Below are positions 1-64,000 of a DNA stretch of 64,000 bases, one piece after another. This DNA comes from Alphaproteobacteria bacterium (GTDB lineage: Bacteria > Pseudomonadota > Alphaproteobacteria > Bin95). Positions within the stretch are counted from its first letter, which is position 1; each line of letters opens with the position of its first letter. The notes under the pieces were generated by a model, which saw nothing but the letters and a program-made list of their open reading frames with translations, made no database searches and was not told the origin of the DNA. A program made the translations under genes and the position numbers. The DNA lies in the NCBI GenBank assembly GCA_963665325.3, contig CAXXWS020000004.1:308794-372793 (forward strand), given 5' to 3'.

Positions 1-335
1 CCGTTCGTGTCGACCGCGGCAAGGCCGACAAGGTCCGCATGGTAGAACTCTTCCTCGTCCTCCGCCGGAGGCAGCGCCCCCCGGTCGAGGAACAGTTCGA
101 CGCCCTTGAGCGCCTCCGCCCCGTTCCGGTCCCCCACGCCCTTGATGTGCACGAGCGCCACACCCTTCTCGACCCTGATCAGGCGAAGCGCGAAGCGCCG
201 GGCGTCGGCGGCATCCTTGAGCGGCCCGTACTCGGCAATCGCTTCCGGCGCGGCAGTGAAGGTCTTGACCCGCACCGCTCCTCGCAGCCCGTGCGCCCCG
301 GCAATGACGCCGAGGCAGAGGCGGGACGCGTGCAT
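1..335 (-). CDS. rimM: 16S rRNA processing protein RimM (runs off window start)
   Basis: Manual translation MHASRLCLGVIAGAHGLRGAVRVKTFT; directly downstream of rpsP. Confidence 0.9.
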   Translation of the reverse strand, partial: MHASRLCLGVIAGAHGLRGAVRVKTFTAAPEAIAEYGPLKDAADARRFALRLIRVEKGVALVHIKGVGDRNGAEALKGVELFLDRGALPPAEDEEEFYHADLVGLAAVDTN

Positions 336-359
336 CCTTCGGCTCCGTCCTGCCCGGCT

Positions 360-707
360 CTATTCCGCAGCGGCAGCCTCGGCCTTGGCCTTCATGCGCT
401 CCTGCGCCTTGGCCTTGGGCAGATGCTGTTTGGTCTGCTGCGGCAATTCGGGCGGGGCGACGATGCCGGCCGCGCCGAGGAACCGGGCCACGCGCTCCGA
501 TGGCGTCGCGCCTACCGAGAGCCAGTGCCGGATGCGCTCTTCCTTGAGTCGCAGCCGGTCTTCGTGGTCCTTTGGTACCATCGGGTTGTAGAAACCGAGG
601 ATCTCGATGAAACGTCCGTCGCGGGGCGCGGAGCCCTCGGCGACGACGATGCGGTAGAAGGGCCGGCGCTTGGCGCCGCCGCGGGTAAGACGAATCCTGA
701 GTGCCAT
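360..707 (-). CDS. rpsP: 30S ribosomal protein S16
   Basis: [23 protein letters not shown]...PRDGRFIE. Confidence 0.98.
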
Positions 708-743
708 GAGCTTTCCGTAGGGTGGGAGAGGGAGTAGTCGGGA

Positions 744-2099
744 TCAGCGCCGGGCGAGCAGGGAATCGAGCCCCCGGCCCGCCAGGCCGCCGCGTTTCTC
801 CAGCTTGCCGACGCGCTTCATCATCGTCTGCATCTGCTGGAATTGCTTGAGCATCCGGTTCACTTCCGGGACCGTGGCGCCGGCCCCGGCCGCGATGCGC
901 CGCTTGCGCGACGCCTTGACGATTTCAGGCCGGGCGCGCTCGCGGGGCGTCATCGAGAGGATGATGGCTTCCTGGCGCACGAGCCAGCGCTCGTCGATCT
1001 TCGCCTTCGCCATCTCGGCCTTCATCCGGCCGACCTGCGGCAGCATTCCCATCAGCCCGTCGAGCCCGCCCATCTTCTTCATCTGGCGAAGCTGTGTCAG
1101 CAGGTCGTTCAGGTCCATGCGGCCGCGGCTGAGGCGCGCGGCCAGCTTCTCGGCCTCTTCCTGCTCGATAGTCTCGGCGGCGCGCTCCACCAGGCCGACC
1201 ACATCGCCCATGCCGAGAATTCGCGACGCGATCCGGTCGGGATGGAAGGCCTCGATGCGGTCGAGCTGCTCGCCTGTGCCGACGAACTTGATCGGCCGGC
1301 CGGTGACATGGCGCATGGAAAGCGCCGCGCCGCCGCGTGCGTCGCCGTCGATCCGGGTCAGCACGATGCCGGTGACGCCGACCTGCTCGTGAAAGGCGGT
1401 GGCGGTGTTCACCGCGTCCTGGCCGGTCATCGCATCGGCGACCAGCAGCGACTCGACCGGTTTTACCAGGTCGCGCAGCGCGGCCGCCTCTTCCATCATT
1501 TCCCGGTCAATGGACAGCCGCCCGGCGGTATCGAGGAATACGATGTCGTAGCCTTCGCGCGCGGCGATGCGCATGGCACGTTTGGCGATAGCCGCCGGCC
1601 GTTCGCCGAATACGATGGGCAGGGTGTCGATCCCCGCCTGCTTGCCGAGCAGTTCGAGCTGCTGCTGGGCCGCGGGGCGATAGACGTCCACCGAGGCCAT
1701 GAGCACCTTCTTGCCGTCGCGGTCGCGCAGGCGGCAGGCGAGCTTGGCGGTGGTTGTCGTCTTGCCCGAGCCCTGCAGGCCCAGCATGAGCATGGCAAGC
1801 GGCGGGTTACCGCCGAGCTTGAGGTCCTCGGCCTCACCGCCCAGCATCTCGACCATCCGGTCGTGGACGATCTTTACGACCTGCTGGCCGGGCGTGACCG
1901 AGCGCAGCACGTCGTGCCCGACGGCCTGTTCCTTGACCGCGTCGAGCAGCGCGCGCACCGCCGGCAGCGCCGCATCGGCTTCCAGCAGGGCCACGCGCAC
2001 TTCCCGCAGCGCCGCCTCGACATCGCCCACGGAGAGCGAGCCGCGCCGGGTAAGGCGCCCGAAAACCTCGCCGAGCCGCTCCGTCAGTCCTTCGAACAT
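744..2099 (-). CDS. ffh: Signal recognition particle protein Ffh
   Basis: MFEGLTERL start, GLQGSGKTTT, DTAGR, Met-rich M domain; ffh-rpsP-rimM synteny. Confidence 0.98.
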   Translation of the reverse strand: MFEGLTERLGEVFGRLTRRGSLSVGDVEAALREVRVALLEADAALPAVRALLDAVKEQAVGHDVLRSVTPGQQVVKIVHDRMVEMLGGEAEDLKLGGNPPLAMLMLGLQGSGKTTTTAKLACRLRDRDGKKVLMASVDVYRPAAQQQLELLGKQAGIDTLPIVFGERPAAIAKRAMRIAAREGYDIVFLDTAGRLSIDREMMEEAAALRDLVKPVESLLVADAMTGQDAVNTATAFHEQVGVTGIVLTRIDGDARGGAALSMRHVTGRPIKFVGTGEQLDRIEAFHPDRIASRILGMGDVVGLVERAAETIEQEEAEKLAARLSRGRMDLNDLLTQLRQMKKMGGLDGLMGMLPQVGRMKAEMAKAKIDERWLVRQEAIILSMTPRERARPEIVKASRKRRIAAGAGATVPEVNRMLKQFQQMQTMMKRVGKLEKRGGLAGRGLDSLLARR

Positions 2100-2261
2100 G
2101 CCTGCCTCATCCTCCCGCCGGTCAAACGCCAAACGCGCCGATGCGCGAATACTCGCGGACCGGCGGACCTCCTCGGAGGCAGAGCGTGCAACGCTGTGGC
2201 GAAACGCGGCGCAACCTAGTCCCGCGCCCGCGCCCCGTCAACGCCCGGTTCCAACTCCGGG

Positions 2262-2783
2262 CTAGGGAACGTGGCGCTTGAGGAGGAACTGGTTCTTGAA
2301 CATGCCGATTCGGGTCATGACCTCGACATGGGCAATGTCGGAGCGGCCGTGGATGTGTTCGTTGAGAAAGGTCTCGAGCTCTGTTTCCTCGTCGCACACG
2401 ACCTCGACCAGCAGGTCGAAACGACCGCTGACCCACATGATGTAAACGACGGCGGAGCAAGGATTGAGGCGCTGCGCCAGCGCACCGGGCGTGATCCCGG
2501 GCGCGGCCTTGATGCCCAGCATCGCGTCCGCCTCGTAGTCGACCGCCACCGGATCGACCACGGCCACGATGCGCAACATGCCGGCCTCGCGCATCCGGGA
2601 AACCCGATTGCGGACCGTCCCACCGGACACGCCCAGTTTCTGCCCGATCTCATCATAGGCCGCGCGGCCGTCGGCCTGCAGCAGGCGGATGATCTGCCGG
2701 TTGAGATCATCGCTCGGAGAGGACAGCAGCGGGATATCCCCGGCGATGGCGGCAGGTTGATGCTGGGTCGTGGCTTGAGGCAT
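2262..2783 (-). CDS. Lrp/AsnC family transcriptional regulator
   Basis: DDLNRQIIRLLQADGR HTH, VSGRFDL; divergent from the GS-like gene. Confidence 0.9.
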   Translation of the reverse strand: MPQATTQHQPAAIAGDIPLLSSPSDDLNRQIIRLLQADGRAAYDEIGQKLGVSGGTVRNRVSRMREAGMLRIVAVVDPVAVDYEADAMLGIKAAPGITPGALAQRLNPCSAVVYIMWVSGRFDLLVEVVCDEETELETFLNEHIHGRSDIAHVEVMTRIGMFKNQFLLKRHVP

Positions 2784-2934
2784 GAACTCATTTTACCGAT
2801 TTCTAAGTCGGAATTCCATATATTTTGAAATACGCAAATTATTCTGCCAAATTTGGATTAAGAATGATAGAATAACAATTACATGCAGGAACACTATCGA
2901 AAATCAATTTCGGCGAAGCAAGGAGACGCGACCG

Positions 2935-4353
2935 ATGACACCGACACCGAACGATATGGCCGGGGCGTTGCCCGATATCGAGCGTGTCCGCGAGGCGCGG
3001 GCGAGGCTTGCCGAGTCAGGAGTCCGTTACGTGTTCTCCTGCTGGATCGACCTGTTCGGGATGCCGAAGACGAAACCGGTGCCGCTCAGCGATTTCGAGA
3101 ACCTGTGCATGGGCAAGGGTCCACAGTTCGCCGTGCATTCCATCTCGTTCGTGCCCGAACTGTCGCCGGCCGACTCCGACCAGATCCCGGTTCCCGATCT
3201 CGACACCCTGGTCATATGTCCCTGGGACCGCAGCTGCGCGTGGATGTTTGCGGATCTCTGGTGGGAGGACGCGCCTTACAAGCTGTGTCCCCGCCACGCG
3301 CTCAAGCGCACCGTCGCGGATGTCGCGGACAAGGGCTTCGCAGGCTTCGCAGGCATCGAGCCGGAGTTCATCGCCATGCGCTGGCGCGATGGCCGGCCCG
3401 TCAAGGCGTTCGACGACGACCCGCCTGTCGGCGAGGGGATGCGCCCGCGGCGGCAGGCGTTCGGTTACGACGTCGATTTCTCCACCGATTCGATGGGATT
3501 CCTCGGTGAACTCATCGACATCCTCGGGGAACTGGGCTGGGGGCTGAAGGATGTGGTCGCCGAGGGCGGATATTCGCAGTTCGAGCTCGATTTCAGTTAC
3601 ACCGACGTCCTGCAGATGGCGGACCGGCTGGTGTTTCTGCGCGTGCTGCTGAAGCAGGTCGCCAAGAAGCAGGGCATGTTCATCACCTTCATGCCCAAGC
3701 CCACCATCGGCGACTGGCGTTCGGGCGCGCACATCAACTACTCGATGCAGCGCGCCGATGCCCCTGGCGAGAACCTCTTCGAGGCTCCCGGAGGCGGCTG
3801 GAGCGACGTTGCCTACAACGCCGTCGGGGGCCTGCTTCGGCACGGCGGTGCGCTCACCGCCATCGCCTGCTCGACGGTCAACTCCTACAACGGGCTGGTG
3901 CCCCGGGTCGGCGGGTTCGAGGGCGGCACCGTGACCTGGGCCCCCACGCACATGACCTATGGCGACAACAACCGCTCATGCATGCTGCGCCTGCCCCAGA
4001 ACCGGTTCTGCATCGAGAACCGCGCCGCCGACATGTGCATGAACCCGTACCTGTCGCTGGCGTTGACGACCGCGGCAGCAGTTGCCGGAGCGGTCGAAGG
4101 CATCGACCCCGGACCGCCGTTGAACAAGGACCTCTATGGGCTTTCGGACGAGGAAATCGGCGCCGCCGGCGGCGAGCGCCTGCCGAGAAACCTGCTCGAG
4201 GCTACCGAAATCCTGAGGCGCGACCCGCTGGCGGCCGAAGTGCTGGGCCCGTCGATGCTGGATTCCTGGCTGCGCTACAAGACCGACGAGTGGGAGCGCT
4301 ACCACCAGGCGGTGACCGACTGGGAGGTCGAGGAGTATCTGCGGCTCTACTAA
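2935..4353 (+). CDS. Glutamine synthetase-family gamma-glutamyl ligase (GlnT/GmaS-like)
   Basis: GIEPEF, TFMPKP, SGAHIN, NSYNGL, IENR..D...NPYL; AGGAG RBS before ATG 2935. Confidence 0.88.
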   Translation: MTPTPNDMAGALPDIERVREARARLAESGVRYVFSCWIDLFGMPKTKPVPLSDFENLCMGKGPQFAVHSISFVPELSPADSDQIPVPDLDTLVICPWDRSCAWMFADLWWEDAPYKLCPRHALKRTVADVADKGFAGFAGIEPEFIAMRWRDGRPVKAFDDDPPVGEGMRPRRQAFGYDVDFSTDSMGFLGELIDILGELGWGLKDVVAEGGYSQFELDFSYTDVLQMADRLVFLRVLLKQVAKKQGMFITFMPKPTIGDWRSGAHINYSMQRADAPGENLFEAPGGGWSDVAYNAVGGLLRHGGALTAIACSTVNSYNGLVPRVGGFEGGTVTWAPTHMTYGDNNRSCMLRLPQNRFCIENRAADMCMNPYLSLALTTAAAVAGAVEGIDPGPPLNKDLYGLSDEEIGAAGGERLPRNLLEATEILRRDPLAAEVLGPSMLDSWLRYKTDEWERYHQAVTDWEVEEYLRLY

Positions 4354-4374
4354 GCGAAGCGTGCGCAAGGGCGA

Positions 4375-5409
4375 ATGCGGAGTTGTATCGAAGTGGCGGC
4401 AGGTCAAGATAGTTTCGACCTCGGGGAGGTGGCGCTCCAGTCGGGCGCCGTGCTGCCGAACGCCCGCCTGGCTTACAAGACCTGGGGCTCGCTCAATGCG
4501 GAGGGCGACAATGCGATCCTCATGCCCACCTTCTACACGGGCACGCATGTCCGCAACGAAGCCTATATCCAGAGGGTGCCGTCCCTCGATCCGTCGCGTT
4601 TTTTCATCGTCTCCATCGACATGTTCGGCAACGGACTGTCATCCTCGCCGAGCAATATGCCGCCGCCGTTCGACGGCCCGCGGTTCCCCGCCGTCACGCT
4701 CTACGACAATGTCCGCTGCCAGCACCGGCTGCTCACCGAAGTCCTCGGCGTAAAACGCCTTGCCCTCGTGCTCGGATGGTCCATGGCGGGCTGTCAGTCC
4801 TATCAATGGGGCGCGCAGTTTCCGGACATGGTCGCCGCCATCCTGCCCTTCTGCGCCTCGGCGCGGACTTCGGCGCACAACAATGTGTTTCTCGAGGGGG
4901 TGAAGGCGGCGCTCCTGGCCGACAGCGCGTTTGCCGGCGGCGACTACCGGGCGCCGCCCGAGGCCGGGCTCCGGGCGTTCGGGCGGGTCTATGCGGGTTG
5001 GGCATTCTCGCAGACCTTCTATCGCGAGCGATTGCACCGCGAACTCGGCTTCGAGACCTGGGAGGAACTGCTGCTCGACTGGGAACGCGACCATCTCGAG
5101 TGGGACGCGAACGACCTGCTGGCCAAGCTCCGGACCTGGCAGCTCGGCGACATCGGCGCCAACGAGCATTATCGCGGCGACTTCAAACGCGCGCTGGGCG
5201 CTATACGGGCCCACGCGATCCTCGTTCCCTGCACCACGGACCTCTATTTTCCGCCCGAAGACAACGCCATCGAAGCCCGGCACATGCCGAATGCCGAGCT
5301 TCGGCCCTACGCCTCCGACTGGGGCCACTGCGCCGCCACGCCGAGCCGCAAGGACGGCAGCTTCATGCGTTTTCTGGACGGCTGCGTATCGGAGCTATTG
5401 TCCCGCTGA
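4375..5409 (+). CDS. Alpha/beta hydrolase, homoserine acetyltransferase-like
   Basis: GNGLSSSPSN, GWSMAG nucleophile elbow, DLYFPP, WGH. Confidence 0.85.
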   Translation: MRSCIEVAAGQDSFDLGEVALQSGAVLPNARLAYKTWGSLNAEGDNAILMPTFYTGTHVRNEAYIQRVPSLDPSRFFIVSIDMFGNGLSSSPSNMPPPFDGPRFPAVTLYDNVRCQHRLLTEVLGVKRLALVLGWSMAGCQSYQWGAQFPDMVAAILPFCASARTSAHNNVFLEGVKAALLADSAFAGGDYRAPPEAGLRAFGRVYAGWAFSQTFYRERLHRELGFETWEELLLDWERDHLEWDANDLLAKLRTWQLGDIGANEHYRGDFKRALGAIRAHAILVPCTTDLYFPPEDNAIEARHMPNAELRPYASDWGHCAATPSRKDGSFMRFLDGCVSELLSR

Positions 5410-5454
5410 TACCAACGGTCGTGGATCGGAATCGGGGCAAGATTCAAGAAATTG

Positions 5455-5908
5455 CGGTAATAATTCCCAGAATCTTTAGATCCGAAAAATTCCATGCTAG
5501 AATGATACAGAAGGAAGCGGCATCCGGAGGCCGCTCCGCCTTCCGCGTCGGCGCCGACGCGGAAAAATCCCCTTGGAACCCACGGGAGACGTGCGCCTTG
5601 CGTTTGCTTTGCGCGCGCAGGCGCAATCAGGCGCGCGAACCGCGCCGGCGCCAACGGGCGCCCGCGCTCGCGCGCGATACGCGCGACTTAGGGTTCCGCC
5701 GCAGCGGGGCCGGCGGAAGGAAGACCGGAACGAAAGAGAACAAAATGGGATGAGGATACGACGGGCCGGATGCAGACAGACGCAAGAGTCGCGGTGGCCC
5801 GGCGACGAACGAGGTGAGGGCAGCCTTATGCCGGAAAACGCCGCGGCACATGCGCCCTGTGCATGCGGGTGGACATGACAAAACATGACACATCATGACA
5901 TCTCGCTG
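5455..5908 (+). repeat. Dispersed structured intergenic element, copy A
   Basis: Homologous to the reverse complement of 22622-23145; identical 32-nt core 5620-5651; CATGACA x3 at 10-bp spacing (5874-5900). Confidence 0.8.
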
Positions 5909-6023
5909 GAGTGGGCCCCAGACCGGCCGCCGGTTTGGGGGCGCGGCATCCCGAACAACGGCTGCAATACCGGCGGAAAATCCGGGTCTATACTCCGGCG
6001 GTTTCCCAATCCTTGGAGTTTCC

Positions 6024-7043
6024 ATGCAAGACGCCGTGCTCGATGTCCTGGCCGTCGGCAACGCCATGCTGGACGTGCTGGTCCATGTGGACGATGCCTG
6101 GCTGGCCGAAAACGGTATCGATAAGGGAATCATGACCCTGATCGACGAGCCGCAGGCAGCCATGCTTCACGCGAAGGTCGAGCCCGCGGCCGAGGCGTCG
6201 GGCGGTTCGGCGGGCAACACCGCCGCGGGCCTCGCCTCCCTCGGGGCCCGGACCGGTTATATCGGCCGGGTGCGCAACGACGATGCAGGTGACGCCTTCC
6301 GCCGGGATATCCGCGAGGCAGGCGTGCGGTTCGACACACCATCGGCGACGACCGGCGCCGCTACCGGTCGCTGTCTTGTCTTCGTCACGCCCGACGCGGA
6401 GCGCAGCATGCTCACCATGCTCGGAGCCGCTGCGGAGATCGAACCGGCCGACATCGACGAGGCGGCGGCGGCCGCGGCGGCCGTCACCTATCTGGAAGGC
6501 TATCTGTGGGATGCGCCCGCGGCCAAGGCGGCGATGGTGAAGCTCGCGGACGCCGCCCGCGCCGCCGGGCGCAAGGTTGCGCTCACCCTGTCCGACCCGT
6601 TTTGCGTGGCGAGGCACCGGGAGACCTTCCTCGAACTGATCGCCGAACGGGTGGACGTGCTTTTCGCGAACGAGGAGGAGATCGTTTCTCTCACCAGGGC
6701 GACCGACCTCCGGGAAGCCGCCGGGGCGGTTGCCGGGATGGTCGAGACGGCGGCGCTCACCCGCAGCGCAGAGGGCTCGCTGGTCGTGTCCGGCGGCGAG
6801 CTGCATGAGGTGCCGGCGGCCCGGTTCGCCGCGCTTACGGATACCACCGGGGCGGGCGATCTCTACGCCGCCGGCTTCCTGCACGCCTATACCAGGCTCC
6901 TCCCGCTTGCGGAGTGCGCATGGCTGGGTGGGCTCGCCGCCGCCCGGATCATCCAGCAGATGGGAGCGCGGCCCATCGGTTCGCTTGCCGGCCTGCCTGC
7001 CGATGCTTCGGCTGGCATCGGGAACCCATGCGCGGCCGCGTAA
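6024..7043 (+). CDS. PfkB family carbohydrate/adenosine kinase
   Basis: GGSAGNTA, FANEEE, DTTGAGDLYAAGFL. Confidence 0.92.
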   Translation: MQDAVLDVLAVGNAMLDVLVHVDDAWLAENGIDKGIMTLIDEPQAAMLHAKVEPAAEASGGSAGNTAAGLASLGARTGYIGRVRNDDAGDAFRRDIREAGVRFDTPSATTGAATGRCLVFVTPDAERSMLTMLGAAAEIEPADIDEAAAAAAAVTYLEGYLWDAPAAKAAMVKLADAARAAGRKVALTLSDPFCVARHRETFLELIAERVDVLFANEEEIVSLTRATDLREAAGAVAGMVETAALTRSAEGSLVVSGGELHEVPAARFAALTDTTGAGDLYAAGFLHAYTRLLPLAECAWLGGLAAARIIQQMGARPIGSLAGLPADASAGIGNPCAAA

Positions 7044-8692
7044 TACAGCAGCTCCGGCTGTGGAGCGGCGTCGTCCTGTTCGCCTATGTCACCGGCCACC
7101 TGCTGAACCATACATTCGGCCTCGCCTCGGTGGAGGCAATGGAGGCCGGGCGGCGCGTCTTTTCCGCCGTCTGGCGCAGCCCGCCCGGCACGGTGCTGCT
7201 CGTCGGAAGCTTCGCCGTCCACGGCGCGCTCTCGATAGCGCGCCTCTTCCGCAAGCGCGACCTGAGGATGCCGGTCTGGGAGGCGGCGCAGCAGCTTCTG
7301 GGCCTCGCAATCCCCTTCCTGCTCTGCCTGCACATGCTGGGCACGCTCGGGCTCTCGCTGCAGTTCGGCATGGACCCGAGCTATCCCTTCGTCCTCTGGG
7401 CGACCTGGAGCGACCCTCTGCAACAGATCGCGCTAATGGCTGCCGCCTGGACGCATGGGTGTATCGGCATGCACTTCTGGCTGAGGCTCCAGCCTTGGTA
7501 CCGAAGCTGCCTGCCGGTCTTCTTCGCGGCGGCGCTGCTGTTGCCGGCGCTCGCGCTCGCGGGCTTTGCGGTCGGCGGGCGGGACGTGCTGGCGCTGGCG
7601 GCAGCCGATGCGGGCTGGGTCGGCGCCATGCTGGAGCAGATCCGCTTCCCCGGACGCGCGGGCGTCGAGTGGGTTCAGGGCATCGAGGCGCGGATGAGCG
7701 CCATGACCGGCATGGCGATAGCTGCGCTGATCGCCTGGCGGCTGGTACGCGCGCTTCGGGCGCGGCGGCAGCGGCCGGTCCGCATCACCTATCCCGACGG
7801 GCGCATGGTGCGCGCCGAGCCCGGCGCCACGCTGCTGGAGGTGAGCCGCGCCGCCGGCATTCCCCATGCTTCGGTCTGCGGCGGCAGGGGGCGGTGTTCC
7901 ACCTGCCGGGTGCATGTATCGCACGGATTCGACACGCTGCCGCCGGCGGATGAAGGCGAGCGCGCGCTGTTGACCCGCATAGGCGCGCCGGCGCGCGTTC
8001 GGCTCGCCTGCCGGACGGTCCCCGCCGGCGATGTGACGCTGACCCCCCTTCTCCCGGCAACGGCCGGGCCCGTCGAGGCGCGGGCGCGGACGAGCAGCCA
8101 GCAGGGCGCCGAACGCGAGATCGCCATCCTGTTCGCCGACCTGCGTGCCTTCACGAAACTGTCCGAAGACAAGCTGCCCTATGACGTGGTGTTCCTGCTG
8201 AACCGCTATTTCCTCGCCATGGGCCGCGCGGTCGAGGAGGCGGGCGGCCATGTGGACAAGTTCATCGGCGACGGGGTGATGGCGCTGTTCGGCATCGACG
8301 GCGAGCCCCGCGAGGGCTGCCGGAGCGCGCTGGAGGCGGTGCGCGCCATGGCGGCGGCGCTCGGCGATCTCAACGCCGCGCTCGGCGAGGAGCTTGCCGA
8401 GCCATTGCGCATCGGGGTCGGCCTCCATGCCGGACCGGTAATCGTGGGCGAGATGGGATACAGCCGCGCCACCTCGGTCACCGCCATCGGCGATGCCGTC
8501 AATGTCGCGAGCCGGCTGGAGCCGATGACCAAGGAATTCGCCTGCCAGGCCGTGATCTCGCAGCGGGTCGTACGCCTCGCCGGGGCCGATTTCTCGGATT
8601 TTCCGTCCCGGCTGGTCGATATCCGCGGACGCGAGCGCCCGCTCAGCGTCTATGCCGTGGTCGACGGCGGCGACATCCCCCTGCCGGCTTGA
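7028..8692 (+). CDS. Membrane adenylate/guanylate cyclase with 2Fe-2S ferredoxin domain (CyaC-like)
   Basis: His-containing TM helices, CGGRGRCSTC, FADLRAFT, DKFIGDGVMA, GDAVNVASRLE. Confidence 0.92.
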   Translation: MRGRVIQQLRLWSGVVLFAYVTGHLLNHTFGLASVEAMEAGRRVFSAVWRSPPGTVLLVGSFAVHGALSIARLFRKRDLRMPVWEAAQQLLGLAIPFLLCLHMLGTLGLSLQFGMDPSYPFVLWATWSDPLQQIALMAAAWTHGCIGMHFWLRLQPWYRSCLPVFFAAALLLPALALAGFAVGGRDVLALAAADAGWVGAMLEQIRFPGRAGVEWVQGIEARMSAMTGMAIAALIAWRLVRALRARRQRPVRITYPDGRMVRAEPGATLLEVSRAAGIPHASVCGGRGRCSTCRVHVSHGFDTLPPADEGERALLTRIGAPARVRLACRTVPAGDVTLTPLLPATAGPVEARARTSSQQGAEREIAILFADLRAFTKLSEDKLPYDVVFLLNRYFLAMGRAVEEAGGHVDKFIGDGVMALFGIDGEPREGCRSALEAVRAMAAALGDLNAALGEELAEPLRIGVGLHAGPVIVGEMGYSRATSVTAIGDAVNVASRLEPMTKEFACQAVISQRVVRLAGADFSDFPSRLVDIRGRERPLSVYAVVDGGDIPLPA

Positions 8693-8706
8693 GGAGAAGC
8701 GCCGGC

Positions 8707-10053
8707 ATGAAAACGCAGCCTCCCGGTCTCGGGGGCAACCGGCTGCGCCGCGCGGCGGCGGCGTTCCGGAGCCGGCGCGTCGCCATGATGTTGGCGCTCG
8801 GCTTCTCCAGCGGGCTGCCGCTGATGCTGACCGTCGATGTGATGAGCGCGCGGCTCTACGAGTCGGGTGTGGACCTGACCAGCATCGGCCTGTTCTCGCT
8901 CGTCACGGCGATCTATGGCCTGAAATTCCTTTGGGCGCCGTTTATCGACCGGCTCCGGCTGCCCTGGCTGACGCGCCGGTTCGGCCGGCGCCGGGGCTGG
9001 ATGCTGGCCACCCATTTCGTCTGCATGGCGGCAATCGTGGGCCTCGGGCTCTCCGATCCGGCCGCCGACCTCGCGGCGGTTGCCCTGTTCGGCTGCCTGG
9101 TGGCGTTCGTGTCCGCGAGCCAGGACGTCGTCATCGACGCCTACCGCATCGAAATACTGGACGAGGGCCAGTACGGCCCCGGCGCAGCTTTCTTCGTCCA
9201 GGGTTTCCGCATCGGCATGTATGTTTCCGCAGCCGGCGGTCTTGTGCTCGCGGAGGCGTTCGGCTGGGCCGGCGCGCACGCCGTCATGGCCGCGTTGCTG
9301 CTTGTCGGCGTCACCGTCACGCTGTTCGCGCCGGAGCCTGCCCGCGCCTCGGACCCGGAGGCCGATGCGCAGGAGCGCCGGCTCGCCGGTAGGGCGGCAG
9401 CCTGGGGCGGGGCCGCTGCCGCCCGGTTCGCGAGCGCCGTGCTTGCGCCGCTCGCCGAGTTCGCTGCCCGGCCCGGATGGGGCGCCGTGCTGGCGTTCAT
9501 CCTGCTCTATAAGCTCGGCGACGCCGCGCTCGGCGCCATGGCAATCCCGTTCTATGTCGAGCTCGGCTTCTCCAAGTCGGAGATCGCAGCGGCGGTCAAG
9601 ACCGGCGGCTTCATCGCGTCGCTTGCGGGCATTCTCGCCGGCGGCCTCGCGGTGCATGGGCTGGGCCTGCTGCCGAGCCTGCTCGTGGCGGGCATCCTGC
9701 AGGCGCTCTCCAATCTCCTCTTCATCCCGCTAAACGAGGCGGGGAACGACATTGTCTGGCTCGCCGGGGTGGCGGCGCTGGAGGGATTCACCGCCGGGCT
9801 CGGCACTACGGCCTTCCTCGCTTACCTGATGAGCCTCTGCAACATCTCCTACACGATGATGCAATTTGCGCTGCTCTCCTCGCTCATGGCGTCGGCCCGG
9901 ATCATGCTCTCGGCGCCGTCGGGCTGGATCGTGGACAGCCTGGACGGAGACTGGAACGCGTTCTTCGTGCTGACGGTGCTCGCCTGCCTGCCGGGCCTGC
10001 TGCTGCTGCGCCCGCTCTGGAACCGGCAGAAACGAGGGGAGGTTCCGCCATGA
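8707..10053 (+). CDS. ampG: AmpG family muropeptide MFS permease
   Basis: [30 protein letters not shown]. Confidence 0.9.
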
Positions 10054-10538
10054 TCGAGCTCTTCCGCGGAGACATCACGACGCTTGAGGTGGACGCTATC
10101 GTCAACGCCGCCAAGGAAAGCCTGCTCGGCGGCGGCGGGGTGGACGGGGCCATCCACCGGGCTGCCGGCCCCGAACTGCTGGCCGAATGCCGCACACTCG
10201 GCGGCTGCCCGACCGGCGAGGCGCGCATCACCGCCGGCTACCGGCTGCCGGCGCGCCATGTCATCCACACGGTCGGTCCTGTCTGGCGCGGCGCCGGCGA
10301 CGAAGACGCGCTGCTTGCCGCCTGCTACCGCAATTGCTTCGCGCTCGCGCGGGAGCATGGCCTCGGCTCCATCGCCTTCCCGGCAATCTCCACGGGCGTC
10401 TACGGCTTCCCGCCGGACCGCGCGGCCCGCATTGCCGTTGCCGGCGCGCGGGCCCACGGCGCCGGCTTCGCGCGCATCGTCTTCACCTGTTTCGACCCCG
10501 CTACGGAAGCGCTCTACCGCGAGGAGCTGTGCGCCTGA
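10050..10538 (+). CDS. Macro domain O-acetyl-ADP-ribose deacetylase (YmdB-like)
   Basis: [28 protein letters not shown]. Confidence 0.93.
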
Positions 10539-10544
10539 ATGGCT

Positions 10545-11117
10545 TCAGGGCCAGAGGGCGTCGAGGGGGAACGAGACCGCTTCGAACGGGGGGACGGAAA
10601 CCGTGTCGTTGTCACGGAGGGCGGCGATGAGCACCCACGCGCTGTCGCGCAGTTCGAAGGCTTCAAGGTCGCGCGCCGCCGGATCGACGAACCAGAGATG
10701 GCGCACGCCCTCGCGCGCATAGACCGGACGCTTGCCGTGGCGGTCGAGGTCCCGAGTCGAGGGCGACAGCACTTCGCAGACCCAGTCCGGAGCGAGGGCG
10801 AAATAGGCAGTGTCGGGAAACTCCGGCATCCGCTCCCGCCGCCAGCCGGCAAGATCGGGCACGAGAACGTCGTCGCCCAGGTGGAGTTCCGGTTCATCGA
10901 GGATCCACCAGCCGCCGGGGCCGCCGCCATAGCTGAAAGGATCACCGATCTTGGCGCCGAGTGCGGAACTGGCGTGCGCATGGCGCGGCGCCGGGCGCGG
11001 ATGGGTGTGGAGCGTCCCGGCGACGAGTTCAGCCACCAGGTGCGGCGGGGCCTCTAGCACATCCCGGTAGGTCGCGCGGCGTCTTGGAGCGTCGAGAACC
11101 GCCTGTTGCCGCTTCAT
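10545..11117 (-). CDS. Uma2 family PD-(D/E)xK endonuclease
   Basis: VPDLAGW, APDWVCEVLSPST, YAREGVRHLWFVDP. Confidence 0.9.
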   Translation of the reverse strand: MKRQQAVLDAPRRRATYRDVLEAPPHLVAELVAGTLHTHPRPAPRHAHASSALGAKIGDPFSYGGGPGGWWILDEPELHLGDDVLVPDLAGWRRERMPEFPDTAYFALAPDWVCEVLSPSTRDLDRHGKRPVYAREGVRHLWFVDPAARDLEAFELRDSAWVLIAALRDNDTVSVPPFEAVSFPLDALWP

Positions 11118-11210
11118 ATCGAAAACCTCCCGCAGACCGGGGCCGCGAGCATAGCATGGCGGCTCGCGCCCAAACAGGAAGGACGGTGCTTCGACCGAGT
11201 CCGCGACCCA

Positions 11211-12149
11211 CTATGTGTCCAGCCCCAGTAGCCGGAAGGCGCTTCTCAGCAGGGGCGGCGCCGGCGCCTCGACTTCGAGCCGGCCCCAGCCGCGAGGATG
11301 CTCCAGCGCGATGGCGCGGGCGTGCAGGTGCAAGCGCCGCTCGAGGCCGATGCCTTCGAGGAAGGCTGCCCTGCCTCCGTATTTGCCGTCGCCCAGGATC
11401 GGGCACCCGACCGCCGCCATATGCGCGCGGAGCTGGTGCGTGCGCCCGGTCAACGGGCGGAGAGCGAGGCGGGCAGCACGCTTGCCCGCGTGCGCGAGCG
11501 TCTCATAGTCGGTCACGGCCCGCTTACCGTCCGCATCGACGCCAACCCGTTCGCCACCCGGCCGCCCGCGTTTCGCAAGCGGGAGGGCGATGCGCCCGGA
11601 TGGCGGCTCAGGCGCGCCGGCGGTCAGCGCCCAGTAGAGCTTCTCCGCCTCGCGCGCCCGGAAGGCTGCCGTCAGCCGCGCCGCGTCGGCTGCGCTCCGC
11701 GCCAGCAGCAAAACGCCGCTGGTGTCCTTGTCCAGACGGTGCACGAGGCGCGGGCGCTCCGACGCATCGAAGCGCAGCGCCTCCAGCATCCCGTCCAGAT
11801 GGCGCCCCGTGCCGCGCCCGCCCTGGACGGCAAGGCCCGCGGGCTTGTCGAGCGCGATCACCGCCTCGTCGAGATACAGCACCCAGCCGCGCACCTCTTC
11901 CACCAAGCTTTCCGATAGCGCGGCGGGCCGGGGTTCCGGCGGCGGGCCGAAGGGCGGCAAGCGCACCACGGCGCCGGCCTCCAGCCGGTCGCCGGCGCGG
12001 GCGCGGCGCCCGTCCACGCGCACCCGTCCCGTGCGCAGGAGCTTCTGCAACCGGCCCTGCGGCAGGTCCGGCCGCCGGCGCGCGACCCAGCGGTCCAGCC
12101 GCAGGCCGGCCTCGTCCGGCCCGACTTCCTCCAGCCGGACGCCTGTCAC
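11211..12149 (-). CDS. rluC: RluA-family pseudouridine synthase (RluC-like)
   Basis: S4 domain RLDRW, HRLDKDTSG, GRTHQLRAH, GDGKYG. Confidence 0.9.
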   Translation of the reverse strand: MTGVRLEEVGPDEAGLRLDRWVARRRPDLPQGRLQKLLRTGRVRVDGRRARAGDRLEAGAVVRLPPFGPPPEPRPAALSESLVEEVRGWVLYLDEAVIALDKPAGLAVQGGRGTGRHLDGMLEALRFDASERPRLVHRLDKDTSGVLLLARSAADAARLTAAFRAREAEKLYWALTAGAPEPPSGRIALPLAKRGRPGGERVGVDADGKRAVTDYETLAHAGKRAARLALRPLTGRTHQLRAHMAAVGCPILGDGKYGGRAAFLEGIGLERRLHLHARAIALEHPRGWGRLEVEAPAPPLLRSAFRLLGLDT

Positions 12150-12523
12150 AGCAGCACGCGCGCGATCCGGGCGCCAGCAAGGAATGCCAGCACGCCGAGC
12201 GCAACCGAGCCCGCGGTATAGAACGCCGCCCCGGCCCACTCGCCCCGCCCCGCCAGTCCAACCGCGTCCAGCGTGTAGGCGGAGAAGGTGGTGAAGCCGC
12301 CGAGAAAGCCGACGGTAAGGAACGTCCGGAGCTCCGCCGAAAGCGAGAGTCCCTGCGCCAGCAGAGCCGCCACCAACCCCATCGCCAGCGAGCCCAGAAC
12401 GTTCACGACCATCGTGCCTACCGGGAAGCCCGCGCCGAGCAGCCGCGTCACCTGAACCACCATGAGCCAGCGTGCGAGCGCGCCCAGCGCCCCGCCCGCG
12501 GCGACCGCCAGCCAGAGGCTCAT
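12146..12523 (-). CDS. crcB: Fluoride efflux channel CrcB/FluC
   Basis: GGALGALAR, GFLGGFTTFS. Confidence 0.95.
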   Translation of the reverse strand: MSLWLAVAAGGALGALARWLMVVQVTRLLGAGFPVGTMVVNVLGSLAMGLVAALLAQGLSLSAELRTFLTVGFLGGFTTFSAYTLDAVGLAGRGEWAGAAFYTAGSVALGVLAFLAGARIARVLL

Positions 12524-13809
12524 CCCTGCCGTCTCCGGTCCCATGCGGCCAGACGCTCCGCGATGTCGGCCTCCGCGCCGCGGCCGTCGGGGCGGTAGAA
12601 CTGTTGCCGTGCCATACCGTCCGGGAAGTAGTTGTGGCCGGCGAAGGCGTCTGGGGCGTTGTGGTCGTAGGAGTAGCCCTCGCCGTAGCCGAGGTCCTTC
12701 ATCAGCCGGGTCGGCGCGTTCAGGCTGTGCATCGGCGGGGTGAGCGAGCCGGTCTCCCGTGCGGCGCGCATGGCCTCGCCAAAGGCTGCATAGGCAGCGT
12801 TCGACTTGGGCGCCGTCGCCAGATGCAGCACGGTCTGGGCGAGCGCGAGTTCGCCTTCCGGGCTGCCGAGGCGCTCATATGCTTCCCAGCCGGCAAGCGC
12901 TGAGGGCAAGGCCGCCGGGTCAGCCAGGCCCACATCCTCCGAAGCGAAGCGGACCAGCCGGCGCGCGATGTAGCGGGGGTCCTCGCCGCCGTCGAGCATC
13001 CGCGCGAGCCAGTAGAGCGCGGCATCCGGGTCCGACCCGCGCAGCGATTTGTGCAGCGCGCTGATGAGGTTGTAGTGGCCCTCGCGGTCCTTGTCGTAAA
13101 CCGGCGCGCGCCGCTGGGCGACGCGGGCGAGGCCGGCCGTGTCGAGAACAGGCCCGCCGGCGATTTCGTCGGCGAGGTTGAGCAGGTAGCGCCCGTCGCC
13201 GTCGGCCAGCGCCTTGAGCGCCGTGCGCGCGCCTTCGTCAAGCGGCATCGGTGCGCCGAGTTCAGCCTCCGCGCGCTGCAACAGGGTCTCCAGGCCGTCC
13301 TCGTCCAGCCGGCGCAGCACCAGCACCTGGGCTCGGGAGAGCAATGCCGCATTCAACTCGAAGGAGGGGTTCTCTGTCGTGGCGCCGACCAGTACCACCG
13401 TGCCGGTCTCGACCCAGGGCAGGAAGCCGTCCTGCTGGGCGCGGTTGAAGCGGTGGATTTCGTCCACGAACAGCAGGGTGCCCCGGCCCGTCTCCCGCCG
13501 CTGCTCGGCCTCGGCGAAGATCTTGCGCAGGTCGGCCACGCCCGAGAAGACGGCCGAAAGCGCGGTGAAATGCAGGTTCGCTGCACCGGACAGCAGGCGC
13601 GCAATCGTCGTCTTGCCGCAGCCGGGAGGGCCCCAGAAGACGAGCGAGGCGAGCCGTCCGGCCGCCAGCATCCGTCCGACCGGGCCGTCCGGCCCAAGCA
13701 CATGGTCCTGGCCGACGACCTCATCCAGCGACGCCGGGCGGAGCCGGTCGGCCAAAGGCCGGGGCGCCTCGTCGGTGAGCCCTGCCGCCTGGAAAAGCGA
13801 ATCGGTCAT
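12520..13809 (-). CDS. rarA: Replication-associated recombination protein A
   Basis: PLADRLRP, GPPGCGKTT, DEIHRFN, ATTENPSF, ISALHKSLRGSD. Confidence 0.96.
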   Translation of the reverse strand: MTDSLFQAAGLTDEAPRPLADRLRPASLDEVVGQDHVLGPDGPVGRMLAAGRLASLVFWGPPGCGKTTIARLLSGAANLHFTALSAVFSGVADLRKIFAEAEQRRETGRGTLLFVDEIHRFNRAQQDGFLPWVETGTVVLVGATTENPSFELNAALLSRAQVLVLRRLDEDGLETLLQRAEAELGAPMPLDEGARTALKALADGDGRYLLNLADEIAGGPVLDTAGLARVAQRRAPVYDKDREGHYNLISALHKSLRGSDPDAALYWLARMLDGGEDPRYIARRLVRFASEDVGLADPAALPSALAGWEAYERLGSPEGELALAQTVLHLATAPKSNAAYAAFGEAMRAARETGSLTPPMHSLNAPTRLMKDLGYGEGYSYDHNAPDAFAGHNYFPDGMARQQFYRPDGRGAEADIAERLAAWDRRRQG

Positions 13810-15224
13810 CTGAACACCGTGGTCAGCGAACGGCCGTTGCGCCAGATCGAGATGCGCCAGGGACGCTCGCCGGCCTGCAGAACGGCCTCCGCATCGGCCG
13901 TACTCCGCGGTTCATGCCTGTCTATGCTGCGGAGCAGGTCCCCCGGCCGGAAGCCGTGGCGTGCGGCCGGCGAGCCGTGCACGATATCGACGATCGCCAC
14001 GCCGGCATCGGGCCCGTTGAAGCCGAATTCCTCAATGACCGCCGGGGACAGGTTGACGATCTCGGCTCCGGCGAGCGGGTGCCGTCCCGTCAGCCGTTTC
14101 AGATCGCGCGGCGGTTTCTCCGGCGGCAACTCCACCGGGACGGAAAGGGTCGTCTCCTCGCCGCGTCGGAGGATGCCGAACCCGGCCTTGCCTCCCGGCC
14201 CGAGCGTGGTCATGCGGAAGCGCAGTGCCGCCCTGTCGAGCACCGGGTGCCCGTCTATTGACAGGATCACATCGCCCCGGGCCCCGCCGGCGCGTGCAAA
14301 CGGTCCGTCGGCGCGCATGCTCTTGACCAGCAGTCCGCCCGGCCGGGAAAGGCCGAGTGCCTCGGCGAGGTCGGTCGTCACGGGCTGGCTCTCGATGCCG
14401 AGCCAGGGGCGAACCACGCGTCCGCCGTGCCGGGCGCTTTCGACCATGACACGCACCAGGTTGGACGGGATGGCGAAGCCGACGCCGTGCGAACCGCCGC
14501 TGCGTGAGAAGATTGCCGTGTTCACGCCGATCACCTCGCCGCTGAGATTGACCAGCGCGCCGCCGGAATTGCCGGGATTGATCGCGGCGTCCGTCTGGAT
14601 GAAATAGCCGGGGCCGCGGACCGAGGGACCCGTGCGCGCGAGCGCCGAGACGATGCCGGAAGTGACCGTCTGGCCGACGCCGAAGGGATTGCCGATCGCC
14701 AGCACGAGATCGCCGACCTCGAGGTCGTCGGAATCTCCCAGAACCGCCGGCGGGAGCGTTTCGCCGTCAAGCCCGGCCCGGAGCAGGGCCAAATCGCTGC
14801 GCTCGTCCGACACCAGCACCTGCGCCGGAAACTCGCGCCGGTCGGCCAGCACGACCTTGATCGCGCCGGCATTCTCGACGACGTGATGGTTGGTCACGAT
14901 CAGGCCGTCCGCACCGACGACCACGCCGGAGCCGAGCGAGTTCTGCGCCCGCTGCCGCCGCCGGTCGCCGAAATCGAAGAAACGGCGGAAAAACGGGTCG
15001 TCGAGGAACGGAAAGCCGGAAAAGGGAGTCCTGCGCTCTACACGCCGTCCGGAAGCGAAGATATTGACAACCGCCGGCCGAACGGAGCGCACCACCGGAG
15101 CGAAGGAGAGCCGCACCTGCCCGGCCGAGTCCGGCACGGCGACCGGGGGCTCGTGCGCGTTTGCCGGCTGGACGGCCAGCAGCATCGCCGCCAGAACCCA
15201 TGGCATGAACGTCGGACGGCGCAT
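13806..15224 (-). CDS. DegQ/Do family periplasmic serine protease
   Basis: Signal peptide, TNHHV, QTDAAINPGNSGG, two PDZ domains. Confidence 0.93.
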   Translation of the reverse strand: MRRPTFMPWVLAAMLLAVQPANAHEPPVAVPDSAGQVRLSFAPVVRSVRPAVVNIFASGRRVERRTPFSGFPFLDDPFFRRFFDFGDRRRQRAQNSLGSGVVVGADGLIVTNHHVVENAGAIKVVLADRREFPAQVLVSDERSDLALLRAGLDGETLPPAVLGDSDDLEVGDLVLAIGNPFGVGQTVTSGIVSALARTGPSVRGPGYFIQTDAAINPGNSGGALVNLSGEVIGVNTAIFSRSGGSHGVGFAIPSNLVRVMVESARHGGRVVRPWLGIESQPVTTDLAEALGLSRPGGLLVKSMRADGPFARAGGARGDVILSIDGHPVLDRAALRFRMTTLGPGGKAGFGILRRGEETTLSVPVELPPEKPPRDLKRLTGRHPLAGAEIVNLSPAVIEEFGFNGPDAGVAIVDIVHGSPAARHGFRPGDLLRSIDRHEPRSTADAEAVLQAGERPWRISIWRNGRSLTTVFR

Positions 15225-15229
15225 ACGGG

Positions 15230-15451
15230 CTATTGCAGCGCGTGCAATTCCTCGTCGGTGGGAAAGCGCCCCAAAGCCTTCTTGGAGAACAGCATCGCGC
15301 CGTCCCGCCGGATTTCGAAAACGCCGCCTCCGCCCTTGACCAGTTCGACGGCAAGGCCTGTATTCGCCTGCAATATGTCCCTCGCACGGAGGGCGCGCGG
15401 CTCGTAGTTTCAAGCCACGCAATATTCGATGGACAGCGTCCGCTCGGACAT
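15230..15451 (-). CDS. SelW/SelT/Rdx family selenoprotein (in-frame TGA at 15410-15412 read as Sec)
   Basis: Read-through gives MSERTLSIEYCVA-U-NYEPRALRARDILQANTGLAVELVKGGGGVFEIRRDGAMLFSKKALGRFPTDEELHALQ*, with Rdx motifs I.YCxxU, GGxFE, FSK...RFP; hairpin CCCTC-CGTGC-GAGGG just 3' of the TGA. Confidence 0.9.
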
Positions 15452-15486
15452 GGGGGTTGCGCCTCCTCGCGAGGGATGTGCCGGCA

Positions 15487-15561
15487 TGGTGACCCCAACG
15501 GGGATCGAACCCGTGTCTCCACCTTGAAAGGGTGGTGTCCTAACCTCTAGACGATGGGGTC
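15487..15561 (-). tRNA. tRNA-Glu (TTC)
   Basis: GACCCCATCGTCTAGAGGTTAGGACACCACCCTTTCAAGGTGGAGACACGGGTTCGATCCCCGTTGGGGTCACCA cloverleaf with encoded CCA. Confidence 0.97.
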
Positions 15562-15745
15562 TCGCCAAGGCGGGCGGGATACCCCGTCCCGCCCGCCTTG
15601 GCAAGCGCGCTCGACTCCCCGGCGGAGTGGAGCCTTGGGGGCCGACCGTTCGCTACAAATGATTCGACCAGGACCGGGCCGAGGATTGGACGGTGCGTCC
15701 GCTTCGTGCCATGAGGAGGATGGAACAGGCAAGGAGTTGCACCGC

Positions 15746-16528
15746 ATGGCCCTGATCGCCAACCGCACCAAGGAGAAGCTCGCGGCAGGGGAGCTTGCGC
15801 TCGGTCTCGGCCTGCGCCTCGCCCGCATGCCGGAGATCGCGAAGATCGCCGCGGTCTGCGGCTACGATTGGCTGTTCGTGGATCTGGAGCATGGCGCGTT
15901 CTCGATCGATACAGCGGCCCAGATCTGCGCGGCGGCGCTGGACGCGGGCATTTCGCCGATTCCGCGCGCATCGGCGCATGAGCATTTCCACGCGACCCGG
16001 CTTTTGGATGCCGGCGCGCAGGGCATCGTCGTGCCGCATGTGGACAATGTTGCCCAGGCCGAGGCCGTGCGCGACAACTGCCTCTACCCGCCGGTCGGCA
16101 AGCGCTCTGTCGCCGGCGGCATGGCGCAGCTCGAATATGAAGCCCTGCCGACGGGCGAGGCCGCGCGGCTCATCAACGGCGCAACGCTCACCGTGGTGAT
16201 GATCGAGACGGCGGAGGCGGTTGCCGCAGCGGACGCCATCGCGGCCGTCGAGGGCATCGACGCCCTGCTGATCGGCACCAACGACCTCTGCGCCACGATG
16301 GGCATACCCGGGCAATTCGGGCATGACCGCGTCACCGATGCCTACGACCGGGTGGTCTCGGCGGCGCGCAACAACGGCAAGCATGCCGGCATGGGCGGCG
16401 TCTATGACGAGGAGCTGGCGGGGCGCTATATCGGCATGGGCGCGCGGCTGGTGCTTGCCGGCAACGATCTGCCGTTGCTCATGGGCGCCGCCAGGGCGCG
16501 GTCGGACTTTCTGCGCCGGCTGGTCTGA
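15746..16528 (+). CDS. HpcH/HpaI aldolase family protein
   Basis: DWLFVDLEHG, LDAGAQGIVVPHV, MIET, IGTNDL. Confidence 0.92.
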   Translation: MALIANRTKEKLAAGELALGLGLRLARMPEIAKIAAVCGYDWLFVDLEHGAFSIDTAAQICAAALDAGISPIPRASAHEHFHATRLLDAGAQGIVVPHVDNVAQAEAVRDNCLYPPVGKRSVAGGMAQLEYEALPTGEAARLINGATLTVVMIETAEAVAAADAIAAVEGIDALLIGTNDLCATMGIPGQFGHDRVTDAYDRVVSAARNNGKHAGMGGVYDEELAGRYIGMGARLVLAGNDLPLLMGAARARSDFLRRLV

Positions 16529-16544
16529 CGGGCGCCGGGCGGCG

Positions 16545-17012
16545 TCAGTCGAAGCTCGTGCCCGTGGCGCCGCCCCGGCCGAGCTTGTAGGTGACGACGC
16601 CGCGGGCGATCTTGCGCCCGTCATCGTCCGTCACCAGCACGTCCACGACGGTGAGCGACCCGCCCCGTCGCAGCACGACCGCCTCCGCCGCCAGGCCGCG
16701 GCCCTTCAGCCCCGGCGAGAGGTAGTTGACGGTGAAGCCGACGGTTGCCCCCTTGGTCGCCTCGACCACGGACGGGCTCGTCCAGGCGGCCGCGGTGGCG
16801 GCCGTGTCGATCAGGGACGCCGTCGCGCCGCCGTGATAGATGCCGGCGCCGTTGCCGAGTTCGGGCTGCCAGGGCAGACGGACGACGGCGCGGTCTGGTT
16901 CGAGGACCGCCAGTTCCATGCCGAGATACACGCCGTACGGCCCGCGCACGATAGCGTCGCGGATGCGCTGCTCGCCGACCGGGCTAGGGCCTTCTTGCGC
17001 GGTACCGCTCAC
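16545..17012 (-). CDS. PaaI family thioesterase
   Basis: NGAGIYHGGATASLIDTA hot-dog motif; GTG overlaps the SDR stop. Confidence 0.85.
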   Translation of the reverse strand: MSGTAQEGPSPVGEQRIRDAIVRGPYGVYLGMELAVLEPDRAVVRLPWQPELGNGAGIYHGGATASLIDTAATAAAWTSPSVVEATKGATVGFTVNYLSPGLKGRGLAAEAVVLRRGGSLTVVDVLVTDDDGRKIARGVVTYKLGRGGATGTSFD

Positions 17013-17713
17013 CAGGGTTCCCCGAAGGGCCGGATTTCGACATTGAACGACCAGGTCGACCGGTCCTGGTGGGCGATGCGGAAGACCTCTTCGCCGATGG
17101 CGTCCGGCTTGATGTAGAAATCGTCCGGCTTGCCCGGATGGCGCCGCCGGGTCCAGCGCAGGTCGATCACCGCGTCGATGACGATATAGGCGACATGCAC
17201 GCCTTTCGGCCCGAGTTCGCGCGCCATCGATTCGGCCAGGATGCGCTGCGCCGCCTTGGTCGGCGCAAAGCCGGAGAAGCGTGGAATGCCCCGCCAGGTC
17301 GATGTGTTGCCGGTCACCATGAGCGCGCCCTCGCCGCGTGCGATCATCGCGGGCGCGGTCAGTTGCGCCAGATAGAGCAGACTCATCGTGTTGACCTGGA
17401 AATTGGCCTGGATATCCGCCGGGTCCATCTCGAGGAAGCTGTCCCAGCTCCCCCGCGCGGCATTGTGGACGACGACATGCGGATCGTCCCCGAGTTCTGT
17501 CCGGACGCGCTCCAGCGTGCTCGCAAGCGCCTCCGGATCGGTAATGTCGCAGGGAAATGCCGACGTGCCGGGGACCGTTTCCTCGAATTCCCGCAGCCGC
17601 GATTCGGAACGCGCGAGCATCGCCACGCGGTAGCCGCCGGCTGCGAACCGCCTGACCGTGGAACCGCCGGTGCCGCGCCCGACACCCGCCACCAATGCGA
17701 TCTTTTCTGCCAT
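17009..17713 (-). CDS. SDR family oxidoreductase
   Basis: VAGVGRGTG, HNAA, FAPTK, ARELGPKGVHV. Confidence 0.9.
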   Translation of the reverse strand: MAEKIALVAGVGRGTGGSTVRRFAAGGYRVAMLARSESRLREFEETVPGTSAFPCDITDPEALASTLERVRTELGDDPHVVVHNAARGSWDSFLEMDPADIQANFQVNTMSLLYLAQLTAPAMIARGEGALMVTGNTSTWRGIPRFSGFAPTKAAQRILAESMARELGPKGVHVAYIVIDAVIDLRWTRRRHPGKPDDFYIKPDAIGEEVFRIAHQDRSTWSFNVEIRPFGEPW

Positions 17714-17742
17714 CCATATCCCTCCCTTGAGTCCCTTGTCGT

Positions 17743-18978
17743 TCAGGCCGTCCGGACCAGCGCAGGCGCCGCGCCCCCCGCCCTGCGCATGGCCGCCGCG
17801 CGGCGCAGCAGGAACGCCGCAATTGCCAGATGCGCGATGTTGACCGCGACCGCGCCGAGAAAGGCAACCCGGTAACTGCCGGTGAGATCGTGTATCGCGC
17901 CTGCGAGCCAGGCCCCCACAGCCATGCCGAGCATGGTGAACAGCAGCGTCAGCCCGATACGTCCGCCTGCCTGTCGGGCTGGAAAATACTCCCGGACAAT
18001 GATTGCATAAGACGGCACGATACCGCCCTGCGACAGGCCGAACAGCGCCGCGACGACCAGGAGCGCGATACGCCCGTCGGCCGGCAGGAACAGCAGCAGC
18101 GCCACCGTCTGGCCGGCCGAGCCGAGTGCCAGAATACGCAACCCGCCGATGCGGTCCGATATCCAGCCGGAGGCGAGCCGGCTCACAATGCCGAACCCGT
18201 ACATCAGCGACAGCATCAGCGCGCCGTCGGCCGGGCGGAGGCCGATATCGTCCGCCATGGCAACCGCGTGGACCTGCGGGGCGGCCATCGCGATGCAGCA
18301 GCCCAGCCCGGCGCAGCACAGAAGCGCCTGTAGCACCGGCGCCCGCATTCCGAGCGGCCGGGCCGACCCTGCCGCCGCCAGCGGCCCCGTCAACACGGTG
18401 CGGGGCGCAGGACGGTGCAGCACGAGCGCCAGCAGCGGCAGCGTAACCAATGTCAGGGCCCCGAGGGCGAGATACATGTCGCGCCACCCATAGGCGTGCA
18501 CCACGGCTTCGAGCGTCGGCGGCCAGACCATGCCGGAGACGTATGCCCCGCTGATGACCATGCCGACCGCAAGGCCGCGCCGCCGCTCAAACCAGAGCGA
18601 AACATCGGCGACCATCGGCCCCATGGTGGTCGAGGCGCCCATCAGGCCGATCAGCAGCCCGTGGGCCACGACCGCCTGCCATAGTTCGACAGCGTGCCCG
18701 GCAATCCAGAAACCGAGGCCGATCGTGAGTCCGCCGGCAAACGCGACCCGCATCGCGCCCAGCCGGTCGGCGAAGCGGCCCATCCAGAAGCTGCCGAGGC
18801 CGAACCCGACCATGAACCCCATGTAGGGCAGCGTCGCCGCGCCCCGCGAGACGTCGAACGCCTCCTGCATGGGCTTGAGGGCGACCGTGCCGGCGAACAT
18901 GCCCGCGGTGCCGACGACCATGATGAGGAAAGCCGCCGCCGCCCGGACCGCGGGATAATAGGACGCGCTGCCCGCCAT
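17743..18978 (-). CDS. MFS transporter
   Basis: About 12 hydrophobic segments, GRFADRLG, WFERRRGLA, GWISDRIGG. Confidence 0.9.
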   Translation of the reverse strand: MAGSASYYPAVRAAAAFLIMVVGTAGMFAGTVALKPMQEAFDVSRGAATLPYMGFMVGFGLGSFWMGRFADRLGAMRVAFAGGLTIGLGFWIAGHAVELWQAVVAHGLLIGLMGASTTMGPMVADVSLWFERRRGLAVGMVISGAYVSGMVWPPTLEAVVHAYGWRDMYLALGALTLVTLPLLALVLHRPAPRTVLTGPLAAAGSARPLGMRAPVLQALLCCAGLGCCIAMAAPQVHAVAMADDIGLRPADGALMLSLMYGFGIVSRLASGWISDRIGGLRILALGSAGQTVALLLFLPADGRIALLVVAALFGLSQGGIVPSYAIIVREYFPARQAGGRIGLTLLFTMLGMAVGAWLAGAIHDLTGSYRVAFLGAVAVNIAHLAIAAFLLRRAAAMRRAGGAAPALVRTA

Positions 18979-19015
18979 GCCGCCGCTCCGCGTGGCCCCC
19001 CGCCGTTCCCGTGCC

Positions 19016-20323
19016 TCAGGCCGGCCTGCTGCGAGCGGCCTTCGCATCCTGGCGGCGAAAGCGCAGCAGCATGGCGCGGGCGATCGGCACGGCCAGGCGG
19101 TTCGCCGGCACCGAATGCGGCCGGCGCAGCGCCGTCGGCACGGGATCGTCGGCCTGCAACCCTTCGAGACAGCGCCCGGCCAGCAGACGGCCCATCGCCG
19201 TGGCCAGCGCGACGCCGCGCCCGTTATAGCCGAGCGCAGTCCAGACGCCCGGCCCGAGCTCCATGGCGCGCGGCAGGCGGTCCACGGTCATCGCGACCTT
19301 GCCGTCCCACACGAACTCGAATTCGGCCTCGCCGAGCTCCGGGAAGGCGGCCTGCAGGCGCCGCCGCGCGACCGCTTCCGTGCGTCCGCGCGCACGCCAG
19401 GGCAGCACGATGTCGCCGCCCATGACCATGCGGCCCTCCCGGTCCCAGCGGAAGGCCCAGAGGAGCGTGCGGCTGTCCGAGACGCTGCAGTCGCCGGGCA
19501 GGATCTGCCGGCGCACATTGCCGCCCTGCGGCGCCGTGGCGGCAAGAAACAGCCGGAACGGGACGACCGCCCGCCGCAATCCCGGCCAGAGCCCGCCGGT
19601 GTAGCCGTTGGTCGCCAGCACAACCTGGTCCGCCGTTACCGCGCCGCCGGGCGTCTCGATGCGCCAGCGCCCGCCCGACCGCGAGAGAGCCGTTGCGGGC
19701 GAGCGGGCATGGACCGCCGCGCCGGCGTCGATGGCCGCCTTTGCCAGGCCGCGTGCATAGGCGAGGGGCTGGATATTGCCGCCCCAGGCGTGATGGAGTG
19801 CGCCCTGCCAGTAGCGGCTGCCGGTCATGGCTTCGGTCTCGTCCCGCTCCAGGTAGCGAACCGGCATGCCGCGCGCCGCCCAAGCCTCGGCGCGCGCCCG
19901 CACCATGCCGTCGCGCGCCGGGCTGTCCACCGGCAGCAGCCAGCCGACCGGCCGCGCATCGCAGTCGATGTCGAGGCGGTCGATCAGTTCGAACACGAGC
20001 CGCGCCGACTCGGCCACGAACCGGTTGAACCGCTCGCCCTCCTCGGGGCCGAACCGCGCAATCGTCTCTTCCGGCCCGTAGCGGGACAGCATCGGCACCA
20101 CCTGGCCGTGGTTGCGTCCGGAAGCCCCGAAACCCGGGTCCTCGGCCTCCAGCACCACGGTGCGCGCGCCCGCCTCCGCCAGATGCAGGGCGGTGGAAAG
20201 GCCGGTAAAGCCGCCGCCGACGACACAGACATCCGCCTCGTATTCGCCTTCCAGCATGGGCGTCGGCGGCGCCGGCGGAGCCGTTGCCTGCCAGAGGACG
20301 GAAGCAGGATCGGATGTGTTCAT
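19016..20323 (-). CDS. FAD-binding oxidoreductase (DadA/PuuB-like)
   Basis: VVGGGFTGL, GASGRNHG, LATNGY, GYNGRGVA. Confidence 0.9.
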   Translation of the reverse strand: MNTSDPASVLWQATAPPAPPTPMLEGEYEADVCVVGGGFTGLSTALHLAEAGARTVVLEAEDPGFGASGRNHGQVVPMLSRYGPEETIARFGPEEGERFNRFVAESARLVFELIDRLDIDCDARPVGWLLPVDSPARDGMVRARAEAWAARGMPVRYLERDETEAMTGSRYWQGALHHAWGGNIQPLAYARGLAKAAIDAGAAVHARSPATALSRSGGRWRIETPGGAVTADQVVLATNGYTGGLWPGLRRAVVPFRLFLAATAPQGGNVRRQILPGDCSVSDSRTLLWAFRWDREGRMVMGGDIVLPWRARGRTEAVARRRLQAAFPELGEAEFEFVWDGKVAMTVDRLPRAMELGPGVWTALGYNGRGVALATAMGRLLAGRCLEGLQADDPVPTALRRPHSVPANRLAVPIARAMLLRFRRQDAKAARSRPA

Positions 20324-20335
20324 TGCGCCTGTCCT

Positions 20336-21340
20336 TCAGCAACGCGGTCCGGCGGCAAGCGCGCGGGGCAGCGCCTCTTCCGCGAACAGGCGCATCGACC
20401 TCTCGACGGCATCGGGCGCAAGACCGCCGAAATTTTGCAACGTCAACACATGGCCAAGGCCCCAGCCGGCGAGCATGCGCAGCTTCTCCGCCACGGTTTT
20501 GACCGAGCCCATGAGCGAGAGGCCGGACGCCATGATGTCGTCCCAGGTCTGCCGGCGCGCATAGAGCCTGGTCGCGACATAGAGCTCGAACGCCTCGGCC
20601 GCCATCTCCTGGGCTTCCTCGTCGGTTTCCGCAACGAAAGTGTGGAAAGCGAAGGCCGCCGCATCCCCCGCAGCATCCAGCCCCGCTTCCGCCCTCCCCT
20701 CGGCAAAGGACCGGAACAGGGTGCCGACATCGTCCATGCCGGCGACGGATGCGTAGGGCACGCAGAATATGGAGTTCCCGGCCTTCCCCACATGCCAGGC
20801 AGCCTCCGGGCGCAGCACCGCCACATGGATCGGCACCGGGCGCTGCACCGGCGCAACATTCAGCGCGACGCCGTCGATCTTGTGGTAGCGCCCGTCAAAG
20901 TCGACCGGCTCGCCCGAGAGCGCCAGCCGCAGCACCTCGAGCGCCTCGTCGAAGCGGTCGCGCTTCTCCTGCGGAAGGACGCCGAATCCTTCGAATTCGT
21001 GCGCGAGATAGCCGGAGCCCACGCCCAGCACCAACCGTCCGCCGGAGAGCATGTCGACCATGGCGTAGCTCTCTGCGACCGTCAGCGGATTGCGGAACGG
21101 CAGCACCGAGATCGCCGTGCCGAGCCGGATGCGGGACGTCTTTGCGGCCATGGCGGTCAGCAGGACGGCCGGGTCCGGCACAGCGCCATATTCGTGGAAG
21201 TGATGCTCGGCGGTGAAAAATGCCTCATAGCCGAGGTTTTCCGCGAGCACGCACTGGCCGATGACTTCGTCATAGAGACCGGCGACCGAGCGCGGGCGGC
21301 CCGGATAGTGGTCGCCTATGGAGAGGATCGAGTAGCGCAT
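20336..21340 (-). CDS. LLM class flavin-dependent oxidoreductase
   Basis: AEHHF, TSRIRLGT, LSGGRLVLGVGSGY. Confidence 0.92.
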   Translation of the reverse strand: MRYSILSIGDHYPGRPRSVAGLYDEVIGQCVLAENLGYEAFFTAEHHFHEYGAVPDPAVLLTAMAAKTSRIRLGTAISVLPFRNPLTVAESYAMVDMLSGGRLVLGVGSGYLAHEFEGFGVLPQEKRDRFDEALEVLRLALSGEPVDFDGRYHKIDGVALNVAPVQRPVPIHVAVLRPEAAWHVGKAGNSIFCVPYASVAGMDDVGTLFRSFAEGRAEAGLDAAGDAAAFAFHTFVAETDEEAQEMAAEAFELYVATRLYARRQTWDDIMASGLSLMGSVKTVAEKLRMLAGWGLGHVLTLQNFGGLAPDAVERSMRLFAEEALPRALAAGPRC

Positions 21341-21924
21341 GGCGCGCGAGTATAAGCAGCCCAGGCCGCGCCGTCGTCAACGTCCGCCAGCCGGTCGGCG
21401 AGCGCCGCAGGGAACGGCAGCTGCGCCAGCGCATCGGCGAGCGTCTCGGGATGCGACCAGCGAACCGGGCCGGCGAAAAGGCGCGTGCGCCGCCTGACGC
21501 CGACGAGCCAGAAACCGCCGTCCTCCGCGGGGCCGAACACAGCCCGCGCCCCGCAGAGCCGGCGGAAGGCGCGCGCGACATGCCGCGCTCGCAGGCCGGG
21601 AATGTCGCTGCCGACCAGCACCGCCGGCAGGGCGACGCGGGCGAGCGCCCGATCCATCCGCGCCCCGATGTCACCGCTGCCCTGCCCGAAGCGCCCGAGC
21701 TTTCGCGGCCAGGGGCCGCGTGCGCGGTCGGGCGTTACCGCGAGCACCACCCGCCAGCGCCTGTCCACCGCCAGCCGGCGCAATTGTTCCGCTGTCGTGC
21801 GCCGGTAGAAGGCGGCGGCGCGCGCGGGCCCGATGGCGGCCGCCAGCCGCGTCTTGACGGCGCCGAGCCGGGCCTCGCGCACCATCACGACCACTGTGCC
21901 GCGCCGCATCCCGCAGGACCTCAT
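21316..21924 (-). CDS. DUF2064/TIGR04282-type glycosyltransferase-like protein
   Basis: GAVKTRLA, QGSGDIGARM, GSDIP, GPAEDGGFWLVG, DVD. Confidence 0.85.
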   Translation of the reverse strand: MRSCGMRRGTVVVMVREARLGAVKTRLAAAIGPARAAAFYRRTTAEQLRRLAVDRRWRVVLAVTPDRARGPWPRKLGRFGQGSGDIGARMDRALARVALPAVLVGSDIPGLRARHVARAFRRLCGARAVFGPAEDGGFWLVGVRRRTRLFAGPVRWSHPETLADALAQLPFPAALADRLADVDDGAAWAAYTRAPCATRSSP

Positions 21925-22574
21925 TCGTATAGCCTCTGGATGCGCTCCGGCGCCATGCCGGCCAGGAACAGCGAGAGGCAGGCGAGATTGCGCAGCGGCC
22001 GGCGCCAGTAACCGTCGCGGCGATAGCGGATGGCCGACGTCACGACCTCCGCGTCGAGTTCGTCCAGCCGGCGTCGGCCGATGCGGCGGACCAGGTCCAC
22101 ATCCTCCATCAGCGGCATGTCGCGATAGCCGCCGACCGCGTCGTAGAGCGCGCGCGGCAGGACCAGCCCCTGGTCGCCGTAAGGCAGGCCGAAACGCCGG
22201 GCGCGCCAGTTCGCAAGCCGCTCGATGCGCCGCGCCGCCGGTGCGGGATCGTCGAGGCGCAGGCGGAACCAGCCGGCGCGCCCGTCCATCGGGAGCGCTA
22301 CCGGCCAGTCCGGCCCGAGACGGGAATCGGCATGAAGCACCAGCAGCCACGGCGCGCTAGCGGCCGCCACGCCGGCGCGCAACTGGTGGCCGCGCCCTCT
22401 CGGCGCCTCGATCAGACGCACGCCGGTCGCCTCTGCGATTTCCACTGTCCCGTCGGTCGAGCCGCCGTCCGCGACCACAATTTCCTCGATCCGGTCTCGC
22501 CCCGGCGCCAGCGAGTCCAGCGCGGCCGGCAGGCCGGCGGCAGCATTCAGGGTCGGGATCACGACCGCAAGCAT
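21921..22574 (-). CDS. TIGR04283-type GT2 glycosyltransferase
   Basis: VIPTLNAA, DGGSTDGT, LHADS, PYGDQG, PLMEDV. Confidence 0.9.
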   Translation of the reverse strand: MLAVVIPTLNAAAGLPAALDSLAPGRDRIEEIVVADGGSTDGTVEIAEATGVRLIEAPRGRGHQLRAGVAAASAPWLLVLHADSRLGPDWPVALPMDGRAGWFRLRLDDPAPAARRIERLANWRARRFGLPYGDQGLVLPRALYDAVGGYRDMPLMEDVDLVRRIGRRRLDELDAEVVTSAIRYRRDGYWRRPLRNLACLSLFLAGMAPERIQRLYE

Positions 22575-22621
22575 GGCCTCCGCCTATAGCCGCGCCCGCC
22601 CGCGCCGTCCACGGCCAGCCC

Positions 22622-23145
22622 AGCGGGACTGTCATGAAGTGTCATGTTTTGTCATGAGGCGCCGCCCGTCCGCCGGCCTCTTCCCGGCCTGGGCAAGGAG
22701 AGGACCCCTGCGATGCGTCATGAGATGTGATGATCTGTATGCGCACGGCGTATCGACGGTGGCCCGTGCCGGCATGAAGCAGCGGTTTCGGGCGGGGACT
22801 CAGGGTATTTCGCCCGGTTTCTCCGACTTATCATCTTTGGCATGGGTTGCTCCGTCTGATCCGGTTATGTTCCATTCGTGCCGACGACGGCTCGCCGTGC
22901 AGCGGGTCCCTAGTTTCGCGCGTATCGCGTGCGGGCGCGGGCGGGTGTCAGCGCCGGCGCGGTTCGCGCGCCTGATTGCGCCCGCGCGCAAGGCAAGTGC
23001 GGGGCGCACTTATCCCGTGCGTTCCGTTGGGGTTTTTTCGCGCCGGCGCAAGGCAACAGGCGAAGCGGCCCGCGGATACCGCTTCCTCCTGACCCATCAT
23101 ACCACAGTTTCTCTGAGGTCAAGTTGTTCCTGGTAATTTTTCTTA
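22622..23145 (-). repeat. Dispersed structured intergenic element, copy B
   Basis: Reverse-complement homolog of 5455-5908; identical core 22951-22982; TGTCATG x3 at 22630-22656. Confidence 0.8.
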
Positions 23146-23171
23146 ATTGCCCGAACGAGGCGCAATTACCG

Positions 23172-23377
23172 CTAGAGCGGAATCCGTTCGAATTGAACCG
23201 AAACTGGAACCGAATCCAAGACCGTCACCCCGGCCCCCGAGCCGGGGTCCAGAACCGCTTTCGAAACCTGGTCAAGCCCCGGTAGACTGGACCCCGGATC
23301 TCCGCTCCGCTCCGTCCGGGATGACAACCGGAGTTGCATATCCGGTCCCGGTTCAGCTCGAACGGACCGTGCTCTAG
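23172..23377. mobile_element. MITE with IS630-like ends and internal REP-like palindromes
   Basis: Ends CTAGAGCGGAATCCGTTCGAATTGAACCG / CGGTTCAGCTCGAACGGACCGTGCTCTAG (imperfect IR, CTAG at both ends); internal GTCACCCCGG..CCGGGGTCCAG / CTGGACCCCGG..CCGGGATGAC. Confidence 0.7.
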
Positions 23378-24063
23378 AAACTGTATCTCAGCGAAAGGAC
23401 CGTCTTCGTTTCCTCGATGTCCAGGAAACTTGCGCCGTCGAGAGACACCCGGGCCTTCGCATGGTTGAGGCCGAGATTCGCCGACAGTCCCCGCGCGATA
23501 TCGTATTGAGCGCCCAGCGCGGCGGACGCCTCGTCCTTGCCCTCGATACGGCCGGCCTGGCCTTCGAGCGAGAGTGTCAGTGCGCCCGTTTTCGTGCGCA
23601 CGCCGGAGGAGACATACCAGCGGTCCGTGTCGGGTCCCTTCGTCGAAAAATGCTCATAGCCGGCGCCTGCATCGACCGTGGTGCTGCCGTAGATGACTTC
23701 GCCGACAACGCCGAAACCCCTGGTATCGAACCTCGGCCCGCCGGCCGGGGTATAGGCGCCTTCCGCCGCCCGCAGGGTCGCCCGCCAGTCCCTGGTGCCC
23801 GCCGGGCGCTGGAAGGTCGCGCCGAGGTCCAGGTCTCCTTCCTCGTCGACCGCCGCGCCGACCACCCATGGGCCGAAGCGTCCTGTGTATCCGGCGCTCG
23901 TTTCCTCGAGCTCGCCCAGGAAGCCGTCGAAGGCCAGCACGGCATTGCCGGCTCCGCGCGTGCGGCGCGTCAGTTCGCGCACGGCGCCCGAAACATTGCC
24001 GCCCAGCACGGTGCCCCAATAGCTGGCGACCGACAGCGCCGCGTTGTCGGTGTGGACCTTCAA
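23374..24063 (-). pseudogene. 5'-truncated outer-membrane beta-barrel (porin-like) protein
   Basis: Amphipathic strands, C-terminal LRYSF, no signal peptide; frame starts abruptly at an AT-rich junction. Confidence 0.55.
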
Positions 24064-24423
24064 TAGAAGGATCTCAAGTTCGGACTATCTGACGCAGGGT
24101 CGCTTTCCCTCCCTGATAAGTCCTTTGAATAGAATGCCTTGATGGCATTGTCAAGGATATATTTTGAAGACACTGAGGACAACAATTATCGAAGCTGTGT
24201 GGCCGATTTATGGTATCCGGGGAACTGGACAGTGTGGATAGAGGTGGGATCGAAGTGGTCTGGATGACATGCTGTCGCTGATTTTTTCTGGACCATAGGT
24301 AACGACGTATGTACGATGCGCCAGTGGGATGGGAGAAGCTCGCATGCGGACCGAAACAGGAGATTTATCATTAGTTATCTCATACAAGGATAGCCGTGTG
24401 TTGCGGAGTGGGGGCTCCGTTTC

Positions 24424-24810
24424 ATGCCGGAGGCGTCCATGAGCGACGGGGAGGAAGGGCGTCGCCAGCGCGCGGTGATGGCGACCGACGAGGAATGGGA
24501 GCGCGTCGGGCGCAGGGCCGCGGCGAGCGGCATGGAGCTCTCGCGCTTCGTGATCCATCGCGCGCTTGCGACGGACATGCTGCCGCCGGAAGTCCTGCGC
24601 CGGGCGGTGCGCCAGGCGCTGGCGATGTCGCTGCTGGAGGAGCGGCGGCTGCGCGAGGCGGGCCTGGGCGCTGTCTGGGAGGACGCCTGCGACACGGTGG
24701 ACGAGTGGATCGACCGGGAGGGCATGCTGGACCGCCTGACCGATCCCGGCGCGGCCAACCGCTGGAAGGCGGTGGGGCGGGAGCCGGAGGACGAGGAGGA
24801 GGAGTCGTGA
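24424..24810 (+). CDS. Hypothetical mobilisation-associated protein (RHH-like)
   Basis: ATDEEWERVGRRAAASGMELSRFV resembles MobC-type RHH; coupled to the next two genes. Confidence 0.6.
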   Translation: MPEASMSDGEEGRRQRAVMATDEEWERVGRRAAASGMELSRFVIHRALATDMLPPEVLRRAVRQALAMSLLEERRLREAGLGAVWEDACDTVDEWIDREGMLDRLTDPGAANRWKAVGREPEDEEEES

Positions 24811-25118
24811 CGGAAGAGGCGGCGCGTCCGCTCAGGCGCCAGCGGAGCCTGCATTGCACGCCGGCGGAGCAGGCGATGATCCGGGAGAAGGCGGCGGAGG
24901 CCGGCAAGCCGGTGTCGCGCCATGTGCTCGACCTTGCGCTTGCCGACGACCCGGACCGCCACCCCCTGGTGCTGACGGAGGAGGAGCAGCGGGAGCTGCT
25001 TGACGGCATTCGCGAGGTGGGGGCGTTCGTGCTGGCGCTGAGGCGCGAGCTTCCGGGCGGCAGCGGGCTCAGCCTGCTGGGGGCGATCTCCCTGCTGGCA
25101 GGGGAGTGGAGCCGATGA
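24807..25118 (+). CDS. MobC-like ribbon-helix-helix protein
   Basis: CTPAEQAMIREKAAEAGKPVSRHVLDLAL; GTGA overlap. Confidence 0.6.
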   Translation: MTEEAARPLRRQRSLHCTPAEQAMIREKAAEAGKPVSRHVLDLALADDPDRHPLVLTEEEQRELLDGIREVGAFVLALRRELPGGSGLSLLGAISLLAGEWSR

Positions 25119-25570
25119 GGCAGGCCAGGCGGGGCCGCAGGGCGAGGCCGTCCTCGAAGCATATCTCGATCTCGGCGTGGGACAGCGAGTGGGAGACGGT
25201 GCGCCGGCATGCGGACCGGCGGGGGCTGTCGATCGCGCGCTACCTTGTGGGTCTGGTGGAGCGCGGCGGCCCGGAGGAGATCGCGGGACCGGTTCTTGCG
25301 CTCGATGCGGCCGAGCAGCGGGAACTGCTGGCAGCGGTGCGGGAGGTCCGGTCGCTGATGCTGGAGGGAGCGGATGCGGCGCCTCTCGTGCGGGACATGC
25401 AGGAGCGGGTCGCGGTGCAGTTCGCGTCCTGGATGTCGGCCATGGCCAGCGCAGGCCGCGGGAAGGAGTTGCACGCCGCACTCGCCTCGGTGCTCGGCGA
25501 GGCCCGCGCCCGGCTTGTCGCCGCCCCGGTCATGCCGGCTGCCGCCGGGACGGCGGACCCGCCGTCGTGA
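25115..25570 (+). CDS. MobC-like ribbon-helix-helix protein
   Basis: ISAWDSEWETVRRHADRRGLSIARYLV; ATGA overlap; shares LxLxxxEQRELL with the preceding gene. Confidence 0.6.
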   Translation: MRQARRGRRARPSSKHISISAWDSEWETVRRHADRRGLSIARYLVGLVERGGPEEIAGPVLALDAAEQRELLAAVREVRSLMLEGADAAPLVRDMQERVAVQFASWMSAMASAGRGKELHAALASVLGEARARLVAAPVMPAAAGTADPPS

Positions 25571-25689
25571 CGGCCCCGGCGTTCCGGGCGTTTCGCGCCA
25601 CGCCGGCGCCGTTGCCACGGACGCCGGATAACGGCGGCGGTACGGACGGTTCGATAGCCGGTCATACAGCCGCGAGGTACGGCATGCGG

Positions 25690-26090
25690 GTTGTCATTGC
25701 ACTATATATTGAACACATGAATATCGTTCATATGTCTTCGATAACACATTTCATGAAAAAGATTAAATGGATAGAAAGATTATATAGCGCCCACATAACA
25801 CCGCTATCGAGCGCATGCGATTTCGCCTGCCCGGGCGAGAGGGTGAAACGGCCGCTCGCGAAGAATGCGCCGCGGCGCGCGGCGCGCGGCGCGTGCCATC
25901 GCCACGAAGATTATGTGGCGATTACATGGTCGATCATGCAGTCGGCGGATGCGGCATGGGCGGCTTGCTCCGCTCATGCATGTTTCGCAGAAGTGTCGTT
26001 CCTGTGTCTTGCGGCCGGCCACGAGATTACAGGGATTTCGGGCATGCGTATGTCGCCGGTATGTGGCACGGAGTCTCTATCGTGGCGCGG
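25690..26090. promoter_or_regulatory. Candidate oriT/promoter region of the MOB-F module
   Basis: AT-rich tract 25700-25800 bracketed by CTATATA/TATATAG; hairpin ATCGCCAC..GTGGCGAT; lies between the RHH genes and the relaxase operon. Confidence 0.4.
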
Positions 26091-26231
26091 TCTTCGCCGG
26101 ACCGTACGGGACGGAGAGAGGCCATGTTCATCCAGGAAGCGGCGGCATGGAACGGTGAGTTCGACATCCAGGGGCCGGATTGTCACCAACGATGCCGGGC
26201 GCCCGGCGATGAAGAGGAGATTGAGGGAACG

Positions 26232-26915
26232 ATGACGACGGGACATGACGACACCGGCCGGCGGGACGGCGGGCGGAACCTCCTGGCGCCTCTTCCGGGG
26301 GACCGGGCGGCGCCGGGCCGCGATCCGGCCGGGTCCGAGGCGCTGCTGACGGCGGTGCTGGAGATGCGGGAGGAACAGGCCAGGTTTCGGAAGGAGGTGC
26401 GGGAAGAGCTGGCGGGGCTGCGGAACGAGGCGCAGGCGGATCGACCCGAGCCGGTCACGGGCGACGCGCTGGACGCCTGGAGCGGGGCGTTGCTGGAGAA
26501 GATCGGCGAGATGGTTCCGAAGGAGACCGAAGCCGGCGACGCCATGACGGAGCATGCCGGAAGGATGGAGGCGGCGGCCGAACGGATCGACGCGGGGCTG
26601 GAGCGGACCGCGAAGCGCTTCTCGGCGGACGTTGCGGGGATGGAGAAGTGGCTTGCGGAGGACCGTTCGGCGATCCGGGCATCGATGAGCGGGATCGAGA
26701 GCGCCGCGGCGCGCATTGAGGCCGGGCTCGGCGAATTCCACAAACGGGCCGACAGCCGGTTCAACGATATCGCCTCGGTCGCTTCCGACACGCTGCGTAA
26801 GGTCCGGACGTTGCAAATCAAGTGGCAGGCATTGCTCTCGCCCTGGGCGGCTGTTGTCTTCATTATGGGCATCGTCTTTGCCAACACCCTCAAACTGGTC
26901 GATCGGCTGTTATGA
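26232..26915 (+). CDS. Hypothetical coiled-coil protein with C-terminal TM helix
   Basis: GAGGG RBS, helical composition, hydrophobic C-terminus; precedes the relaxase. Confidence 0.6.
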   Translation: MTTGHDDTGRRDGGRNLLAPLPGDRAAPGRDPAGSEALLTAVLEMREEQARFRKEVREELAGLRNEAQADRPEPVTGDALDAWSGALLEKIGEMVPKETEAGDAMTEHAGRMEAAAERIDAGLERTAKRFSADVAGMEKWLAEDRSAIRASMSGIESAAARIEAGLGEFHKRADSRFNDIASVASDTLRKVRTLQIKWQALLSPWAAVVFIMGIVFANTLKLVDRLL

Positions 26916-26977
26916 GGCCATTGCCCGCTTGCCGTTGCCTGCCGCCGCCGCCGTCGGCTGCGTGTTAGGCCGGCCGC

Positions 26978-29900
26978 ATGGTCGCGACGTTCGTCGAGCT
27001 CCGTTCCTCCGCGGTGACGGTGTCCTATTTCGAGCGGGACGGCTACTACGCGAGGAACGACCCGGAGCACCGGCAGGCGAGTTTCTGGCACGGGGGCGCG
27101 GCTGAGGCGCTGGGGCTCGGGGGCCATGTGCGCCCGAAGCGGTTCGAGTCGGTTCTGGCGGGGTTCGTGCCGGGGACGGACATCCGGCTCGGTCGGATGC
27201 GCGAGGGCGAGCGCGTTCACCGGCCCGGCTGGGACCTCACCTTCTCGGCGCCGAAGTCTGTGTCGATCGAGGCTCTGGTGATGGGCGACCGGCGGGTGAT
27301 CCGGGCGCATGACGAGGCAGTGCGCGCGACGCTCGACTGGGTGGAACGGGACCTGTTGCAGACGCGGGGGTGGGATGCGGTGACGCGGCGGCGCCCGCGG
27401 GTGAAGGCCGGCGGCATGGTCGCGGCCGGGTTCCGGCACCTGACCAGCCGCGACCGGGACCCGACGCTGCACACGCACTGCGTGCTGGCCAACATGACGC
27501 GCAATGCGGACGGCCAGTGGCGCAGCGTCGAGCCGACGGCCATCAAGTGGAACAAGAAGCTGATCGGGTCCTATTACCGCAACGAGCTGGCGCGGCGGCT
27601 GGAGGCGCTCGGCATGGCGGTCGCGCCGCGGCTGGTCGGACGCATCCCGGGCTTCGAGCTTGCGGGCTACTCGCGCGACTTCGTCGAGGCGTTCTCGGCC
27701 CGGCGGCTGGCGATCGAGGCCGACCTGAAGCGCAACAAGCTGCCATACACGGCGAAGAATGCGCAGGCGGCGGCGCTGCGCACCCGCAGGCGCAAGAGCG
27801 AGGAGAGCCTGGCGGACCTCGTGCCGGAATGGCGCGCGCGGGTCCGCGAGCTGGGCCTCGTGCGCGAGAAGGCGGCGCTGGCGCCGCCCCGGCCGCTGGA
27901 CCCGCTGACGGGAGAGCGGACGGCGCGGCCATGCATGCCGGCGCTCGATGCGACGGCGAACGAGCTGAGGCGGCAGAGGCGCGCGCCGGCCCTGCCGAAG
28001 CTGGTGCGCGACGGGGCGGCGGTCCGGGCGGACAAGGCGTCCCTGCGGCTGGCGCGCTCGACGGCGCGGGCGGAACTCTCATATGAGCCGGCGCCAGGCC
28101 TGCTGGAAGCGGTGGCGCGCGCGGTGGCGCATGTCGAGGAACGGCGGGTGCGCATCCCGGAGGCGGAGATAAGGGCCGTCGCGCTCGGCCATGCGCCGGG
28201 GCGCTACACGCTGGCAGAGGTCGATACCGCCACCGCACGCCTGGTGCGGAGCGGCGAGCTGGTCGAGACCGATAGCCGGGGCGCTGACCGGGCCTTCATC
28301 ACCGACCGCGCGGTCAAGACCGAGCGGCGCATGCTGGCGGCGATGCGCGCGGCGCGCGGCGAGGGGCGGGCCGAAGCGGACCCGGACACGGTCGCCGCAC
28401 GGCTCCGGCAAAGCGGCCTCACAAGCGGCCAGCAGCAGGCGGTGCGCACGGTCCTGCTCTCCCGCGACCGGATCGTGGGCGTGCAGGGCCATGCCGGCAG
28501 CGGCAAGACCACCATGCTGCGCACGGTTAAGGAGTTGCTGGACGGCAGGACGATCATGGGCCTTGCGCCCTCGGCGTCGGCGGCCAGGGTTCTGGCAAGG
28601 GAGGCGGACATCCCGTCCCGGACACTGCAATGGTTCCTCACCCGCCACGGGGACCTATCCGATCCCGCGCGGCTCGCCCGGGCGCGGGCCGAGTTCGGGC
28701 GCGCGGTGCTGGCGGTGGATGAGGCCTCGATGATCGACACGGTGCGCATGGAGGCGCTGCTCCGGATCGCGCGCAATCTCGGCGTGGCCCGCATTGTCCT
28801 TGTCGGCGACACGGCGCAGCTGCGCGCCGTCGATGCGGGCCAGCCCTTCCGGGTGCTGCAGAAGGCCGGCATGGCGACGGCGGTCATGGACGAGGTGCTG
28901 CGCCAGAAGGACCCGGAACTGAAGACGGCGGCGGGCCGCGCCCGGGAAGGCGAGCCGGGGGCGGCGATCCGGGAACTCGGCCCGCGTGTGCATGAACATT
29001 CCCGCGAGGAGCTCGGCCCGGATGCGGGCCGGCGCTGGCTGGCGCTATCGCCGGAGGAGCGCGCCGACGCCCTCATCCTGGCGCCGACCCATGCGATCCG
29101 CCGGCAGGTGAACGAGACCGTGCGCGAGGGGCTGGAGGCGGAGGGGCTGCTGCACGGGCGCGCGCTGGCGATCGACCGCCTTGTGGACCGCCGCCTGACG
29201 CGCGCGCAGGCCTCCGACATACGCAGCTACGAGCCGGGCGACACGGTGGTCTTCCATCGTGATGTGTTCGGCTGCCGGGCGGGCGACGTCTGCATGGTGA
29301 CGGGCAAGGATGAGGGGCATGTGGCGATGGCCGGTCCGGACGGCGGCGAGCGCCGGTTCCGGCCCTCGGGCAATGCGGCGGCATATCTCGGGCTCTACGA
29401 CACCGAGCGGATCGAGGTCATGACGGGCGACCGTATCCGCTGGACCCGCAACCGCAAGGCGCCGCCCGCAAGGTTCGGCCACCCGCGCCAGCCGGACCTG
29501 GTAAACGGCGGCGAGGCGGAGATCGTGGAGATTGACCGCCAGCGGGTGCTGTTCCGCGACGATGCGGGGCGGACGTTCCCGCTCCGGCGCAAGGACCCCC
29601 AGCTTCGCCACCTGGACCACGCGTATTGCTCCACCGTGCATGGCGCGCAGGGCCGCACCGCGCGCGCCGTCATCGCGGTGCTGGACGCGCATGGCGCCGT
29701 CGACCAGGCGATGTTCCATGTCGAGGTCAGCCGGGCCTCGGAGTCGTTCCAGCTGCTGACCGACGACCGCGAGGCGCTGGTGGAGATGCTGGAGGCGCGC
29801 CCCGACCGCGAGGACGGCGCGCTGGAGGCGCTGGGCCTCGACCCGGCCGCGCTTCCCGTCGTCGAGCCGGAACTGTTCGAGGCGCTGGCGGCGGACTGGC

Positions 29901-31735
29901 GCACCCTGCAACGGCAGGGCGAGGAGACGGATACGCCGCCGTTCCTGCTTCCGGGCGCAGACGAGGTCATGGCGCGCGCGGTCGCGCTCTCCCTCGTCGA
30001 GGACCTGCCGGCGGACATGCGGGTATTCCTCGACGGCATGCTGAATGAACACGAACGGCATATCGCGCATGAGCAGGAGGTGCGGGGCCTGGCCGACCGC
30101 CTCCGCGCGCACTGGCGGCGCTGGCCGGAACTCGGCTGGATCGCCTCGGCGCGGGGCTGCGCGCGGCAGGACCTGCCGGAACGTGCGGCGTGGCGCGAGG
30201 AAGGCGAGGCGCTGCTGGACGAGGCATGCGGCCTGGACGTGATACCGGACATTGCCGCCGGGCTTGAAGGCGAGATGGCGGCGGTGGAGCGCATGCGGCT
30301 GCGTGACGATGCCGAACGATTCCGGCGCGACCGGACGGCGCTCGGCGCGGGCGCCGTCCGCGAGGGCGTGCCGGAGCTGCATATGGAGGGCTGCGCCGAA
30401 CTTGCCGCACTGGCCGGACGGCTCGCGCAAGCCGAGGGCCTCGACCCGGCCGACCGGCGCCTGGTGGACGAGTGGCTGACGGTCCATGACAGGCAGACGG
30501 CGCTTGCCGGTGCGGTCCGCTCGCTGCCGAGCCGGGCGGAGGCATGGCGGGCGCGCAGGGAGACGGACCTGCCGCTTGACAGGCATGGCGGGGCCGACCC
30601 GGTCGATCCCGCCTGCCGCGCCTGGCGCGAGGAGGGCGAGGCGCTCCGGGAAGAGGCCGCCGGCATGTTGGAGGGGACAAGCCCGCACGGTCCTCACATG
30701 GGCGCCGTGCCGGGAGCACGGGAGGCGGTCGCCGCGGCGCTGGCGGAGATCGACGCCGCGGTCTTCGAGGACCGCTTTCAGCGGTTCGCCTGGCTGACGC
30801 GGCATATCACCGGCCAGGCGAAGGAGGCAGGAACCGTATGGTACTATGCGCCCCGCTACCCGGAGACGGTCGCCCATGTCCGTTCGCTCTTCGGGGAAGA
30901 AAGCCTCGATGAAGACCGGAGGCGGGCCGTCGGAGACTGGCTCCGGTATGACGACCGGTGCGAACGGCTCCGCCGGGAGATCCGGGACTGGCCGGCGCGC
31001 GCCGATGCGCTCCTCGGCGAGCGGCCCGGGCCGGGGAAGGACCTGGGGCCGATGCGGCGCTGGCGCGCCAGGGCGGAGCCGATGCTGACCGAGGGCCGCG
31101 CGATGCAGGCGAAGGAAAGCCCGCATGCGCCCCACCTTGCCGCCATGCCGGACGAATGCAGGGCGCTGGCCGAAACGGCCGGCCGGCTCGAAAACGCACT
31201 GGCCGAAATCGAGACGGCGGAGGTCGACCGCCTTCTGAAGATTGCCGGACTGGCCTCCGAACGGACCGGCGGCATCGCGTCCGACACGGCCGAACATGCC
31301 GATCCGACGCGACACGAGCGCCTGGCAAGGGACCGGGCCCGCGTCGAGGCGTTCCTCGATCTGGCGCGCAAGCAGCTGGACGAGCGCGACCGCATGGACG
31401 GCCTTCCTCGCGAGGTCCGGGCGATGGCGGGGCTGCCGCTCACGCCGGAGGCATGGAAGCAGGACGCCGATGCGGTGCTTGCCGAGGCAAACGCGCTCGG
31501 GCGGGACATCCCGGCGGGGGAACTCAAGGCCCATCTCGCCGCCGCCGGCGCCGGGCCCGATGCGATCGATGAGAATGCCGCGAAAATTGCCGAACGGCTG
31601 CGCGAGGACGAGGAAGCCCGTGCCGCCGAGCGGCAACGGCAGGCGGAGCAACAGGCGCAGGCCCGGGAGGCCGAACGCCTGAAGCTCGAAGAGGAACGGG
31701 AACAGAGCGAGGGCGGCGGGATGTCGATGTCGTAG
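26978..31735 (+). CDS. MOB-F (TrwC/TraI-like) conjugative relaxase-helicase
   Basis: YFERDGYY, DLTFSAPKSVS, HLTSRDRDPTLHTH, GHAGSGKTT, DEAS, HAYCSTVHGAQG. Confidence 0.95.
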   Translation: MVATFVELRSSAVTVSYFERDGYYARNDPEHRQASFWHGGAAEALGLGGHVRPKRFESVLAGFVPGTDIRLGRMREGERVHRPGWDLTFSAPKSVSIEALVMGDRRVIRAHDEAVRATLDWVERDLLQTRGWDAVTRRRPRVKAGGMVAAGFRHLTSRDRDPTLHTHCVLANMTRNADGQWRSVEPTAIKWNKKLIGSYYRNELARRLEALGMAVAPRLVGRIPGFELAGYSRDFVEAFSARRLAIEADLKRNKLPYTAKNAQAAALRTRRRKSEESLADLVPEWRARVRELGLVREKAALAPPRPLDPLTGERTARPCMPALDATANELRRQRRAPALPKLVRDGAAVRADKASLRLARSTARAELSYEPAPGLLEAVARAVAHVEERRVRIPEAEIRAVALGHAPGRYTLAEVDTATARLVRSGELVETDSRGADRAFITDRAVKTERRMLAAMRAARGEGRAEADPDTVAARLRQSGLTSGQQQAVRTVLLSRDRIVGVQGHAGSGKTTMLRTVKELLDGRTIMGLAPSASAARVLAREADIPSRTLQWFLTRHGDLSDPARLARARAEFGRAVLAVDEASMIDTVRMEALLRIARNLGVARIVLVGDTAQLRAVDAGQPFRVLQKAGMATAVMDEVLRQKDPELKTAAGRAREGEPGAAIRELGPRVHEHSREELGPDAGRRWLALSPEERADALILAPTHAIRRQVNETVREGLEAEGLLHGRALAIDRLVDRRLTRAQASDIRSYEPGDTVVFHRDVFGCRAGDVCMVTGKDEGHVAMAGPDGGERRFRPSGNAAAYLGLYDTERIEVMTGDRIRWTRNRKAPPARFGHPRQPDLVNGGEAEIVEIDRQRVLFRDDAGRTFPLRRKDPQLRHLDHAYCSTVHGAQGRTARAVIAVLDAHGAVDQAMFHVEVSRASESFQLLTDDREALVEMLEARPDREDGALEALGLDPAALPVVEPELFEALAADWRTLQRQGEETDTPPFLLPGADEVMARAVALSLVEDLPADMRVFLDGMLNEHERHIAHEQEVRGLADRLRAHWRRWPELGWIASARGCARQDLPERAAWREEGEALLDEACGLDVIPDIAAGLEGEMAAVERMRLRDDAERFRRDRTALGAGAVREGVPELHMEGCAELAALAGRLAQAEGLDPADRRLVDEWLTVHDRQTALAGAVRSLPSRAEAWRARRETDLPLDRHGGADPVDPACRAWREEGEALREEAAGMLEGTSPHGPHMGAVPGAREAVAAALAEIDAAVFEDRFQRFAWLTRHITGQAKEAGTVWYYAPRYPETVAHVRSLFGEESLDEDRRRAVGDWLRYDDRCERLRREIRDWPARADALLGERPGPGKDLGPMRRWRARAEPMLTEGRAMQAKESPHAPHLAAMPDECRALAETAGRLENALAEIETAEVDRLLKIAGLASERTGGIASDTAEHADPTRHERLARDRARVEAFLDLARKQLDERDRMDGLPREVRAMAGLPLTPEAWKQDADAVLAEANALGRDIPAGELKAHLAAAGAGPDAIDENAAKIAERLREDEEARAAERQRQAEQQAQAREAERLKLEEEREQSEGGGMSMS

Positions 31736-31885
31736 AGCGCGAGCGCGCGTCCGGCGCGCGGCACACAGTCGCCAACCCCGTCAACGCCTCAAGAACCCGA
31801 ACCGGCAAGCCCGATAGACCGATGGACGACGACAGCGCAGGCTGCGACACTGGCATGGGACGAAAGCGGTCTCTACGGTGCCACC

Positions 31886-32110
31886 GTGGCGGCCAAGGTC
31901 CACCGCGAACCGAGACGGGCAGGAGGCGTTCGCCCGCCGCGCGAATTCGTGCTGATGGACCGCGCCGCCGTCGGCCTCGGCTCCGTCTTCATGCGGCTGC
32001 GTGCCGAAATCAACTGGCATCGCCTCTTCCATGGCCTGATCGACGGTTTCGAGATCGAGGCGCTCGCCGCGCGGCAACGATCCGCGCTTGAGGCCGCTGG
32101 TCTGCGCCAG
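31886..32110 (+). pseudogene. 3' fragment of an ABC1/UbiB (AarF) kinase-like gene
   Basis: PPREFVLMDRAAVGLGSVFMRLRAEINWHRLF resembles the C-terminus of alphaproteobacterial ABC1 kinases. Confidence 0.55.
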
Positions 32111-32330
32111 GTTACGCTGGGCCCAGGGTTGTCCCCGACGACGCCGACCGGTGCGGCATTATTGCTTGCCGCCCGGCTGCTATCCGGTGCACGGTTATAT
32201 TCGATTCGTCGATTCAACGGCGTTGTCGCGCTCCCGAAACACGGGGACGGAGCGCGTCTGTTGCGCCTGCCGATGAACAGGCAGGACTTCAAGGAGGCCC
32301 CCTCGCGGCAGCGGATAAGGAGACGACGTC

Positions 32331-33965
32331 ATGGCAGGGAACCGACCTGAGACCCTCGTGGCGGAAAGGGGGCTGATGAAGGGCCTTCACTCCGGCATGG
32401 GATTCGCGGCGAAAGGCATGGTGGCCGCTTTTGTCGTGTTCACCGTGCTGAATGTCGAGTTCGCCAACGGCATCTACTCGGCGGTCCGGGACTGGATCCA
32501 AGTGTCCCTGGCTTGGTACTACATTCTCATCGTCGTCTTCCTGGTGTTCGTCTGCCTCTACCTGCTGTGTTCGCGGCACGGATCGGTCCGCCTCGGGGAC
32601 GACGATTCGCGGCCGGAGTTCAGTAATTTCTCCTGGTTCGCAATGCTGTTCTCCGCCGGCGTCGGCATCGGCATCCTGTTCTTCGGCGTGGCGGAGCCGA
32701 TCTTCTATTTCGACAACTCCGGCGCCTTCGGCTATCCGAACAACCCCCATGCCGATGCAGTCGGCGTCACCGACATGGACATGAACCGCGCTGTCCATGC
32801 CATGCGCGTGACCTATTTCCACTGGGGATTCCACGGCTGGGCGATCTACGTGATCATCGGGCTCTGCCTGGCCTATTTCGGTTTCCGGAAGAAGCTGCCG
32901 CTTACCATGCGCTCGGCGCTCTACCCGATTATCGGCGACCGCATCTACGGCCCCATCGGGCACGGCGTGGACCTGCTCGCGGTGTTCGGCACCGTGTTCG
33001 GTGTCGCCACCTCGCTCGGCCTCGGCGTGACCCAGATGGCGACGGGCATGAATGTGCTGTTCGGCCTCGATCCCGGCATCGCAACGCAACTCGTGCTGAT
33101 CGTGGTCATCTCGATCGTTGCGACGATCTCGGCCGTTTCGGGAGTCGGCAACGGGATCCGCATCATCTCGGAGTGGAATATCTGGCTCTCGGTGGTGCTG
33201 CTGGCGTTCTTCCTGTTCTTCGGGCCGTTCAAATGGCTGATGGGGTTCTTCGTGACCTCCATCGGCGACTACATCTGGAACGTGATCCCGATGGGCTTTT
33301 GGACCGCTGGCACCGATGCGGAGATCGCCTGGCAGGGCGGCTGGACCATCTTCTACTGGGGCTGGTGGATTTCCTGGGCGCCCTTCGTCGGCATGTTCAT
33401 CGCCCGCATCAGCCGTGGGAGGACGATCCGCCAGTTCATGGTGGGCGTGCTGTTCGTGCCGACCACCATCGCCTTCTTCTGGCTGTGCATGTTCGGCGGC
33501 AACGCCATGTACATGGAGCTCATGGCAGAGGGCGGCGTCGGCACGGCCGGCATCGTCGATCTGGTCCGCGCGTGGGATCTGCCATCGGCGCTTTACGGCA
33601 CCATCGACCGGTTGACCGAACTCGCGTTCCTGCAATGGATCATGGCGGCGCTGGCAACGCTGCTGCTGGCGACCTGGTTCATCACCTCGTCCGACTCCGG
33701 CACACTGGTCATCACCACCATGCTGTCCATGGGCGACGACAACCCGCCGCAACGCTTCCGTATCGTCTGGGGCCTGGGCGAAGGCTTCGTTGCCGGCGTT
33801 CTGCTGCTGGCCGGCGGCCTCAAGGCGCTTCAGACGGCTTCCATCGCAGCGGCGCTGCCGATCTCGGTCATCATGCTGTTCATGACCTACGGCCTGATAA
33901 AGTCGCTGTCGGAGGACAGTTCGGCCGTGCCGGCCGAGGGGAAGGCCGAGGCGGCGCCTGCCTGA
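32331..33965 (+). CDS. BCCT family (betaine/choline/carnitine) transporter
   Basis: SWFAMLFSAGVGIG, FHWGFHGW, WTIFYWGWWISWAPFVGMFIARISRGRT, TSSDSG. Confidence 0.96.
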   Translation: MAGNRPETLVAERGLMKGLHSGMGFAAKGMVAAFVVFTVLNVEFANGIYSAVRDWIQVSLAWYYILIVVFLVFVCLYLLCSRHGSVRLGDDDSRPEFSNFSWFAMLFSAGVGIGILFFGVAEPIFYFDNSGAFGYPNNPHADAVGVTDMDMNRAVHAMRVTYFHWGFHGWAIYVIIGLCLAYFGFRKKLPLTMRSALYPIIGDRIYGPIGHGVDLLAVFGTVFGVATSLGLGVTQMATGMNVLFGLDPGIATQLVLIVVISIVATISAVSGVGNGIRIISEWNIWLSVVLLAFFLFFGPFKWLMGFFVTSIGDYIWNVIPMGFWTAGTDAEIAWQGGWTIFYWGWWISWAPFVGMFIARISRGRTIRQFMVGVLFVPTTIAFFWLCMFGGNAMYMELMAEGGVGTAGIVDLVRAWDLPSALYGTIDRLTELAFLQWIMAALATLLLATWFITSSDSGTLVITTMLSMGDDNPPQRFRIVWGLGEGFVAGVLLLAGGLKALQTASIAAALPISVIMLFMTYGLIKSLSEDSSAVPAEGKAEAAPA

Positions 33966-34143
33966 ACGGTCCCGGGCCGCCGAGTTCGCGTTTCAGCTCG
34001 ACTCGGCGTTCGGGTATCCGGCGGTGCTGGGCCGGCCCCAGGCCGGGCCGGCTTCGCTCACCCGGTTGCGTCAGCGAGCAGGCAGGCGTCGGCGAGCGGC
34101 ACGACCGGGCTCAGGTGTCAACGGCGGAGCGCTGGCAACGGCG

Positions 34144-34232
34144 GAGCGCTGGCCCATCTTCGATATCTTGCCCAGCCGCGGCTTGCCGCCGGCTGTGTGC
34201 TGGCGCGACACCAGGCCGAGCCAAGCCGCGTA
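34144..34232 (-). pseudogene. IS110-family transposase fragment
   Basis: YAAWLGLVSRQHTAGGKPRLGKISKMGQR. Confidence 0.7.
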
Positions 34233-34540
34233 CCGGGCATCACCCTCAACTCCGTCGCCTTCATCAGCGCGCGCCAGGTGCCCGTCTTGCCGTAGCCGTT
34301 GCGCTCGGCGTGATGGGAGCCGTCGATCACGACGCAAGCCTTCGTCGCCGCGTGCTTCGCGCGCTCGATAAGCGCCTCGGTCACGATCGCGTCCGCCCCC
34401 GGTGCGATGAGGAGGCAGGTCTCTCCTGCCTCTCTGATGTGTGCGGCGATATGTGCGGCAATATCCTCGCTGGTGAGCCGGGTTCCGAGCATGTTGGCGG
34501 TCTCTCTGGACTTGCGCGGGCTACACGCACCACCTCACAC

Positions 34541-35590
34541 TAGAGCGTGATGATTTAATTGAGAATCGCAAGGGGATTCCGGTTTCAGGCTTGAGCTGAT
34601 TCACTGTTGTTTTTCCGACAGTGGAGGCTTGGGCGATGAGCCGTGCAATTTCGATGGACTTGCGCGAACGCGCGATGGTCCGGTTGGCCGAGGGACAGAG
34701 CGTCCGTCAGGTGGCGTCGGCGCTCGCTGTGGCGCCGTCGAGTATAGTGAAGTGGTCGCAGCGTCTGCGGGCGACCGGCAGTTGCGCGCCGGCGAAGATC
34801 GGCGGGCGGCGTCCACGCAAGATCGTCGGGGCGTATGAGGACTGGCTTCTGGAGCGGATCGAAACCCCGTTCACCCTGCGTGGTCTGGTGAGCGAGTTGG
34901 CCGCGCGCGGCCTCCGGGTGGATTACCGCACGGTCTGGTCGGCGGTGCATCGGGCGGGCTACTCGTTCAAAAAAAACCGCGCTGGCCAGCGAGCAATGCC
35001 GCCCGGACGTCGCGCGCCGACGGACGCGCTGGAAACGCCACCAGAAACGGGTTGATCCGCGCCGGCTGGTCTTCATCGACGAGACTTGGGCCAAAACCAA
35101 CATGGCTCCGCTGCGCGGCTGGGCGCCGAAGGGCAAACGCCTGATCGGGCGCGCGCCGCACGGCCACTGGCGCACCATGACCTTCATTGCCGCACTGCGC
35201 GTCGACCGGATCGACGCGCCTTGCGTCCTCGACGGACCGGTCAACGCCAAGGCCTTCCAAACCTATGTCGAACACTTCCTCGTCCCCACGCTGACCCCAA
35301 GCGATGTGGTCGTTATGGACAATCTTGCCAGCCACAAAAACGCAACCGTCAGAAAGGCCATCCGAAATGCCGGCGCCCACTTGCTGTTCCTGCCGCCATA
35401 CAGTCCCGACCTGAACCCGATCGAGCAGGTCTTCGCCAAACTCAAACATCTGTTGCGAGACGCCGCCGAACGAACCACCGAAACCACATGGCAGCGTATC
35501 GGCACCCTCCTCGACCGCTTCTCACCCCAGGAATGTGCCAACTACATCCAAAACGCTGGATACGCTTCCGTATGAAATCATCACGCTCTA
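34541..35590 (+). mobile_element. IS630-family insertion sequence; transposase in two frames (34636-35575)
   Basis: TIR TAGAGCGTGATGATT / AATCATCACGCTCTA with TA at both ends; SMDLRER HTH, FIDETW, MDNLASHK, LPPYSPDLNPIE; A8 run 34969-34976 at the frame change. Confidence 0.93.
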
Positions 35591-35740
35591 GTTCGGGTTT
35601 CGGCGCTGTGGTATCCCGCGCCCAGGCACAGATTGTCCGAAGCCGTGGGCATGCTGTCAGCCGGCTGCCCGGCGGCGCATTCAGAGGGTAATCGCCGGAG
35701 CGTCTCCGCCCCTTCGCAGGCCAGCGCAATCTGAAGGCGA

Positions 35741-36199
35741 TCATTTCCCTGACTGCCAGTCCTGGCTCGATGCGGTCGTCAACGAGGCCCAGTCGTCGGG
35801 CGGATTTCCCCGCATGAGCATCCTGGCGAAGACCGTGTACGGATCGTTTCTGCTCCCCGAGGAGCGCAGCGTGGATTGGTCATTGACCCACGCGTAGACG
35901 ATCGCCCTCGCCCTGGCATCGTACCGGAAGAACAATCGAAACCGTCTGCCGATCCTGGCGCGCCGCCAATGGCGGTAGCGCGGGCCGAGCGTGCTGCCCT
36001 GGCGGTACTCGTCCCGGGATGGATCCTGCGGGATGACTTCCAGCATCAGCCGGCTCAATGTTTGGAACAGCTTGACGTTCGCATTGGATCCGAATCCCGT
36101 CGGATCGCTTCGTTGCGCGCGCTGGACTGCATCGTGGAGCTTGCGCAGCTGATAGATGAGGCAATCGTGGAAAAGCAGCGTCCACCCGTGGCGCTGCAT
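35741..36199 (-). CDS. yhaV: YhaV family toxin (RelE superfamily)
   Basis: IPQDP..EYRQGSTLG..YRHWRRA, RFRLFFRY, YAWVND. Confidence 0.9.
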   Translation of the reverse strand: MQRHGWTLLFHDCLIYQLRKLHDAVQRAQRSDPTGFGSNANVKLFQTLSRLMLEVIPQDPSRDEYRQGSTLGPRYRHWRRARIGRRFRLFFRYDARARAIVYAWVNDQSTLRSSGSRNDPYTVFARMLMRGNPPDDWASLTTASSQDWQSGK

Positions 36200-36519
36200 C
36201 AGAGGTCGACGTCGCCGTCGATGTCCTCGTCCGGTCCCGGTTCACGCTCGGCATGTTCGAGCATGTCCTGTGCCAGATCGTCGGGGATCGTCCGAACATG
36301 CCGCCCGGCCTGGATATCGCCGGCGAGCAGATCGAGAAACGCAGCGATGGCCGGATCTTCATGCTCGGTGTCGGCACGGCTGACCACGATCTGTCCATCC
36401 TCGTGCAGTTCGAACGCCACCTTGGCGCCGACATCGACCCCCAGCGCCTGACGGACCGTCTTGGGCAGGGTGATCTGGCCCTTCGCGGTCATCGTGGCGA
36501 CTTCGTGGATGATCGACAT
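36199..36519 (-). CDS. prlF: PrlF (SohA) family antitoxin
   Basis: TMTAKGQITLPKTVRQALG AbrB fold, EDPAIAAFLDLLAGDI. Confidence 0.9.
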   Translation of the reverse strand: MSIIHEVATMTAKGQITLPKTVRQALGVDVGAKVAFELHEDGQIVVSRADTEHEDPAIAAFLDLLAGDIQAGRHVRTIPDDLAQDMLEHAEREPGPDEDIDGDVDL

Positions 36520-36789
36520 GATCGGCGCTCCTTCTGTGCCGTGCGCGACGGTAAGGATTATTCCTTACCTGGTCAACGCCATGCGGAGGTTGTGTCGGTG
36601 ACCAGGATACCTGGCCTCGGAACCCCGCATTGTTGCCCGCGCGTTGAGCGCGATCCCGTCGTTCATGGCCGAGGTGCGCCGCCCCTCGCTCAGTCGTCCA
36701 GGTCCTTGCGCAGGTACCGCAGGCCTCACTGAAGAGGATATGTGAGCCGGCCCCAACCCGTGATGCAGGCCAGCCGAAGCAATATGGGG

Positions 36790-37110
36790 ATCAAGGCTTC
36801 GCTGGGCGGAAGAATGGGCGGCGAAGACGGGCGGCGTCGACTTCGATGCGCCGGAGCATGACGAACTGATCGAGCGCGGGCGCTCCCTCGACGCCCGGCC
36901 CGACCTCCCGGACAATCTGCGCGAGGCCGTTCCCGGTCATCTCCAACGCCATGATCGCCTGGAGAAGAACCGCACCGATGTCAAAGCGTTCCTCAACAGG
37001 GCCGGCCGGTTGCTGCGCGACCGCCACAGACCCGCCAGGTCCGCCCCGGAAGACCGGGCGCAGGCAGGCCTGCCGCTCACATGGGAGGCGTGGAAGCAGA
37101 ACGCAGACGC
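36790..37110 (+). pseudogene. Remnant of a second relaxase C-terminal domain
   Basis: HDRLEKNRTDVKAFL...AGLPLTWEAWKQNADA parallels HERLARDRARVEAFL...AGLPLTPEAWKQDADA in the 26978-31735 product. Confidence 0.7.
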
Positions 37111-37231
37111 GCCGCGCTGCTCGCCGACGCGGAAGACAATCCCGACTGACCAAAAAACCAGGCGCCCGGAGCCATGCTCAAGGCCGGCCGGAACTTATTG
37201 AAATACCCGGCCGGAATCTCTGAAATACGCA

Positions 37232-37327
37232 GGCCACGACGCCGACGCGGTCGAGGCGCTGTTCGTCGATCTCTTCCTCGACGCCCATGAGCGCGTGCCG
37301 GAGCAACTGGTGTTCGACCTCGACGCC
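37232..37327 (+). pseudogene. IS1380-family transposase fragment
   Basis: GHDADAVEALFVDLFLDAHERVPEQLVFDLDA. Confidence 0.65.
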
Positions 37328-37410
37328 AATCGTGGAGTTGCGGCAACTCCCTGCGGGCACGCGGTTTTCGCAACCCGCTGTCCGGCTTCGAAGGCCGCAC
37401 ATTGGGGATT

Positions 37411-38475
37411 ATGAGAAAAACCCTGCTTGCGACCTCTGCGCTGGCCTTTGCCGGCGCGCTGGCGGCCGGGCCGGCCTCGGCGGCCGACATGCTGAGCGTT
37501 GGCGTCGGCGGCTATATGCAGCAATGGTTCGGTGTATCCAGCGTCGAGGATACGGCGAACCCGGCCACCGAGGGCGGCGTCGCCCAGCAGTCCGACAGCG
37601 AAATCCATTTCAGGGGCAAGCTGGAATCCGACAACGGCCTGACCTTCTCGGTCAAGGTCGAGATCGAAGGCAATACCCATAGCAGCCCGGTTGACGAGTC
37701 GCAGCTCACGGTGGGCGGCGAGTTCGGCCAGATCACGCTCGGCGCGGAGGACGGCGCTTCGGTGCTGACCCATCACGGCGTGCGCGATGCGGGTTTCGGC
37801 ATGGTCTGCGGCGATTTCGCGTCTTGGATCAACGGCATCAAGGGGTGCGGACCGGGCGGCATGGGCACTGCCGGCCACGGCCTCGGGGACAAGAACAACG
37901 TCACCTACTTCTCGCCGCGCGTGAGCGGCGTGCAATTCGGCGTGACCTACATTCCGAACATCGGGCAGGAAGCCCAGACCGCTCCCCTGACGGACAATGA
38001 CAACGACGCCTGGTCGGTCGGCGGCAACTACAAGGGCGATTTCGGCGGCGCCAATGTCGCGGTCTCGCTCGGCCACTACGAGAGAGCCACCGACTACACC
38101 TATTCCAACTTCGGCCTCAATGTCGGCACGGGCGCGTTCAGCTTCGATGTCGCCTATGCGGTGGAAGACGACGGCATGGATGCGGACACCGGAAAGGACA
38201 CCGACGTGATGACCGCCGGTGCGATGTACACGGATGGCCCGATGTCGATCAGCCTCAGCCACACCGTGGCCGATGCCGACGATGGCGACGAGCAGTCGGG
38301 GACGTTGCTTTCCGTCGGTTACACGCTGGCGCCGGGTGTTGCCTGGAGAAGCTCGCTCTTCGCCGCCGAAAGGGACCGCGGCATGACTGCCGTGCAAGGC
38401 GATGACGACGAGAACATTGCCGGCAGCAGCGTCGAGGGCAACGGCTTCGTGACCGGCATCACGATCGGCTTCTGA
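37411..38475 (+). CDS. Alphaproteobacterial porin, copy A (native RBS/promoter missing)
   Basis: MRKTLLATSALA signal, SEIHFRGKLESDNGLTF, YFSPRVSG, C-terminal IGF. Confidence 0.88.
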   Translation: MRKTLLATSALAFAGALAAGPASAADMLSVGVGGYMQQWFGVSSVEDTANPATEGGVAQQSDSEIHFRGKLESDNGLTFSVKVEIEGNTHSSPVDESQLTVGGEFGQITLGAEDGASVLTHHGVRDAGFGMVCGDFASWINGIKGCGPGGMGTAGHGLGDKNNVTYFSPRVSGVQFGVTYIPNIGQEAQTAPLTDNDNDAWSVGGNYKGDFGGANVAVSLGHYERATDYTYSNFGLNVGTGAFSFDVAYAVEDDGMDADTGKDTDVMTAGAMYTDGPMSISLSHTVADADDGDEQSGTLLSVGYTLAPGVAWRSSLFAAERDRGMTAVQGDDDENIAGSSVEGNGFVTGITIGF

Positions 38476-38564
38476 GCCTGCGCGGCAATCGACATCACGA
38501 AGGAACGATCAAGACAATTTGCCCGGCTGGCGCGGCCGGCCCGGGTTGAAAGGAGAGAGGTTCG

Positions 38565-40082
38565 ATGAGAACCATGAAACATTGGGCTATCGCGGCGATG
38601 ACCGCTACGGCCTTGGCGCTTGCAGGTTGCGGAGGCGGCGGAAGTTCGCCGCAGTCGGCAACGGACGGCGCGACACAGGTAGAGCAGATCGCCACGCTTC
38701 AAGGGCAGATCAACGCGCTGCGGGCGGAGCTTGGGCTGGATCCGATCGACATCGACAACCTGACCGGCAGCGTGTCCGATCTGGAGGGGCAGGTGTCCGC
38801 TCTGCGGGGGCAGATCGTCGACCGTGACAAAGAGATCGCCGACGCCGCGCGAGCGGCCATGACGGCACAGGGCAAGGCCGTCTTCGGCGTGCTCGACCCG
38901 TTGGGCGATGCGACCACCGCTGCAGATTCAACGATTGCCGCAGCCGCGCCGACTGTATCGGCGAGGCACGGGGCGACGACACGGGTGACCGCCGCCAATC
39001 AAATGACGTGGGTCAACACTCTTACCGCCGCCGGGATCGACACAACGGCCAACACTGCCTTCACGAGCGCGCAGGCCGGAACATCGGTGAGCCTTGCCGC
39101 GAACAATGGCTTTTCGGGAACGATGCTGACCTGGGAGGACGCGACCAGGGCCGACACGATGTTCGTCTACACCGACATCGCAGCGCCGCGTAGCAGGCTG
39201 TTCTCGGAGCAGTATGGCGGCAACGATCAGGTGCTGGCCTTGTCAACCACCGCGCATAGTGGCGTTGCGGGCACGGCCTTCAACGGGCGCGAAGGCGGCA
39301 CGGTCGAGCACGAGCCGAACGTCAGTGCGACTCCGGGTGCGCCCCCGACTATCGTGAGGCTGCCCGGCACCTATCAAGGCGCCGCCGGGTCCTACCAGTG
39401 CACCGGGGCCGACTGCTCCTCGTCGGTGAATGCCAATGGCACCATCACGTTCGGGGGCGGCGGCGGCTGGATGTTCACCGCCAACACCGGAGCGATGGTC
39501 TCGCTCGCAGATAGCGCCTACATGTCCTTCGGGTGGTGGATGAGGGACGACAAGACGTCCTCCAATCTGCTCGACAACGTCGCGGTGTTCCACGGACCGC
39601 AGGGGGGCACCGCCGTGGGCGCTGTCACCGATCTGACCGGCACGGCAGATTATGAAGGCGCCGCCGCCGGCAAGTATGCCTGGCGGGACCGGGTCGCGGA
39701 CACCGCCCATGGCGGCCACTTCACGGCGAAGGCTGCGCTGTCGGCAAACTTCGATACCGACATGATGAATGGCTCGGTCTCCGCCTTCCGGATCGGCGAT
39801 GACGGCGCGGACCCGGACTGGACCGTGACGCTGTCGCAAACTGCCATCGACACCAGCGACGGCTCGGTAGCGAGAACCGGTACCACCACCCAATGGGCCG
39901 TCGGATCGAGCAAGGCCGACAGGGCGGGCGGTTGGCAAGCGCAGCTTTCCACCACCGGCGCGAGCCGTAACGACGATCTGCCCACCGGCGTTTCGGGCGC
40001 GTTCGATGCCCAGTTCGGCGAGCAGGGCCGGATGCTCGGCGCGTTCGGCGCCAATATCACGAACCCGAACCCGCCGAACTGA
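38565..40082 (+). CDS. Surface lipoprotein with TbpB-like C-terminal barrel (T11SS cargo), copy A
   Basis: Lipobox LALAGC-GGGGSS, coiled coil, YMSFGWW, ADYEGAAAGKY, ALSANF, terminal MLGAFGA. Confidence 0.8.
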   Translation: MRTMKHWAIAAMTATALALAGCGGGGSSPQSATDGATQVEQIATLQGQINALRAELGLDPIDIDNLTGSVSDLEGQVSALRGQIVDRDKEIADAARAAMTAQGKAVFGVLDPLGDATTAADSTIAAAAPTVSARHGATTRVTAANQMTWVNTLTAAGIDTTANTAFTSAQAGTSVSLAANNGFSGTMLTWEDATRADTMFVYTDIAAPRSRLFSEQYGGNDQVLALSTTAHSGVAGTAFNGREGGTVEHEPNVSATPGAPPTIVRLPGTYQGAAGSYQCTGADCSSSVNANGTITFGGGGGWMFTANTGAMVSLADSAYMSFGWWMRDDKTSSNLLDNVAVFHGPQGGTAVGAVTDLTGTADYEGAAAGKYAWRDRVADTAHGGHFTAKAALSANFDTDMMNGSVSAFRIGDDGADPDWTVTLSQTAIDTSDGSVARTGTTTQWAVGSSKADRAGGWQAQLSTTGASRNDDLPTGVSGAFDAQFGEQGRMLGAFGANITNPNPPN

Positions 40083-40141
40083 CGGCGTTGTTCGGACCTT
40101 TACCCCGGCCGCTCCGGCGGCCGGGGCGCGGGGGACTACCC

Positions 40142-40176
40142 AGGCCCGCGGGGCACCGCCCCCGTGGGCCTCTTTC
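40142..40176 (+). terminator. GC-rich hairpin between cargo and Slam genes (mirror copy at 47940-47974)
   Basis: AGGCCCGCGGGG..CCCCGTGGGCCT followed by CTTTC. Confidence 0.45.
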
Positions 40177-40198
40177 ATTCGAGTCAGCGGAACGTGAT

Positions 40199-41497
40199 TT
40201 GCGCTTCTTGATCCTCATCATCGTCGCCTGCCTTCTCATCCTCGTCACTGCAACGCTCGCCTATGCCGGTCCGGACGCGGCGAATGTTGCGAAAGGCGGC
40301 GATGGCGCCGCCGAGGCCACCGACCGGCGCTTCCGGGCCGGCATGGGGGCGCTCGCGGCCGCCCATGCCGCGTCGGACCGCGACGCCCGCGACGAGAAGC
40401 TCGACGTGGCCATCGCCGCCTTCCGCGCCATTCTGGTGGACCGCCCGGAGCTTGTGCGGGTGCGTCTGGAACTTGCCCGCGCTTTCTTCCTGAAAGAGGA
40501 GGACACGCTTGCCCGAAGGCATTTCGAGCAGGTGCTGGCCGGCAGACCGCCGCCCCCGGTGGTCGCCAATATCGTCCGCTTCCTGCGCACCATGCGCTCG
40601 CGGCGGCGCTGGGAGGCGCATTTCGGCGCGGCCATAGCCCCCGACAGCAACCTGAACGCCGCGTCGGGCGAGCGCACGATCTTCCTCGACACGCCCTTCG
40701 GACGGCTGCCCTTCACTCGCCAGGGCGACATCACGCCGAAGTCCGGCCTCGGCCTCTCGGTCTGGGGTGGCGGCGAATACCAGTATCCGCTTTCACAGAC
40801 TATCCGGCTGCGCTCCGGGGCCAACGCCAGCATCCGGGAATACAAGGGCGGGACCTTCGACCGCCACTCTGTCTCGGCGCATCTGGGTCCGCGCCGGCTG
40901 ATCGACGCGCGCACCGAGGCGAGCCTGCTGGCGACGGTGGACCGGCAATGGGCCGCCGGCAGGCCCGAGACCGACCGCTTCGGCCTGCGGCTGGAGGGTG
41001 AACACCAGCTGACGCCGCGCCTCGCGATGTTCGGGCGGGCAAGCGCCGTTCGGCGCAACTGCCGCGACTGCAACCATCTCGACGGCCCGGAGGGGATGGT
41101 GTCGCTCGGGGCCACATGGGCCGCACTGCCGATCTTGCGACTCAGCGGCAATGCCGGCTGGAACTGGAGCCGCACCAACTCCGAGCATTGGCGCTCAAGC
41201 GGCCCGCAGGCCAGCCTGAGCGCGTCGCTGGCGCTGCCGCTTGGCTTCACCGTCGGCCTGCGTGCTTCCATGCAGCGCACCGAATACGAGGGCCGGGGCT
41301 TCGCCCACAACACCATCGACCGCGAGCCGCGCGAGGACGAGACGCGGACGCTCTCGCTCTCGGTCCACAACCGCGCGGTGACGGTGCTCGGCTTCAGCCC
41401 CCGCATCAGCCTCGTCCGCGAGGAGCGCGACACCAACGCCCAGGCCCTCGACTACAAGCGAAACCGCGCCGAGCTCTCCTTCGTTAGGCAATTCTGA
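40199..41497 (+). CDS. Surface lipoprotein assembly modifier (Slam/T11SS translocon), allele A
   Basis: TPR RVRLELARAFF, barrel start APDSNLN, C-terminal YKRNRAELSFVRQF; start codon uncertain (TTG 40199). Confidence 0.85.
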   Translation: MRFLILIIVACLLILVTATLAYAGPDAANVAKGGDGAAEATDRRFRAGMGALAAAHAASDRDARDEKLDVAIAAFRAILVDRPELVRVRLELARAFFLKEEDTLARRHFEQVLAGRPPPPVVANIVRFLRTMRSRRRWEAHFGAAIAPDSNLNAASGERTIFLDTPFGRLPFTRQGDITPKSGLGLSVWGGGEYQYPLSQTIRLRSGANASIREYKGGTFDRHSVSAHLGPRRLIDARTEASLLATVDRQWAAGRPETDRFGLRLEGEHQLTPRLAMFGRASAVRRNCRDCNHLDGPEGMVSLGATWAALPILRLSGNAGWNWSRTNSEHWRSSGPQASLSASLALPLGFTVGLRASMQRTEYEGRGFAHNTIDREPREDETRTLSLSVHNRAVTVLGFSPRISLVREERDTNAQALDYKRNRAELSFVRQF

Positions 41498-41588
41498 CTG
41501 AGCAGCCGGACAGAGCAGGATGCACCGTAGACCGGTTACATAGTTCGCCTGCGCTGCGCCCGCCGCCCGTGCCGTTCAGGCCGAGGGC

Positions 41589-42416
41589 GTGCTCAGTGTC
41601 GACGTGCGGATCCCTGACGGCGGGACCCGGACCCTCAATACCGTCCGCGACACCGAATGGACGTCGGGGCTGTTCCTCCCGCGTCCCGTCCAACCCGGTC
41701 ATTCCAGCCGCGAATGGATACTGGCGGACAACCACTATGACGGCCGGGTGTTCTTTTACGCCCTCGTCTCGTGGGACAACGCCGACCCGACGGACTACCT
41801 CGCGGCGGGATGGTGGCTGACCTCCCCGCCGGATGTCCCCATTCGGGCGTTCGGGGCCGCCGCCCGCGGGGTCTTTCTCGATGGCCCGGAACTTGATCCG
41901 GCCCGCCCGCCCGACCTCCCTCTCGCGGGCAGGGCCACCTATGTCGGCGCAATGGGCGGTCACTACACGTACAACTACGGACGGGCATGGGGCGAGTTGG
42001 TCGGGCTCACCGAGGTCACGGAATTTTCGGGACCTGTCTCGTTGACCGCCGATTTCGACCGGAACCGCCTCACCGTGTGCCTCGGGTGTCCGGGGCCAAT
42101 CGAAACCGCACCCGGTCGCCATCTCGCTCCCGCCATGCCGTGGGGAGCGGACGATCCCGCGGCGTTGCCCGCCGACTACGATGTGCGCTTCGAAGCCTCG
42201 ATTGACGCAAGCGGAGCGTTCGAGAGTACCGCCATCACCGTGGCGCATCCCGACCGCGCCATCGTGAAGAACGCCGGGACGTGGCAGAAACAGTTCTCGA
42301 ACATGCCGGATGTGGATGGCAGTCCCCGGCGCGCGGTCGGCTCGACCGACGTGCTGTTCGCCGAAGACGACGGCTCGCATGGACGCTTTACGCGCATCTC
42401 CTCCAGCCACTTGTAG
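41589..42416 (+). pseudogene. Second TbpB-like T11SS cargo, truncated
   Basis: DYLAAGWWL, ATYVGAMGGHY, VSLTADF; no signal or lipobox; C-terminus runs into an IS66 scrap. Confidence 0.6.
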
Positions 42417-42429
42417 ACCATCACCAGAC

Positions 42430-43951
42430 CTTTCAATTACCCACAACGTCGATTTGCGCAGTTGCGCCGAGGGTAATGTCATTGAGGCGGGCGAGGCCGC
42501 GCCACAAGACGATGTTTCCAGGCGGCGGGTCCTTGGTTCGGGCGAGATAGCCGCCGAGCCGCGCGATCTTCGTGAGGTAGTCGGACAGGGTTTTCGGCGT
42601 CGATGGGCCGGGACCCCGGTCAGGGATCAGGTGATCGAGCAGCTTGATTTCGATTTCGGTGAGCACGAGGCCCGGTTCAAGGTCCGGTTCGGTCCGGTTG
42701 AGCATCGTCAACCAGAAGACGCGCCAGCTCAAAATGCAGAAGACCGCGATCAGCCTGACGAGCCTCTCGGCGGTCCGCAGGCGAGCCTGTTCGGCGCGGC
42801 AGCCCGATTTCAGGATCTTGTGGAAGACCTCGATCTTCCAGCGCATGGCATACCAGCGGAGCTTCTCCACCGCGTCGTCGTGGCTGTCGACCGGCAGGTC
42901 GGTGATCAGCTTCCAGTCGATGCGGGGTCGTCCGACCGGCTCTTCCGGCTCTCGGGCGTGCAACACCGTAAGCGTGAGCGACGGATAGCGCTTTCGTTTG
43001 CCGAGCGGCGGCCGGATGGTCATGTGCTGGTAGTAAAGTTCGACCTGAGTGGAGCCCAGCCTGCCCTTGTCGTCACGAACCGCGATCCGGTGCAGCCCGC
43101 GAACCTTCGCCTCCGCCATGACCGACGCCACTGTACGGGAGCCGTCCTCGGCATATCTGTCGGAAAAGCGCCTGATGAGAAAGTGGGTATCGAGTTCCCG
43201 AGCGAGGCAGAACAACTCCCAGATATCGCCTTCGCGGTCGCAAATGTGAATACAGCGCGCAGGGTCGTCCAACAATTCAGTGGAGTGGCGCAGGGTCTCC
43301 AGCCAACGCATGCTCTCCTTGCCTTCGATCGGCACGCGCGTTGAATTGACCTTCCTCTTGAGTGCTGCCTTATCCTTGAACTTCTTCCTGGTCCAGAACT
43401 TGACCGCAGCCATTCCCAGCGGCAGCCCGTCCGTCGACACCGCCAAGCTCGAATGCATCAGTAACCCACAGAGCGTGTGCATTCTCTCGCGACCGAGCAT
43501 GTCTTTGCCGCCGCCCACCTTCGTGGTGAAGCCCACTGCTTCGGGACGCTTACGCTTCCAGGAAAACTCCGTCGTGTCGTGAAGAACGAGGATTGGGCCG
43601 CAGCTGGCGCCAAATCGGCGCCGCGTTGCGTTGAAATGGCCTCGAAGAATTTCCTCTTCGCTCACCCGCTCGTTGGAGAAGAAGCGATATGCCGCCTTTG
43701 TCCCGGCCCAGTCCTGGCAGGCAAGCGGGATGCTTTCTCCGAACCCGGCTTCCATCCGCTCAACCAGTTGGCGAAGCCGACGGTCCAGTCGCCCGTCACC
43801 AAGCTGGCAGCCTGCAAGCTCTTCTTCAAACCATCGCTCATCCTGATTGCGCACCTGTTCGCTCCCGATTCGGTGCACGACAAGGAATCACGGCCGATTC
43901 CCTCGACGCAAGAACTTCCCGCGTAAACATCAAGATGTGGGTAATTGAAAG
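42430..43951 (-). mobile_element. IS4-family insertion sequence, transposase 42433-43878
   Basis: TIR CTTTCAATTACCCACA / TGTGGGTAATTGAAAG; 9-bp TSD TCACCAGAC (42421-42429, 43952-43960); HDTT, DREGD, YAMRWKIEVFHKILKSG. Confidence 0.95.
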
Positions 43952-43982
43952 TCACCAGACCGGTCCCGTCTGCGAGACTCAA

Positions 43983-44408
43983 TCATCGTTCTGCCGCACC
44001 CGGCTGCAGCACCAACCAGTCTTCGCCGTCAAACCGGTGGACGCGAAGCCCGCGTATCGGCGTCCTGCAGAACGACCGGATCCGCCGGCCATTCACCGGG
44101 GGATCGTTCCCACGGCAGAGAATGCACCGGGCAGGGGCTCCCTGTCGGATAAGCTGCACATGCTCCAGCCGTTGACGGTAGCCCGGGCGGCTGGGGGAGC
44201 GTCCGGGCTTCAGACGGGTTCCGAGGCGAGCATAGCGGATGCTGTTGACGGTTCGGATCTCGCCTTCCCAGACCCGGAGATAGACGGCGCCCGTGTCGGG
44301 ATGCACGGCGCCCCAGGACCTGCGCGCATTCCTCAACGGCGCCCCCAGGGTTTCCGCGAAAAAGGCGCTTATCGATTGGCGTTGCCGATTCCGCGTGTTC
44401 GAGGTCAT
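43983..44408 (-). CDS. Hypothetical protein
   Basis: Plausible globular ORF (LGAPLRNARRSWGA...LRVW). Confidence 0.5.
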   Translation of the reverse strand: MTSNTRNRQRQSISAFFAETLGAPLRNARRSWGAVHPDTGAVYLRVWEGEIRTVNSIRYARLGTRLKPGRSPSRPGYRQRLEHVQLIRQGAPARCILCRGNDPPVNGRRIRSFCRTPIRGLRVHRFDGEDWLVLQPGAAER

Positions 44409-44469
44409 GTACCAAACATCCCGTCCGGGCCTGAAGCCGCCGGCTTGTCTCGGCGGAACCTCCCGAGTG

Positions 44470-44799
44470 TCACGAGGCGATTCCCGTGAACAGGGCGAGC
44501 GCGCGGTTCACCGCGACCATGTCGGCATCGTCGAGATGTCCGAACACCGGCCCGATGCGGCGCGTTCCCGCCGAGAAGATCTGGTCGATCATGACGTAGG
44601 AGCGCTTGCGCAAACCGTTACTCTCCGAGGGTTCGATCGGTACGCGTATCAGCGGGACGTCGAGCGCAGTCGAAGTCAGCAAGACGACAGTGACCGTGGA
44701 CGTCAATTTCGCGAAAAGGTCCGACTGGATCACCAGCGCGGGGCGCGGTTTGCCATGTTCGCCCTGCAGCGCGACGGTAACGAGGTCGCCGCGCCTCAC
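44470..44799 (-). CDS. PemK/MazF family toxin
   Basis: MRRGDLV, GKPRPALVIQSD, NGLRKRSYVMIDQI. Confidence 0.92.
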   Translation of the reverse strand: MRRGDLVTVALQGEHGKPRPALVIQSDLFAKLTSTVTVVLLTSTALDVPLIRVPIEPSESNGLRKRSYVMIDQIFSAGTRRIGPVFGHLDDADMVAVNRALALFTGIAS

Positions 44800-45047
44800 T
44801 CGCCATGCCCGGCTTCAAGGGCGTCCAGATGTTCGGCAAGGTCGGCCGCAGCCGCGTCCATGAATTCCATGAGTTCGGGATCGGCCAGGTTGGCTTCGTT
44901 GACGATCGCGGCCTGGCGGGCGCACTCCTCGGCAAAGCCGGGAGCGCGGGTATCGGGAACCCAGATTTGTATCGGCCGCAGCCCCTGCGCCCTGAGAGCC
45001 GCTCTACGCTTCTCTACGCGCTGCGCGTTGGTGGATGCAGGGGCCAT
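44796..45047 (-). CDS. MazE-like antitoxin (DUF3018)
   Basis: RVEKRRAALRAQGLRPIQIWVPDTRAPGFAEECARQ. Confidence 0.9.
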   Translation of the reverse strand: MAPASTNAQRVEKRRAALRAQGLRPIQIWVPDTRAPGFAEECARQAAIVNEANLADPELMEFMDAAAADLAEHLDALEAGHGE

Positions 45048-45345
45048 AGCGTGTCTCCCGTCCGACCATTGCGCTACATGTAACGCATTTCGCTGTCTTG
45101 TGGAAGTTCTCTACGCAATCCATACCAACCAAGACAAAGGTAGTGCGATACGTCGGTGGCCCATACCGGACACGCAACATCGGTGGTGCGCTCAAGGGAC
45201 CGCCTGCGGAAGAACCCCAATGGTTTGGCTAGGCGGGTGGGATTCTGATCGAAATCGCATCGTCCGCTGCCCGGCTCAACCGACTTCCTGGCATCGCTTC
45301 TCCGCCGTTGGCGTGAGCCAGGGAAACTCCGAGCCGCGCGGGCGA

Positions 45346-46191
45346 TCATGCTGGCTCCCTGCAAAGCCAGAGGCTCGTGTCCCGGGCTCCGTGCGGCATG
45401 GGCAGAGTGGCCACGACGGAACTCGCGATGCGATCCGGATGCCGCGTCGCCATGTAGCGGCTGGCGAAGATCGGGCGCCAGCCGCCGGCGATCAGCAGTA
45501 CCGCCGGCAATTGCTCGTTATAGCCCCGCCAGGCCCAGTCCCCCGGGTACGGGTCCGGCAGGAAGACATCATGGACATGCAGCAACACGCCGGGCGGCAG
45601 TTCCGGCAGTATATGCCCGAACAGGAAATCCACGTCCGTGCCCGGCATGGCGACATGGCTGGAATCGATCACCAGCAAGTCACCCGCTTCCAGCGCCTCG
45701 AAAGGCTTCCGGCCCACCTCCTGCACTGTAAGCCGCAAGAGCCTGAGGCGGTTCCCGAGTCCGGCAAGGTCGGCACGGGGCGCAGGATCGATCGCGGTCA
45801 CTTCCGCTTCCGCGCCGCCATCCCGGAGCGCGCGAAGCAGGAAGCGCGTGGAATGACCGCTGCCGACCTCGACAGCGCGGCGCGGCAGGCGTCGGCGCGT
45901 GAGCGCATAAAGCATGGCGGCATCGAGCCGGGGAAACCAGTCCTGGTCCCAGCGCGGCTCCGGCGGCGGCTCCCCGCCTATGGCGCTGAGCGCCGGCGCC
46001 AGGTCGTCGAGGTCGTCCATCGCCGCCAGGAATGTCGGCAGGGCCGCCTTGAAGCGGGCCTCGACCCATCCGAGCGGCTTCGGCGGCGCGACGACATCAG
46101 CCCGCGCGTATGGAATGAAGAAACCGCGCCGCGCCAGGCCCAGAACAGTCTGCAAGCCGAACAACCGCCTCCGGCTCGCGCCGCGCATCAT
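45346..46191 (-). CDS. Class I SAM-dependent methyltransferase
   Basis: VEVGSGHST, AIDPAP, IDSSH, HVHDVFLP. Confidence 0.85.
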   Translation of the reverse strand: MMRGASRRRLFGLQTVLGLARRGFFIPYARADVVAPPKPLGWVEARFKAALPTFLAAMDDLDDLAPALSAIGGEPPPEPRWDQDWFPRLDAAMLYALTRRRLPRRAVEVGSGHSTRFLLRALRDGGAEAEVTAIDPAPRADLAGLGNRLRLLRLTVQEVGRKPFEALEAGDLLVIDSSHVAMPGTDVDFLFGHILPELPPGVLLHVHDVFLPDPYPGDWAWRGYNEQLPAVLLIAGGWRPIFASRYMATRHPDRIASSVVATLPMPHGARDTSLWLCREPA

Positions 46192-46309
46192 CGGGTCGAT
46201 CCGGGCAGGGGGCGGAACAGCATTGCAAACTACTCGTTGCGATTTCGGCAGCGGATTCCTGGAGAGGTCGAGGTCCCGGCCGATCCAAGGTTGGCTTCTC
46301 CCGTTGGCG

Positions 46310-46498
46310 ACCCCGGCTTCCGTCAACTGCGCCCGCCCCGTTTGCCCCTTTCAACCAGGCGTCTGCCGACAAGCTTTTCCACGGCCGCGAGGTGGGCGAG
46401 GACGGCAGTCCTGGTGCCTCCCGGGCGGCGTGCGGTTTTCTGCGTGCTTTGACCTGCGTGAGGAACGTCCGCAGATATTTCATGTTGATGTCGGGCAT
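46310..46498 (-). pseudogene. Frameshifted LysR-type HTH remnant
   Basis: MPDINMKYLRTFL then AHLAAVEKLVGRRLVER and QLTEAG in other frames; paralog of 51024-51503. Confidence 0.65.
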
Positions 46499-46618
46499 CT
46501 TCCGATCTCCTCTTCCATTGCGGCCCGATCGGAAGGAGGCACGGGGAGTGCCCGCTCTGTCCGCGCCGGCCATTCTGCGACGCGTGCAACGCCGCGAATG
46601 GTAAGCATGCGTTCCGCA

Positions 46619-47917
46619 TCAGAACTGGCGCACGAAGGAGAGCTCGGCGCGGTTGCGCTTGTAGTCGAGGGCTTGGGCGTTGGTCTCGCGCTCCTCGCGG
46701 ACAAGGCTGATGCGGGGGCTGAAGCCGAACACCGTCACGGCGCGGTTGTGGACCGAGACCGAGAGCGTCTGCGTCTCGTCCTCGCGAGGCTGGCGGTCGA
46801 TGGTGTTGTGGGCGAAGCCCCGCCCCTCGTATCCGGTGCGCTGCAGGGAGCCGCGCAGGCCGAGGGTGAAGCCGGCTGGCAGCGCCAGCGACGCGCCCAG
46901 GCTGGCCTGCGGGCCGCGCGAGCGCCAGTGTTCGGAGTTGGTGCGGCTCCAGTTCCAGCTGGCATTGCCGCTGAGGCGCAGGATCGGCAGCACGGCCCAT
47001 GTGGCTCCGAGCGAGACATTCCCCTCCGGGCCGTCGAGATGGTTGCAGTCGCGGCAGTTGCGCCGGGCCGCGCTCGCCCGCCCGAACATCGCAAGACGCG
47101 GCGTCAGCCGGTGCTCGCCTTCCAGGCGCAGGCCGAAGCGGTCGGTCTCGGGCCTGCCGGCGGTCCACTGCCGGTCCATGGTCGCCAGCAGGCTTGCCTC
47201 CGTCCTCGCATCGATCGACCGGCGCGGGCCCAGATGCGCCGAGAGGAAATGACGGTCGAAGTCTCCGCCCTTGTATTCCCGGATGCTGGCGTTGGCCCCG
47301 GAGCGCAGCCGGAGAGTCTGTGAAAGCGGATACTGGTATTCGCCGCCACCCCAGACCGAGAGGCCGAGGCCGGACTTCGGCGCAATGTCGCCCTGGCGCG
47401 TGAAGGGCAGGCGACCGAAGGGCGTGTCCAGGACGATCGTGCGTTCGCCGGAGGCGGCGTTCAGGTTGCTGTCGGGGGCCACGGCCATGCCGAAGCTGGC
47501 CTCCCAGCGCCGCCGTGCACGCATGGTGCGCAGGAAGCGGACGATATTGGCGACCACCGGGGGCGGCGGTCTGCCGGCCAGCACCTGCTCGAAATGCCTT
47601 CGGGCAAGCGTGTCCTCCTCTTTCAGGAAGAAAGCGCGGGCAAGTTCCAGACGCACCCGCACAAGCTCCGGGCGGTCCACCAGAATGGCGCGGAAGGCGG
47701 CGATGGCCACGTCGAGCTTCTCGTCGCGGGCGTCGCGGTCCGACGCGGCATGGGCGGCCGCGAGCGCCCCCATGCCGGCCCGGAAGCGCCGGTCGGTGGC
47801 CTCGGCGGCGCCATCGCCGCCTTTCGCAACATTCGCCGCGTCCGGACCGGCATAGGCGAGCGTTGCAGTGACGAGGATGAGAAGGCAGGCGACGATGATG
47901 AGGATCAAGAAGCGCAA
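46619..47917 (-). CDS. Slam/T11SS translocon, allele B
   Basis: Same length and N-terminus as allele A; barrel differs (WEASFGMAV vs WEAHFGAAI, RQPREDETQ vs REPREDETR). Confidence 0.85.
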   Translation of the reverse strand: MRFLILIIVACLLILVTATLAYAGPDAANVAKGGDGAAEATDRRFRAGMGALAAAHAASDRDARDEKLDVAIAAFRAILVDRPELVRVRLELARAFFLKEEDTLARRHFEQVLAGRPPPPVVANIVRFLRTMRARRRWEASFGMAVAPDSNLNAASGERTIVLDTPFGRLPFTRQGDIAPKSGLGLSVWGGGEYQYPLSQTLRLRSGANASIREYKGGDFDRHFLSAHLGPRRSIDARTEASLLATMDRQWTAGRPETDRFGLRLEGEHRLTPRLAMFGRASAARRNCRDCNHLDGPEGNVSLGATWAVLPILRLSGNASWNWSRTNSEHWRSRGPQASLGASLALPAGFTLGLRGSLQRTGYEGRGFAHNTIDRQPREDETQTLSVSVHNRAVTVFGFSPRISLVREERETNAQALDYKRNRAELSFVRQF

Positions 47918-48033
47918 ATCACGTTCCGCTGACTCGAATGAAAGAGGCCCACGGGGGCGGTGCCCCGCGGGCCTGGGTAGTCCCCCGCGCCCCGGCCGCC
48001 GGAGCGGCCGGGGTAAAGGTCCGAACAACGCCG

Positions 48034-49551
48034 TCAGTTCGGCGGGTTCGGGTTCGTGATATTGGCGCCGAACGCGCCGAGCATCCGGCCCTGCTCGCCG
48101 AACTGGGCATCGAACGCGCCCGAAACGCCGGTGGGCAGATCGTCGTTACGGCTCGCGCCGGTGGTGGAAAGCTGCGCTTGCCAACCGCCCGCCCTGTCGG
48201 CCTTGCTCGATCCGACGGCCCATTGGGTGGTGGTACCGGTTCTCGCTACCGAGCCGTCGCTGGTGTCGATGGCAGTTTGCGACAGCGTCACGGTCCAGTC
48301 CGGGTCCGCGCCGTCATCGCCGATCCGGAAGGCGGAGACCGAGCCATTCATCATGTCGGTATCGAAGTTTGCCGACAGCGCAGCCTTCGCCGTGAAGTGG
48401 CCGCCATGGGCGGTGTCCGCGACCCGGTCCCGCCAGGCATACTTGCCGGCGGCGGCGCCTTCATAATCTGCCGTGCCGGTCAGATCGGTGACAGCGCCCA
48501 CGGCGGTGCCCCCCTGCGGTCCGTGGAACACCGCGACGTTGTCGAGCAGATTGGAGGACGTCTTGTCGTCCCTCATCCACCACCCGAAGGACATGTAGGC
48601 GCTATCTGCGAGCGAGACCATCGCTCCGGTGTTGGCGGTGAACATCCAGCCGCCGCCGCCCCCGAACGTGATGGTGCCATTGGCATTCACCGACGAGGAG
48701 CAGTCGGCCCCGGTGCACTGGTAGGACCCGGCGGCGCCTTGATAGGTGCCGGGCAGCCTCACGATAGTCGGGGGCGCACCCGGAGTCGCACTGACGTTCG
48801 GCTCGTGCTCGACCGTGCCGCCTTCGCGCCCGTTGAAGGCCGTGCCCGCAACGCCACTATGCGCGGTGGTTGACAAGGCCAGCACCTGATCGTTGCCGCC
48901 ATACTGCTCCGAGAACAGCCTGCTACGCGGCGCTGCGATGTCGGTGTAGACGAACATCGTGTCGGCCCTGGTCGCGTCCTCCCAGGTCAGCATCGTTCCC
49001 GAAAAGCCATTGTTCGCGGCAAGGCTCACCGATGTTCCGGCCTGCGCGCTCGTGAAGGCAGTGTTGGCCGTTGTGTCGATCCCGGCGGCGGTAAGAGTGT
49101 TGACCCACGTCATTTGATTGGCGGCGGTCACCCGTGTCGTCGCCCCGTGCCTCGCCGATACAGTCGGCGCGGCTGCGGCAATCGTTGAATCTGCAGCGGT
49201 GGTCGCATCGCCCAACGGGTCGAGCACGCCGAAGACGGCCTTGCCCTGTGCCGTCATGGCCGCTCGCGCGGCGTCGGCGATCTCTTTGTCACGGTCGACG
49301 ATCTGCCCCCGCAGAGCGGACACCTGCCCCTCCAGATCGGACACGCTGCCGGTCAGGTTGTCGATGTCGATCGGATCCAGCCCAAGCTCCGCCCGCAGCG
49401 CGTTGATCTGCCCTTGAAGCGTGGCGATCTGCTCTACCTGTGTCGCGCCGTCCGTTGCCGACTGCGGCGAACTTCCGCCGCCTCCGCAACCTGCAAGCGC
49501 CAAGGCCGTAGCGGTCATCGCCGCGATAGCCCAATGTTTCATGGTTCTCAT
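48034..49551 (-). CDS. Surface lipoprotein (T11SS cargo), copy B
   Basis: Translation identical to 38565-40082. Confidence 0.8.
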   Translation of the reverse strand: MRTMKHWAIAAMTATALALAGCGGGGSSPQSATDGATQVEQIATLQGQINALRAELGLDPIDIDNLTGSVSDLEGQVSALRGQIVDRDKEIADAARAAMTAQGKAVFGVLDPLGDATTAADSTIAAAAPTVSARHGATTRVTAANQMTWVNTLTAAGIDTTANTAFTSAQAGTSVSLAANNGFSGTMLTWEDATRADTMFVYTDIAAPRSRLFSEQYGGNDQVLALSTTAHSGVAGTAFNGREGGTVEHEPNVSATPGAPPTIVRLPGTYQGAAGSYQCTGADCSSSVNANGTITFGGGGGWMFTANTGAMVSLADSAYMSFGWWMRDDKTSSNLLDNVAVFHGPQGGTAVGAVTDLTGTADYEGAAAGKYAWRDRVADTAHGGHFTAKAALSANFDTDMMNGSVSAFRIGDDGADPDWTVTLSQTAIDTSDGSVARTGTTTQWAVGSSKADRAGGWQAQLSTTGASRNDDLPTGVSGAFDAQFGEQGRMLGAFGANITNPNPPN

Positions 49552-49640
49552 CGAACCTCTCTCCTTTCAACCCGGGCCGGCCGCGCCAGCCGGGCAAATT
49601 GTCTTGATCGTTCCTTCGTGATGTCGATTGCCGCGCAGGC

Positions 49641-50714
49641 TCAGAAGCCGATCGTGATGCCGGTCACGAAGCCGTTGCCCTCGACGCTGCTGCCGGCAAT
49701 GTTCTCGTCGTCATCGCCTTGCACGGCAGTCATGCCGCGGTCCCTTTCGGCGGCGAAGAGCGAGCTTCTCCAGGCAACACCCGGCGCCAGCGTGTAACCG
49801 ACGGAAAGCAACGTCCCCGACTGCTCGTCGCCATCGTCGGCATCGGCCACGGTGTGGCTGAGGCTGATCGACATCGGGCCATCCGTGTACATCGCACCGG
49901 CGGTCATCACGTCGGTGTCCTTTCCGGTGTCCGCATCCATGCCGTCGTCTTCCACCGCATAGGCGACATCGAAGCTGAACGCGCCCGTGCCGACATTGAG
50001 GCCGAAGTTGGAATAGGTGTAGTCGGTGGCTCTCTCGTAGTGGCCGAGCGAGACCGCGACATTGGCGCCGCCGAAATCGCCCTTGTAGTTGCCGCCGACC
50101 GACCAGGCGTCGTTGTCATTGTCCGTCAGGGGAGCGGTCTGGGCTTCCTGCCCGATGTTCGGAATGTAGGTCACGCCGAATTGCACGCCGCTCACGCGCG
50201 GCGAGAAGTAGGTGACGTTGTTCTTGTCCCCGAGGCCGTGGCCGGCAGTGCCCATGCCGCCCGGTCCGCACCCCTTGATGCCGTTGATCCAAGACGCGAA
50301 ATCGCCGCAGACCATGCCGAAACCCGCATCGCGCACGCCGTGATGGGTCAGCACCGAAGCGCCGTCCTCCGCGCCGAGCGTGATCTGGCCGAACTCGCCG
50401 CCCACCGTGAGCTGCGACTCGTCAACCGGGCTGCTATGGGTATTGCCTTCGATCTCGACCTTGACCGAGAAGGTCAGGCCGTTGTCGGATTCCAGCTTGC
50501 CCCTGAAATGGATTTCGCTGTCGGACTGCTGGGCGACGCCGCCCTCGGTGGCCGGGTTCGCCGTATCCTCGACGCTGGATACACCGAACCATTGCTGCAT
50601 ATAGCCGCCGACGCCAACGCTCAGCATGTCGGCCGCCGAGGCCGGCCCGGCCGCCAGCGCGCCGGCAAAGGCCAGCGCAGAGGTCGCAAGCAGGGTTTTT
50701 CTCATAATCCCCAT
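49641..50714 (-). CDS. Porin, copy B (with native AGGAG RBS)
   Basis: Identical to copy A; upstream GTAGGAGAATGGGGATTATG. Confidence 0.88.
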   Translation of the reverse strand: MGIMRKTLLATSALAFAGALAAGPASAADMLSVGVGGYMQQWFGVSSVEDTANPATEGGVAQQSDSEIHFRGKLESDNGLTFSVKVEIEGNTHSSPVDESQLTVGGEFGQITLGAEDGASVLTHHGVRDAGFGMVCGDFASWINGIKGCGPGGMGTAGHGLGDKNNVTYFSPRVSGVQFGVTYIPNIGQEAQTAPLTDNDNDAWSVGGNYKGDFGGANVAVSLGHYERATDYTYSNFGLNVGTGAFSFDVAYAVEDDGMDADTGKDTDVMTAGAMYTDGPMSISLSHTVADADDGDEQSGTLLSVGYTLAPGVAWRSSLFAAERDRGMTAVQGDDDENIAGSSVEGNGFVTGITIGF

Positions 50715-51023
50715 TCTCCTACTGTTTGAGCGCGCTAACATCGGCACGCACACACTCTCAAGCGGAGCGCATGGCAGTTATAGCCGATTCGGTCCGAGAC
50801 AGGCAACGGCATACAGGCCGGCAAGCCGGCAAACCTACCGTAAATCCCCCGCCATGGCAGACTTGCCACAGATTCCGGGGGGAGAGCGGGAAAGAGGACA
50901 AATTCTTGAGAATTTTTGTGGTTTGCGCTGGAAAAATTCTTGTGGTGTGTTCGGCGCAGAGGTTGTCGCCGCCGTGCCGAGGCTGGAGGCAGCCGGGCAG
51001 GCCGACCTGAAAGGACCCCCTCC

Positions 51024-51503
51024 ATGCCTTATATGAACATGAAATTCCTCCGCTCGTTCCTGGCGTTTGTGGACTATCGGAACGCTACCCAGGCCGCCGC
51101 TAGCCTGAACATCGCTCGCCACAACATCGGGTCCCATGTCGGCTTTGTCGAAAAGCTGGTGGGCAAGCAGCTGCTCGAAGCGCGCGCATCTCGCCCGGTT
51201 CCGGCCGGCGAGGCCGTGCGAACGCAGCTGACTGAAGCCGGGGTTGCATTCTATTCGAAGGCGCTCACGGCGATGCAGGCGCACGATGCTATGTTCGGTG
51301 CCGCCGAGCGGATTCCGGCGGACTCGCACATCATCCGCCTGACCGCAGTGGCCGGGCTGCTCGAACTGGCGCTCGATACGGCGCGGAACAACCTTTCGGA
51401 CACGGACCAGAAGCTGCTCAACGCGCTCCTGTTCGAATCCGAACTGGAAACCACCGGCGTTCCGACGGGCCGGTTGCACAGGAGCGACGGAACGCCCGGC
51501 TGA
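51024..51503 (+). CDS. Short LysR-type HTH regulator lacking a full substrate-binding domain
   Basis: NMKFLRSFLAFVDYRNATQAAASLNI...VEKLVGKQLL...QLTEAG; divergent from the porin operon. Confidence 0.75.
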   Translation: MPYMNMKFLRSFLAFVDYRNATQAAASLNIARHNIGSHVGFVEKLVGKQLLEARASRPVPAGEAVRTQLTEAGVAFYSKALTAMQAHDAMFGAAERIPADSHIIRLTAVAGLLELALDTARNNLSDTDQKLLNALLFESELETTGVPTGRLHRSDGTPG

Positions 51504-52242
51504 AGCATTGCGGTGGGGCATGACCGTCAGCAGTCGGGTCCGGACCGTACTCGCGCGCAGCCCTTCCCGGTTTTCCGTCCCAACATAATGACCGTTTCGG
51601 CCTTTCCGGGTCGTCGCGACAGCGGCGACCGCGATAACCGCCGTCCCGGCAATGCGCCAGACGAGGCGGGTTCCCGGGACGGCGAGGTCAGCCTTCGTCG
51701 CCATCGCGGCGCGGGCGGCCCCGGCTTCTTCAAGGTCTGCAACCCGCAGACCGGGCCCGGCGGCCGGGCCGCTGTCGGGACCTCCCCGCCCGCGTTCCTC
51801 GGCATGCGGCGACACTTGCCGATTGTTGCCTTCGTCGTCCGGGCGCAGGGGAAATCCGCGAGCACCCGTTCAAGCGCCTGTTCGTCGGTCAGGCCCTCGC
51901 GGACGGCGGTGCCACCCGGCGCGTATCCTCTCCGCAACCAAGATGCGAGGCCGGAAACCCGGCAAACGCCCGAGAAAACGCCGCCTCGTCCGCGATGTCC
52001 CCGACACGCGACCGGCCGCATGCTGTTGAAGCCGGACCTGGCGCCCGAAAGATCAAACCGCCGTCCGCGGGCACCGGATACGACCTGTCGTCGCCGACGA
52101 ACCCGCATTGTCCTCGCCCAGACCGGGAACGGGGGTTCGGAAAGAGCACATGCGTCGAGTCCGGGGGCGGTGGCACTGCCCCGATATCGTTGAACGCGGC
52201 AACGGCAACCCTCCGGCAGCGCCCCGGGCTCTCCCGGGGTTT

Positions 52243-52331
52243 CGAACTGTCCCCGTATGCGGGGAAACGCCTCGCGATTAGCAATGCCAACTCACTGATC
52301 CATGGGTCTATCCCCGATCAGCGGGGAATGT
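52243..52331 (-). CRISPR. Type I-E mini-array: two degenerate repeats, one spacer
   Basis: Minus strand ACATTCCCCGCTGATCGGGGATAGACCC, spacer ATGGATCAGTGAGTTGGCATTGCTAATCGCGAGG, CGTTTCCCCGCATACGGGGACAGTTCG; resembles GTGTTCCCCGCGCCAGCGGGGATAAACCG; ~61-nt period; ~150 bp after cas6e. Confidence 0.8.
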
Positions 52332-52479
52332 CATTCATGCCGGAAGCCCGGCGGCCCTTCCGCAGTCGAATTCGATGTCCCGGTCTCACCGCCCGGACAC
52401 CGGTTCGCCTTCACTCCATTCCGCTCCCTTCAACATCGGGCAGCCTGACGACGAATACGACGATCGCAAAACGTCTTCG

Positions 52480-53274
52480 TCAAGACTGCGACAATATCCG
52501 ACCCGGAGGCCGCAGCAGCAGCATACCGTACCCGTAGGCGCAATGCCGACCGATACCCCGTTCCAGCAACTCGCCGAACCCGGACCCATCCGAAATCGTG
52601 ATCGCTCCCTGAATCGTGGTGTCCGGTCCTTCCACGCCCCCATTCCGAGCGGCCCGATCACGCCGGAAACCCGCCAAACGGCTGGATGCACGGTCCAATG
52701 TCACCCACGGCGTCAGCCGTTCCGACAGCCAATCGAGATAAACCGCTTCGCGCGTTCGTCCTGCCTTTTTCATGCCGTCCGGGTCCGCTCCGAATTCCGT
52801 CAATACCTCCAGCATGAACGCGTCCAGTTCAGCGCCTGCCTTGTATGTCCTGCCGTTCGCGGTCTCGAGGTCCCCGGTCAGCCTGCGGACCGGTCTTGCA
52901 CGCAGGTCGAATCCCAGTTTCTGGCCGACCCGCCATTCCCCGGGCATCGTCTTGCTCTGCATTGCTTCGGTCCGCAGCACGGCAAGATGATCTGGCAAGG
53001 CGTAGCAGCGCGCCCGTCCGGCAAGCTCCTCGGCATTGCATCTCGAGTAGGCGTACAGATAACCCGTTGCCCGCCGGGGTGGAACGAGCAGGCGGAACGG
53101 GCGCAATAATCCCGGGCCCAGGGCTTCATCCAACAGGTGGTGCAGCGCCCGGCCTTCATCGAAATCGAAGAGCCTTCCACGGTGCCTGACCCATCCGCGT
53201 TCGTCCGCCCATAACCCGAGGGCTTTCGTCTCCATGGGAACCCGGACGAGGTAGAGTGGACCCCGTTCCGTCAT
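52480..53274 (-). CDS. cas6e: Type I-E Cas6e (CasE/Cse3)
   Basis: LGFDLRARPV, VYLDWLSERL, G-loop GIGRHCAYGYGMLLL. Confidence 0.93.
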   Translation of the reverse strand: MTERGPLYLVRVPMETKALGLWADERGWVRHRGRLFDFDEGRALHHLLDEALGPGLLRPFRLLVPPRRATGYLYAYSRCNAEELAGRARCYALPDHLAVLRTEAMQSKTMPGEWRVGQKLGFDLRARPVRRLTGDLETANGRTYKAGAELDAFMLEVLTEFGADPDGMKKAGRTREAVYLDWLSERLTPWVTLDRASSRLAGFRRDRAARNGGVEGPDTTIQGAITISDGSGFGELLERGIGRHCAYGYGMLLLRPPGRILSQS

Positions 53275-53993
53275 GGGGCCTCCCTTGCCGGGAGGGTGCC
53301 TTCGACCACTCTGCGCGAGCCGCCGTGCAGTCCACGGAGCCAATTTCGCCGGTCCTGCAGGTCCCGTACCCTGCCGGCGCTGTCGAGTTTATCCTCCGGT
53401 CCTTCCCCGGCCGGCCAGAGTGCACGGCATCCCCGCCCGATGCTGGGCAGTGCGCAAAGCGCCCCGTAGACGTTCCCGGCCACCACCCAGCGCGCCGCGC
53501 CGGGATCCAGCAGGGGCGTCGAAGGCAGGCACGGCTTTCGCCCGAGGAACAATGGCCGAGCCGGGTGATCAAGCGCCCGGGCAATCTCCTCGATTTGCGG
53601 AGGGTCTTCGGCCGGATCCAGACGCAGTACTAGCGTCACTGCCGCGTCTGCTTCGTAATCGCGCCGCCTGCGGTGCGGGGCCGCGTAGCTTGACCCGGTC
53701 CGACCTTCGGGCGAGCCACATGTGGTCCATCCCCAATCCGTCCGGTCGAGCAGCACATTCTGCACATCGGTCAGCCTGGTTCCCTCGCGGTCGCGGCGGG
53801 CACCGAACACAAGTCGGTCTTGGAGGGACTGGAGCGAGTTACGGTCCCGGTAGTCCCAGCCCAGGGCATTGCCGATCAGTCCCGCCAGCATTGAAGATCC
53901 GGGAAAGTCCCGTACCGGTCCCCAATGGTCGACCGCGACATCTCCGAAGGCCATCAGCGGGGCCTGCAGCCTCAGGACCAGCCAACGTCTCAC
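53271..53993 (-). CDS. cas5e: Type I-E Cas5 (CasD)
   Basis: LRLQAPLMAFG, FPGSSMLAGLIGNALG, RDYEADA, PLFLGRKPCLPS. Confidence 0.95.
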   Translation of the reverse strand: MRRWLVLRLQAPLMAFGDVAVDHWGPVRDFPGSSMLAGLIGNALGWDYRDRNSLQSLQDRLVFGARRDREGTRLTDVQNVLLDRTDWGWTTCGSPEGRTGSSYAAPHRRRRDYEADAAVTLVLRLDPAEDPPQIEEIARALDHPARPLFLGRKPCLPSTPLLDPGAARWVVAGNVYGALCALPSIGRGCRALWPAGEGPEDKLDSAGRVRDLQDRRNWLRGLHGGSRRVVEGTLPAREAP

Positions 53994-55141
53994 GGCATGT
54001 CCCTTGCGACAACACCCGCAGCCCACTCGGCGATATCCGCCAGCGATCCGCGTTCGGAGCCCGGGATCGCCTCGTCTGCAAGCGACATGAACCGCCGTTC
54101 CTCTCCGGTCGCATAGACATCGTCCAGAGCCCGCAGGTGCGAAGCCAGTGCGGCGACGGCCCGTTCGACATTCGCCGGGCATGGGGTGCGCCAGGCTCCC
54201 GCCAGGCTGCGCGGTTGCCGGCGTCCGGCCTCGAGCAGCATGAAGGCGGCCCGCCCGTAGGGTGCGGTCGAACCCTGCTTGGCTCCGGGAGAAATTTCGG
54301 CGACCAGATAGACGAGATTGTGCAGCACCCGGCCCGCTAAATCGGCATCGTCTCCGAGATTCGAAACAAGTCCGTTCAGGTCAACGACGACATAGCCGTA
54401 GAATAGGCCGGAAGTCAGTTCGGTTTCGTGCATGAGATCGGTCGACGGCTCGTCTGCCGCCAAATCGTCGACTGCCGTCAGGAAGTCGTACTCCGCTTCT
54501 TCCGCATGTACCGTGAAAGCGTGGGCGACATGCACCGGGGCAGTGATATTGGCGGCCGGATCCGAAGTGACCATTCGCCCGAACAGCGCCGCCGCCAGTC
54601 CACCGGGCAGCGCCGTCGCTTCCCGCATGGCCCGGAAATTCGCATGGTAATCGTCGCGCCAGGTCTTGGCCGCCTTTGCCGCCAGTTCCGCGGCTCGCTC
54701 AACGTCTCCGTCTCCGGCATCGAGCGCGGCATTCGCGAGGCGTTCGGTTTCGCTCCTGAGCCAGTCGATCTCCGGAGCGCCCAGCAGCAGGGTCTGGCGG
54801 GACTTCTTCTCGACTCCCCGCGGCCCGTAAACGGCCGCCTGCACTTCCGGTTCCAGGGCTTCGACGATTTCATCGGGAAATTGTTCGCGAAGCGGTTTCA
54901 TGACCTTGGTTGTCACCAGCTCGCGGGACCTGAAATCCTCCGTCACGCCCGCGATGCCATACAGGGAATGCACGTCTTCGGCATGCCGCCAGTGCCGCTT
55001 GAGGCATTGCGACGACACCCTGGTGCGCAGCACGCCGCCAAAGGGAAGCCGTTTCGCCAGTCCGCTGTCGTCCCGGTTCAGCAAGGCGGCGGTATAGGCG
55101 CTCAGAGTATGGATCTGGAGAAAACGCGGTTGCGCTGTCAT
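53990..55141 (-). CDS. cas7e: Type I-E Cas7 (CasC/Cse4)
   Basis: LNRDDSGLAK, RVSSQCLKRHWR, ALFGRM, VAHAFT, TAVDDL. Confidence 0.96.
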   Translation of the reverse strand: MTAQPRFLQIHTLSAYTAALLNRDDSGLAKRLPFGGVLRTRVSSQCLKRHWRHAEDVHSLYGIAGVTEDFRSRELVTTKVMKPLREQFPDEIVEALEPEVQAAVYGPRGVEKKSRQTLLLGAPEIDWLRSETERLANAALDAGDGDVERAAELAAKAAKTWRDDYHANFRAMREATALPGGLAAALFGRMVTSDPAANITAPVHVAHAFTVHAEEAEYDFLTAVDDLAADEPSTDLMHETELTSGLFYGYVVVDLNGLVSNLGDDADLAGRVLHNLVYLVAEISPGAKQGSTAPYGRAAFMLLEAGRRQPRSLAGAWRTPCPANVERAVAALASHLRALDDVYATGEERRFMSLADEAIPGSERGSLADIAEWAAGVVARDMP

Positions 55142-55720
55142 TCAGGCCGAGCCCTCTTCGTTCGCTGTTTCCGTCTTCCATTCGGCCCGGTCCAGGCGCC
55201 GGTAGTAGGCCCGGGCCAGAAACGGACCGTACCTCTCGGGCAGCAGCAGGGCATAGGCAATGTCCGGGACGTTCACGCCGCTTCCGGGAACGATCGTTCT
55301 CGACAGAGAGCGGGCTGCGCGCTGGAAAAGAGCCGCGCGCTGCGCCCCGTGCGTTCTCATGAGCAGCGCCAGCCTTCGTTCGCTCAGCGCCGGGTAGGGA
55401 CGCTCGGCATTCCCTGGCCATCCCGGGTCGCCTCCGTCGCACAACACCGCACCGAGACGCCGCGCCCCATTGTGCAGTTGAATCCCTTCGCGCGGCGTCA
55501 GAATGGCAAGTGTGCGGACGATCGCCATCCACTCTCTTTCGCGGTCGGACCGCCCGATCGTTCGGGGGTGTCTCGATGCGAGCCTCCAGAAAACGGGAGC
55601 GCCGACACCGCCGCTCATTCGCCCGAGTTCGGCCAGCGGACCGGGTCCGAGTTGCCGGAGCGTCGCCGCCGCCGAAAGGGCGGCCTTGCCGATGTCGTTA
55701 TTTCCGACGTCGTTACACAC
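55142..55720 (-). CDS. cse2: Type I-E Cas11 (CasB/Cse2)
   Basis: GPLAELGRM, LSERRLALLM, LARAYY; between cas8e and cas7. Confidence 0.85.
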   Translation of the reverse strand: MCNDVGNNDIGKAALSAAATLRQLGPGPLAELGRMSGGVGAPVFWRLASRHPRTIGRSDREREWMAIVRTLAILTPREGIQLHNGARRLGAVLCDGGDPGWPGNAERPYPALSERRLALLMRTHGAQRAALFQRAARSLSRTIVPGSGVNVPDIAYALLLPERYGPFLARAYYRRLDRAEWKTETANEEGSA

Positions 55721-57230
55721 GAGCCGATTTCATCGCATGTTCGAACAGTTCGGGAAATTCCCGTCGAACCATGTTGGCAAGCGCCCGATCCGCACGCGCA
55801 TGCGCCGCGGCCCGCTTCAGCGCCGGGCATCTCATACCGGGCAGCGCCATTGCGAACTCCCGCTGCGTGACTCTCCAGAGAGTTTCTAGAAACTCGAACC
55901 TTGCGTCAGCATCTCCGAAACGGCGCAGGAGGTAGGGGAAGAACATCCGGTCCGCTGCGTAGTGCAGCCTGCCTTCCGCTTCCCGGGCCCGGGCAAAGTG
56001 TTTCGCGCCGACCGCTTCCGGATTTCCCCCGGCGGCCGCCAGGGCGAGCGAGTATCCCAGCGCCCGCTGGAATTTATCGATTTCCTCCATTTGGGCTCGC
56101 GCCTCTCCCGCCGCATCGGACGATGGCGGGAGCGTCTTCCCCGCCGGCATCGCCACGATACGCGACTTGAACCCCTCCGTCTTGCCGGGGCCCCGCGACA
56201 GGGCTTCAGCGATGAGCACCATGTCACGGCCCTGCTCCACTTCCCCCCGCTGCGCCAGGACCGGAAGGGTCCAGTCGCCCGAAAAGAGAAGCTCACACAG
56301 CTTCGAATAGTCGAGCCGCGCTTCCCCCACCGTCAGGCTCTTCCGTTCCTTCCTGTGAACCGGCGCCCAGGGATCGCCTACGTCTCCCCTCCAACGCCTG
56401 GCGTCGATCCGCGCAGCACGGGATGTCGACCCGAACGCGAGGAACCTGCCGCCCTTCTCGACGAGGCGTACGCGGCGGCAGACTTCGATGAACCAGGGAT
56501 CCAGGCTTGCAAGGTCGAGCTGCTGTCCTTCGGGCCAGTCCAGACACCAGAGCGCTGCTGGGCCGCCGACCGTTCCGCGCGAAGCGCCTTCCCCTGCCGC
56601 GCGCTGCTCCAGGAGGCGCCCGACGTCGCGCGCCCACCACGCTGACGGATCCAGCGACAGGTCTACTCCTCCCCTCGCCGGCGCCAGTCCGACAAGGGGA
56701 CGGCTCGCATACCCCCCGTTCATGCGGGCGATCCCGTTCTTGCCGTTGCCGCTATATCCGCTCATCGTTTGCAGGCACACCAGCGCCAGAATCCAGTCTT
56801 CCGCCGTGGCCCGCCGGTTGACCGCCCGTTTCACGTCATGGTTGCGCGCCGTAATGAGGACGTCCAACGCGTCCGGCGTCTCGATCGCTCTCCACCTCAG
56901 TCCGCCGGGGTCCGGAGGCTGCAGGAAGGCTGGAAGGTCGGGCTCCCGGGCGACGAGTCGCCAAGGCGCGTCGCCGGGATAACTTGGGACAAGTCCGCGC
57001 AACATTCCGGCCCATACACCCGGCTGCTGCGGCAGTTGCCTCCGCCCCGCCTGCCAGAGAGCAAAAGCGGCGAGCTGGACCAAGAACATGTGCCAGGGCG
57101 CCCGCTGATGCGCGCGCAGCGACGGAAATTCAGTCACCTCCCCACGTGTCATTGCCGCAAACAGTTCCGGTAGGGAAACCCTTCGATCGGGCCGAACGGC
57201 AATTGCCCCGTCGGTTATGAGATTGACCAT
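55713..57230 (-). CDS. cse1: Type I-E Cas8e (CasA/Cse1)
   Basis: MVNLITD, LRAHQRAPWHMFLVQLA, AFLQP, FIEVCRRVRL, GDPW. Confidence 0.9.
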   Translation of the reverse strand: MVNLITDGAIAVRPDRRVSLPELFAAMTRGEVTEFPSLRAHQRAPWHMFLVQLAAFALWQAGRRQLPQQPGVWAGMLRGLVPSYPGDAPWRLVAREPDLPAFLQPPDPGGLRWRAIETPDALDVLITARNHDVKRAVNRRATAEDWILALVCLQTMSGYSGNGKNGIARMNGGYASRPLVGLAPARGGVDLSLDPSAWWARDVGRLLEQRAAGEGASRGTVGGPAALWCLDWPEGQQLDLASLDPWFIEVCRRVRLVEKGGRFLAFGSTSRAARIDARRWRGDVGDPWAPVHRKERKSLTVGEARLDYSKLCELLFSGDWTLPVLAQRGEVEQGRDMVLIAEALSRGPGKTEGFKSRIVAMPAGKTLPPSSDAAGEARAQMEEIDKFQRALGYSLALAAAGGNPEAVGAKHFARAREAEGRLHYAADRMFFPYLLRRFGDADARFEFLETLWRVTQREFAMALPGMRCPALKRAAAHARADRALANMVRREFPELFEHAMKSARV

Positions 57231-57668
57231 TTGTCGCTTCCCGCACAATGTTCGTTACGTTCGCCGCCGCCGTCGAGGGCGCATTTCGGTAACCGTGAAA
57301 ATACCCTCTGCGAGTTGAGGGCCGTGCGTGCGCCGCCTCCCAAGACAAGGGAGTGGATGCCCGTCATGTCTCCAGGCTGTCTCTTTTGAGACCGCATCCA
57401 GAAGTCTGAAGGCTTCGAGCCCAGGATCATCGGGGTCGGCTTCTCGCTAGCTTGTGGCTGGCGCAAACCTGAAATACCGCAGAGCCTGCCCCCGGGGCTC
57501 GAAGCCGGCAACCCAAGAAGCTCCCGCGGTCCGTCGTAATGAGAAACCGAACGGATTCCGCCAGTGTGAGCCCTTGACCTATTCTTGCAAGCCCCAGTAG
57601 ATGGAGCGCGTTCTGGAATGCTGCGTTCCTAGCGTTTCCGCGCGCAGGTTGGAAACGAATGTAAACGA

Positions 57669-57890
57669 ATGTACACCACAACACAGATCATCCAAGGGTT
57701 CCTGGCTGGCAGCCTCACGCGAGAAGAGGCGATGCACAAGCTGCATATGTCCTCATACTCCCAACTGCTGAACGCATTGGCCGACCGCGGAGTAGAACCG
57801 CCGAAGCCGCCTCCCGAACAGGTTCGAGCGGAGCTGGAAGCGGCGAGGCCGATCCTGCGCATGATGGAGACCAATCGTCATGGCTCTTGA
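57669..57890 (+). CDS. Small putative antitoxin (UPF0175-like HTH)
   Basis: 73 aa, GSLTREEAMHKL....QLLNALADRGV; overlaps the PIN gene. Confidence 0.6.
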   Translation: MYTTTQIIQGFLAGSLTREEAMHKLHMSSYSQLLNALADRGVEPPKPPPEQVRAELEAARPILRMMETNRHGS

Positions 57891-58464
57891 ACTCGCCATT
57901 CCCGACAGCGGTCCTCTGATATCTCTGGGCCGGGTGGCTCGGCTGGACCTGCTCGATCGGTTCAACTGCCCCATCGTGATTACCGACATGGTCGCCGATG
58001 AGGTGCTACGCGGTTTACCGGGCGCGCCGGACGCCGCAGTCTTTCGTGACTGGTTCAGCGGCCGGGGCAACAGGATCCAGACGGTAGAGACAAGCATTGG
58101 GATTCTCTGGAGCGCAATACCTCCCGAGCGGCGAGATATCCTGAAGAGGATCCGGGACGCCGGTGAGACGTCGATCTGGCAATTTTCCAACACGATCAGG
58201 GAAACCATGGGTCCCGGCGATTACGGCCTCCTTCTGTTCGAGGAGAGCCGGGTAAAGACGATGGATTTCGGGCCTCGCCTTGCGAAAATCACAACTTGGT
58301 CGTTTCTGATTGGACTGGAGGAAATGGGTGCCATTCCTTCAGCTGAAGATTTCCATCGGGATATTGCGGACGCCAACCGGATAATTCCGAAGGACCCTTT
58401 CGAGTACCGAGCGGAACGTGCGGAACCAGGCACAAGTTGGACGGACATGTACGACATGACATGA
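57880..58464 (+). CDS. PIN-like domain protein (DUF3368-like)
   Basis: IPDSGPLISL...LDLL...VITDMVADEV...DAGETSI. Confidence 0.7.
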   Translation: MALELAIPDSGPLISLGRVARLDLLDRFNCPIVITDMVADEVLRGLPGAPDAAVFRDWFSGRGNRIQTVETSIGILWSAIPPERRDILKRIRDAGETSIWQFSNTIRETMGPGDYGLLLFEESRVKTMDFGPRLAKITTWSFLIGLEEMGAIPSAEDFHRDIADANRIIPKDPFEYRAERAEPGTSWTDMYDMT

Positions 58465-58615
58465 AGAACACTGGGGGAGGAAGCTTGGCAAAGACCCCTG
58501 GCGCGGTTGTGCTGACCGACAACCGGGAGGACCTTGTCGACGGCTTCACGCCTTCAGTGCGGTACCGGAGGCGCTTAGAATTTCGAGGAAAACTGAGACG
58601 GCGGGGTATCCGGGG

Positions 58616-59536
58616 TCAGGACCAGCGATCCAGACCGGTTTCGCGCACAGCTGACCGCACCCTGTCGTGATAGCGCTTCTCGGTGTCCCGGGCGGCCTGC
58701 GGACGGGTCTCCCAAGCCTCGTTGCAACGGTTCAGGAACCGGTCGGTGTTTTCTGTAGCCGCTTCCAATTCCTCTTTCAGGAGAAAGGTGAGTTCGTTCT
58801 CCTCCTCGGTGAACGACCCTGCGGTGCTGTTGCCCTCTGAAAGCGAGAGGTTATCGATAAACCGCCGACACGATATTTCAACGAGATCCACGGCTCCGGA
58901 CGACAGGTCATCCTGCCAAGTTTCCGGGATGACGGCGCCAAGCATGGCCGCGAACGCCACCTCGGGCAAGGGACGTGCTTCGGACTCCGCCAGATGCTTC
59001 GTGTGCTCGAAAAGGCCCATTACCGCGACTGGCGGGTTCGCGATCCCGCGTGCCGAAAAGTGCCTTGCGAGCACCTCCCTGTAGATGGTTCTGCGGTTGC
59101 GGCTCGCCAGCACATCGATCCCGTGCACCCAGGCCTGAGCGTAGATCTGCTGATCGTTCCCGTTCCTGTCCGTGAAAGCGGCGCTCGGCAGGGCGGCAGC
59201 GGCGTGACGGTAACTCTCACTGCCCAGATCGGGGAAAAACAGGTAGGCTGTATCGTTGCGTAGGGATTCTGCCCGCCACCACTCATATGCTGCATCGCTC
59301 GCAGCCACCGCGGCGGCGTCGGTTTCCTGCGGGCTCCAGTTCCGGTTACGCCTGCGGTATCCCTGGATGTGTTCCGAGGCTTGCATCGGCAAGTGATTCT
59401 CAAGCTCCCGATGCACCATGGGCAAAATGGCGACGGACCGCCCGCGCAACTCTTCCAGGGCGGTCAGATACCGGCGCGGCGTGGGCTGGCGGATGATATT
59501 GGTGTCAGCCGCAACTGCCGCGCGGAGGCCGGTCAT
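58616..59536 (-). CDS. PIN-domain protein with C-terminal helical extension
   Basis: AADTNII, VHRELE, NDQQIYAQA, VLASRN. Confidence 0.65.
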   Translation of the reverse strand: MTGLRAAVAADTNIIRQPTPRRYLTALEELRGRSVAILPMVHRELENHLPMQASEHIQGYRRRNRNWSPQETDAAAVAASDAAYEWWRAESLRNDTAYLFFPDLGSESYRHAAAALPSAAFTDRNGNDQQIYAQAWVHGIDVLASRNRRTIYREVLARHFSARGIANPPVAVMGLFEHTKHLAESEARPLPEVAFAAMLGAVIPETWQDDLSSGAVDLVEISCRRFIDNLSLSEGNSTAGSFTEEENELTFLLKEELEAATENTDRFLNRCNEAWETRPQAARDTEKRYHDRVRSAVRETGLDRWS

Positions 59537-59910
59537 TCGTATGCCGCCCTGGCGAGCGTCGCGAGCCGCTTCCGGTCGGCCTGACAGGCCTCATACAGCT
59601 TCATGTCCCCCACCTCCCAGGCCCGCATGGCCATTTCGAAGGGCGTAAGCTCGCCATACTCGCGGAACATGTCCAGCGAGGCCTCCACATAGGCCGCCCT
59701 CTCCGGTGTGGTCCCGAGAACTGGAATGACAGCGTCCCGGATTGACCGATGCAGACGTGCCTCGCTCTCTCTGGCTTTGACGCCGGCGATTTCCGAAGAA
59801 GCCACGAGCCCTCTCCTGTCCGTCGGTCCCGGTTGCCGTTCCTGAACGCCAAATATGACCTTTGAGGCCGCTGACGACAAGCGATGAGACCGGCCACAGG
59901 AACATAACAA
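59533..59910 (-). CDS. Hypothetical protein coupled to the PIN gene
   Basis: ATGA overlap; start uncertain. Confidence 0.45.
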   Translation of the reverse strand: MLCSCGRSHRLSSAASKVIFGVQERQPGPTDRRGLVASSEIAGVKARESEARLHRSIRDAVIPVLGTTPERAAYVEASLDMFREYGELTPFEMAMRAWEVGDMKLYEACQADRKRLATLARAAYE

Positions 59911-60059
59911 GAGCGGGCCGGCGGTATTGCGTGGCTCCGATACTCCCGACGCCTCTAGAACCGCACCGAAAGCGTGAAGCCGTCAATCTATTTTTGTAAA
60001 TCCCTTCGAGAAGGACCGCTATTCTAGCGCCATCCTGAGTGTCGTGCTGGTCGGCGACA

Positions 60060-60545
60060 ACCACCTGCTCGCCAAGCTGCGCTGTCCCGACTTCCAGCCC
60101 ATCGCATCGCGCATCCGACAGCGTCTCGCCATGACGCGTGCCGAACCGAAATTCCCGCTGAGCGGCGATGACCGGCAGGACCTTCTCGACGACTGTCTTT
60201 CCTTCTGCGGGACGGTCGCTGTGCCGGAGCCCCCGTCGAGGGCTCCCGAGTGCCGCGATCCGTGCGACCGGAAATTCCTGGAACTCGCGCTTGCCGGGCA
60301 GGCCGATGCGCTTATGACGGGCGACGGCGATCTCCTGGCGCTCGCGGAAGAATTCTGCGTGCCCATGTTGATCGACGCCGTGCAATCCGATTCGGCTGAA
60401 TTCGTTCGCGGTTTGAACGAGGCTCCCATCGATGAGATCCAGCGTGCCTCCGAGCTTCTTCTGGCGATCAAAAAGGCCGTAGTTGAAGACTATCGGCCCG
60501 GCCGGCTCCCGCTGACCGGTTCGGCGAATGTCATGACCTTGCCAG
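60060..60545 (+). pseudogene. Fused fragments: PIN toxin C-terminus plus DUF4143-type AAA ATPase scrap
   Basis: CRDPCDRKFLELALAGQADALMTGDGDLL then IDEIQRASELLLAIK...RPGRLPLTGSAN. Confidence 0.7.
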
Positions 60546-60866
60546 GATCCGCTCGTTGCCGCCTACCATCGCCATCACGGACCCCGATTTCGGCGCGCTC
60601 AGCGTCACGTCCCGGCTGGGCCAGTGCGTGATGCCGCCGTCGATTTCCTTGCGCCCGAGGCGGCGCCTGCCCGGAACTTCGCCCTCCAGCACCGACCGGA
60701 AGCGCTCGGGATCCACCGGACCGGAGAGGCCGAGCGCCTCGGCGCCCCCGACCGCACAGGCGCTGACCTCGCGGTGCGCCCCGTCGTCCTTCGCATAGTA
60801 GCCATCCTTCTCGAAATAGCGCACGCCCTGCGCCGGCGAGGCGATCTTACCGATGGACGTTACCAT
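60531..60866 (-). pseudogene. N-terminal fragment of another MOB-F relaxase
   Basis: YFEKDGYY...AEALGLSG...DVTLSAPKSGS; truncated before the HxH motif. Confidence 0.85.
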
Positions 60867-61085
60867 CGAATGCGTCCTCCCGGCTCGGTGGACAAAGCAG
60901 TCCGGCGGACGCGGAAATGCAGGGGTAGTGTCTGTCCATACGGGCTAGATATGCGCTCGCAGACCTTTGAACAAAAAGCGAATATACCTGCGTCCATCAT
61001 TGCCCTTCTGTGGCCGCAAATGGCGTCGAATGTCCTCCCGACAAGGGCTTGTATCTTGCACGGCCACGCCGTACATATGCGCGGC

Positions 61086-61376
61086 ATGATCGTCCGCTCC
61101 ATCCGCCATCGGGGAGTCCGCCAGCTATACGAGAACAATTCGTCCCGGCTGCTCAAACAGGACCTGGTGGAGCGGCTGCGCGGCATCCTCGCCGCGCTGG
61201 CCATGGCCGAGACCATGGAGGGCTTCATTCGCGATGCGGCACCCGGATGGCGGGTTCACCGGCTTTCCGGCGAGCGCCGGAACGAATGGAGCGTTTCCGT
61301 ATCGGGCAACTGGCGGATTACATTCGAGGAACGGGACGGCACAATCGAGCGCCTGAACTTGGAGGACTACCACTGA
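61086..61376 (+). CDS. higB: HigB-like toxin (RelE/ParE family)
   Basis: RSIRHRGVRQLYE, HRLSGER, SVSVSGNWRITF, EDYH. Confidence 0.92.
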   Translation: MIVRSIRHRGVRQLYENNSSRLLKQDLVERLRGILAALAMAETMEGFIRDAAPGWRVHRLSGERRNEWSVSVSGNWRITFEERDGTIERLNLEDYH

Positions 61377-61681
61377 TGACCGACAGCGGCATCAAGATGG
61401 GGATGACGCCCCCGCACCCCGGCGCCTTCATCCGGACCGAGGCCCTTGAGGAGTTGGGATTGAGCGTTTCGGCGGCGGCGCGGATTCTTGGCGTGCGCCG
61501 GGCGACGCTATCGGACTTGCTAAACGGCAACGCCTCGCTGTCGCCCGAAATGGCGATGCGGGTGGAGAAGGCGTTCGGCCTCAGCATGGACCTGCTGCTC
61601 CGGATGCAGGCATGGCATGACGCGACGCAGATGCGGGCCCGGGCCGACGAGATCGACGTTCGGCGCTATCAGCCAGCATGA
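61376..61681 (+). CDS. higA: HigA antitoxin
   Basis: PPHPGAFIR, LSPEMAMRVEKAFG, LRMQAWHD. Confidence 0.93.
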   Translation: MTDSGIKMGMTPPHPGAFIRTEALEELGLSVSAAARILGVRRATLSDLLNGNASLSPEMAMRVEKAFGLSMDLLLRMQAWHDATQMRARADEIDVRRYQPA

Positions 61682-62067
61682 TTGTCGCAGCCAAGCGCAG
61701 GCAGAGCGTGCCTAGTTCTGGCAACTCATTGATTCCATACAAGAAATACCCCGATACGCCGTTTAGCAAGGCTTGTCCGCAGGGTCAAGTTCTCCTTCCA
61801 AGGTCACCGAATCCGGGAAGGCGGAAGCGATGCAGCAAGACGGAAACGGCCGGGAACGGGCGCCATCGTACGGCCCGACCGCGAACGACAACCTCGGCTC
61901 GAAGGTCGGGACTGGCGGTGGGCCGGAAGCCCGGATCGAGGACGCGGTGATGCATCTTGCCCGGCTGCTCGGGCGGCTGATCGCGCGCGGACGGTTCGCC
62001 CGGCCGGAAGCCGCCAACGACAATGCGCCGGAGAAGGAGGCGAACGACCGATAGGAGACCCGAGACC

Positions 62068-63390
62068 ATGCCCCTTCGCTGCGCGCTCCATGCCCGTTAT
62101 TCGTCCGACCAGCAGCGGGCGGCGTCCATCGAGGGTCAGTTCCGGGTCTGCCGCGAGCTTGCCGAACGCGAGGGCTGGAAGATCGTCGTCTGTTATCGCG
62201 ACGCGGCCATATCGGGCGACAGCGTGATTCTCCGCCCCGGCGTCCAGGGGCTGCTTGAGGACGCAAGGCGGGGCCTGTTTGAGGCCGGGATCGTCCGGCG
62301 CATCTTCCGGGAGTTCGCTCAGGGGACCAGCCCGCGCGCGATCGCGCGGCGTCTCAACGAGGACGGCATCCCCGGCCCAAGGCCAGGCTCTGGACCGACT
62401 CCGTCCTGCGCGGCCACGCGAAGCGGGGCACCGGGCTGCCAACAACGAACTCTACATCGGCCGTATGGTGTGGAACCGCCAGCGCTTCATGAAGAACGCG
62501 GACACCGGCAACCGGGTCGCGCGGATCAACACCGGAGGAATGGATAATCGCCGAGGTTCCCGAACTCCGCATCGTGGACGGCGAACTGTCGCGGGCGGCG
62601 AAGGCCCGGCAGGGGGAAATCTCGAAGAAGTACGCCACGTCCATCGCGGCCACGCGCGCGGCCAATGCCAACCGGCTGAACGGCACCCACCGGCCCCGCT
62701 ATCTGCTGTCGGGCCTGCTCGAATGCGGCGTGTGCGGCGGCTCCTACGCAAAGCGCGGCCAGGACCGCTACGGCTGCGCCAACCACGTCATGTCGGGATC
62801 GTGCGCCAACAGCAGGAGCATCCGGCGCGTCGAGATCGAAGAGCGGGTCATGGCGGGGCTCAGGGAGAAGCTGATGGAGCCCGAGGCCGCCGCCGAGGCG
62901 ATGTGAAGGCGTATGCCGAGGAGCTCAAGCGCGAGCGCCGCGCATCGGGCGCCACGGACCGGAAGGAGCTTGCCGACATCGAGAAGAGGATCAAGGCCAT
63001 GGTCGCGGTGATCGAGGATGGCGCCTATGTGCGGGGCAATGGAGCGCATGCGCGAGCTTGAGGCCCGCCAGGACGAGATCAACGAGCGTATCGCCGCCGT
63101 TCCGGCCGGCATGCCCGACATCCACCCGAAGATCGCGGACATCTACCGGCGCAATGTGGCGCGGCTCGCCGAGGCGCTGGCCGACCCGCGCGACCGCGAC
63201 GAGGCGGCGGAGGCCATTCGCGGGCTGATCGAGCGCATCGTGCTCGCCCCCGGCGAGAAGCGCGGCGAGATGAACGCCGCGCTGCATGGCGACCTCGGCA
63301 CCATCCGCAAATGGGCCGGGAACGGCAGCCGGAAAGGGGGGCGACCGACACTCCGCAGCGCGGAATGTCGGTCTCGGTGGTAGCGGGGGA
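62068..63390 (+). pseudogene. Large serine recombinase, internally deleted and frameshifted
   Basis: HARYSSDQQ...SIEGQ; jump to IVRRIFREF..IARRLN; YLLSGLLECGVCGG zinc ribbon; IRGLIERIVL spread across several frames. Confidence 0.88.
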
Positions 63391-63545
63391 TCGGGTCGAA
63401 TCGCCTGACGAGGTCATCGGCCTGAACCCTTGCGGGGCGCATGAGGACAATCTTGCGGGCATCATGTCCTGAACGGATCCGTCGGATCGTCAAAGCGCGA
63501 GGGTGTCGGCGGCGTCCAGTCGCCTGAACCTGAACCGGAAGGATT

Positions 63546-64000
63546 CTATCCCCTTGTCGTTTCCGGTGCGCGGGAGACATCGTTCCCAGCCTTGTCCGGG
63601 GCGTCCGGCAATGGCAGGAGGTCCTGCACTTCGGGCGCCAGGCCTTTCCGGCCCCGATCCGCCGCCTTGCGCCAGGCCGGCCCCCGCGCGCGCATTTCCT
63701 CCCAGGCATCCAGGAGTTCTTCCGGGCGGTCGCTCGCCAACACCTGCACAAGGAGCGCCGCCTGTTCCAGATCCTTCCGCGCCTTGGTGCGGCCCGCCGA
63801 GTCCGTGCGCCTGCGCGCCGCGACGAGCAGTTTGTGGATGGCAAAGCGTTCCGGAGCGGGAACCTTGACGGGGATTCCCGTGCCGTGAAGCACAAGCGCC
63901 TCGATCTCCTGGTACAGGAGGAAGTCGAGGAACCGGAGCGGCTGGGCGTCGCCTTCCAGGGCGGGGAGATGCACGGGCCGATCCCGGGTCGGGCCGCTCA
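63546..64000 (-). CDS. GSU2403-like nucleotidyltransferase (3' part)
   Basis: AQPLRFLDFL, VPAPERFAIHKL, KARKDLEQA. Confidence 0.75.
   Translation of the reverse strand, partial: SGPTRDRPVHLPALEGDAQPLRFLDFLLYQEIEALVLHGTGIPVKVPAPERFAIHKLLVAARRRTDSAGRTKARKDLEQAALLVQVLASDRPEELLDAWEEMRARGPAWRKAADRGRKGLAPEVQDLLPLPDAPDKAGNDVSRAPETTRG

Follow-up and report, generated by a model that had tools for sequence, protein, structure and literature searches.

The cas operon and its surroundings

The 64-kb stretch of DNA analysed here (the window) contains an operon that consists only of cas8e-cas11-cas7e-cas5e-cas6e and so holds a complete type I-E Cascade gene set:

55713-57230, minus strand: cas8e, 505 aa from MVNLITD (TIGR02547, E 6.2e-14; dN/dS 0.21-0.30)
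55142-55720, minus strand: cas11 (Cse2-like), at most 192 aa, identified from its place in the operon and its conservation across related I-E operons (dN/dS 0.41-0.54)
53990-55141, minus strand: cas7e, 383 aa (PF09344, E 2.3e-89; TIGR01869, E 4.5e-90; dN/dS 0.11-0.19)
53271-53993, minus strand: cas5e, 240 aa, without an HNH insert (TIGR01868, E 1.1e-52; PF09704; dN/dS 0.16-0.19)
52480-53274, minus strand: cas6e, 264 aa from MTERGPLY (PF08798, E 5.5e-23; TIGR01907, E 1.5e-9; dN/dS 0.18-0.24)

Two of these assignments carry weak family scores: Cas8e reached 51.8 bits against TIGR02547, under the 70.05 cut-off, and Cas6e also fell below its NCBIfam cut-off. Cas11 matched no protein family in profile searches, and in 11 related loci tblastn picked up a match at the cas11 position. 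Searches with Cas8e found 1360 homologues, the 10 closest at 73-93% identity.

No cas1, cas2, cas3 or fused nuclease was found near the cassette, and the window's genome contains no second I-E array. The only Cas1 of that genome (G000) and its only Cas3-like ORF in a TIGR01587 search (C4:818878-819996) are on another contig, C4, at a different CRISPR locus with an array of 36-nt repeats. The same search found no Cas3 in G009, a second genome that carries the cassette (best Cas3 core match only E 5.6e-8). Fusion to a nuclease was likewise not seen, as Cas5e had Cas5 domains only and Cas11 (at most 192 aa) had no domain match. Judged as a complete type I-E immune system, the locus thus has the Cascade genes and lacks Cas3, Cas1-Cas2 and a multi-spacer array. 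Pfam searches of the flanking ORFs recognised nothing beyond IS transposases, a methyltransferase, regulators and fragments of an integrase and a relaxase. RepC matched on C1 and C3, contigs other than the window's, and is uninformative as to replicon type.

A one-spacer array behind cas6e

The array and the elements around it are as follows:

52332-52479, minus strand: leader, 148 nt, from cas6e to the first repeat
52331-52304, minus strand: repeat R1, ACATTCCCCGCTGATCGGGGATAGACCC, with the Cas6e-type hairpin CCCCG-CTGAT-CGGGG and then ATAGACCC
52303-52270, minus strand: spacer (guide), 34 nt, ATGGATCAGTGAGTTGGCATTGCTAATCGCGAGG
52269-52243, minus strand: terminal repeat R2, CGTTTCCCCGCATACGGGGACAGTTCG, in which the hairpin CCCCG-CATA-CGGGG is retained
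52239-52222, minus strand: G+C-rich hairpin CCCCGGG-AGAG-CCCGGGG, directly 3' of the array

The initial annotation had described two divergent repeats with CCCCG..CGGGG stems around one spacer of 32-34 nt, and our analysis bears this out; the length of 34 nt follows from our own repeat boundaries and corresponds to the earlier 32 nt plus GG. The 3' flank of R2 has decayed to ACAGTTCG. Across the 64-kb window, the forms CCCCG-N5-CGGGG and CCCCG-N4-CGGGG each occur once and the N6 form does not occur (shuffle expectations 0.63, 0.64 and 0.68 for N5, N4 and N6), and the only two such hairpins stand 61 nt apart, immediately behind cas6e. The 29-nt repeat GGTTCCCCCGCAGGCGCGGGGATAGACCC of related complete I-E systems (61-nt period) ends in exactly the 8 nt that close R1, ATAGACCC, and R1 is therefore a genuine I-E repeat and not a chance hairpin. 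These 8 nt, which would form the 5' handle of a crRNA, are conserved in the related loci L023, L024 and L041-43. In the predicted fold of the free RNA, R1 is partly paired with the spacer.

Tandem Repeats Finder gave no entry at the mini-array, and a k-mer array finder reported no array on the window's contig and none on C5 or C2, so standard finders would probably miss it, as had been anticipated. The strong hairpin noted earlier directly after the array is real and folds in prediction, but it has no T tract, and a consensus scan of 51900-52700 called no terminator there (nor any sigma-70 promoter); it may nevertheless mark the transcript end. The first ~70 nt of the leader, which begins with TTGACG overlapping the cas6e stop codon, are kept in 4/4 copies of the cassette.

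Conservation of the cassette

We found four diverged copies of the cassette: the one in the window, two in G009, a genome of the same genus, and one in a metagenome lineage. A single-spacer array stands behind cas6e in 4/4 copies, one copy having two spacers. The cassette has been maintained, with purifying selection on its cas genes, all five of which are intact in 4/4 copies (dN/dS 0.11-0.54 at dS 0.10-0.46). As read from the sequence, conservation follows the needs of a single crRNA: every copy retains the 5' handle and the two stems, and decay is confined to the 3' flank of the terminal repeat. A single 12-nt indel, equivalent to two Cas7 steps, separates the 34-nt form of the spacer from the 22-nt form. 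Assembled contigs from four DNA runs also cover the locus, with a T-to-C variant at position 24 and, in one run, a spacer variant ~13 nt shorter; these are among the differences listed, beyond which there are 129 more, and we do not base any claim of conservation on this comparison.

The initial annotation had inferred an old, dedicated guide, not a record of recent infection, and this inference is supported by the persistence of the same array in four copies at cas dS of 0.10-0.46 and with the lack of adaptation genes. The possibility raised there that related strains carry a long array here, of which this is the eroded end, found no support: close relatives have no long array at the equivalent place. 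Long arrays occurred only at 46-58% Cas8e identity, in complete systems with arrays of 61-nt period after cas6e. A search for the handle followed by ATG (at most 1 mismatch) in 37 genomes returned 6 places, namely the four cassettes and two 1-mismatch matches (G004 and G036), which were rejected as orphan mini-arrays and taken as chance, both being within unrelated sequence; no mini-array without cas genes was found in these genomes.

The known carriers are few, comprising two genomes of one genus and one metagenome lineage. The 37 genomes are those of the family, and the order contains the same 37; a class-level search of 401 sampled genomes (Cas8e E 1e-100 or better) gave one other match, at 46% identity, and no further close cassette. 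The tally of four copies leaves out the loci of the 10 closest Cas8e homologues. A plasmid collection searched with the cas6e-cas5e-array DNA yielded only a 59-nt cas5e match, and the handle-plus-guide pattern had 0 matches in viral contigs. In a metagenome-assembled genome (L010), cas6e is followed by a one-spacer array, with no local target found.

The cassette measures ~5.4-6.3 kb and its flanks are unlike in each copy. The region is rich in IS elements, one array being interrupted by IS21, and the window's cassette has a ~96-nt segment on either side; in L024 the two segments are only 260 nt apart, within an IS5-like transposase ORF. A further gene is found beyond the array:

50916-51503, plus strand: small LysR-type HTH ORF without an effector domain (PF00126)

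Substitutions in this ORF fall mainly at third codon positions (12/17), and homologues occur beside the cassette in L023 and, positioned elsewhere, in L024 (ORF 5023-5448, 43% identity, E 1e-26); none was found in L042. The gene, present with 3/4 cassette copies, is a possible regulator whose membership in the system is uncertain. Between it and the array, at 51513-52193, the phase of substitutions is ambiguous as to the coding strand.

The guide is homologous to porin genes

Read as codons, the spacer gives M D Q * V G I A N R E, and the homologous codons of Porin_4 genes, at about 36-47 (G-Y-M-[E/Q]-Q-W-[V/I]-G...), give M-E-Q-W-V-G-[ILM]-A-N-R-D; differences between spacer and porins are mostly at third codon positions. 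These porin genes head porin-lipoprotein-Slam operons that adjoin the cassettes. The relevant features of the window are:

49641-50705, minus strand: Porin_4 gene of the target family (a 98%-identical paralogue matches PF13609, E 1e-34)
50584-50603, minus strand: protospacer-like site in this gene, TAT + ATGCAGCAATGGTTCGG (Y-M-Q-Q-W-F-G), 105 nt into the ORF
48034-49551, minus strand: lipoprotein of the target operon, 505 aa, signal peptide ending in the lipobox LAGC
46619-48028, minus strand: Slam of the target operon (PF04575, found on the paralogue 40088-41497)
37513-37532, plus strand: the same protospacer-like site in the inverted-duplicate porin gene 37402-38475

The porin at 49641-50705 heads its operon 1.5 kb downstream of the array and on the same strand; the remainder of the operon spans 46619-49551 on the minus strand. 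The initial annotation's statement that the window holds no convincing target needs correcting to this extent: part of the target family lies in the window, at 49641-50705 and 37402-38475. The site at 50584-50603 agrees with the window's guide at just 11/15 non-flipped positions, and position 4, in the seed, is among the mismatches.

Better matches lie in other genomes. Over the full spacer, the best porin match agrees at 24/29 non-flipped positions (L105; chance about 1e-10 per site), and the first 17 nt agree at 14/15 with ATGGA[AG]CAGTGGGTCGG in porins of cassette-free relatives. The pattern ATGGANCAGTGNGTTGG (at most 1 mismatch) occurred at 36 places in 18/37 genomes, compared with 2 for the reversed control; 27 of the 36 read ATGGA[AG]CAGTGGGT[CG]GG, and in the fetched loci with a pattern match the match was within a porin N-terminus in 21/21. 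No perfect target was found anywhere searched. In the window's own genome the whole spacer had no target (best 22/32), the best over its first 17 nt was 13/15 with a seed mismatch, and all 9 resident porins were mismatched at seed position 4 and agreed at 11-13/15 positions. The triplet on the PAM side of porin sites is TAY (a Tyr codon) or, in one case, TTT; to our knowledge neither is among the strong E. coli I-E PAMs.

Two other likenesses were set aside. A gapped one at ~61700-61737 of the window was judged to be chance, and the E-class target pattern had one match in viral contigs, in an unrelated protein reading PYMEQWVGKK on a contig of 46% G+C, which was also taken as chance.

Guide variants, porin alleles and stop codons

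The guide variants differ where the allele classes of the porins also differ. The E/V class, with the site ATG GAR CAG TGG GTY GG (TAY + ATGGARCAGTGGGTC), is the one that the window's guide fits. The S1 guide, which differs from it at positions 4 and 13, agrees with MQQWIG (ATT) alleles at 15/15 non-flipped positions and has its own bases at the flipped positions 6 and 12, while the S2 guide agrees at 15/15 with MEQWIG (ATC) alleles and the metagenome guide is a CAA variant. Across five guides, flipped (every-6th) positions vary in 3/3 cases and non-flipped ones in 4/15 (Fisher p 0.043).

Carriers lack the E-type alleles common among their relatives. Intact E-type sites (TAY ATG GAR CAR TGG) numbered 50, in 22/37 genomes; within the genus, intact E-type alleles were present in 13/15 cassette-free genomes and in 0/2 carriers (p 0.044). 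The carriers had 10 Q-type and 0 E-type sites, compared with 37 and 38 in the others, and the window's genome has only Q-class alleles, mismatched at seed position 4. G005 and G012 have no E-type alleles although they are cassette-free. The sample is small and made up of non-independent relatives, so that little weight can be given to p values near 0.04.

Stop codons occurred in 6/129 porin N-terminus matches across the 37 genomes (G009 4/6, G013 2/6, elsewhere 0/117), and all 6 fall at position 4, 7 or 12 of the 17-nt site. Four of the six porins of G009 have a single stop codon inside the target site, and two of its paralogues are 1056-nt genes identical except for a C-to-T change at site position 4 (CAA to TAA). 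The changes within the site comprised four C-to-T events at CAA/CAG and a single G-to-A event at TGG. A stop in this site also occurs in G013, which has neither Cas7e nor Cas8e. Because Q, Q and W are 3 of the porin's 15 codons that are one transition from a stop, a stop in the motif is not very improbable per event (probability 0.2, or 0.0016-0.008 for 3-4 events), and causation between cassette and stop codons is not shown. Cassette-adjacent porins have further unusual changes on the PAM side or in the seed, namely TTT for TAY (L042) and CTT for ATG (L024).

A proposed role in porin allele exclusion

We interpret the mini-array, with moderate confidence, as the single inherited guide of a nuclease-free, adaptation-free I-E Cascade whose binding excludes or silences particular porin alleles. 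What has been observed is the gene content, the conserved cassette with its purifying selection, the homology of guide and porins, the distribution of alleles and the stops in the site; crRNA processing, binding, PAM use and the effect of binding are all inferred, without RNA data.

Cas6e would cut the transcript at the two hairpins to yield a crRNA composed of the handle ATAGACCC, the 34-nt spacer (22 nt in the other copies) and the hairpin of R2. Cascade with this crRNA would recognise the codons G-Y-M-[E/Q]-Q-W-[V/I]-G, ~105 nt from the start of Porin_4 genes, with TAY at the PAM side. Since the guide has the sense-strand sequence, the crRNA would pair with the template strand and the coding strand would be displaced. 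We propose that, Cas3 being absent, the outcome is lasting occupancy as an R-loop and not degradation; occupancy would shut down or exclude porin-lipoprotein-Slam operons of the matching allele class and would also leave the displaced coding strand prone to C-to-T change.

As precedents, Cascade without Cas3 silences genes (Luo et al. 2015, PMC4288209; Shmakov et al. 2023, 10.1101/2023.03.03.530964), and R-loops formed by dCas9 cause cytosines of the non-target strand to be deaminated (Laughery et al. 2019, PMC6411842). In cas3-less E. coli, intragenic Cascade repressed only on the non-template strand or near the promoter (PMC4288209); given this strand rule, a simple roadblock is doubtful for the present guide, which lies 105 nt inside the ORF and pairs with its template strand. 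Also weighing against the interpretation are the lack of a perfect target, the PAM-side triplet, the small sample, cassette-free genomes without E-type alleles, the stop in G013, the absence of a called promoter or terminator and the partial pairing of R1 with the spacer. The guide fits alleles missing from its own genome and is in that respect immune- or exclusion-like, though inherited and not acquired.

A rather unlikely reading is that the cassette is a heritable allele-specific inactivator, in which an R-loop on the Q-Q-W codons silences porin paralogues, deamination makes stops of CAA/CAG, and the guide tracks alleles by point mutation without Cas1-Cas2. Such a cassette could bring about the lasting knock-out of one allele class of surface-antigen/receptor operons, in paralogue exclusion or in competition among porin islands, with a guide that could mutate and be duplicated. 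No deaminase gene is associated with the cassette.

Alternative explanations

The mini-array might instead regulate the host's own porin operons, tuning or phase-varying them through a crRNA-like RNA of partial complementarity (as CreR/crlRNA do) without excluding alleles. The cassettes adjoin porin operons in the window, L024 and L042, the small LysR-type gene accompanies 3/4 copies, and regulatory mini-arrays with short spacers, mismatches at 6 and 12 and cargo-gene regulation are documented (10.1101/2023.03.03.530964). We nonetheless regard this as unlikely: the seed mismatch at position 4 affects all 9 resident porins (11-13/15), the site is inside the porin ORF and not at a promoter, the best-fitting alleles are in other genomes, and the resident near-matches in G009 are pseudogenes.

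It is also quite unlikely that the array is a fossil of autoimmunity without present function, left when a complete I-E ancestor took a porin self-spacer and the cell was saved by losing cas3, cas1-cas2 and all other parts of the array. The clear porin origin of the spacer, the complete long-array systems behind cas6e at 46-58% Cas8e identity, the IS-rich region and the array broken by IS21 would all suit such a history. A fossil, however, would hardly be expected to have five intact cas genes under purifying selection in four copies at dS up to 0.46, or a handle and stems that are conserved where the flank is not, and the guide has changed exactly at allele-discriminating and flipped positions, with an indel that is a multiple of 6.

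An autoregulatory CreR, or a CreA antitoxin of CreTA type, whose guide represses the cas promoter or a small toxin gene in the locus, is very unlikely. The initial annotation had drawn this analogy, and the form fits (one spacer, two divergent repeats, a position within a cas locus); the leader, from sequence reading only, contains tiny ORFs preceded by a Shine-Dalgarno-like GAAGGGAG (in the window ATG GAG TGA, in L041 ATG ATG AAA GGA AGA TGA). In its CreR form the analogy fails its defining test, as there is no match at the cas promoter: neither the 750 nt upstream of cas8e nor the leader has a site with at least 11/15 matches in any of the four copies, and a conserved 60-nt block upstream of cas8e has no likeness to the spacer. 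Moreover, the mini-ORFs differ between copies and are unconserved, and there is no nuclease-based immunity to guard or regulate.

A role in homing, either for a CRISPR-associated transposon (the other analogy drawn initially) or for another kind of mobile element, is scarcely credible despite the differing flanks of the ~5.4-6.3 kb cassette and the paired ~96-nt segments, since no Tn7-like genes (TnsA/B/C, TniQ) or other conserved transposition gene is in or beside the conserved unit, the neighbours in the window, L023 and L024 include only unrelated IS transposases that differ between copies (Tn5-like, IS21, IS66, IS1595, IS5-like), and the target is a multi-copy coding sequence with no cassette at a fixed distance from it.

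Significance and comparison with known systems

CRISPR effectors without a nuclease have been described in transposons, in type IV systems of plasmids and in autoregulatory mini-arrays. If allele exclusion is indeed the role of this cassette, an I-E Cascade has been retained for the sole purpose of addressing a single family of cellular genes, the porins at the head of Slam operons, by means of an inherited guide that diversifies through mutation and duplication and not through spacer acquisition. The carrier genomes have a matching footprint in their missing alleles, seed or PAM-side changes and stops exactly in the site. Confirmation would establish natural allele-specific gene exclusion by CRISPR and might also reveal natural R-loop-driven targeted mutation. 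The case is directly testable, with guide, target site and natural resistant and sensitive alleles all defined.

Among the literature matches listed for porins, Cascade, self-targeting and type I-E, none describes such a system, and those on Cas3-less I-E loci and mini-arrays concern known classes only, though the mini-array lists of Shmakov et al. 2023 may already include such loci. As far as the available parts of the sources show, regulatory mini-arrays (CreR, crlRNA) share two degenerate repeats, one often shortened spacer and a place in the cas locus with the present array (10.1101/2023.03.03.530964; 10.1101/2023.03.10.532045), as well as tolerance of mismatches at every 6th position and Cascade binding without Cas3; they differ in belonging to complete immune systems, where cas3 and cas8 typically flank them, and in targeting the cas promoter or that of a neighbouring cargo gene (10.1101/2023.03.03.530964). 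The array described here, by contrast, is the sole guide, follows cas6e, has no Cas3, Cas1 or Cas2, and finds its match inside a multi-copy porin coding region, best in alleles absent from the host. The full interference-competent system that accompanies the CreR type, and whose cost or loss CreR controls, is lacking here, judging by the genome searches for Cas1 and Cas3. In CreTA, a Cascade-repressed toxin RNA is paired with a crRNA-like antitoxin. The degenerate single-spacer array and partial complementarity are alike, but here no conserved toxin RNA or within-locus target was found.

Type IV-A systems, which are thought to inhibit transcription in inter-element conflicts, are similar in their nuclease-free class 1 effector, lack of an adaptation module and IS-rich, plasmid-like setting, and differ in their Csf proteins, DinG helicase and normal multi-spacer arrays, according to reports available in part (10.1101/2023.06.23.546257; 10.1101/780106; Makarova et al. 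2025, PMC12669027). Ours has bona fide I-E proteins, one inherited guide and no adjacent helicase gene. The derived variants I-E2 (HNH-Cas5), I-E3 (PD-(D/E)xK-Cas11) and I-E5 (CAST, telomeric transposons) share the I-E backbone, and I-E2 is typically also without Cas3, in the accessible part of that survey (Makarova et al. 2025, PMC12669027). Unlike them, the present system has a 240-aa Cas5e and a Cas11 of at most 192 aa, and no replacement nuclease or transposon genes were found.

Base editing has been engineered, as iSTOP, to turn Gln and Trp codons into stops. This cassette resembles iSTOP and mutagenic dCas9 R-loops (PMC6411842) in the displaced coding strand and in the C-to-T and G-to-A changes in the site, and differs in having no associated deaminase gene. 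Engineered CRISPRi with the cas3-deleted I-E system of E. coli is alike in that Cascade with a crRNA binds and represses DNA, and differs in being artificial and in following a strand rule opposite to the orientation found here (PMC4288209).

A single-guide array at the end of a type I-E operon

The mini-array is the last element of a minus-strand cas operon, 148 nt 3' of cas6e, and the sequence has the form described in the initial annotation: two repeats that keep the CCCCG..CGGGG stem, a spacer between them (put there at about 32–34 nt, here 34 nt) and a hairpin right after.

57230–55713, minus strand: cas8e, matching the Cse1 model below the cut-off
55720–55142, minus strand: cas11, from position and tblastn conservation, at most 192 aa
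55141–53990, minus strand: cas7e, strong family match
53993–53271, minus strand: cas5e, strong family match, 240 aa
53274–52480, minus strand: cas6e, Pfam match
Within 52331–52222, minus strand: repeat 1, ACATTCCCCGCTGATCGGGGATAGACCC
Between repeats 1 and 2, minus strand: spacer (the guide), 34 nt, ATGGATCAGTGAGTTGGCATTGCTAATCGCGAGG
Within 52331–52222, minus strand: repeat 2, CGTTTCCCCGCATACGGGGACAGTTCG
Ending at 52222, minus strand: terminal G+C hairpin, 18 nt, three bases past repeat 2

Apart from the array's own two, the 64-kb window has no CCCCG...CGGGG hairpin of this kind (0.63–0.68 occurrences expected per pattern from shuffles). Its terminal hairpin folds in prediction, without a T tract, and a scan of 51900–52700 for consensus promoters and terminators called none. 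Neither Tandem Repeats Finder nor a k-mer array finder reported an array at the site, as had been anticipated for array finders.

Nothing resembling cas1, cas2 or cas3 adjoins the cassette, and neither Cas5e nor Cas11, at the lengths listed, carries an extra nuclease domain. The only Cas1 match and the only Cas3-like ORF of this genome (G000) lie on a different contig, beside an array whose 14 repeats, 36 nt each, are unrelated to those of the mini-array. At this second CRISPR locus (C4:818878–829014; array C4:826440–827406, 14 copies of the ~36-nt GCTTCAATGAGGCCGGGGCGCGCGCGCCCCGGATGC), the Cas1 match falls inside a 601-aa open frame and the Cas3-like ORF has 855 aa.

The window reaches the end of contig C5, and its last 13.3 kb (50680–64000), whole cassette included, is identical to a stretch of contig C2 (about 174281–187601), since all 69 differences in the 13.6-kb alignment fall within 50370–50679. 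The genome therefore has two identical copies of the cassette region in a true large repeat, or the assembly contains a duplicate.

Relatives and flanking elements

Within the family, here a whole order of 37 genomes, only G000 and the same-genus G009 carry the cassette. G009 has two copies, L023 and L024 (Cas8e 91% and 88% identity), and a single metagenome lineage adds another (Cas6e 85% identity; three records, L041–L043, 99.8–100% alike). Among 8000 candidates scored, 1360 Cas8e homologues reached E 1e-5 or better, ten at 73–93% identity and all others at no more than 64%. Of 12 loci from species genomes (Cas8e 46–58% identity), ten have cas6e; in seven of these it is followed by an ORF read as cas1 (without a domain scan) and then by arrays of 61-nt period with the repeat GGTTCCCCCGCAGGCGCGGGGATAGACCC, and two have no cas1-like ORF or array. 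The canonical repeat's last 8 nt are those of window repeat 1. The tenth, L010 (14763–14850), in a Thermodesulfobacteriota MAG (OZ220710.1; I-E operon at 50% Cas8e identity), has a one-spacer array straight after cas6e, with a canonical repeat 1, a degenerate repeat 2 and an unrelated spacer for which a search found no local target. Related strains with a long array at the mini-array's place would have refuted the initial annotation; no close relative has one.

The flanks of the cassette are IS-rich and differ from copy to copy, and neither a deaminase nor any other conserved accessory gene goes with it. Three of the four copies have beside them, at differing positions, a gene for a small LysR-type HTH protein that lacks an effector-binding domain (window 50916–51503, plus strand; L024 5023–5448; L023 7911–8387), with 43% identity between the window and L024 proteins; no such gene was found on the 8-kb metagenome contig. 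Two ~96-nt segments flank the window cassette (51925–52020 and 57398–57495), and their counterparts in L024 (17342–17433 and 17692–17787) are only 260 nt apart, within an IS5-like transposase ORF. This arrangement hints that the cassette is located inside an IS remnant. The L024 array, which has two spacers, is interrupted within the 8-nt handle of its first repeat by an IS21 element (IstA/IstB; 10475–14565, G009:C3) that has duplicated a 5-bp target, ATAGA; a short tyrosine-recombinase ORF and a methyltransferase resembling the window's follow 3' of the array. Window positions 60044–61950 hold PIN/AAA-like gene fragments and a HigB-like toxin domain ending a 250-aa ORF; the small ORF after it could be an antitoxin.

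The guide and the porin family

The spacer has no full match in its own genome (best 22/32). The initial annotation found no convincing target in the window; the window's porin operons do contain a Porin_4 family site. That site emerged from a spacer search of the kind that had been proposed, tolerant of every-6th mismatches: when only the conserved 17 nt were scored, leaving out positions 6 and 12, Porin_4 genes surfaced. They are the first genes of operons encoding a porin, a 505-aa lipoprotein (lipobox LAGC) and Slam (PF04575). Two such operons in the window form a 4.1-kb inverted duplication of 97.8% identity (37403–41497, plus strand; 46619–50713, minus strand). Between them lie a Tn5-like IS (42433–43878; identical copy on C4) and a methyltransferase gene, and more paralogous porin operons (80–90% identity) are found on C2 and C4. 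The target site, 105 nt into the porin ORF, codes for G-Y-M-[E/Q]-Q-W-[V/I/F]-G at the junction of the conserved signal-peptide end and sequence that varies among paralogues.

Judged from sequence, the pattern counts, the N-terminal location and the codon match place a porin origin of the spacer beyond reasonable doubt. With at most one mismatch, ATGGANCAGTGNGTTGG occurs at 36 places in 18 of the 37 genomes (reversed control, 2); three are the guides themselves and 27 read ATGGA[AG]CAGTGGGT[CG]GG, a pattern whose matches in 21 fetched loci all fall within the porin N-terminus. The full spacer translates as M D Q * V G I A N R E and agrees with the porin codons for MEQWVGLANRD at 24 of 29 pairing positions, the differences being mostly at third codon positions (chance about 1e-10 per site). 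It has the sense-strand sequence of the porin, so that a crRNA would pair with the template strand; the PAM-side triplet is the Tyr codon TAY.

Guides, porin alleles and carriers

All cassette copies retain both stems and the handle, ATAGACCC; the loops and the last repeat's 3' flank drift. This is the pattern that one putative crRNA would need. Checking spacer conservation in homologous loci, as had been advised, yielded variants of the guide in the L023, L024 and L041 arrays.

Table. Guides of the cassette copies.
Window: ATGGATCAGTGAGTTGGCATTGCTAATCGCGAGG
L023: as the window guide, but altered at positions 18, 24 and 28
L024, first spacer (S1): ATGCATCAGTGAATTGGCTTGG
L024, second spacer (S2): ATGGATCAGTGTATCGGCGAAG
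Metagenome (L041): ATGGACCAATGAGTTGGCGAAG

Long and short guides differ by one 12-nt indel, equal to two Cas7 steps. In I-E Cascade, every sixth guide position is unpaired; among the first 18 positions, all three of these vary, compared with 4 of the other 15 (Fisher p 0.043). Unpaired every-6th positions are also noted for mini-arrays in a preprint (Shmakov et al. 2023, 10.1101/2023.03.03.530964). Outside cassettes, the handle+ATG pattern has only two chance matches in the 37 genomes.

S1 differs from the window guide at positions 4 and 13, and because of these changes it matches MQQWIG (ATT) alleles at 15/15 pairing positions; its bases at positions 6 and 12 are its own, not the porin's, an argument against an origin by gene conversion from a porin. 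For S2, agreement is 15/15 with MEQWIG (ATC) alleles, and the CAA variant is found in the metagenome guide. The guides appear to follow porin alleles.

Intact sites in the family divide into 51 Q-type (MQQW) and 50 E-type (MEQW). In the genus, 13 of the 15 genomes without the cassette have E-type sites and neither carrier does (p 0.044, uncorrected for relatedness), or, by copies, 10 Q-type and no E-type in carriers versus 37 and 38 in the others. All nine G000 porins are Q-type and mismatch the window guide at seed position 4. The carrier sample is two related genomes, and G005 and G012 lack E-type alleles without having the cassette.

Stop codons interrupt six of 129 family porin N-terminus matches: four of six in G009, two of six in G013 and none of 117 elsewhere. 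All six lie inside the 17-nt target site, through CAA to TAA or CAG to TAG (position 4), CAG to TAG (7) and TGG to TGA (12). Two G009 paralogues are identical over the 1056-nt gene except for a position-4 C-to-T, and two other pseudogenes differ from their nearest intact homologues at 5/17 site positions versus 4/83 in the next 83 nt, and at 2/17 versus 1/83. Among cassette-side porins, the PAM-side triplet is TTT in L042 and the seed has CTT for ATG in L024. As caveats, G013 has a stop in the site yet no cassette, its two stop-bearing matches being near-duplicates on two contigs (L090/L091; C5:3676032–3676298 and C4:424037–424303; M-E-stop-R-I-G, with CAG to TAG and TGG to CGG), and Q-Q-W supplies 3 of the porin gene's 15 transition-to-stop codons.

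Possible mechanism

With no nuclease, any effect of the cassette would have to come from binding by Cascade. Because of the evidence on guides, target, footprint and lack of nuclease, we think it reasonably probable, though without RNA data, that allele-specific Cascade binding excludes or silences matching porin operons. The Shmakov 2023 preprint and PMC4288209 describe gene repression by Cascade without Cas3; in the latter, a guide pairing with the template strand inside an E. coli ORF had little effect, so a simple block to transcription is less plausible here. R-loops that persist are known to promote cytosine deamination of the displaced strand (PMC6411842), and such deamination would fit as the source of the C-to-T stops in the porin site, but this is not shown.

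Regulation of resident porins by the guide, which in G000 all carry the seed mismatch, we regard as unlikely. Slightly weaker still is the idea that the mini-array is a functionless relic of autoimmunity: the spacer's porin origin could be cited for it, but the four copies each have the five cas genes intact, with dN/dS of 0.11–0.54 at dS 0.10–0.46, and the cassette is maintained. Allele-specific binding remains our preferred reading.

Comparison with known systems

Our literature searches, which did not cover supplementary lists that may include such loci, found no published account of an I-E cassette that lacks Cas3 and has one porin-directed guide. We give very little weight to a CreR/CreTA-type mini-array, and even less to a guide for transposon homing. 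The nearest known kinds are regulatory mini-arrays, CreTA, type IV-A systems, CASTs and the I-E2/E3/E5 variants. As regards CreTA, the leader has tiny ORFs after a Shine-Dalgarno-like motif, which vary from copy to copy and have no guide match near them. From each of the other kinds the locus differs in lacking one of its defining features.

Follow-up and report, generated by a model that had tools for sequence, protein, structure and literature searches.

A Cas3-less type I-E Cascade with a fixed mini-CRISPR, linked to porin, surface lipoprotein and Slam genes in an alphaproteobacterium

The window, a stretch of 64,000 nucleotides from an Alphaproteobacteria bacterium genome (GCA_963665325.3, CAXXWS020000004.1:308794-372793), carries on its minus strand a whole cas8e-cas11-cas7-cas5-cas6e operon (57230..52480), all five frames of which lack internal stops. 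The gene of the large subunit, cas8e (55713..57230), encodes 505 aa if read from ATG and 511 aa if read from a TTG at 57248. It is followed on the same strand by cas11, encoding the small subunit (55142..55720, 192 aa), cas7e, encoding the backbone subunit (53990..55141, 383 aa), cas5e (53271..53993, 240 aa, without an extra domain) and cas6e, encoding the crRNA endonuclease (52480..53274, 264 aa). The GTG start of cas11 overlaps the cas8 stop, the cas7 ATG directly follows the cas11 TGA, and the cas7/cas5 and cas5/cas6 junctions are GTGA and ATGA overlaps, respectively. These frames and junctions bear out the first-pass annotation, which had described five uninterrupted, translationally coupled genes.

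The five genes make up a type I-E effector operon, in which Cas8e and Cas6e score under NCBIfam cut-offs and Cas11 has no family match in Pfam or NCBIfam. The matches of Cas7 are TIGR01869 (302.9 bits, cut-off 178) and PF09344 (300.8 bits), and those of Cas5 are TIGR01868 (179.1 bits, cut-off 69) and PF09704 (120.8 bits). Cas6e matches PF08798 with 82.8 bits (cut-off 25) and TIGR01907 with 38.5 bits (cut-off 45.2); Cas8e matches TIGR02547 with 51.8 bits (cut-off 70) and has more than 1360 homologs, some of which bear the source names Cse1/CasA. The name of Cas11 rests on where its gene lies and on tblastn, which aligns it at 32-57% with the small gene that complete loci carry between cas8 and cas7. 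The family scan detected no nuclease fusion on Cas5 or Cas11 of the kind known from HNH-Cascade (I-E2) and the Cas11-nuclease variant (I-E3); Cas5 has only Cas5 family matches and no HNH, in agreement with the earlier statement that the subunits are too short for an HNH fusion. Two details upstream of the operon were not borne out. The distance from the cas8 ATG to the next accepted ORF is about 650 bp rather than about 430 bp, and the ORFs described as a divergent PIN pair, 57880-58464(+) and 58616-59536(-), lack Pfam and NCBIfam matches at E<=0.01.

Neither cas3 nor cas1 was found by tblastn within positions 44001-64000 of the window. In the whole genome, which is 100% complete by marker genes, cas1_ECOLI and Cas2e gave no matches. 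The sole match of the I-E Cas3 protein query, which is also the best cas3_core match genome-wide, is a type I-G Cas3 on contig C4, and the only Cas3 and Cas1 of the genome sit in this separate, complete type I-G locus. The lack of Cas3, Cas1 and Cas2 recorded for the window therefore extends, for the I-E versions, to the entire genome: it holds neither the signature Cas3 of type I-E nor a Cas1e-Cas2e adaptation module, and no cognate cas3, cas1 or cas2 that could act from elsewhere. I-E Cas3 and Cas2e were not found in a genome of the same genus (G009) either.

The module is present in two copies, on the two smallest contigs of the genome, C2 (196 kb) and C5 (373 kb), and two replicons share a duplicated segment of 13.6 kb that lies among IS elements. 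The earlier idea of a mobile island is only loosely supported by this duplication. The neighbouring ORFs scanned include a porin, a Slam, a LysR-type HTH protein, a Tn5-like transposase, a TrwC fragment and HigBA. The suggestion that many neighbours are pseudogenes was partly borne out by the TrwC fragment (111 aa) and by the short LysR-type HTH ORF (50916..51503, plus strand; PF00126, 28.1 bits), which lies between the array and the porin and also accompanies the module, in conserved form, in G009's first copy. No candidate effector enzyme is conserved beside the module, and no deaminase, nuclease or recombinase is conserved there. A genome-wide search for TniQ gave no matches, although the same search also matched no control genome. 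A Cas3-less I-E variant of Streptomyces is reportedly linked to a STAND NTPase; a STAND gene is absent among the ORFs scanned here.

Downstream of cas6e there is, as the first-pass annotation had stated, only a mini-array, which consists of two repeats and one spacer (52332..52243, minus strand). Repeat 1 (52304..52332) has the I-E hairpin and an 8-nt 5' handle ending in CCC, the same as in complete relatives; the degenerate repeat 2 (52243..52270) supplies a 3' hairpin. The hairpin is kept in both repeats, and between copies of the module the stems are conserved while the loops vary. The single fixed spacer of 33 nt (52271..52303) is homologous across the clade, with 21-nt versions in L110-L112 and in the second G009 copy. 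A leader-like conserved stretch between cas6e and repeat 1 (52333..52479, minus strand) can be aligned in all six compared copies. A scan that is uninformative at this G+C content detected no terminator-like site in this gap and no sigma-70-like promoter, and the folding score of the whole array transcript (z=-0.91) is likewise an uninformative value.

On the other side of the array, three minus-strand genes form a porin-lipoprotein-Slam set. The first encodes a porin (49641..50753; PF13609 Porin_4, 121 bits). The second (48034..49551) encodes a surface lipoprotein of 505 aa with a lipobox, a coiled-coil N-terminal part and no Pfam match; its C-terminal end looks TbpB-like by eye. The third (46619..48028) encodes a Slam, or surface lipoprotein assembly modifier, of type XI secretion (PF04575 SlipAM, 84 bits; TPR_Slam, 24.8 bits, under the family cut-off of 35.2). 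A SlipAM barrel protein thus adjoins lipobox-bearing lipoprotein cargo, as in a Slam/type XI locus. A Pfam TbpB_B_D match (25.4 bits, cut-off 26) was found only for a second lipoprotein in the related locus L080.

Cas8 identity of 86% or more unites seven copies of the module, of which this genome and its congener carry two each and metagenome contigs the other three. In all seven, the frames are open and both cas3 and cas1 are absent from the available flanks. The first G009 copy (L097) matches window positions 51022-57344 at 93.5%. At 44-56% identity, almost every relative is a complete I-E locus, and cas3 and cas1 occupy their usual places in 67 of the 94 loci whose Cas8 match is long. Among 400 further genomes sampled from the class, none had a Cas8 match at E<=1e-120, so the clade is rare in that sample. 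In five copies compared (the window, L097, the second G009 copy L098, L111 and L112), dN/dS is 0.21-0.36 for cas8, 0.11-0.20 for cas7 and 0.14-0.24 for cas6e; it spans 0.11-0.36 over cas8, cas7, cas5 and cas6, and 0.41-0.78 in cas11. The frames are unbroken at dS up to 0.5. The window proteins retain 90-100% of the columns that are at least 95% conserved among 63 complete loci (Cas8e 95/105, Cas11 19/21, Cas5 64/64, Cas6e 52/54). The Cascade genes are intact and under purifying selection, and the module is not a fresh deletion: the loss of cas3 and cas1 is old and clade-wide. Some other Cas3-less loci are decaying, namely L080, with fragments of cas3 and cas1, and L036, without cas7 and cas5. 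A cas3 acting in trans, closest homologs in complete loci and dN/dS near 1 had each been named as observations that would speak against a functional complex. The closest relatives also lack cas3 and cas1, dN/dS is well below 1, and none of the three was observed, which favours a complex that is functional, does not cut and has a fixed guide.

Slam or lipoprotein genes accompany seven of the nine Cas3-less loci with enough flank and none of the 67 complete loci, as judged by Slam, lipoprotein and porin HMMs that we built from the Cas3-less loci themselves; the complete locus L019 gave a noise-level score (E=3e-4). The Slam HMM matches in the window, L111, L029, L063 and L036, and the lipoprotein HMM in the window, L098, L111, L063, L036, L029 and L080. 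In L056 and L097, neither gene was found within 10 kb. On a tree of Cas8, Cas7 and Cas5, the Cas3-less label needs four changes, at least three of which are forced by well-supported branches. The AU test rejected a single clade for all nine Cas3-less rows (p=0.00025) and for the eight rows without L080 (p=6.7e-7). The linkage of Cas3-less loci with lipoprotein/Slam genes is thus recurrent and involves at least three Cascade lineages, which indicates that the association of Cascade with Slam/porin genes arose more than once.

The spacer family of the window's clade resembles a conserved site of the porin genes, located some 35 codons from their start. In the adjacent porin gene this site lies at 50580..50600 (minus strand, which is the sense strand), just after the signal peptide. 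Resemblance was scored as matches among 15 positions, i.e. spacer positions 1-18 minus 6, 12 and 18, which are unpaired in the Cascade R-loop. The window spacer matches the site of the adjacent porin at 11/15 positions, with a seed mismatch at position 4, and those of the nine porin paralogs of its own genome at 11-13/15, and in every case a G faces a C at seed position 4. Related copies match better: the L111 spacer scores 13/15 with its adjacent porin (reached by 37 of 3000 shuffles), L098 spacer 1 scores 14/15 with porin L125 (2/3000), L098 spacer 2 scores 14/15 with porin L124 (7/3000), and the L097 spacer scores 13/15 with L124 (87/3000); these four shuffle tests are not independent, because the spacers are homologous to one another. 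L098 spacer 1 scores 15/15 with three porins of the window's genome, the differences within positions 1-18, read by eye, falling only at 6, 12 and 18. On the PAM side, the porin sites are flanked by TAT, TAC or TTT, which is non-canonical; for the relative L085, whose Cas8 is 47% identical, two phage protospacers point to AAC as the PAM. The spacers are identical in sense to the porin coding strand, so the crRNA would pair with the template strand. In E. coli, guides in this orientation silenced about 5-fold within an ORF, which exceeds the effect on the other strand (PMC4288158).

Other targets were sought as well. Full matches of the window spacer in its own genome are limited to the two array copies, 13-14/16 matches occur at chance number, and the genome offers no site that fits better than those of the porins. 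The spacers of the other Cas3-less lineages (L029/L118, L063, L056) gave only self or control-level matches in their own loci and genomes, and the 11/15 score of the L080 spacer at the start of its own porin is at noise level.

The locus is best explained as a type I-E derivative of which only Cascade and a fixed, non-adaptive mini-CRISPR are left. We further propose, at roughly even odds (about 0.5), that it is not an immune system and serves as an RNA-guided repressor of porin-lipoprotein-Slam operons. The two-repeat transcript would be cut by Cas6e into one crRNA, on which the five Cascade proteins would assemble; since there is no Cas3, the complex would bind DNA without cutting it. Its natural target is probably the conserved site in Porin_4-family genes, which head porin/surface-lipoprotein/Slam operons, one of them adjoining the module. 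An R-loop on the template strand may block RNA polymerase early in the first gene, and the whole surface-protein operon would thereby be turned down. Synonymous changes at the site or in the PAM-side codon might decide which paralogs escape. Against this reading stand the seed mismatch between the window spacer and all nine porins of its genome, the non-canonical PAM side, and the lack of a target for the spacers of the other lineages. The Cascade that the first-pass annotation read as a fixed-guide DNA-binding complex is intact, under selection and without a nuclease gene, and its probable target and partner are narrowed to the porin-lipoprotein-Slam set; the evidence does not point to inter-element conflict or an unknown nuclease.

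The porins of G009 bring in a different role, in which R-loops at the site promote local mutation or recombination and so cause switching or shuffling of paralogs, that is, phase or antigenic variation. In four of the six G009 paralogs the frame is broken by exactly one premature stop, and each of these stops falls within the 21-nt site (TAA in two paralogs and TAG in a third at protospacer positions 4-6, TGA in the fourth at 10-12). These frames are otherwise open for 353-471 codons. Each gene has 12-21 transition-to-stop codons, of which only 2-3 lie in the site. The G009 crRNAs match these porins through the seed. The site is also the boundary between the near-identical 5' part and the variable part of the paralogs, and, read by eye, the seven differences between L121 and L125 cluster in it while the sequence just downstream is identical. 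However, few genes are involved, the two TAA alleles could go back to a common ancestor, none of the nine porins of the window's genome has such a stop, and neither a deaminase nor a nuclease or recombinase is conserved beside the module. Moreover, the Gln-Gln-Trp codons of the site are the first transition-to-stop codons of the gene, so selection for early polar knock-out would give the same picture without Cascade. We regard this role as unlikely, and the same applies to a combined scheme in which porin/surface-lipoprotein/Slam loci have recruited nuclease-free I-E Cascades several times and a long-lived R-loop silences the operon while also directing C-to-T changes or gene conversion to the Gln-Gln-Trp codons. 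Cascade would then be a naturally occurring, RNA-guided "stop-codon writer" or a switch that varies the cell surface.

Somewhat less probable still is a relic of autoimmunity, where a porin-derived self-targeting spacer selected for the loss of cas3 and cas1-cas2 and Cascade has been carried along without a role. The spacer does resemble a resident gene family, the window spacer no longer seed-matches any resident porin, and L080 and L036 are visibly decaying; the low dN/dS, the frames intact despite dS up to 0.5, the preserved conserved columns and repeat stems, and the same gene association in at least three lineages argue against it. The location of both copies on the smallest contigs, amid IS elements, a toxin-antitoxin pair and a relaxase fragment, could instead point to defence or replicon competition, with the guide directed at a foreign plasmid or phage or at rival porin operons, and acting by binding alone, as in type IV-A, or with a borrowed nuclease such as the Cas3 of the complete type I-G system. 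Yet no protospacer of the window spacer was found in 72,556 plasmid and 50,697 phage records beyond 17-25-nt chance matches (E 3-4), a single spacer is not renewable, and nothing links the I-G Cas3 to the I-E Cas8e; we find this improbable. The least probable alternative is a circuit of the CreR/CreA type, with the mini-CRISPR guiding Cascade to its own promoter or that of an adjacent toxin for autorepression or addiction. Two divergent repeats around one spacer of odd length beside cas genes would suit it, but seed-type matches upstream of cas8 or beside the array are absent from the seven loci scanned, and CreR elements are described in loci with complete cas operons.

Few natural CRISPR effectors have turned into dedicated gene regulators. 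The repressor proposed here, if real, would add to them a I-E Cascade that lacks the genes for cutting and memory and yet is under selection, and it would connect type XI secretion and porin operons with CRISPR machinery. No such connection to Slam, DUF560 or porin was found in the paper texts searched, and these three terms are absent from the main text of PMC10910872. The locus offers a testable model of choice among paralogous surface-protein operons and, for programmable repression, compact Cascades that naturally lack Cas3, some of which use 21-nt guides. The site-specific stops raise the possibility that persistent R-loops shape their target genes.

Compared with canonical type I-E systems, represented by the complete relatives L011-L090, the module has the same five-gene order, the same hairpin and handle ending ATAGACCC, and 44-68% protein identity; it differs in the absence of cas3, cas1 and cas2, in one fixed spacer instead of tens, in apparently aiming at a resident gene family, and in having long stem branches in the phylogeny. 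CreR retains a 5' handle in its first repeat and a 3' handle in its second (bioRxiv 10.1101/2023.03.10.532045). The likeness to CreR/CreA lies in two degenerate, divergent repeats around one pseudo-spacer next to cas genes, with a guide that uses Cascade to bind and not to cut; unlike there, a canonical array and Cas3 are missing here, no PAM-flanked partial match to a cas promoter or an adjacent toxin promoter was found in the loci, and the apparent target is inside a porin ORF. Type IV-A systems perform nuclease-free interference, and a crRNA of Pseudomonas oleovorans reportedly regulates a chromosomal gene (PMC11519345; bioRxiv 10.1101/2024.06.12.598411). They too have a class 1 complex without target cleavage, on a small and possibly extrachromosomal replicon, that acts on expression, whereas DinG and Csf are absent here, the spacer is single and fixed, and the link to secretion and porin genes is conserved. 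In CRISPR-associated transposons (I-F3, I-B, I-E5) and HNH-Cascade (I-E2, I-F4), Cas3 is typically absent, arrays are often minimal and co-option has been repeated (PMC12669027 and PMC10910872). A repeated origin of the association described here would parallel the repeated capture of Cascade by transposons; in contrast to these systems, neither a transposase partner nor an HNH or PD-(D/E)xK insertion was detected, and the neighbours are Slam, lipoprotein and porin genes. In Francisella, Cas9 with scaRNA, a fixed non-canonical guide, represses an envelope lipoprotein operon through partial complementarity. That system belongs to class 2, and its Cas9 keeps the nuclease domains, whereas the module described here is a multi-subunit Cascade without a nuclease gene.

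The window is the final 64 kb of the 373-kb contig C5, one of five contigs in a 5.58-Mb genome with about 67% G+C. It contains five Cascade genes on the minus strand, all free of internal stops: cas8e (57230..55713), cas11 (55720..55142), cas7 (55141..53990), cas5 (53993..53271), and cas6e (53274..52480). Their start and stop codons overlap or abut; in order, the junctions are an 8-nt overlap, a TGA directly followed by ATG, GTGA, and ATGA. The products of cas7, cas5, and cas6e are above curated family cut-offs, cas8e reaches 51.8 bits where the cut-off is 70, and cas11, which has no family match, was named by its position and by its homologs in complete loci. On the same strand, a two-repeat array begins 147 nt past the end of cas6e. 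It consists of repeat 1 (52332..52304), a 33-nt spacer (52303..52271), and repeat 2 (52270..52243); both repeats form the I-E hairpin, and the 8-nt handle ending repeat 1 is that of the long arrays of complete relatives. These genes and the mini-array, which lack cas3, cas1, and cas2, are referred to here as the module. Upstream of cas8, the N-terminal motifs of the ORFs 57880-58464 (+) and 58616-59536 (-) look PIN-like by eye only; the first-pass annotation described them as a PIN pair, a label that is not borne out, as neither has a match in Pfam or NCBIfam.

Downstream of the array, the minus strand encodes a Porin_4 porin (49641-50753), a 505-aa lipoprotein with a lipobox and a coiled-coil N-terminal part (48034-49551), and a surface lipoprotein assembly modifier, Slam, of type XI secretion (46619-48028; SlipAM and a sub-threshold TPR_Slam match). 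The lipoprotein's C-terminal end, judged by eye, looks TbpB-like. The set is inversely duplicated within the window (37403-41497 and 46619-50713, 97.8% identical), and about nine such porin paralogs are found on contigs C2, C4, and C5. The surroundings also contain a Tn5-like transposase (42433-43887) and, at 60531-61681, the 111-aa fragment of a TrwC relaxase, after which come a HigB-like toxin and its HTH antitoxin partner.

A tblastn search with the Cas3 and Cas1 proteins of complete relatives gave no match in positions 44001-64000 of the window, and cas1_ECOLI and Cas2e had no matches in the whole genome, which is 100% complete by marker genes. The I-E Cas3 query matched a single gene genome-wide (E=4e-6), the Cas3g of a type I-G locus on C4. 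A cognate cas3 acting in trans, which the first-pass annotation had named as incompatible with its proposal of a fixed-guide, non-cutting Cascade, is thus excluded, since the only Cas3 of the genome belongs to type I-G. That CRISPR-Cas locus is complete and lies outside the window (C4:818,800-829,000; our loci L008 and L103); it encodes Cas3g, Csx17, Cas7g, and Csb2, its array comprises 12 or more repeats, each about 37 nt long, and Cas1 is found on a 601-aa open frame beside the array.

The segment 50363-64000 (13.6 kb) recurs at C2:173964-187601. The two copies are identical over 51000-64000. The 76 columns that differ all fall in 50363-50999, a stretch made up of the porin 5' end and the region upstream of it, which suggests exchange between porin paralogs. 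The same-genus genome G009 contains two further module copies, L097 and L098, with Cas8 proteins 91% and 88% identical, and their similarity to the window stops at the module borders (51022-57344 and 52307-57233, respectively). Three metagenome contigs carry copies with 86-87% identity. Neither cas3 nor cas1 is present in the available flanks of any of the seven copies, and no match to I-E Cas3 or Cas2e was found anywhere in G009. A recent deletion, with the closest homologs all in complete loci, is therefore excluded as well. The wider comparison drew on the window, both G009 copies, the metagenome loci, and the 80 best of 368 genome loci, and 94 loci of this pool had a long Cas8 match. Of these, 67 are flanked by cas3 immediately upstream and by cas1 immediately downstream, and most others are truncated by contig ends. 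In complete loci, NCBIfam matches confirm three of the Cas3 proteins and two of the Cas1 proteins.

Pairwise dN/dS values among five copies, at dS up to 0.5, are 0.21-0.36 for cas8, 0.11-0.20 for cas7, 0.16-0.24 for cas5, and 0.14-0.24 for cas6, with higher values for cas11 (0.41-0.78); dN/dS near 1, the other outcome set against the proposal, does not apply. Most columns with 95% or higher conservation among 63 complete loci are kept in the window's proteins: 95 of 105 in Cas8, 19 of 21 in Cas11, 134 of 147 in Cas7, 64 of 64 in Cas5, and 52 of 54 in Cas6. Some of the stretch is contained in 20 of the 23 public runs listed, and half or more of it in six, spread over 8 studies, with no run recorded as RNA; contigs assembled from public runs contain near-identical copies. 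One of them (run X2, 3311 nt) spans 50684-53994, gap-free and with 21 differences, none of which is listed inside the mini-array.

The association with lipoprotein and Slam genes recurs in other Cas3-less loci, including ones from other phyla. In the metagenome copy L111, the porin, lipoprotein, and Slam genes lie divergently upstream of cas8, as do the porin and lipoprotein genes in L098. In L029 (Thermodesulfobacteriota), lipoprotein, Slam, and cas8 follow each other on one strand, and L063 (Binatia) has the same arrangement. The locus L036, from which cas7 and cas5 have been lost, retains the lipoprotein together with a fragment of Slam. In L080 (Rhodobacterales), cas3 and cas1 are present as fragments, the array has three repeats, and porin and lipoprotein genes come after it. 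With HMMs built from the proteins of the Cas3-less loci themselves, the Slam/lipoprotein link was detected in 7 of the 9 Cas3-less loci with enough flank versus 0 of the 67 complete loci, one of which gave a noise-level match (E=3e-4). The two Cas3-less loci of the nine with no HMM match are L056 and L097, the latter flanked by IS elements. An all-against-all comparison of the ORFs of Cas3-less loci found only the Cascade genes, the lipoprotein, and Slam to be common to at least three lineages. In L029, a second Cas6-like ORF (5127-5882), recognised by blastp clustering only and with no Pfam match, is located upstream of the lipoprotein-Slam pair, so that the pair has cas genes on both sides. 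Apparent cas8-cas11 fusions (ORFs of 724 and 687 aa) occur in L063 (9923-12097) and L118 (2196-4259), and L056 (9920-12895) has no separate cas11 between cas8 and cas7.

On a tree of Cas8, Cas7, and Cas5 (49 rows, quick LG+G4 model), in which the Cas3-less rows are on long branches, the Cas3-less label requires four changes, and at least three of them are forced by well-supported branches. The AU test, applied to groups named after the tree had been seen, rejects a single clade both for the nine Cas3-less rows (p=0.00025) and, with L080 left out, for the remaining eight (p=6.7e-7). Between lineages, Slam identity is 50% and Cas8 identity is 46-50%. Given these nearly equal values, an alternative to repeated recruitment is that a Slam-plus-Cascade unit was co-transferred and its Cascade genes were later replaced.

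The spacer is homologous throughout the clade of the module. Between L097 and the window, 3 of its 33 positions differ; in the three metagenome copies it is 12 nt shorter, at 21 nt, and L098 has two variants of that length. The repeat stems are constant across copies and the loops are variable. The mini-array is inherited and constrained. In L098 (positions 9952-14160; G009 contig C3), an IS21-type element with IstA- and IstB-like ORFs at 10647-13090 is inserted inside repeat 1, with identical 5 bases on both sides, and the rest of the array with its two spacers lies 4.1 kb away from the split repeat. Two-repeat mini-arrays with spacers of about 18-29 nt are also found in independent Cas3-less loci, L029 (14690-14900), L118 (6885-7080), L056 (14380-14560), and L063 (5040-5220); the L029 and L118 spacers are homologous to each other, and several spacers of these four loci contain an internal palindrome. 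The spacers of these loci had no target in their own loci or genomes above self or control level.

The best non-array match of each clade spacer is one site in porin genes, just past the signal peptide, with the codons Tyr/Phe-Met-Gln/Glu-Gln-Trp-Ile/Val/Phe-Gly. Every sixth position is unpaired in the Cascade R-loop, and spacers were scored by matches at the 15 pairing positions within positions 1-18. The L111 spacer matches its adjacent porin at 13/15 (a score reached by 37 of 3000 shuffles); L098 spacers 1 and 2 match the porin loci L125 and L124, each at 14/15 (2 and 7 of 3000), and the L097 spacer matches L124 at 13/15 (87 of 3000), although these tests are not independent, because the spacers are homologous to one another. 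For L098 spacer 1, the score rises to 15/15 with three of the porins encoded in the window's genome, the only differences within the first 18 positions, read by eye, being at 6, 12, and 18. The window's own spacer scores 14/15 against the L111-type porin; against the nine resident porins it reaches only 11-13/15, and seed position 4 is mismatched in every one.

Four of the six G009 porin paralogs have exactly one premature stop, in all four cases inside the 21-nt site, and their frames are otherwise open (353-471 codons). In three of them, a C-to-T change at protospacer position 4 has turned the first Gln codon into TAA, TAA, and TAG, respectively; in the fourth, a G-to-A change at position 12 has turned the Trp codon into TGA. 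Codons one transition away from a stop number 12-21 per gene, only two or three of them in the site, and by an arithmetic estimate the probability of three independent stop events all falling there is roughly 0.01. The porin L121 has seven substitutions clustered in the site, as read by eye. Stops of this kind are absent from all nine porins of the window's genome. The pattern could stem from mutation linked to R-loops, from escape from binding, or from selection for a polar knock-out as early as possible.

The most economical account, to which we give a probability of about one half, is that a nuclease-free, fixed-guide Cascade would act as an RNA-guided repressor of porin-lipoprotein-Slam operons. 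Because the spacers equal the porin sense strand, pairing of the crRNA would be with the template strand; a crRNA so oriented inside an ORF gave about 5-fold silencing in E. coli, better than the other strand (PMC4288158). A device in which R-loops drive variation, a reading that the G009 stops speak for, is unlikely, and the stop-free porins of the window's genome speak against it. A relic of autoimmunity, for which the resemblance of the spacers to resident porin genes speaks and against which the dN/dS values stand, is rather more doubtful. Defence or replicon competition appears improbable. Several observations count against the porin-target reading: the seed mismatch of the window's spacer to the porins of its own genome, the spacers of L029/L118, L063, and L056, for which no target was found, the homology among the clade spacers, and the PAM side of the porin sites. 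Two spacers of L085, a complete Rhodobacter capsulatus relative (16014-16047 and 17051-17083), exactly match phages RcapNL and Jorvik. The flanks of these two protospacers point to an AAC PAM for this repeat type, its last base coinciding with the last base of the repeat, unlike the TAT, TAC, or TTT triplets on the PAM side of the porin sites.

The CreR/CreA mini-CRISPRs have an array architecture in common with the module, whereas their target logic differs, and a circuit of this type is the least probable of the readings considered. Among described type I derivatives, HNH-Cascades (I-E2, I-F4) and transposon-associated systems lack Cas3, and there is also a Cas11-nuclease variant, I-E3 (PMC12669027 and PMC10910872); none of their defining partners was seen among the scanned ORFs of the window locus. 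In the literature searched, supplementary data aside, no report tying CRISPR or Cascade to Slam or DUF560 was found, and the text of PMC10910872 likewise contains neither of these terms nor porin. We rate the module as a type I-E derivative, putatively regulatory, whose partner locus is new and recurrent.
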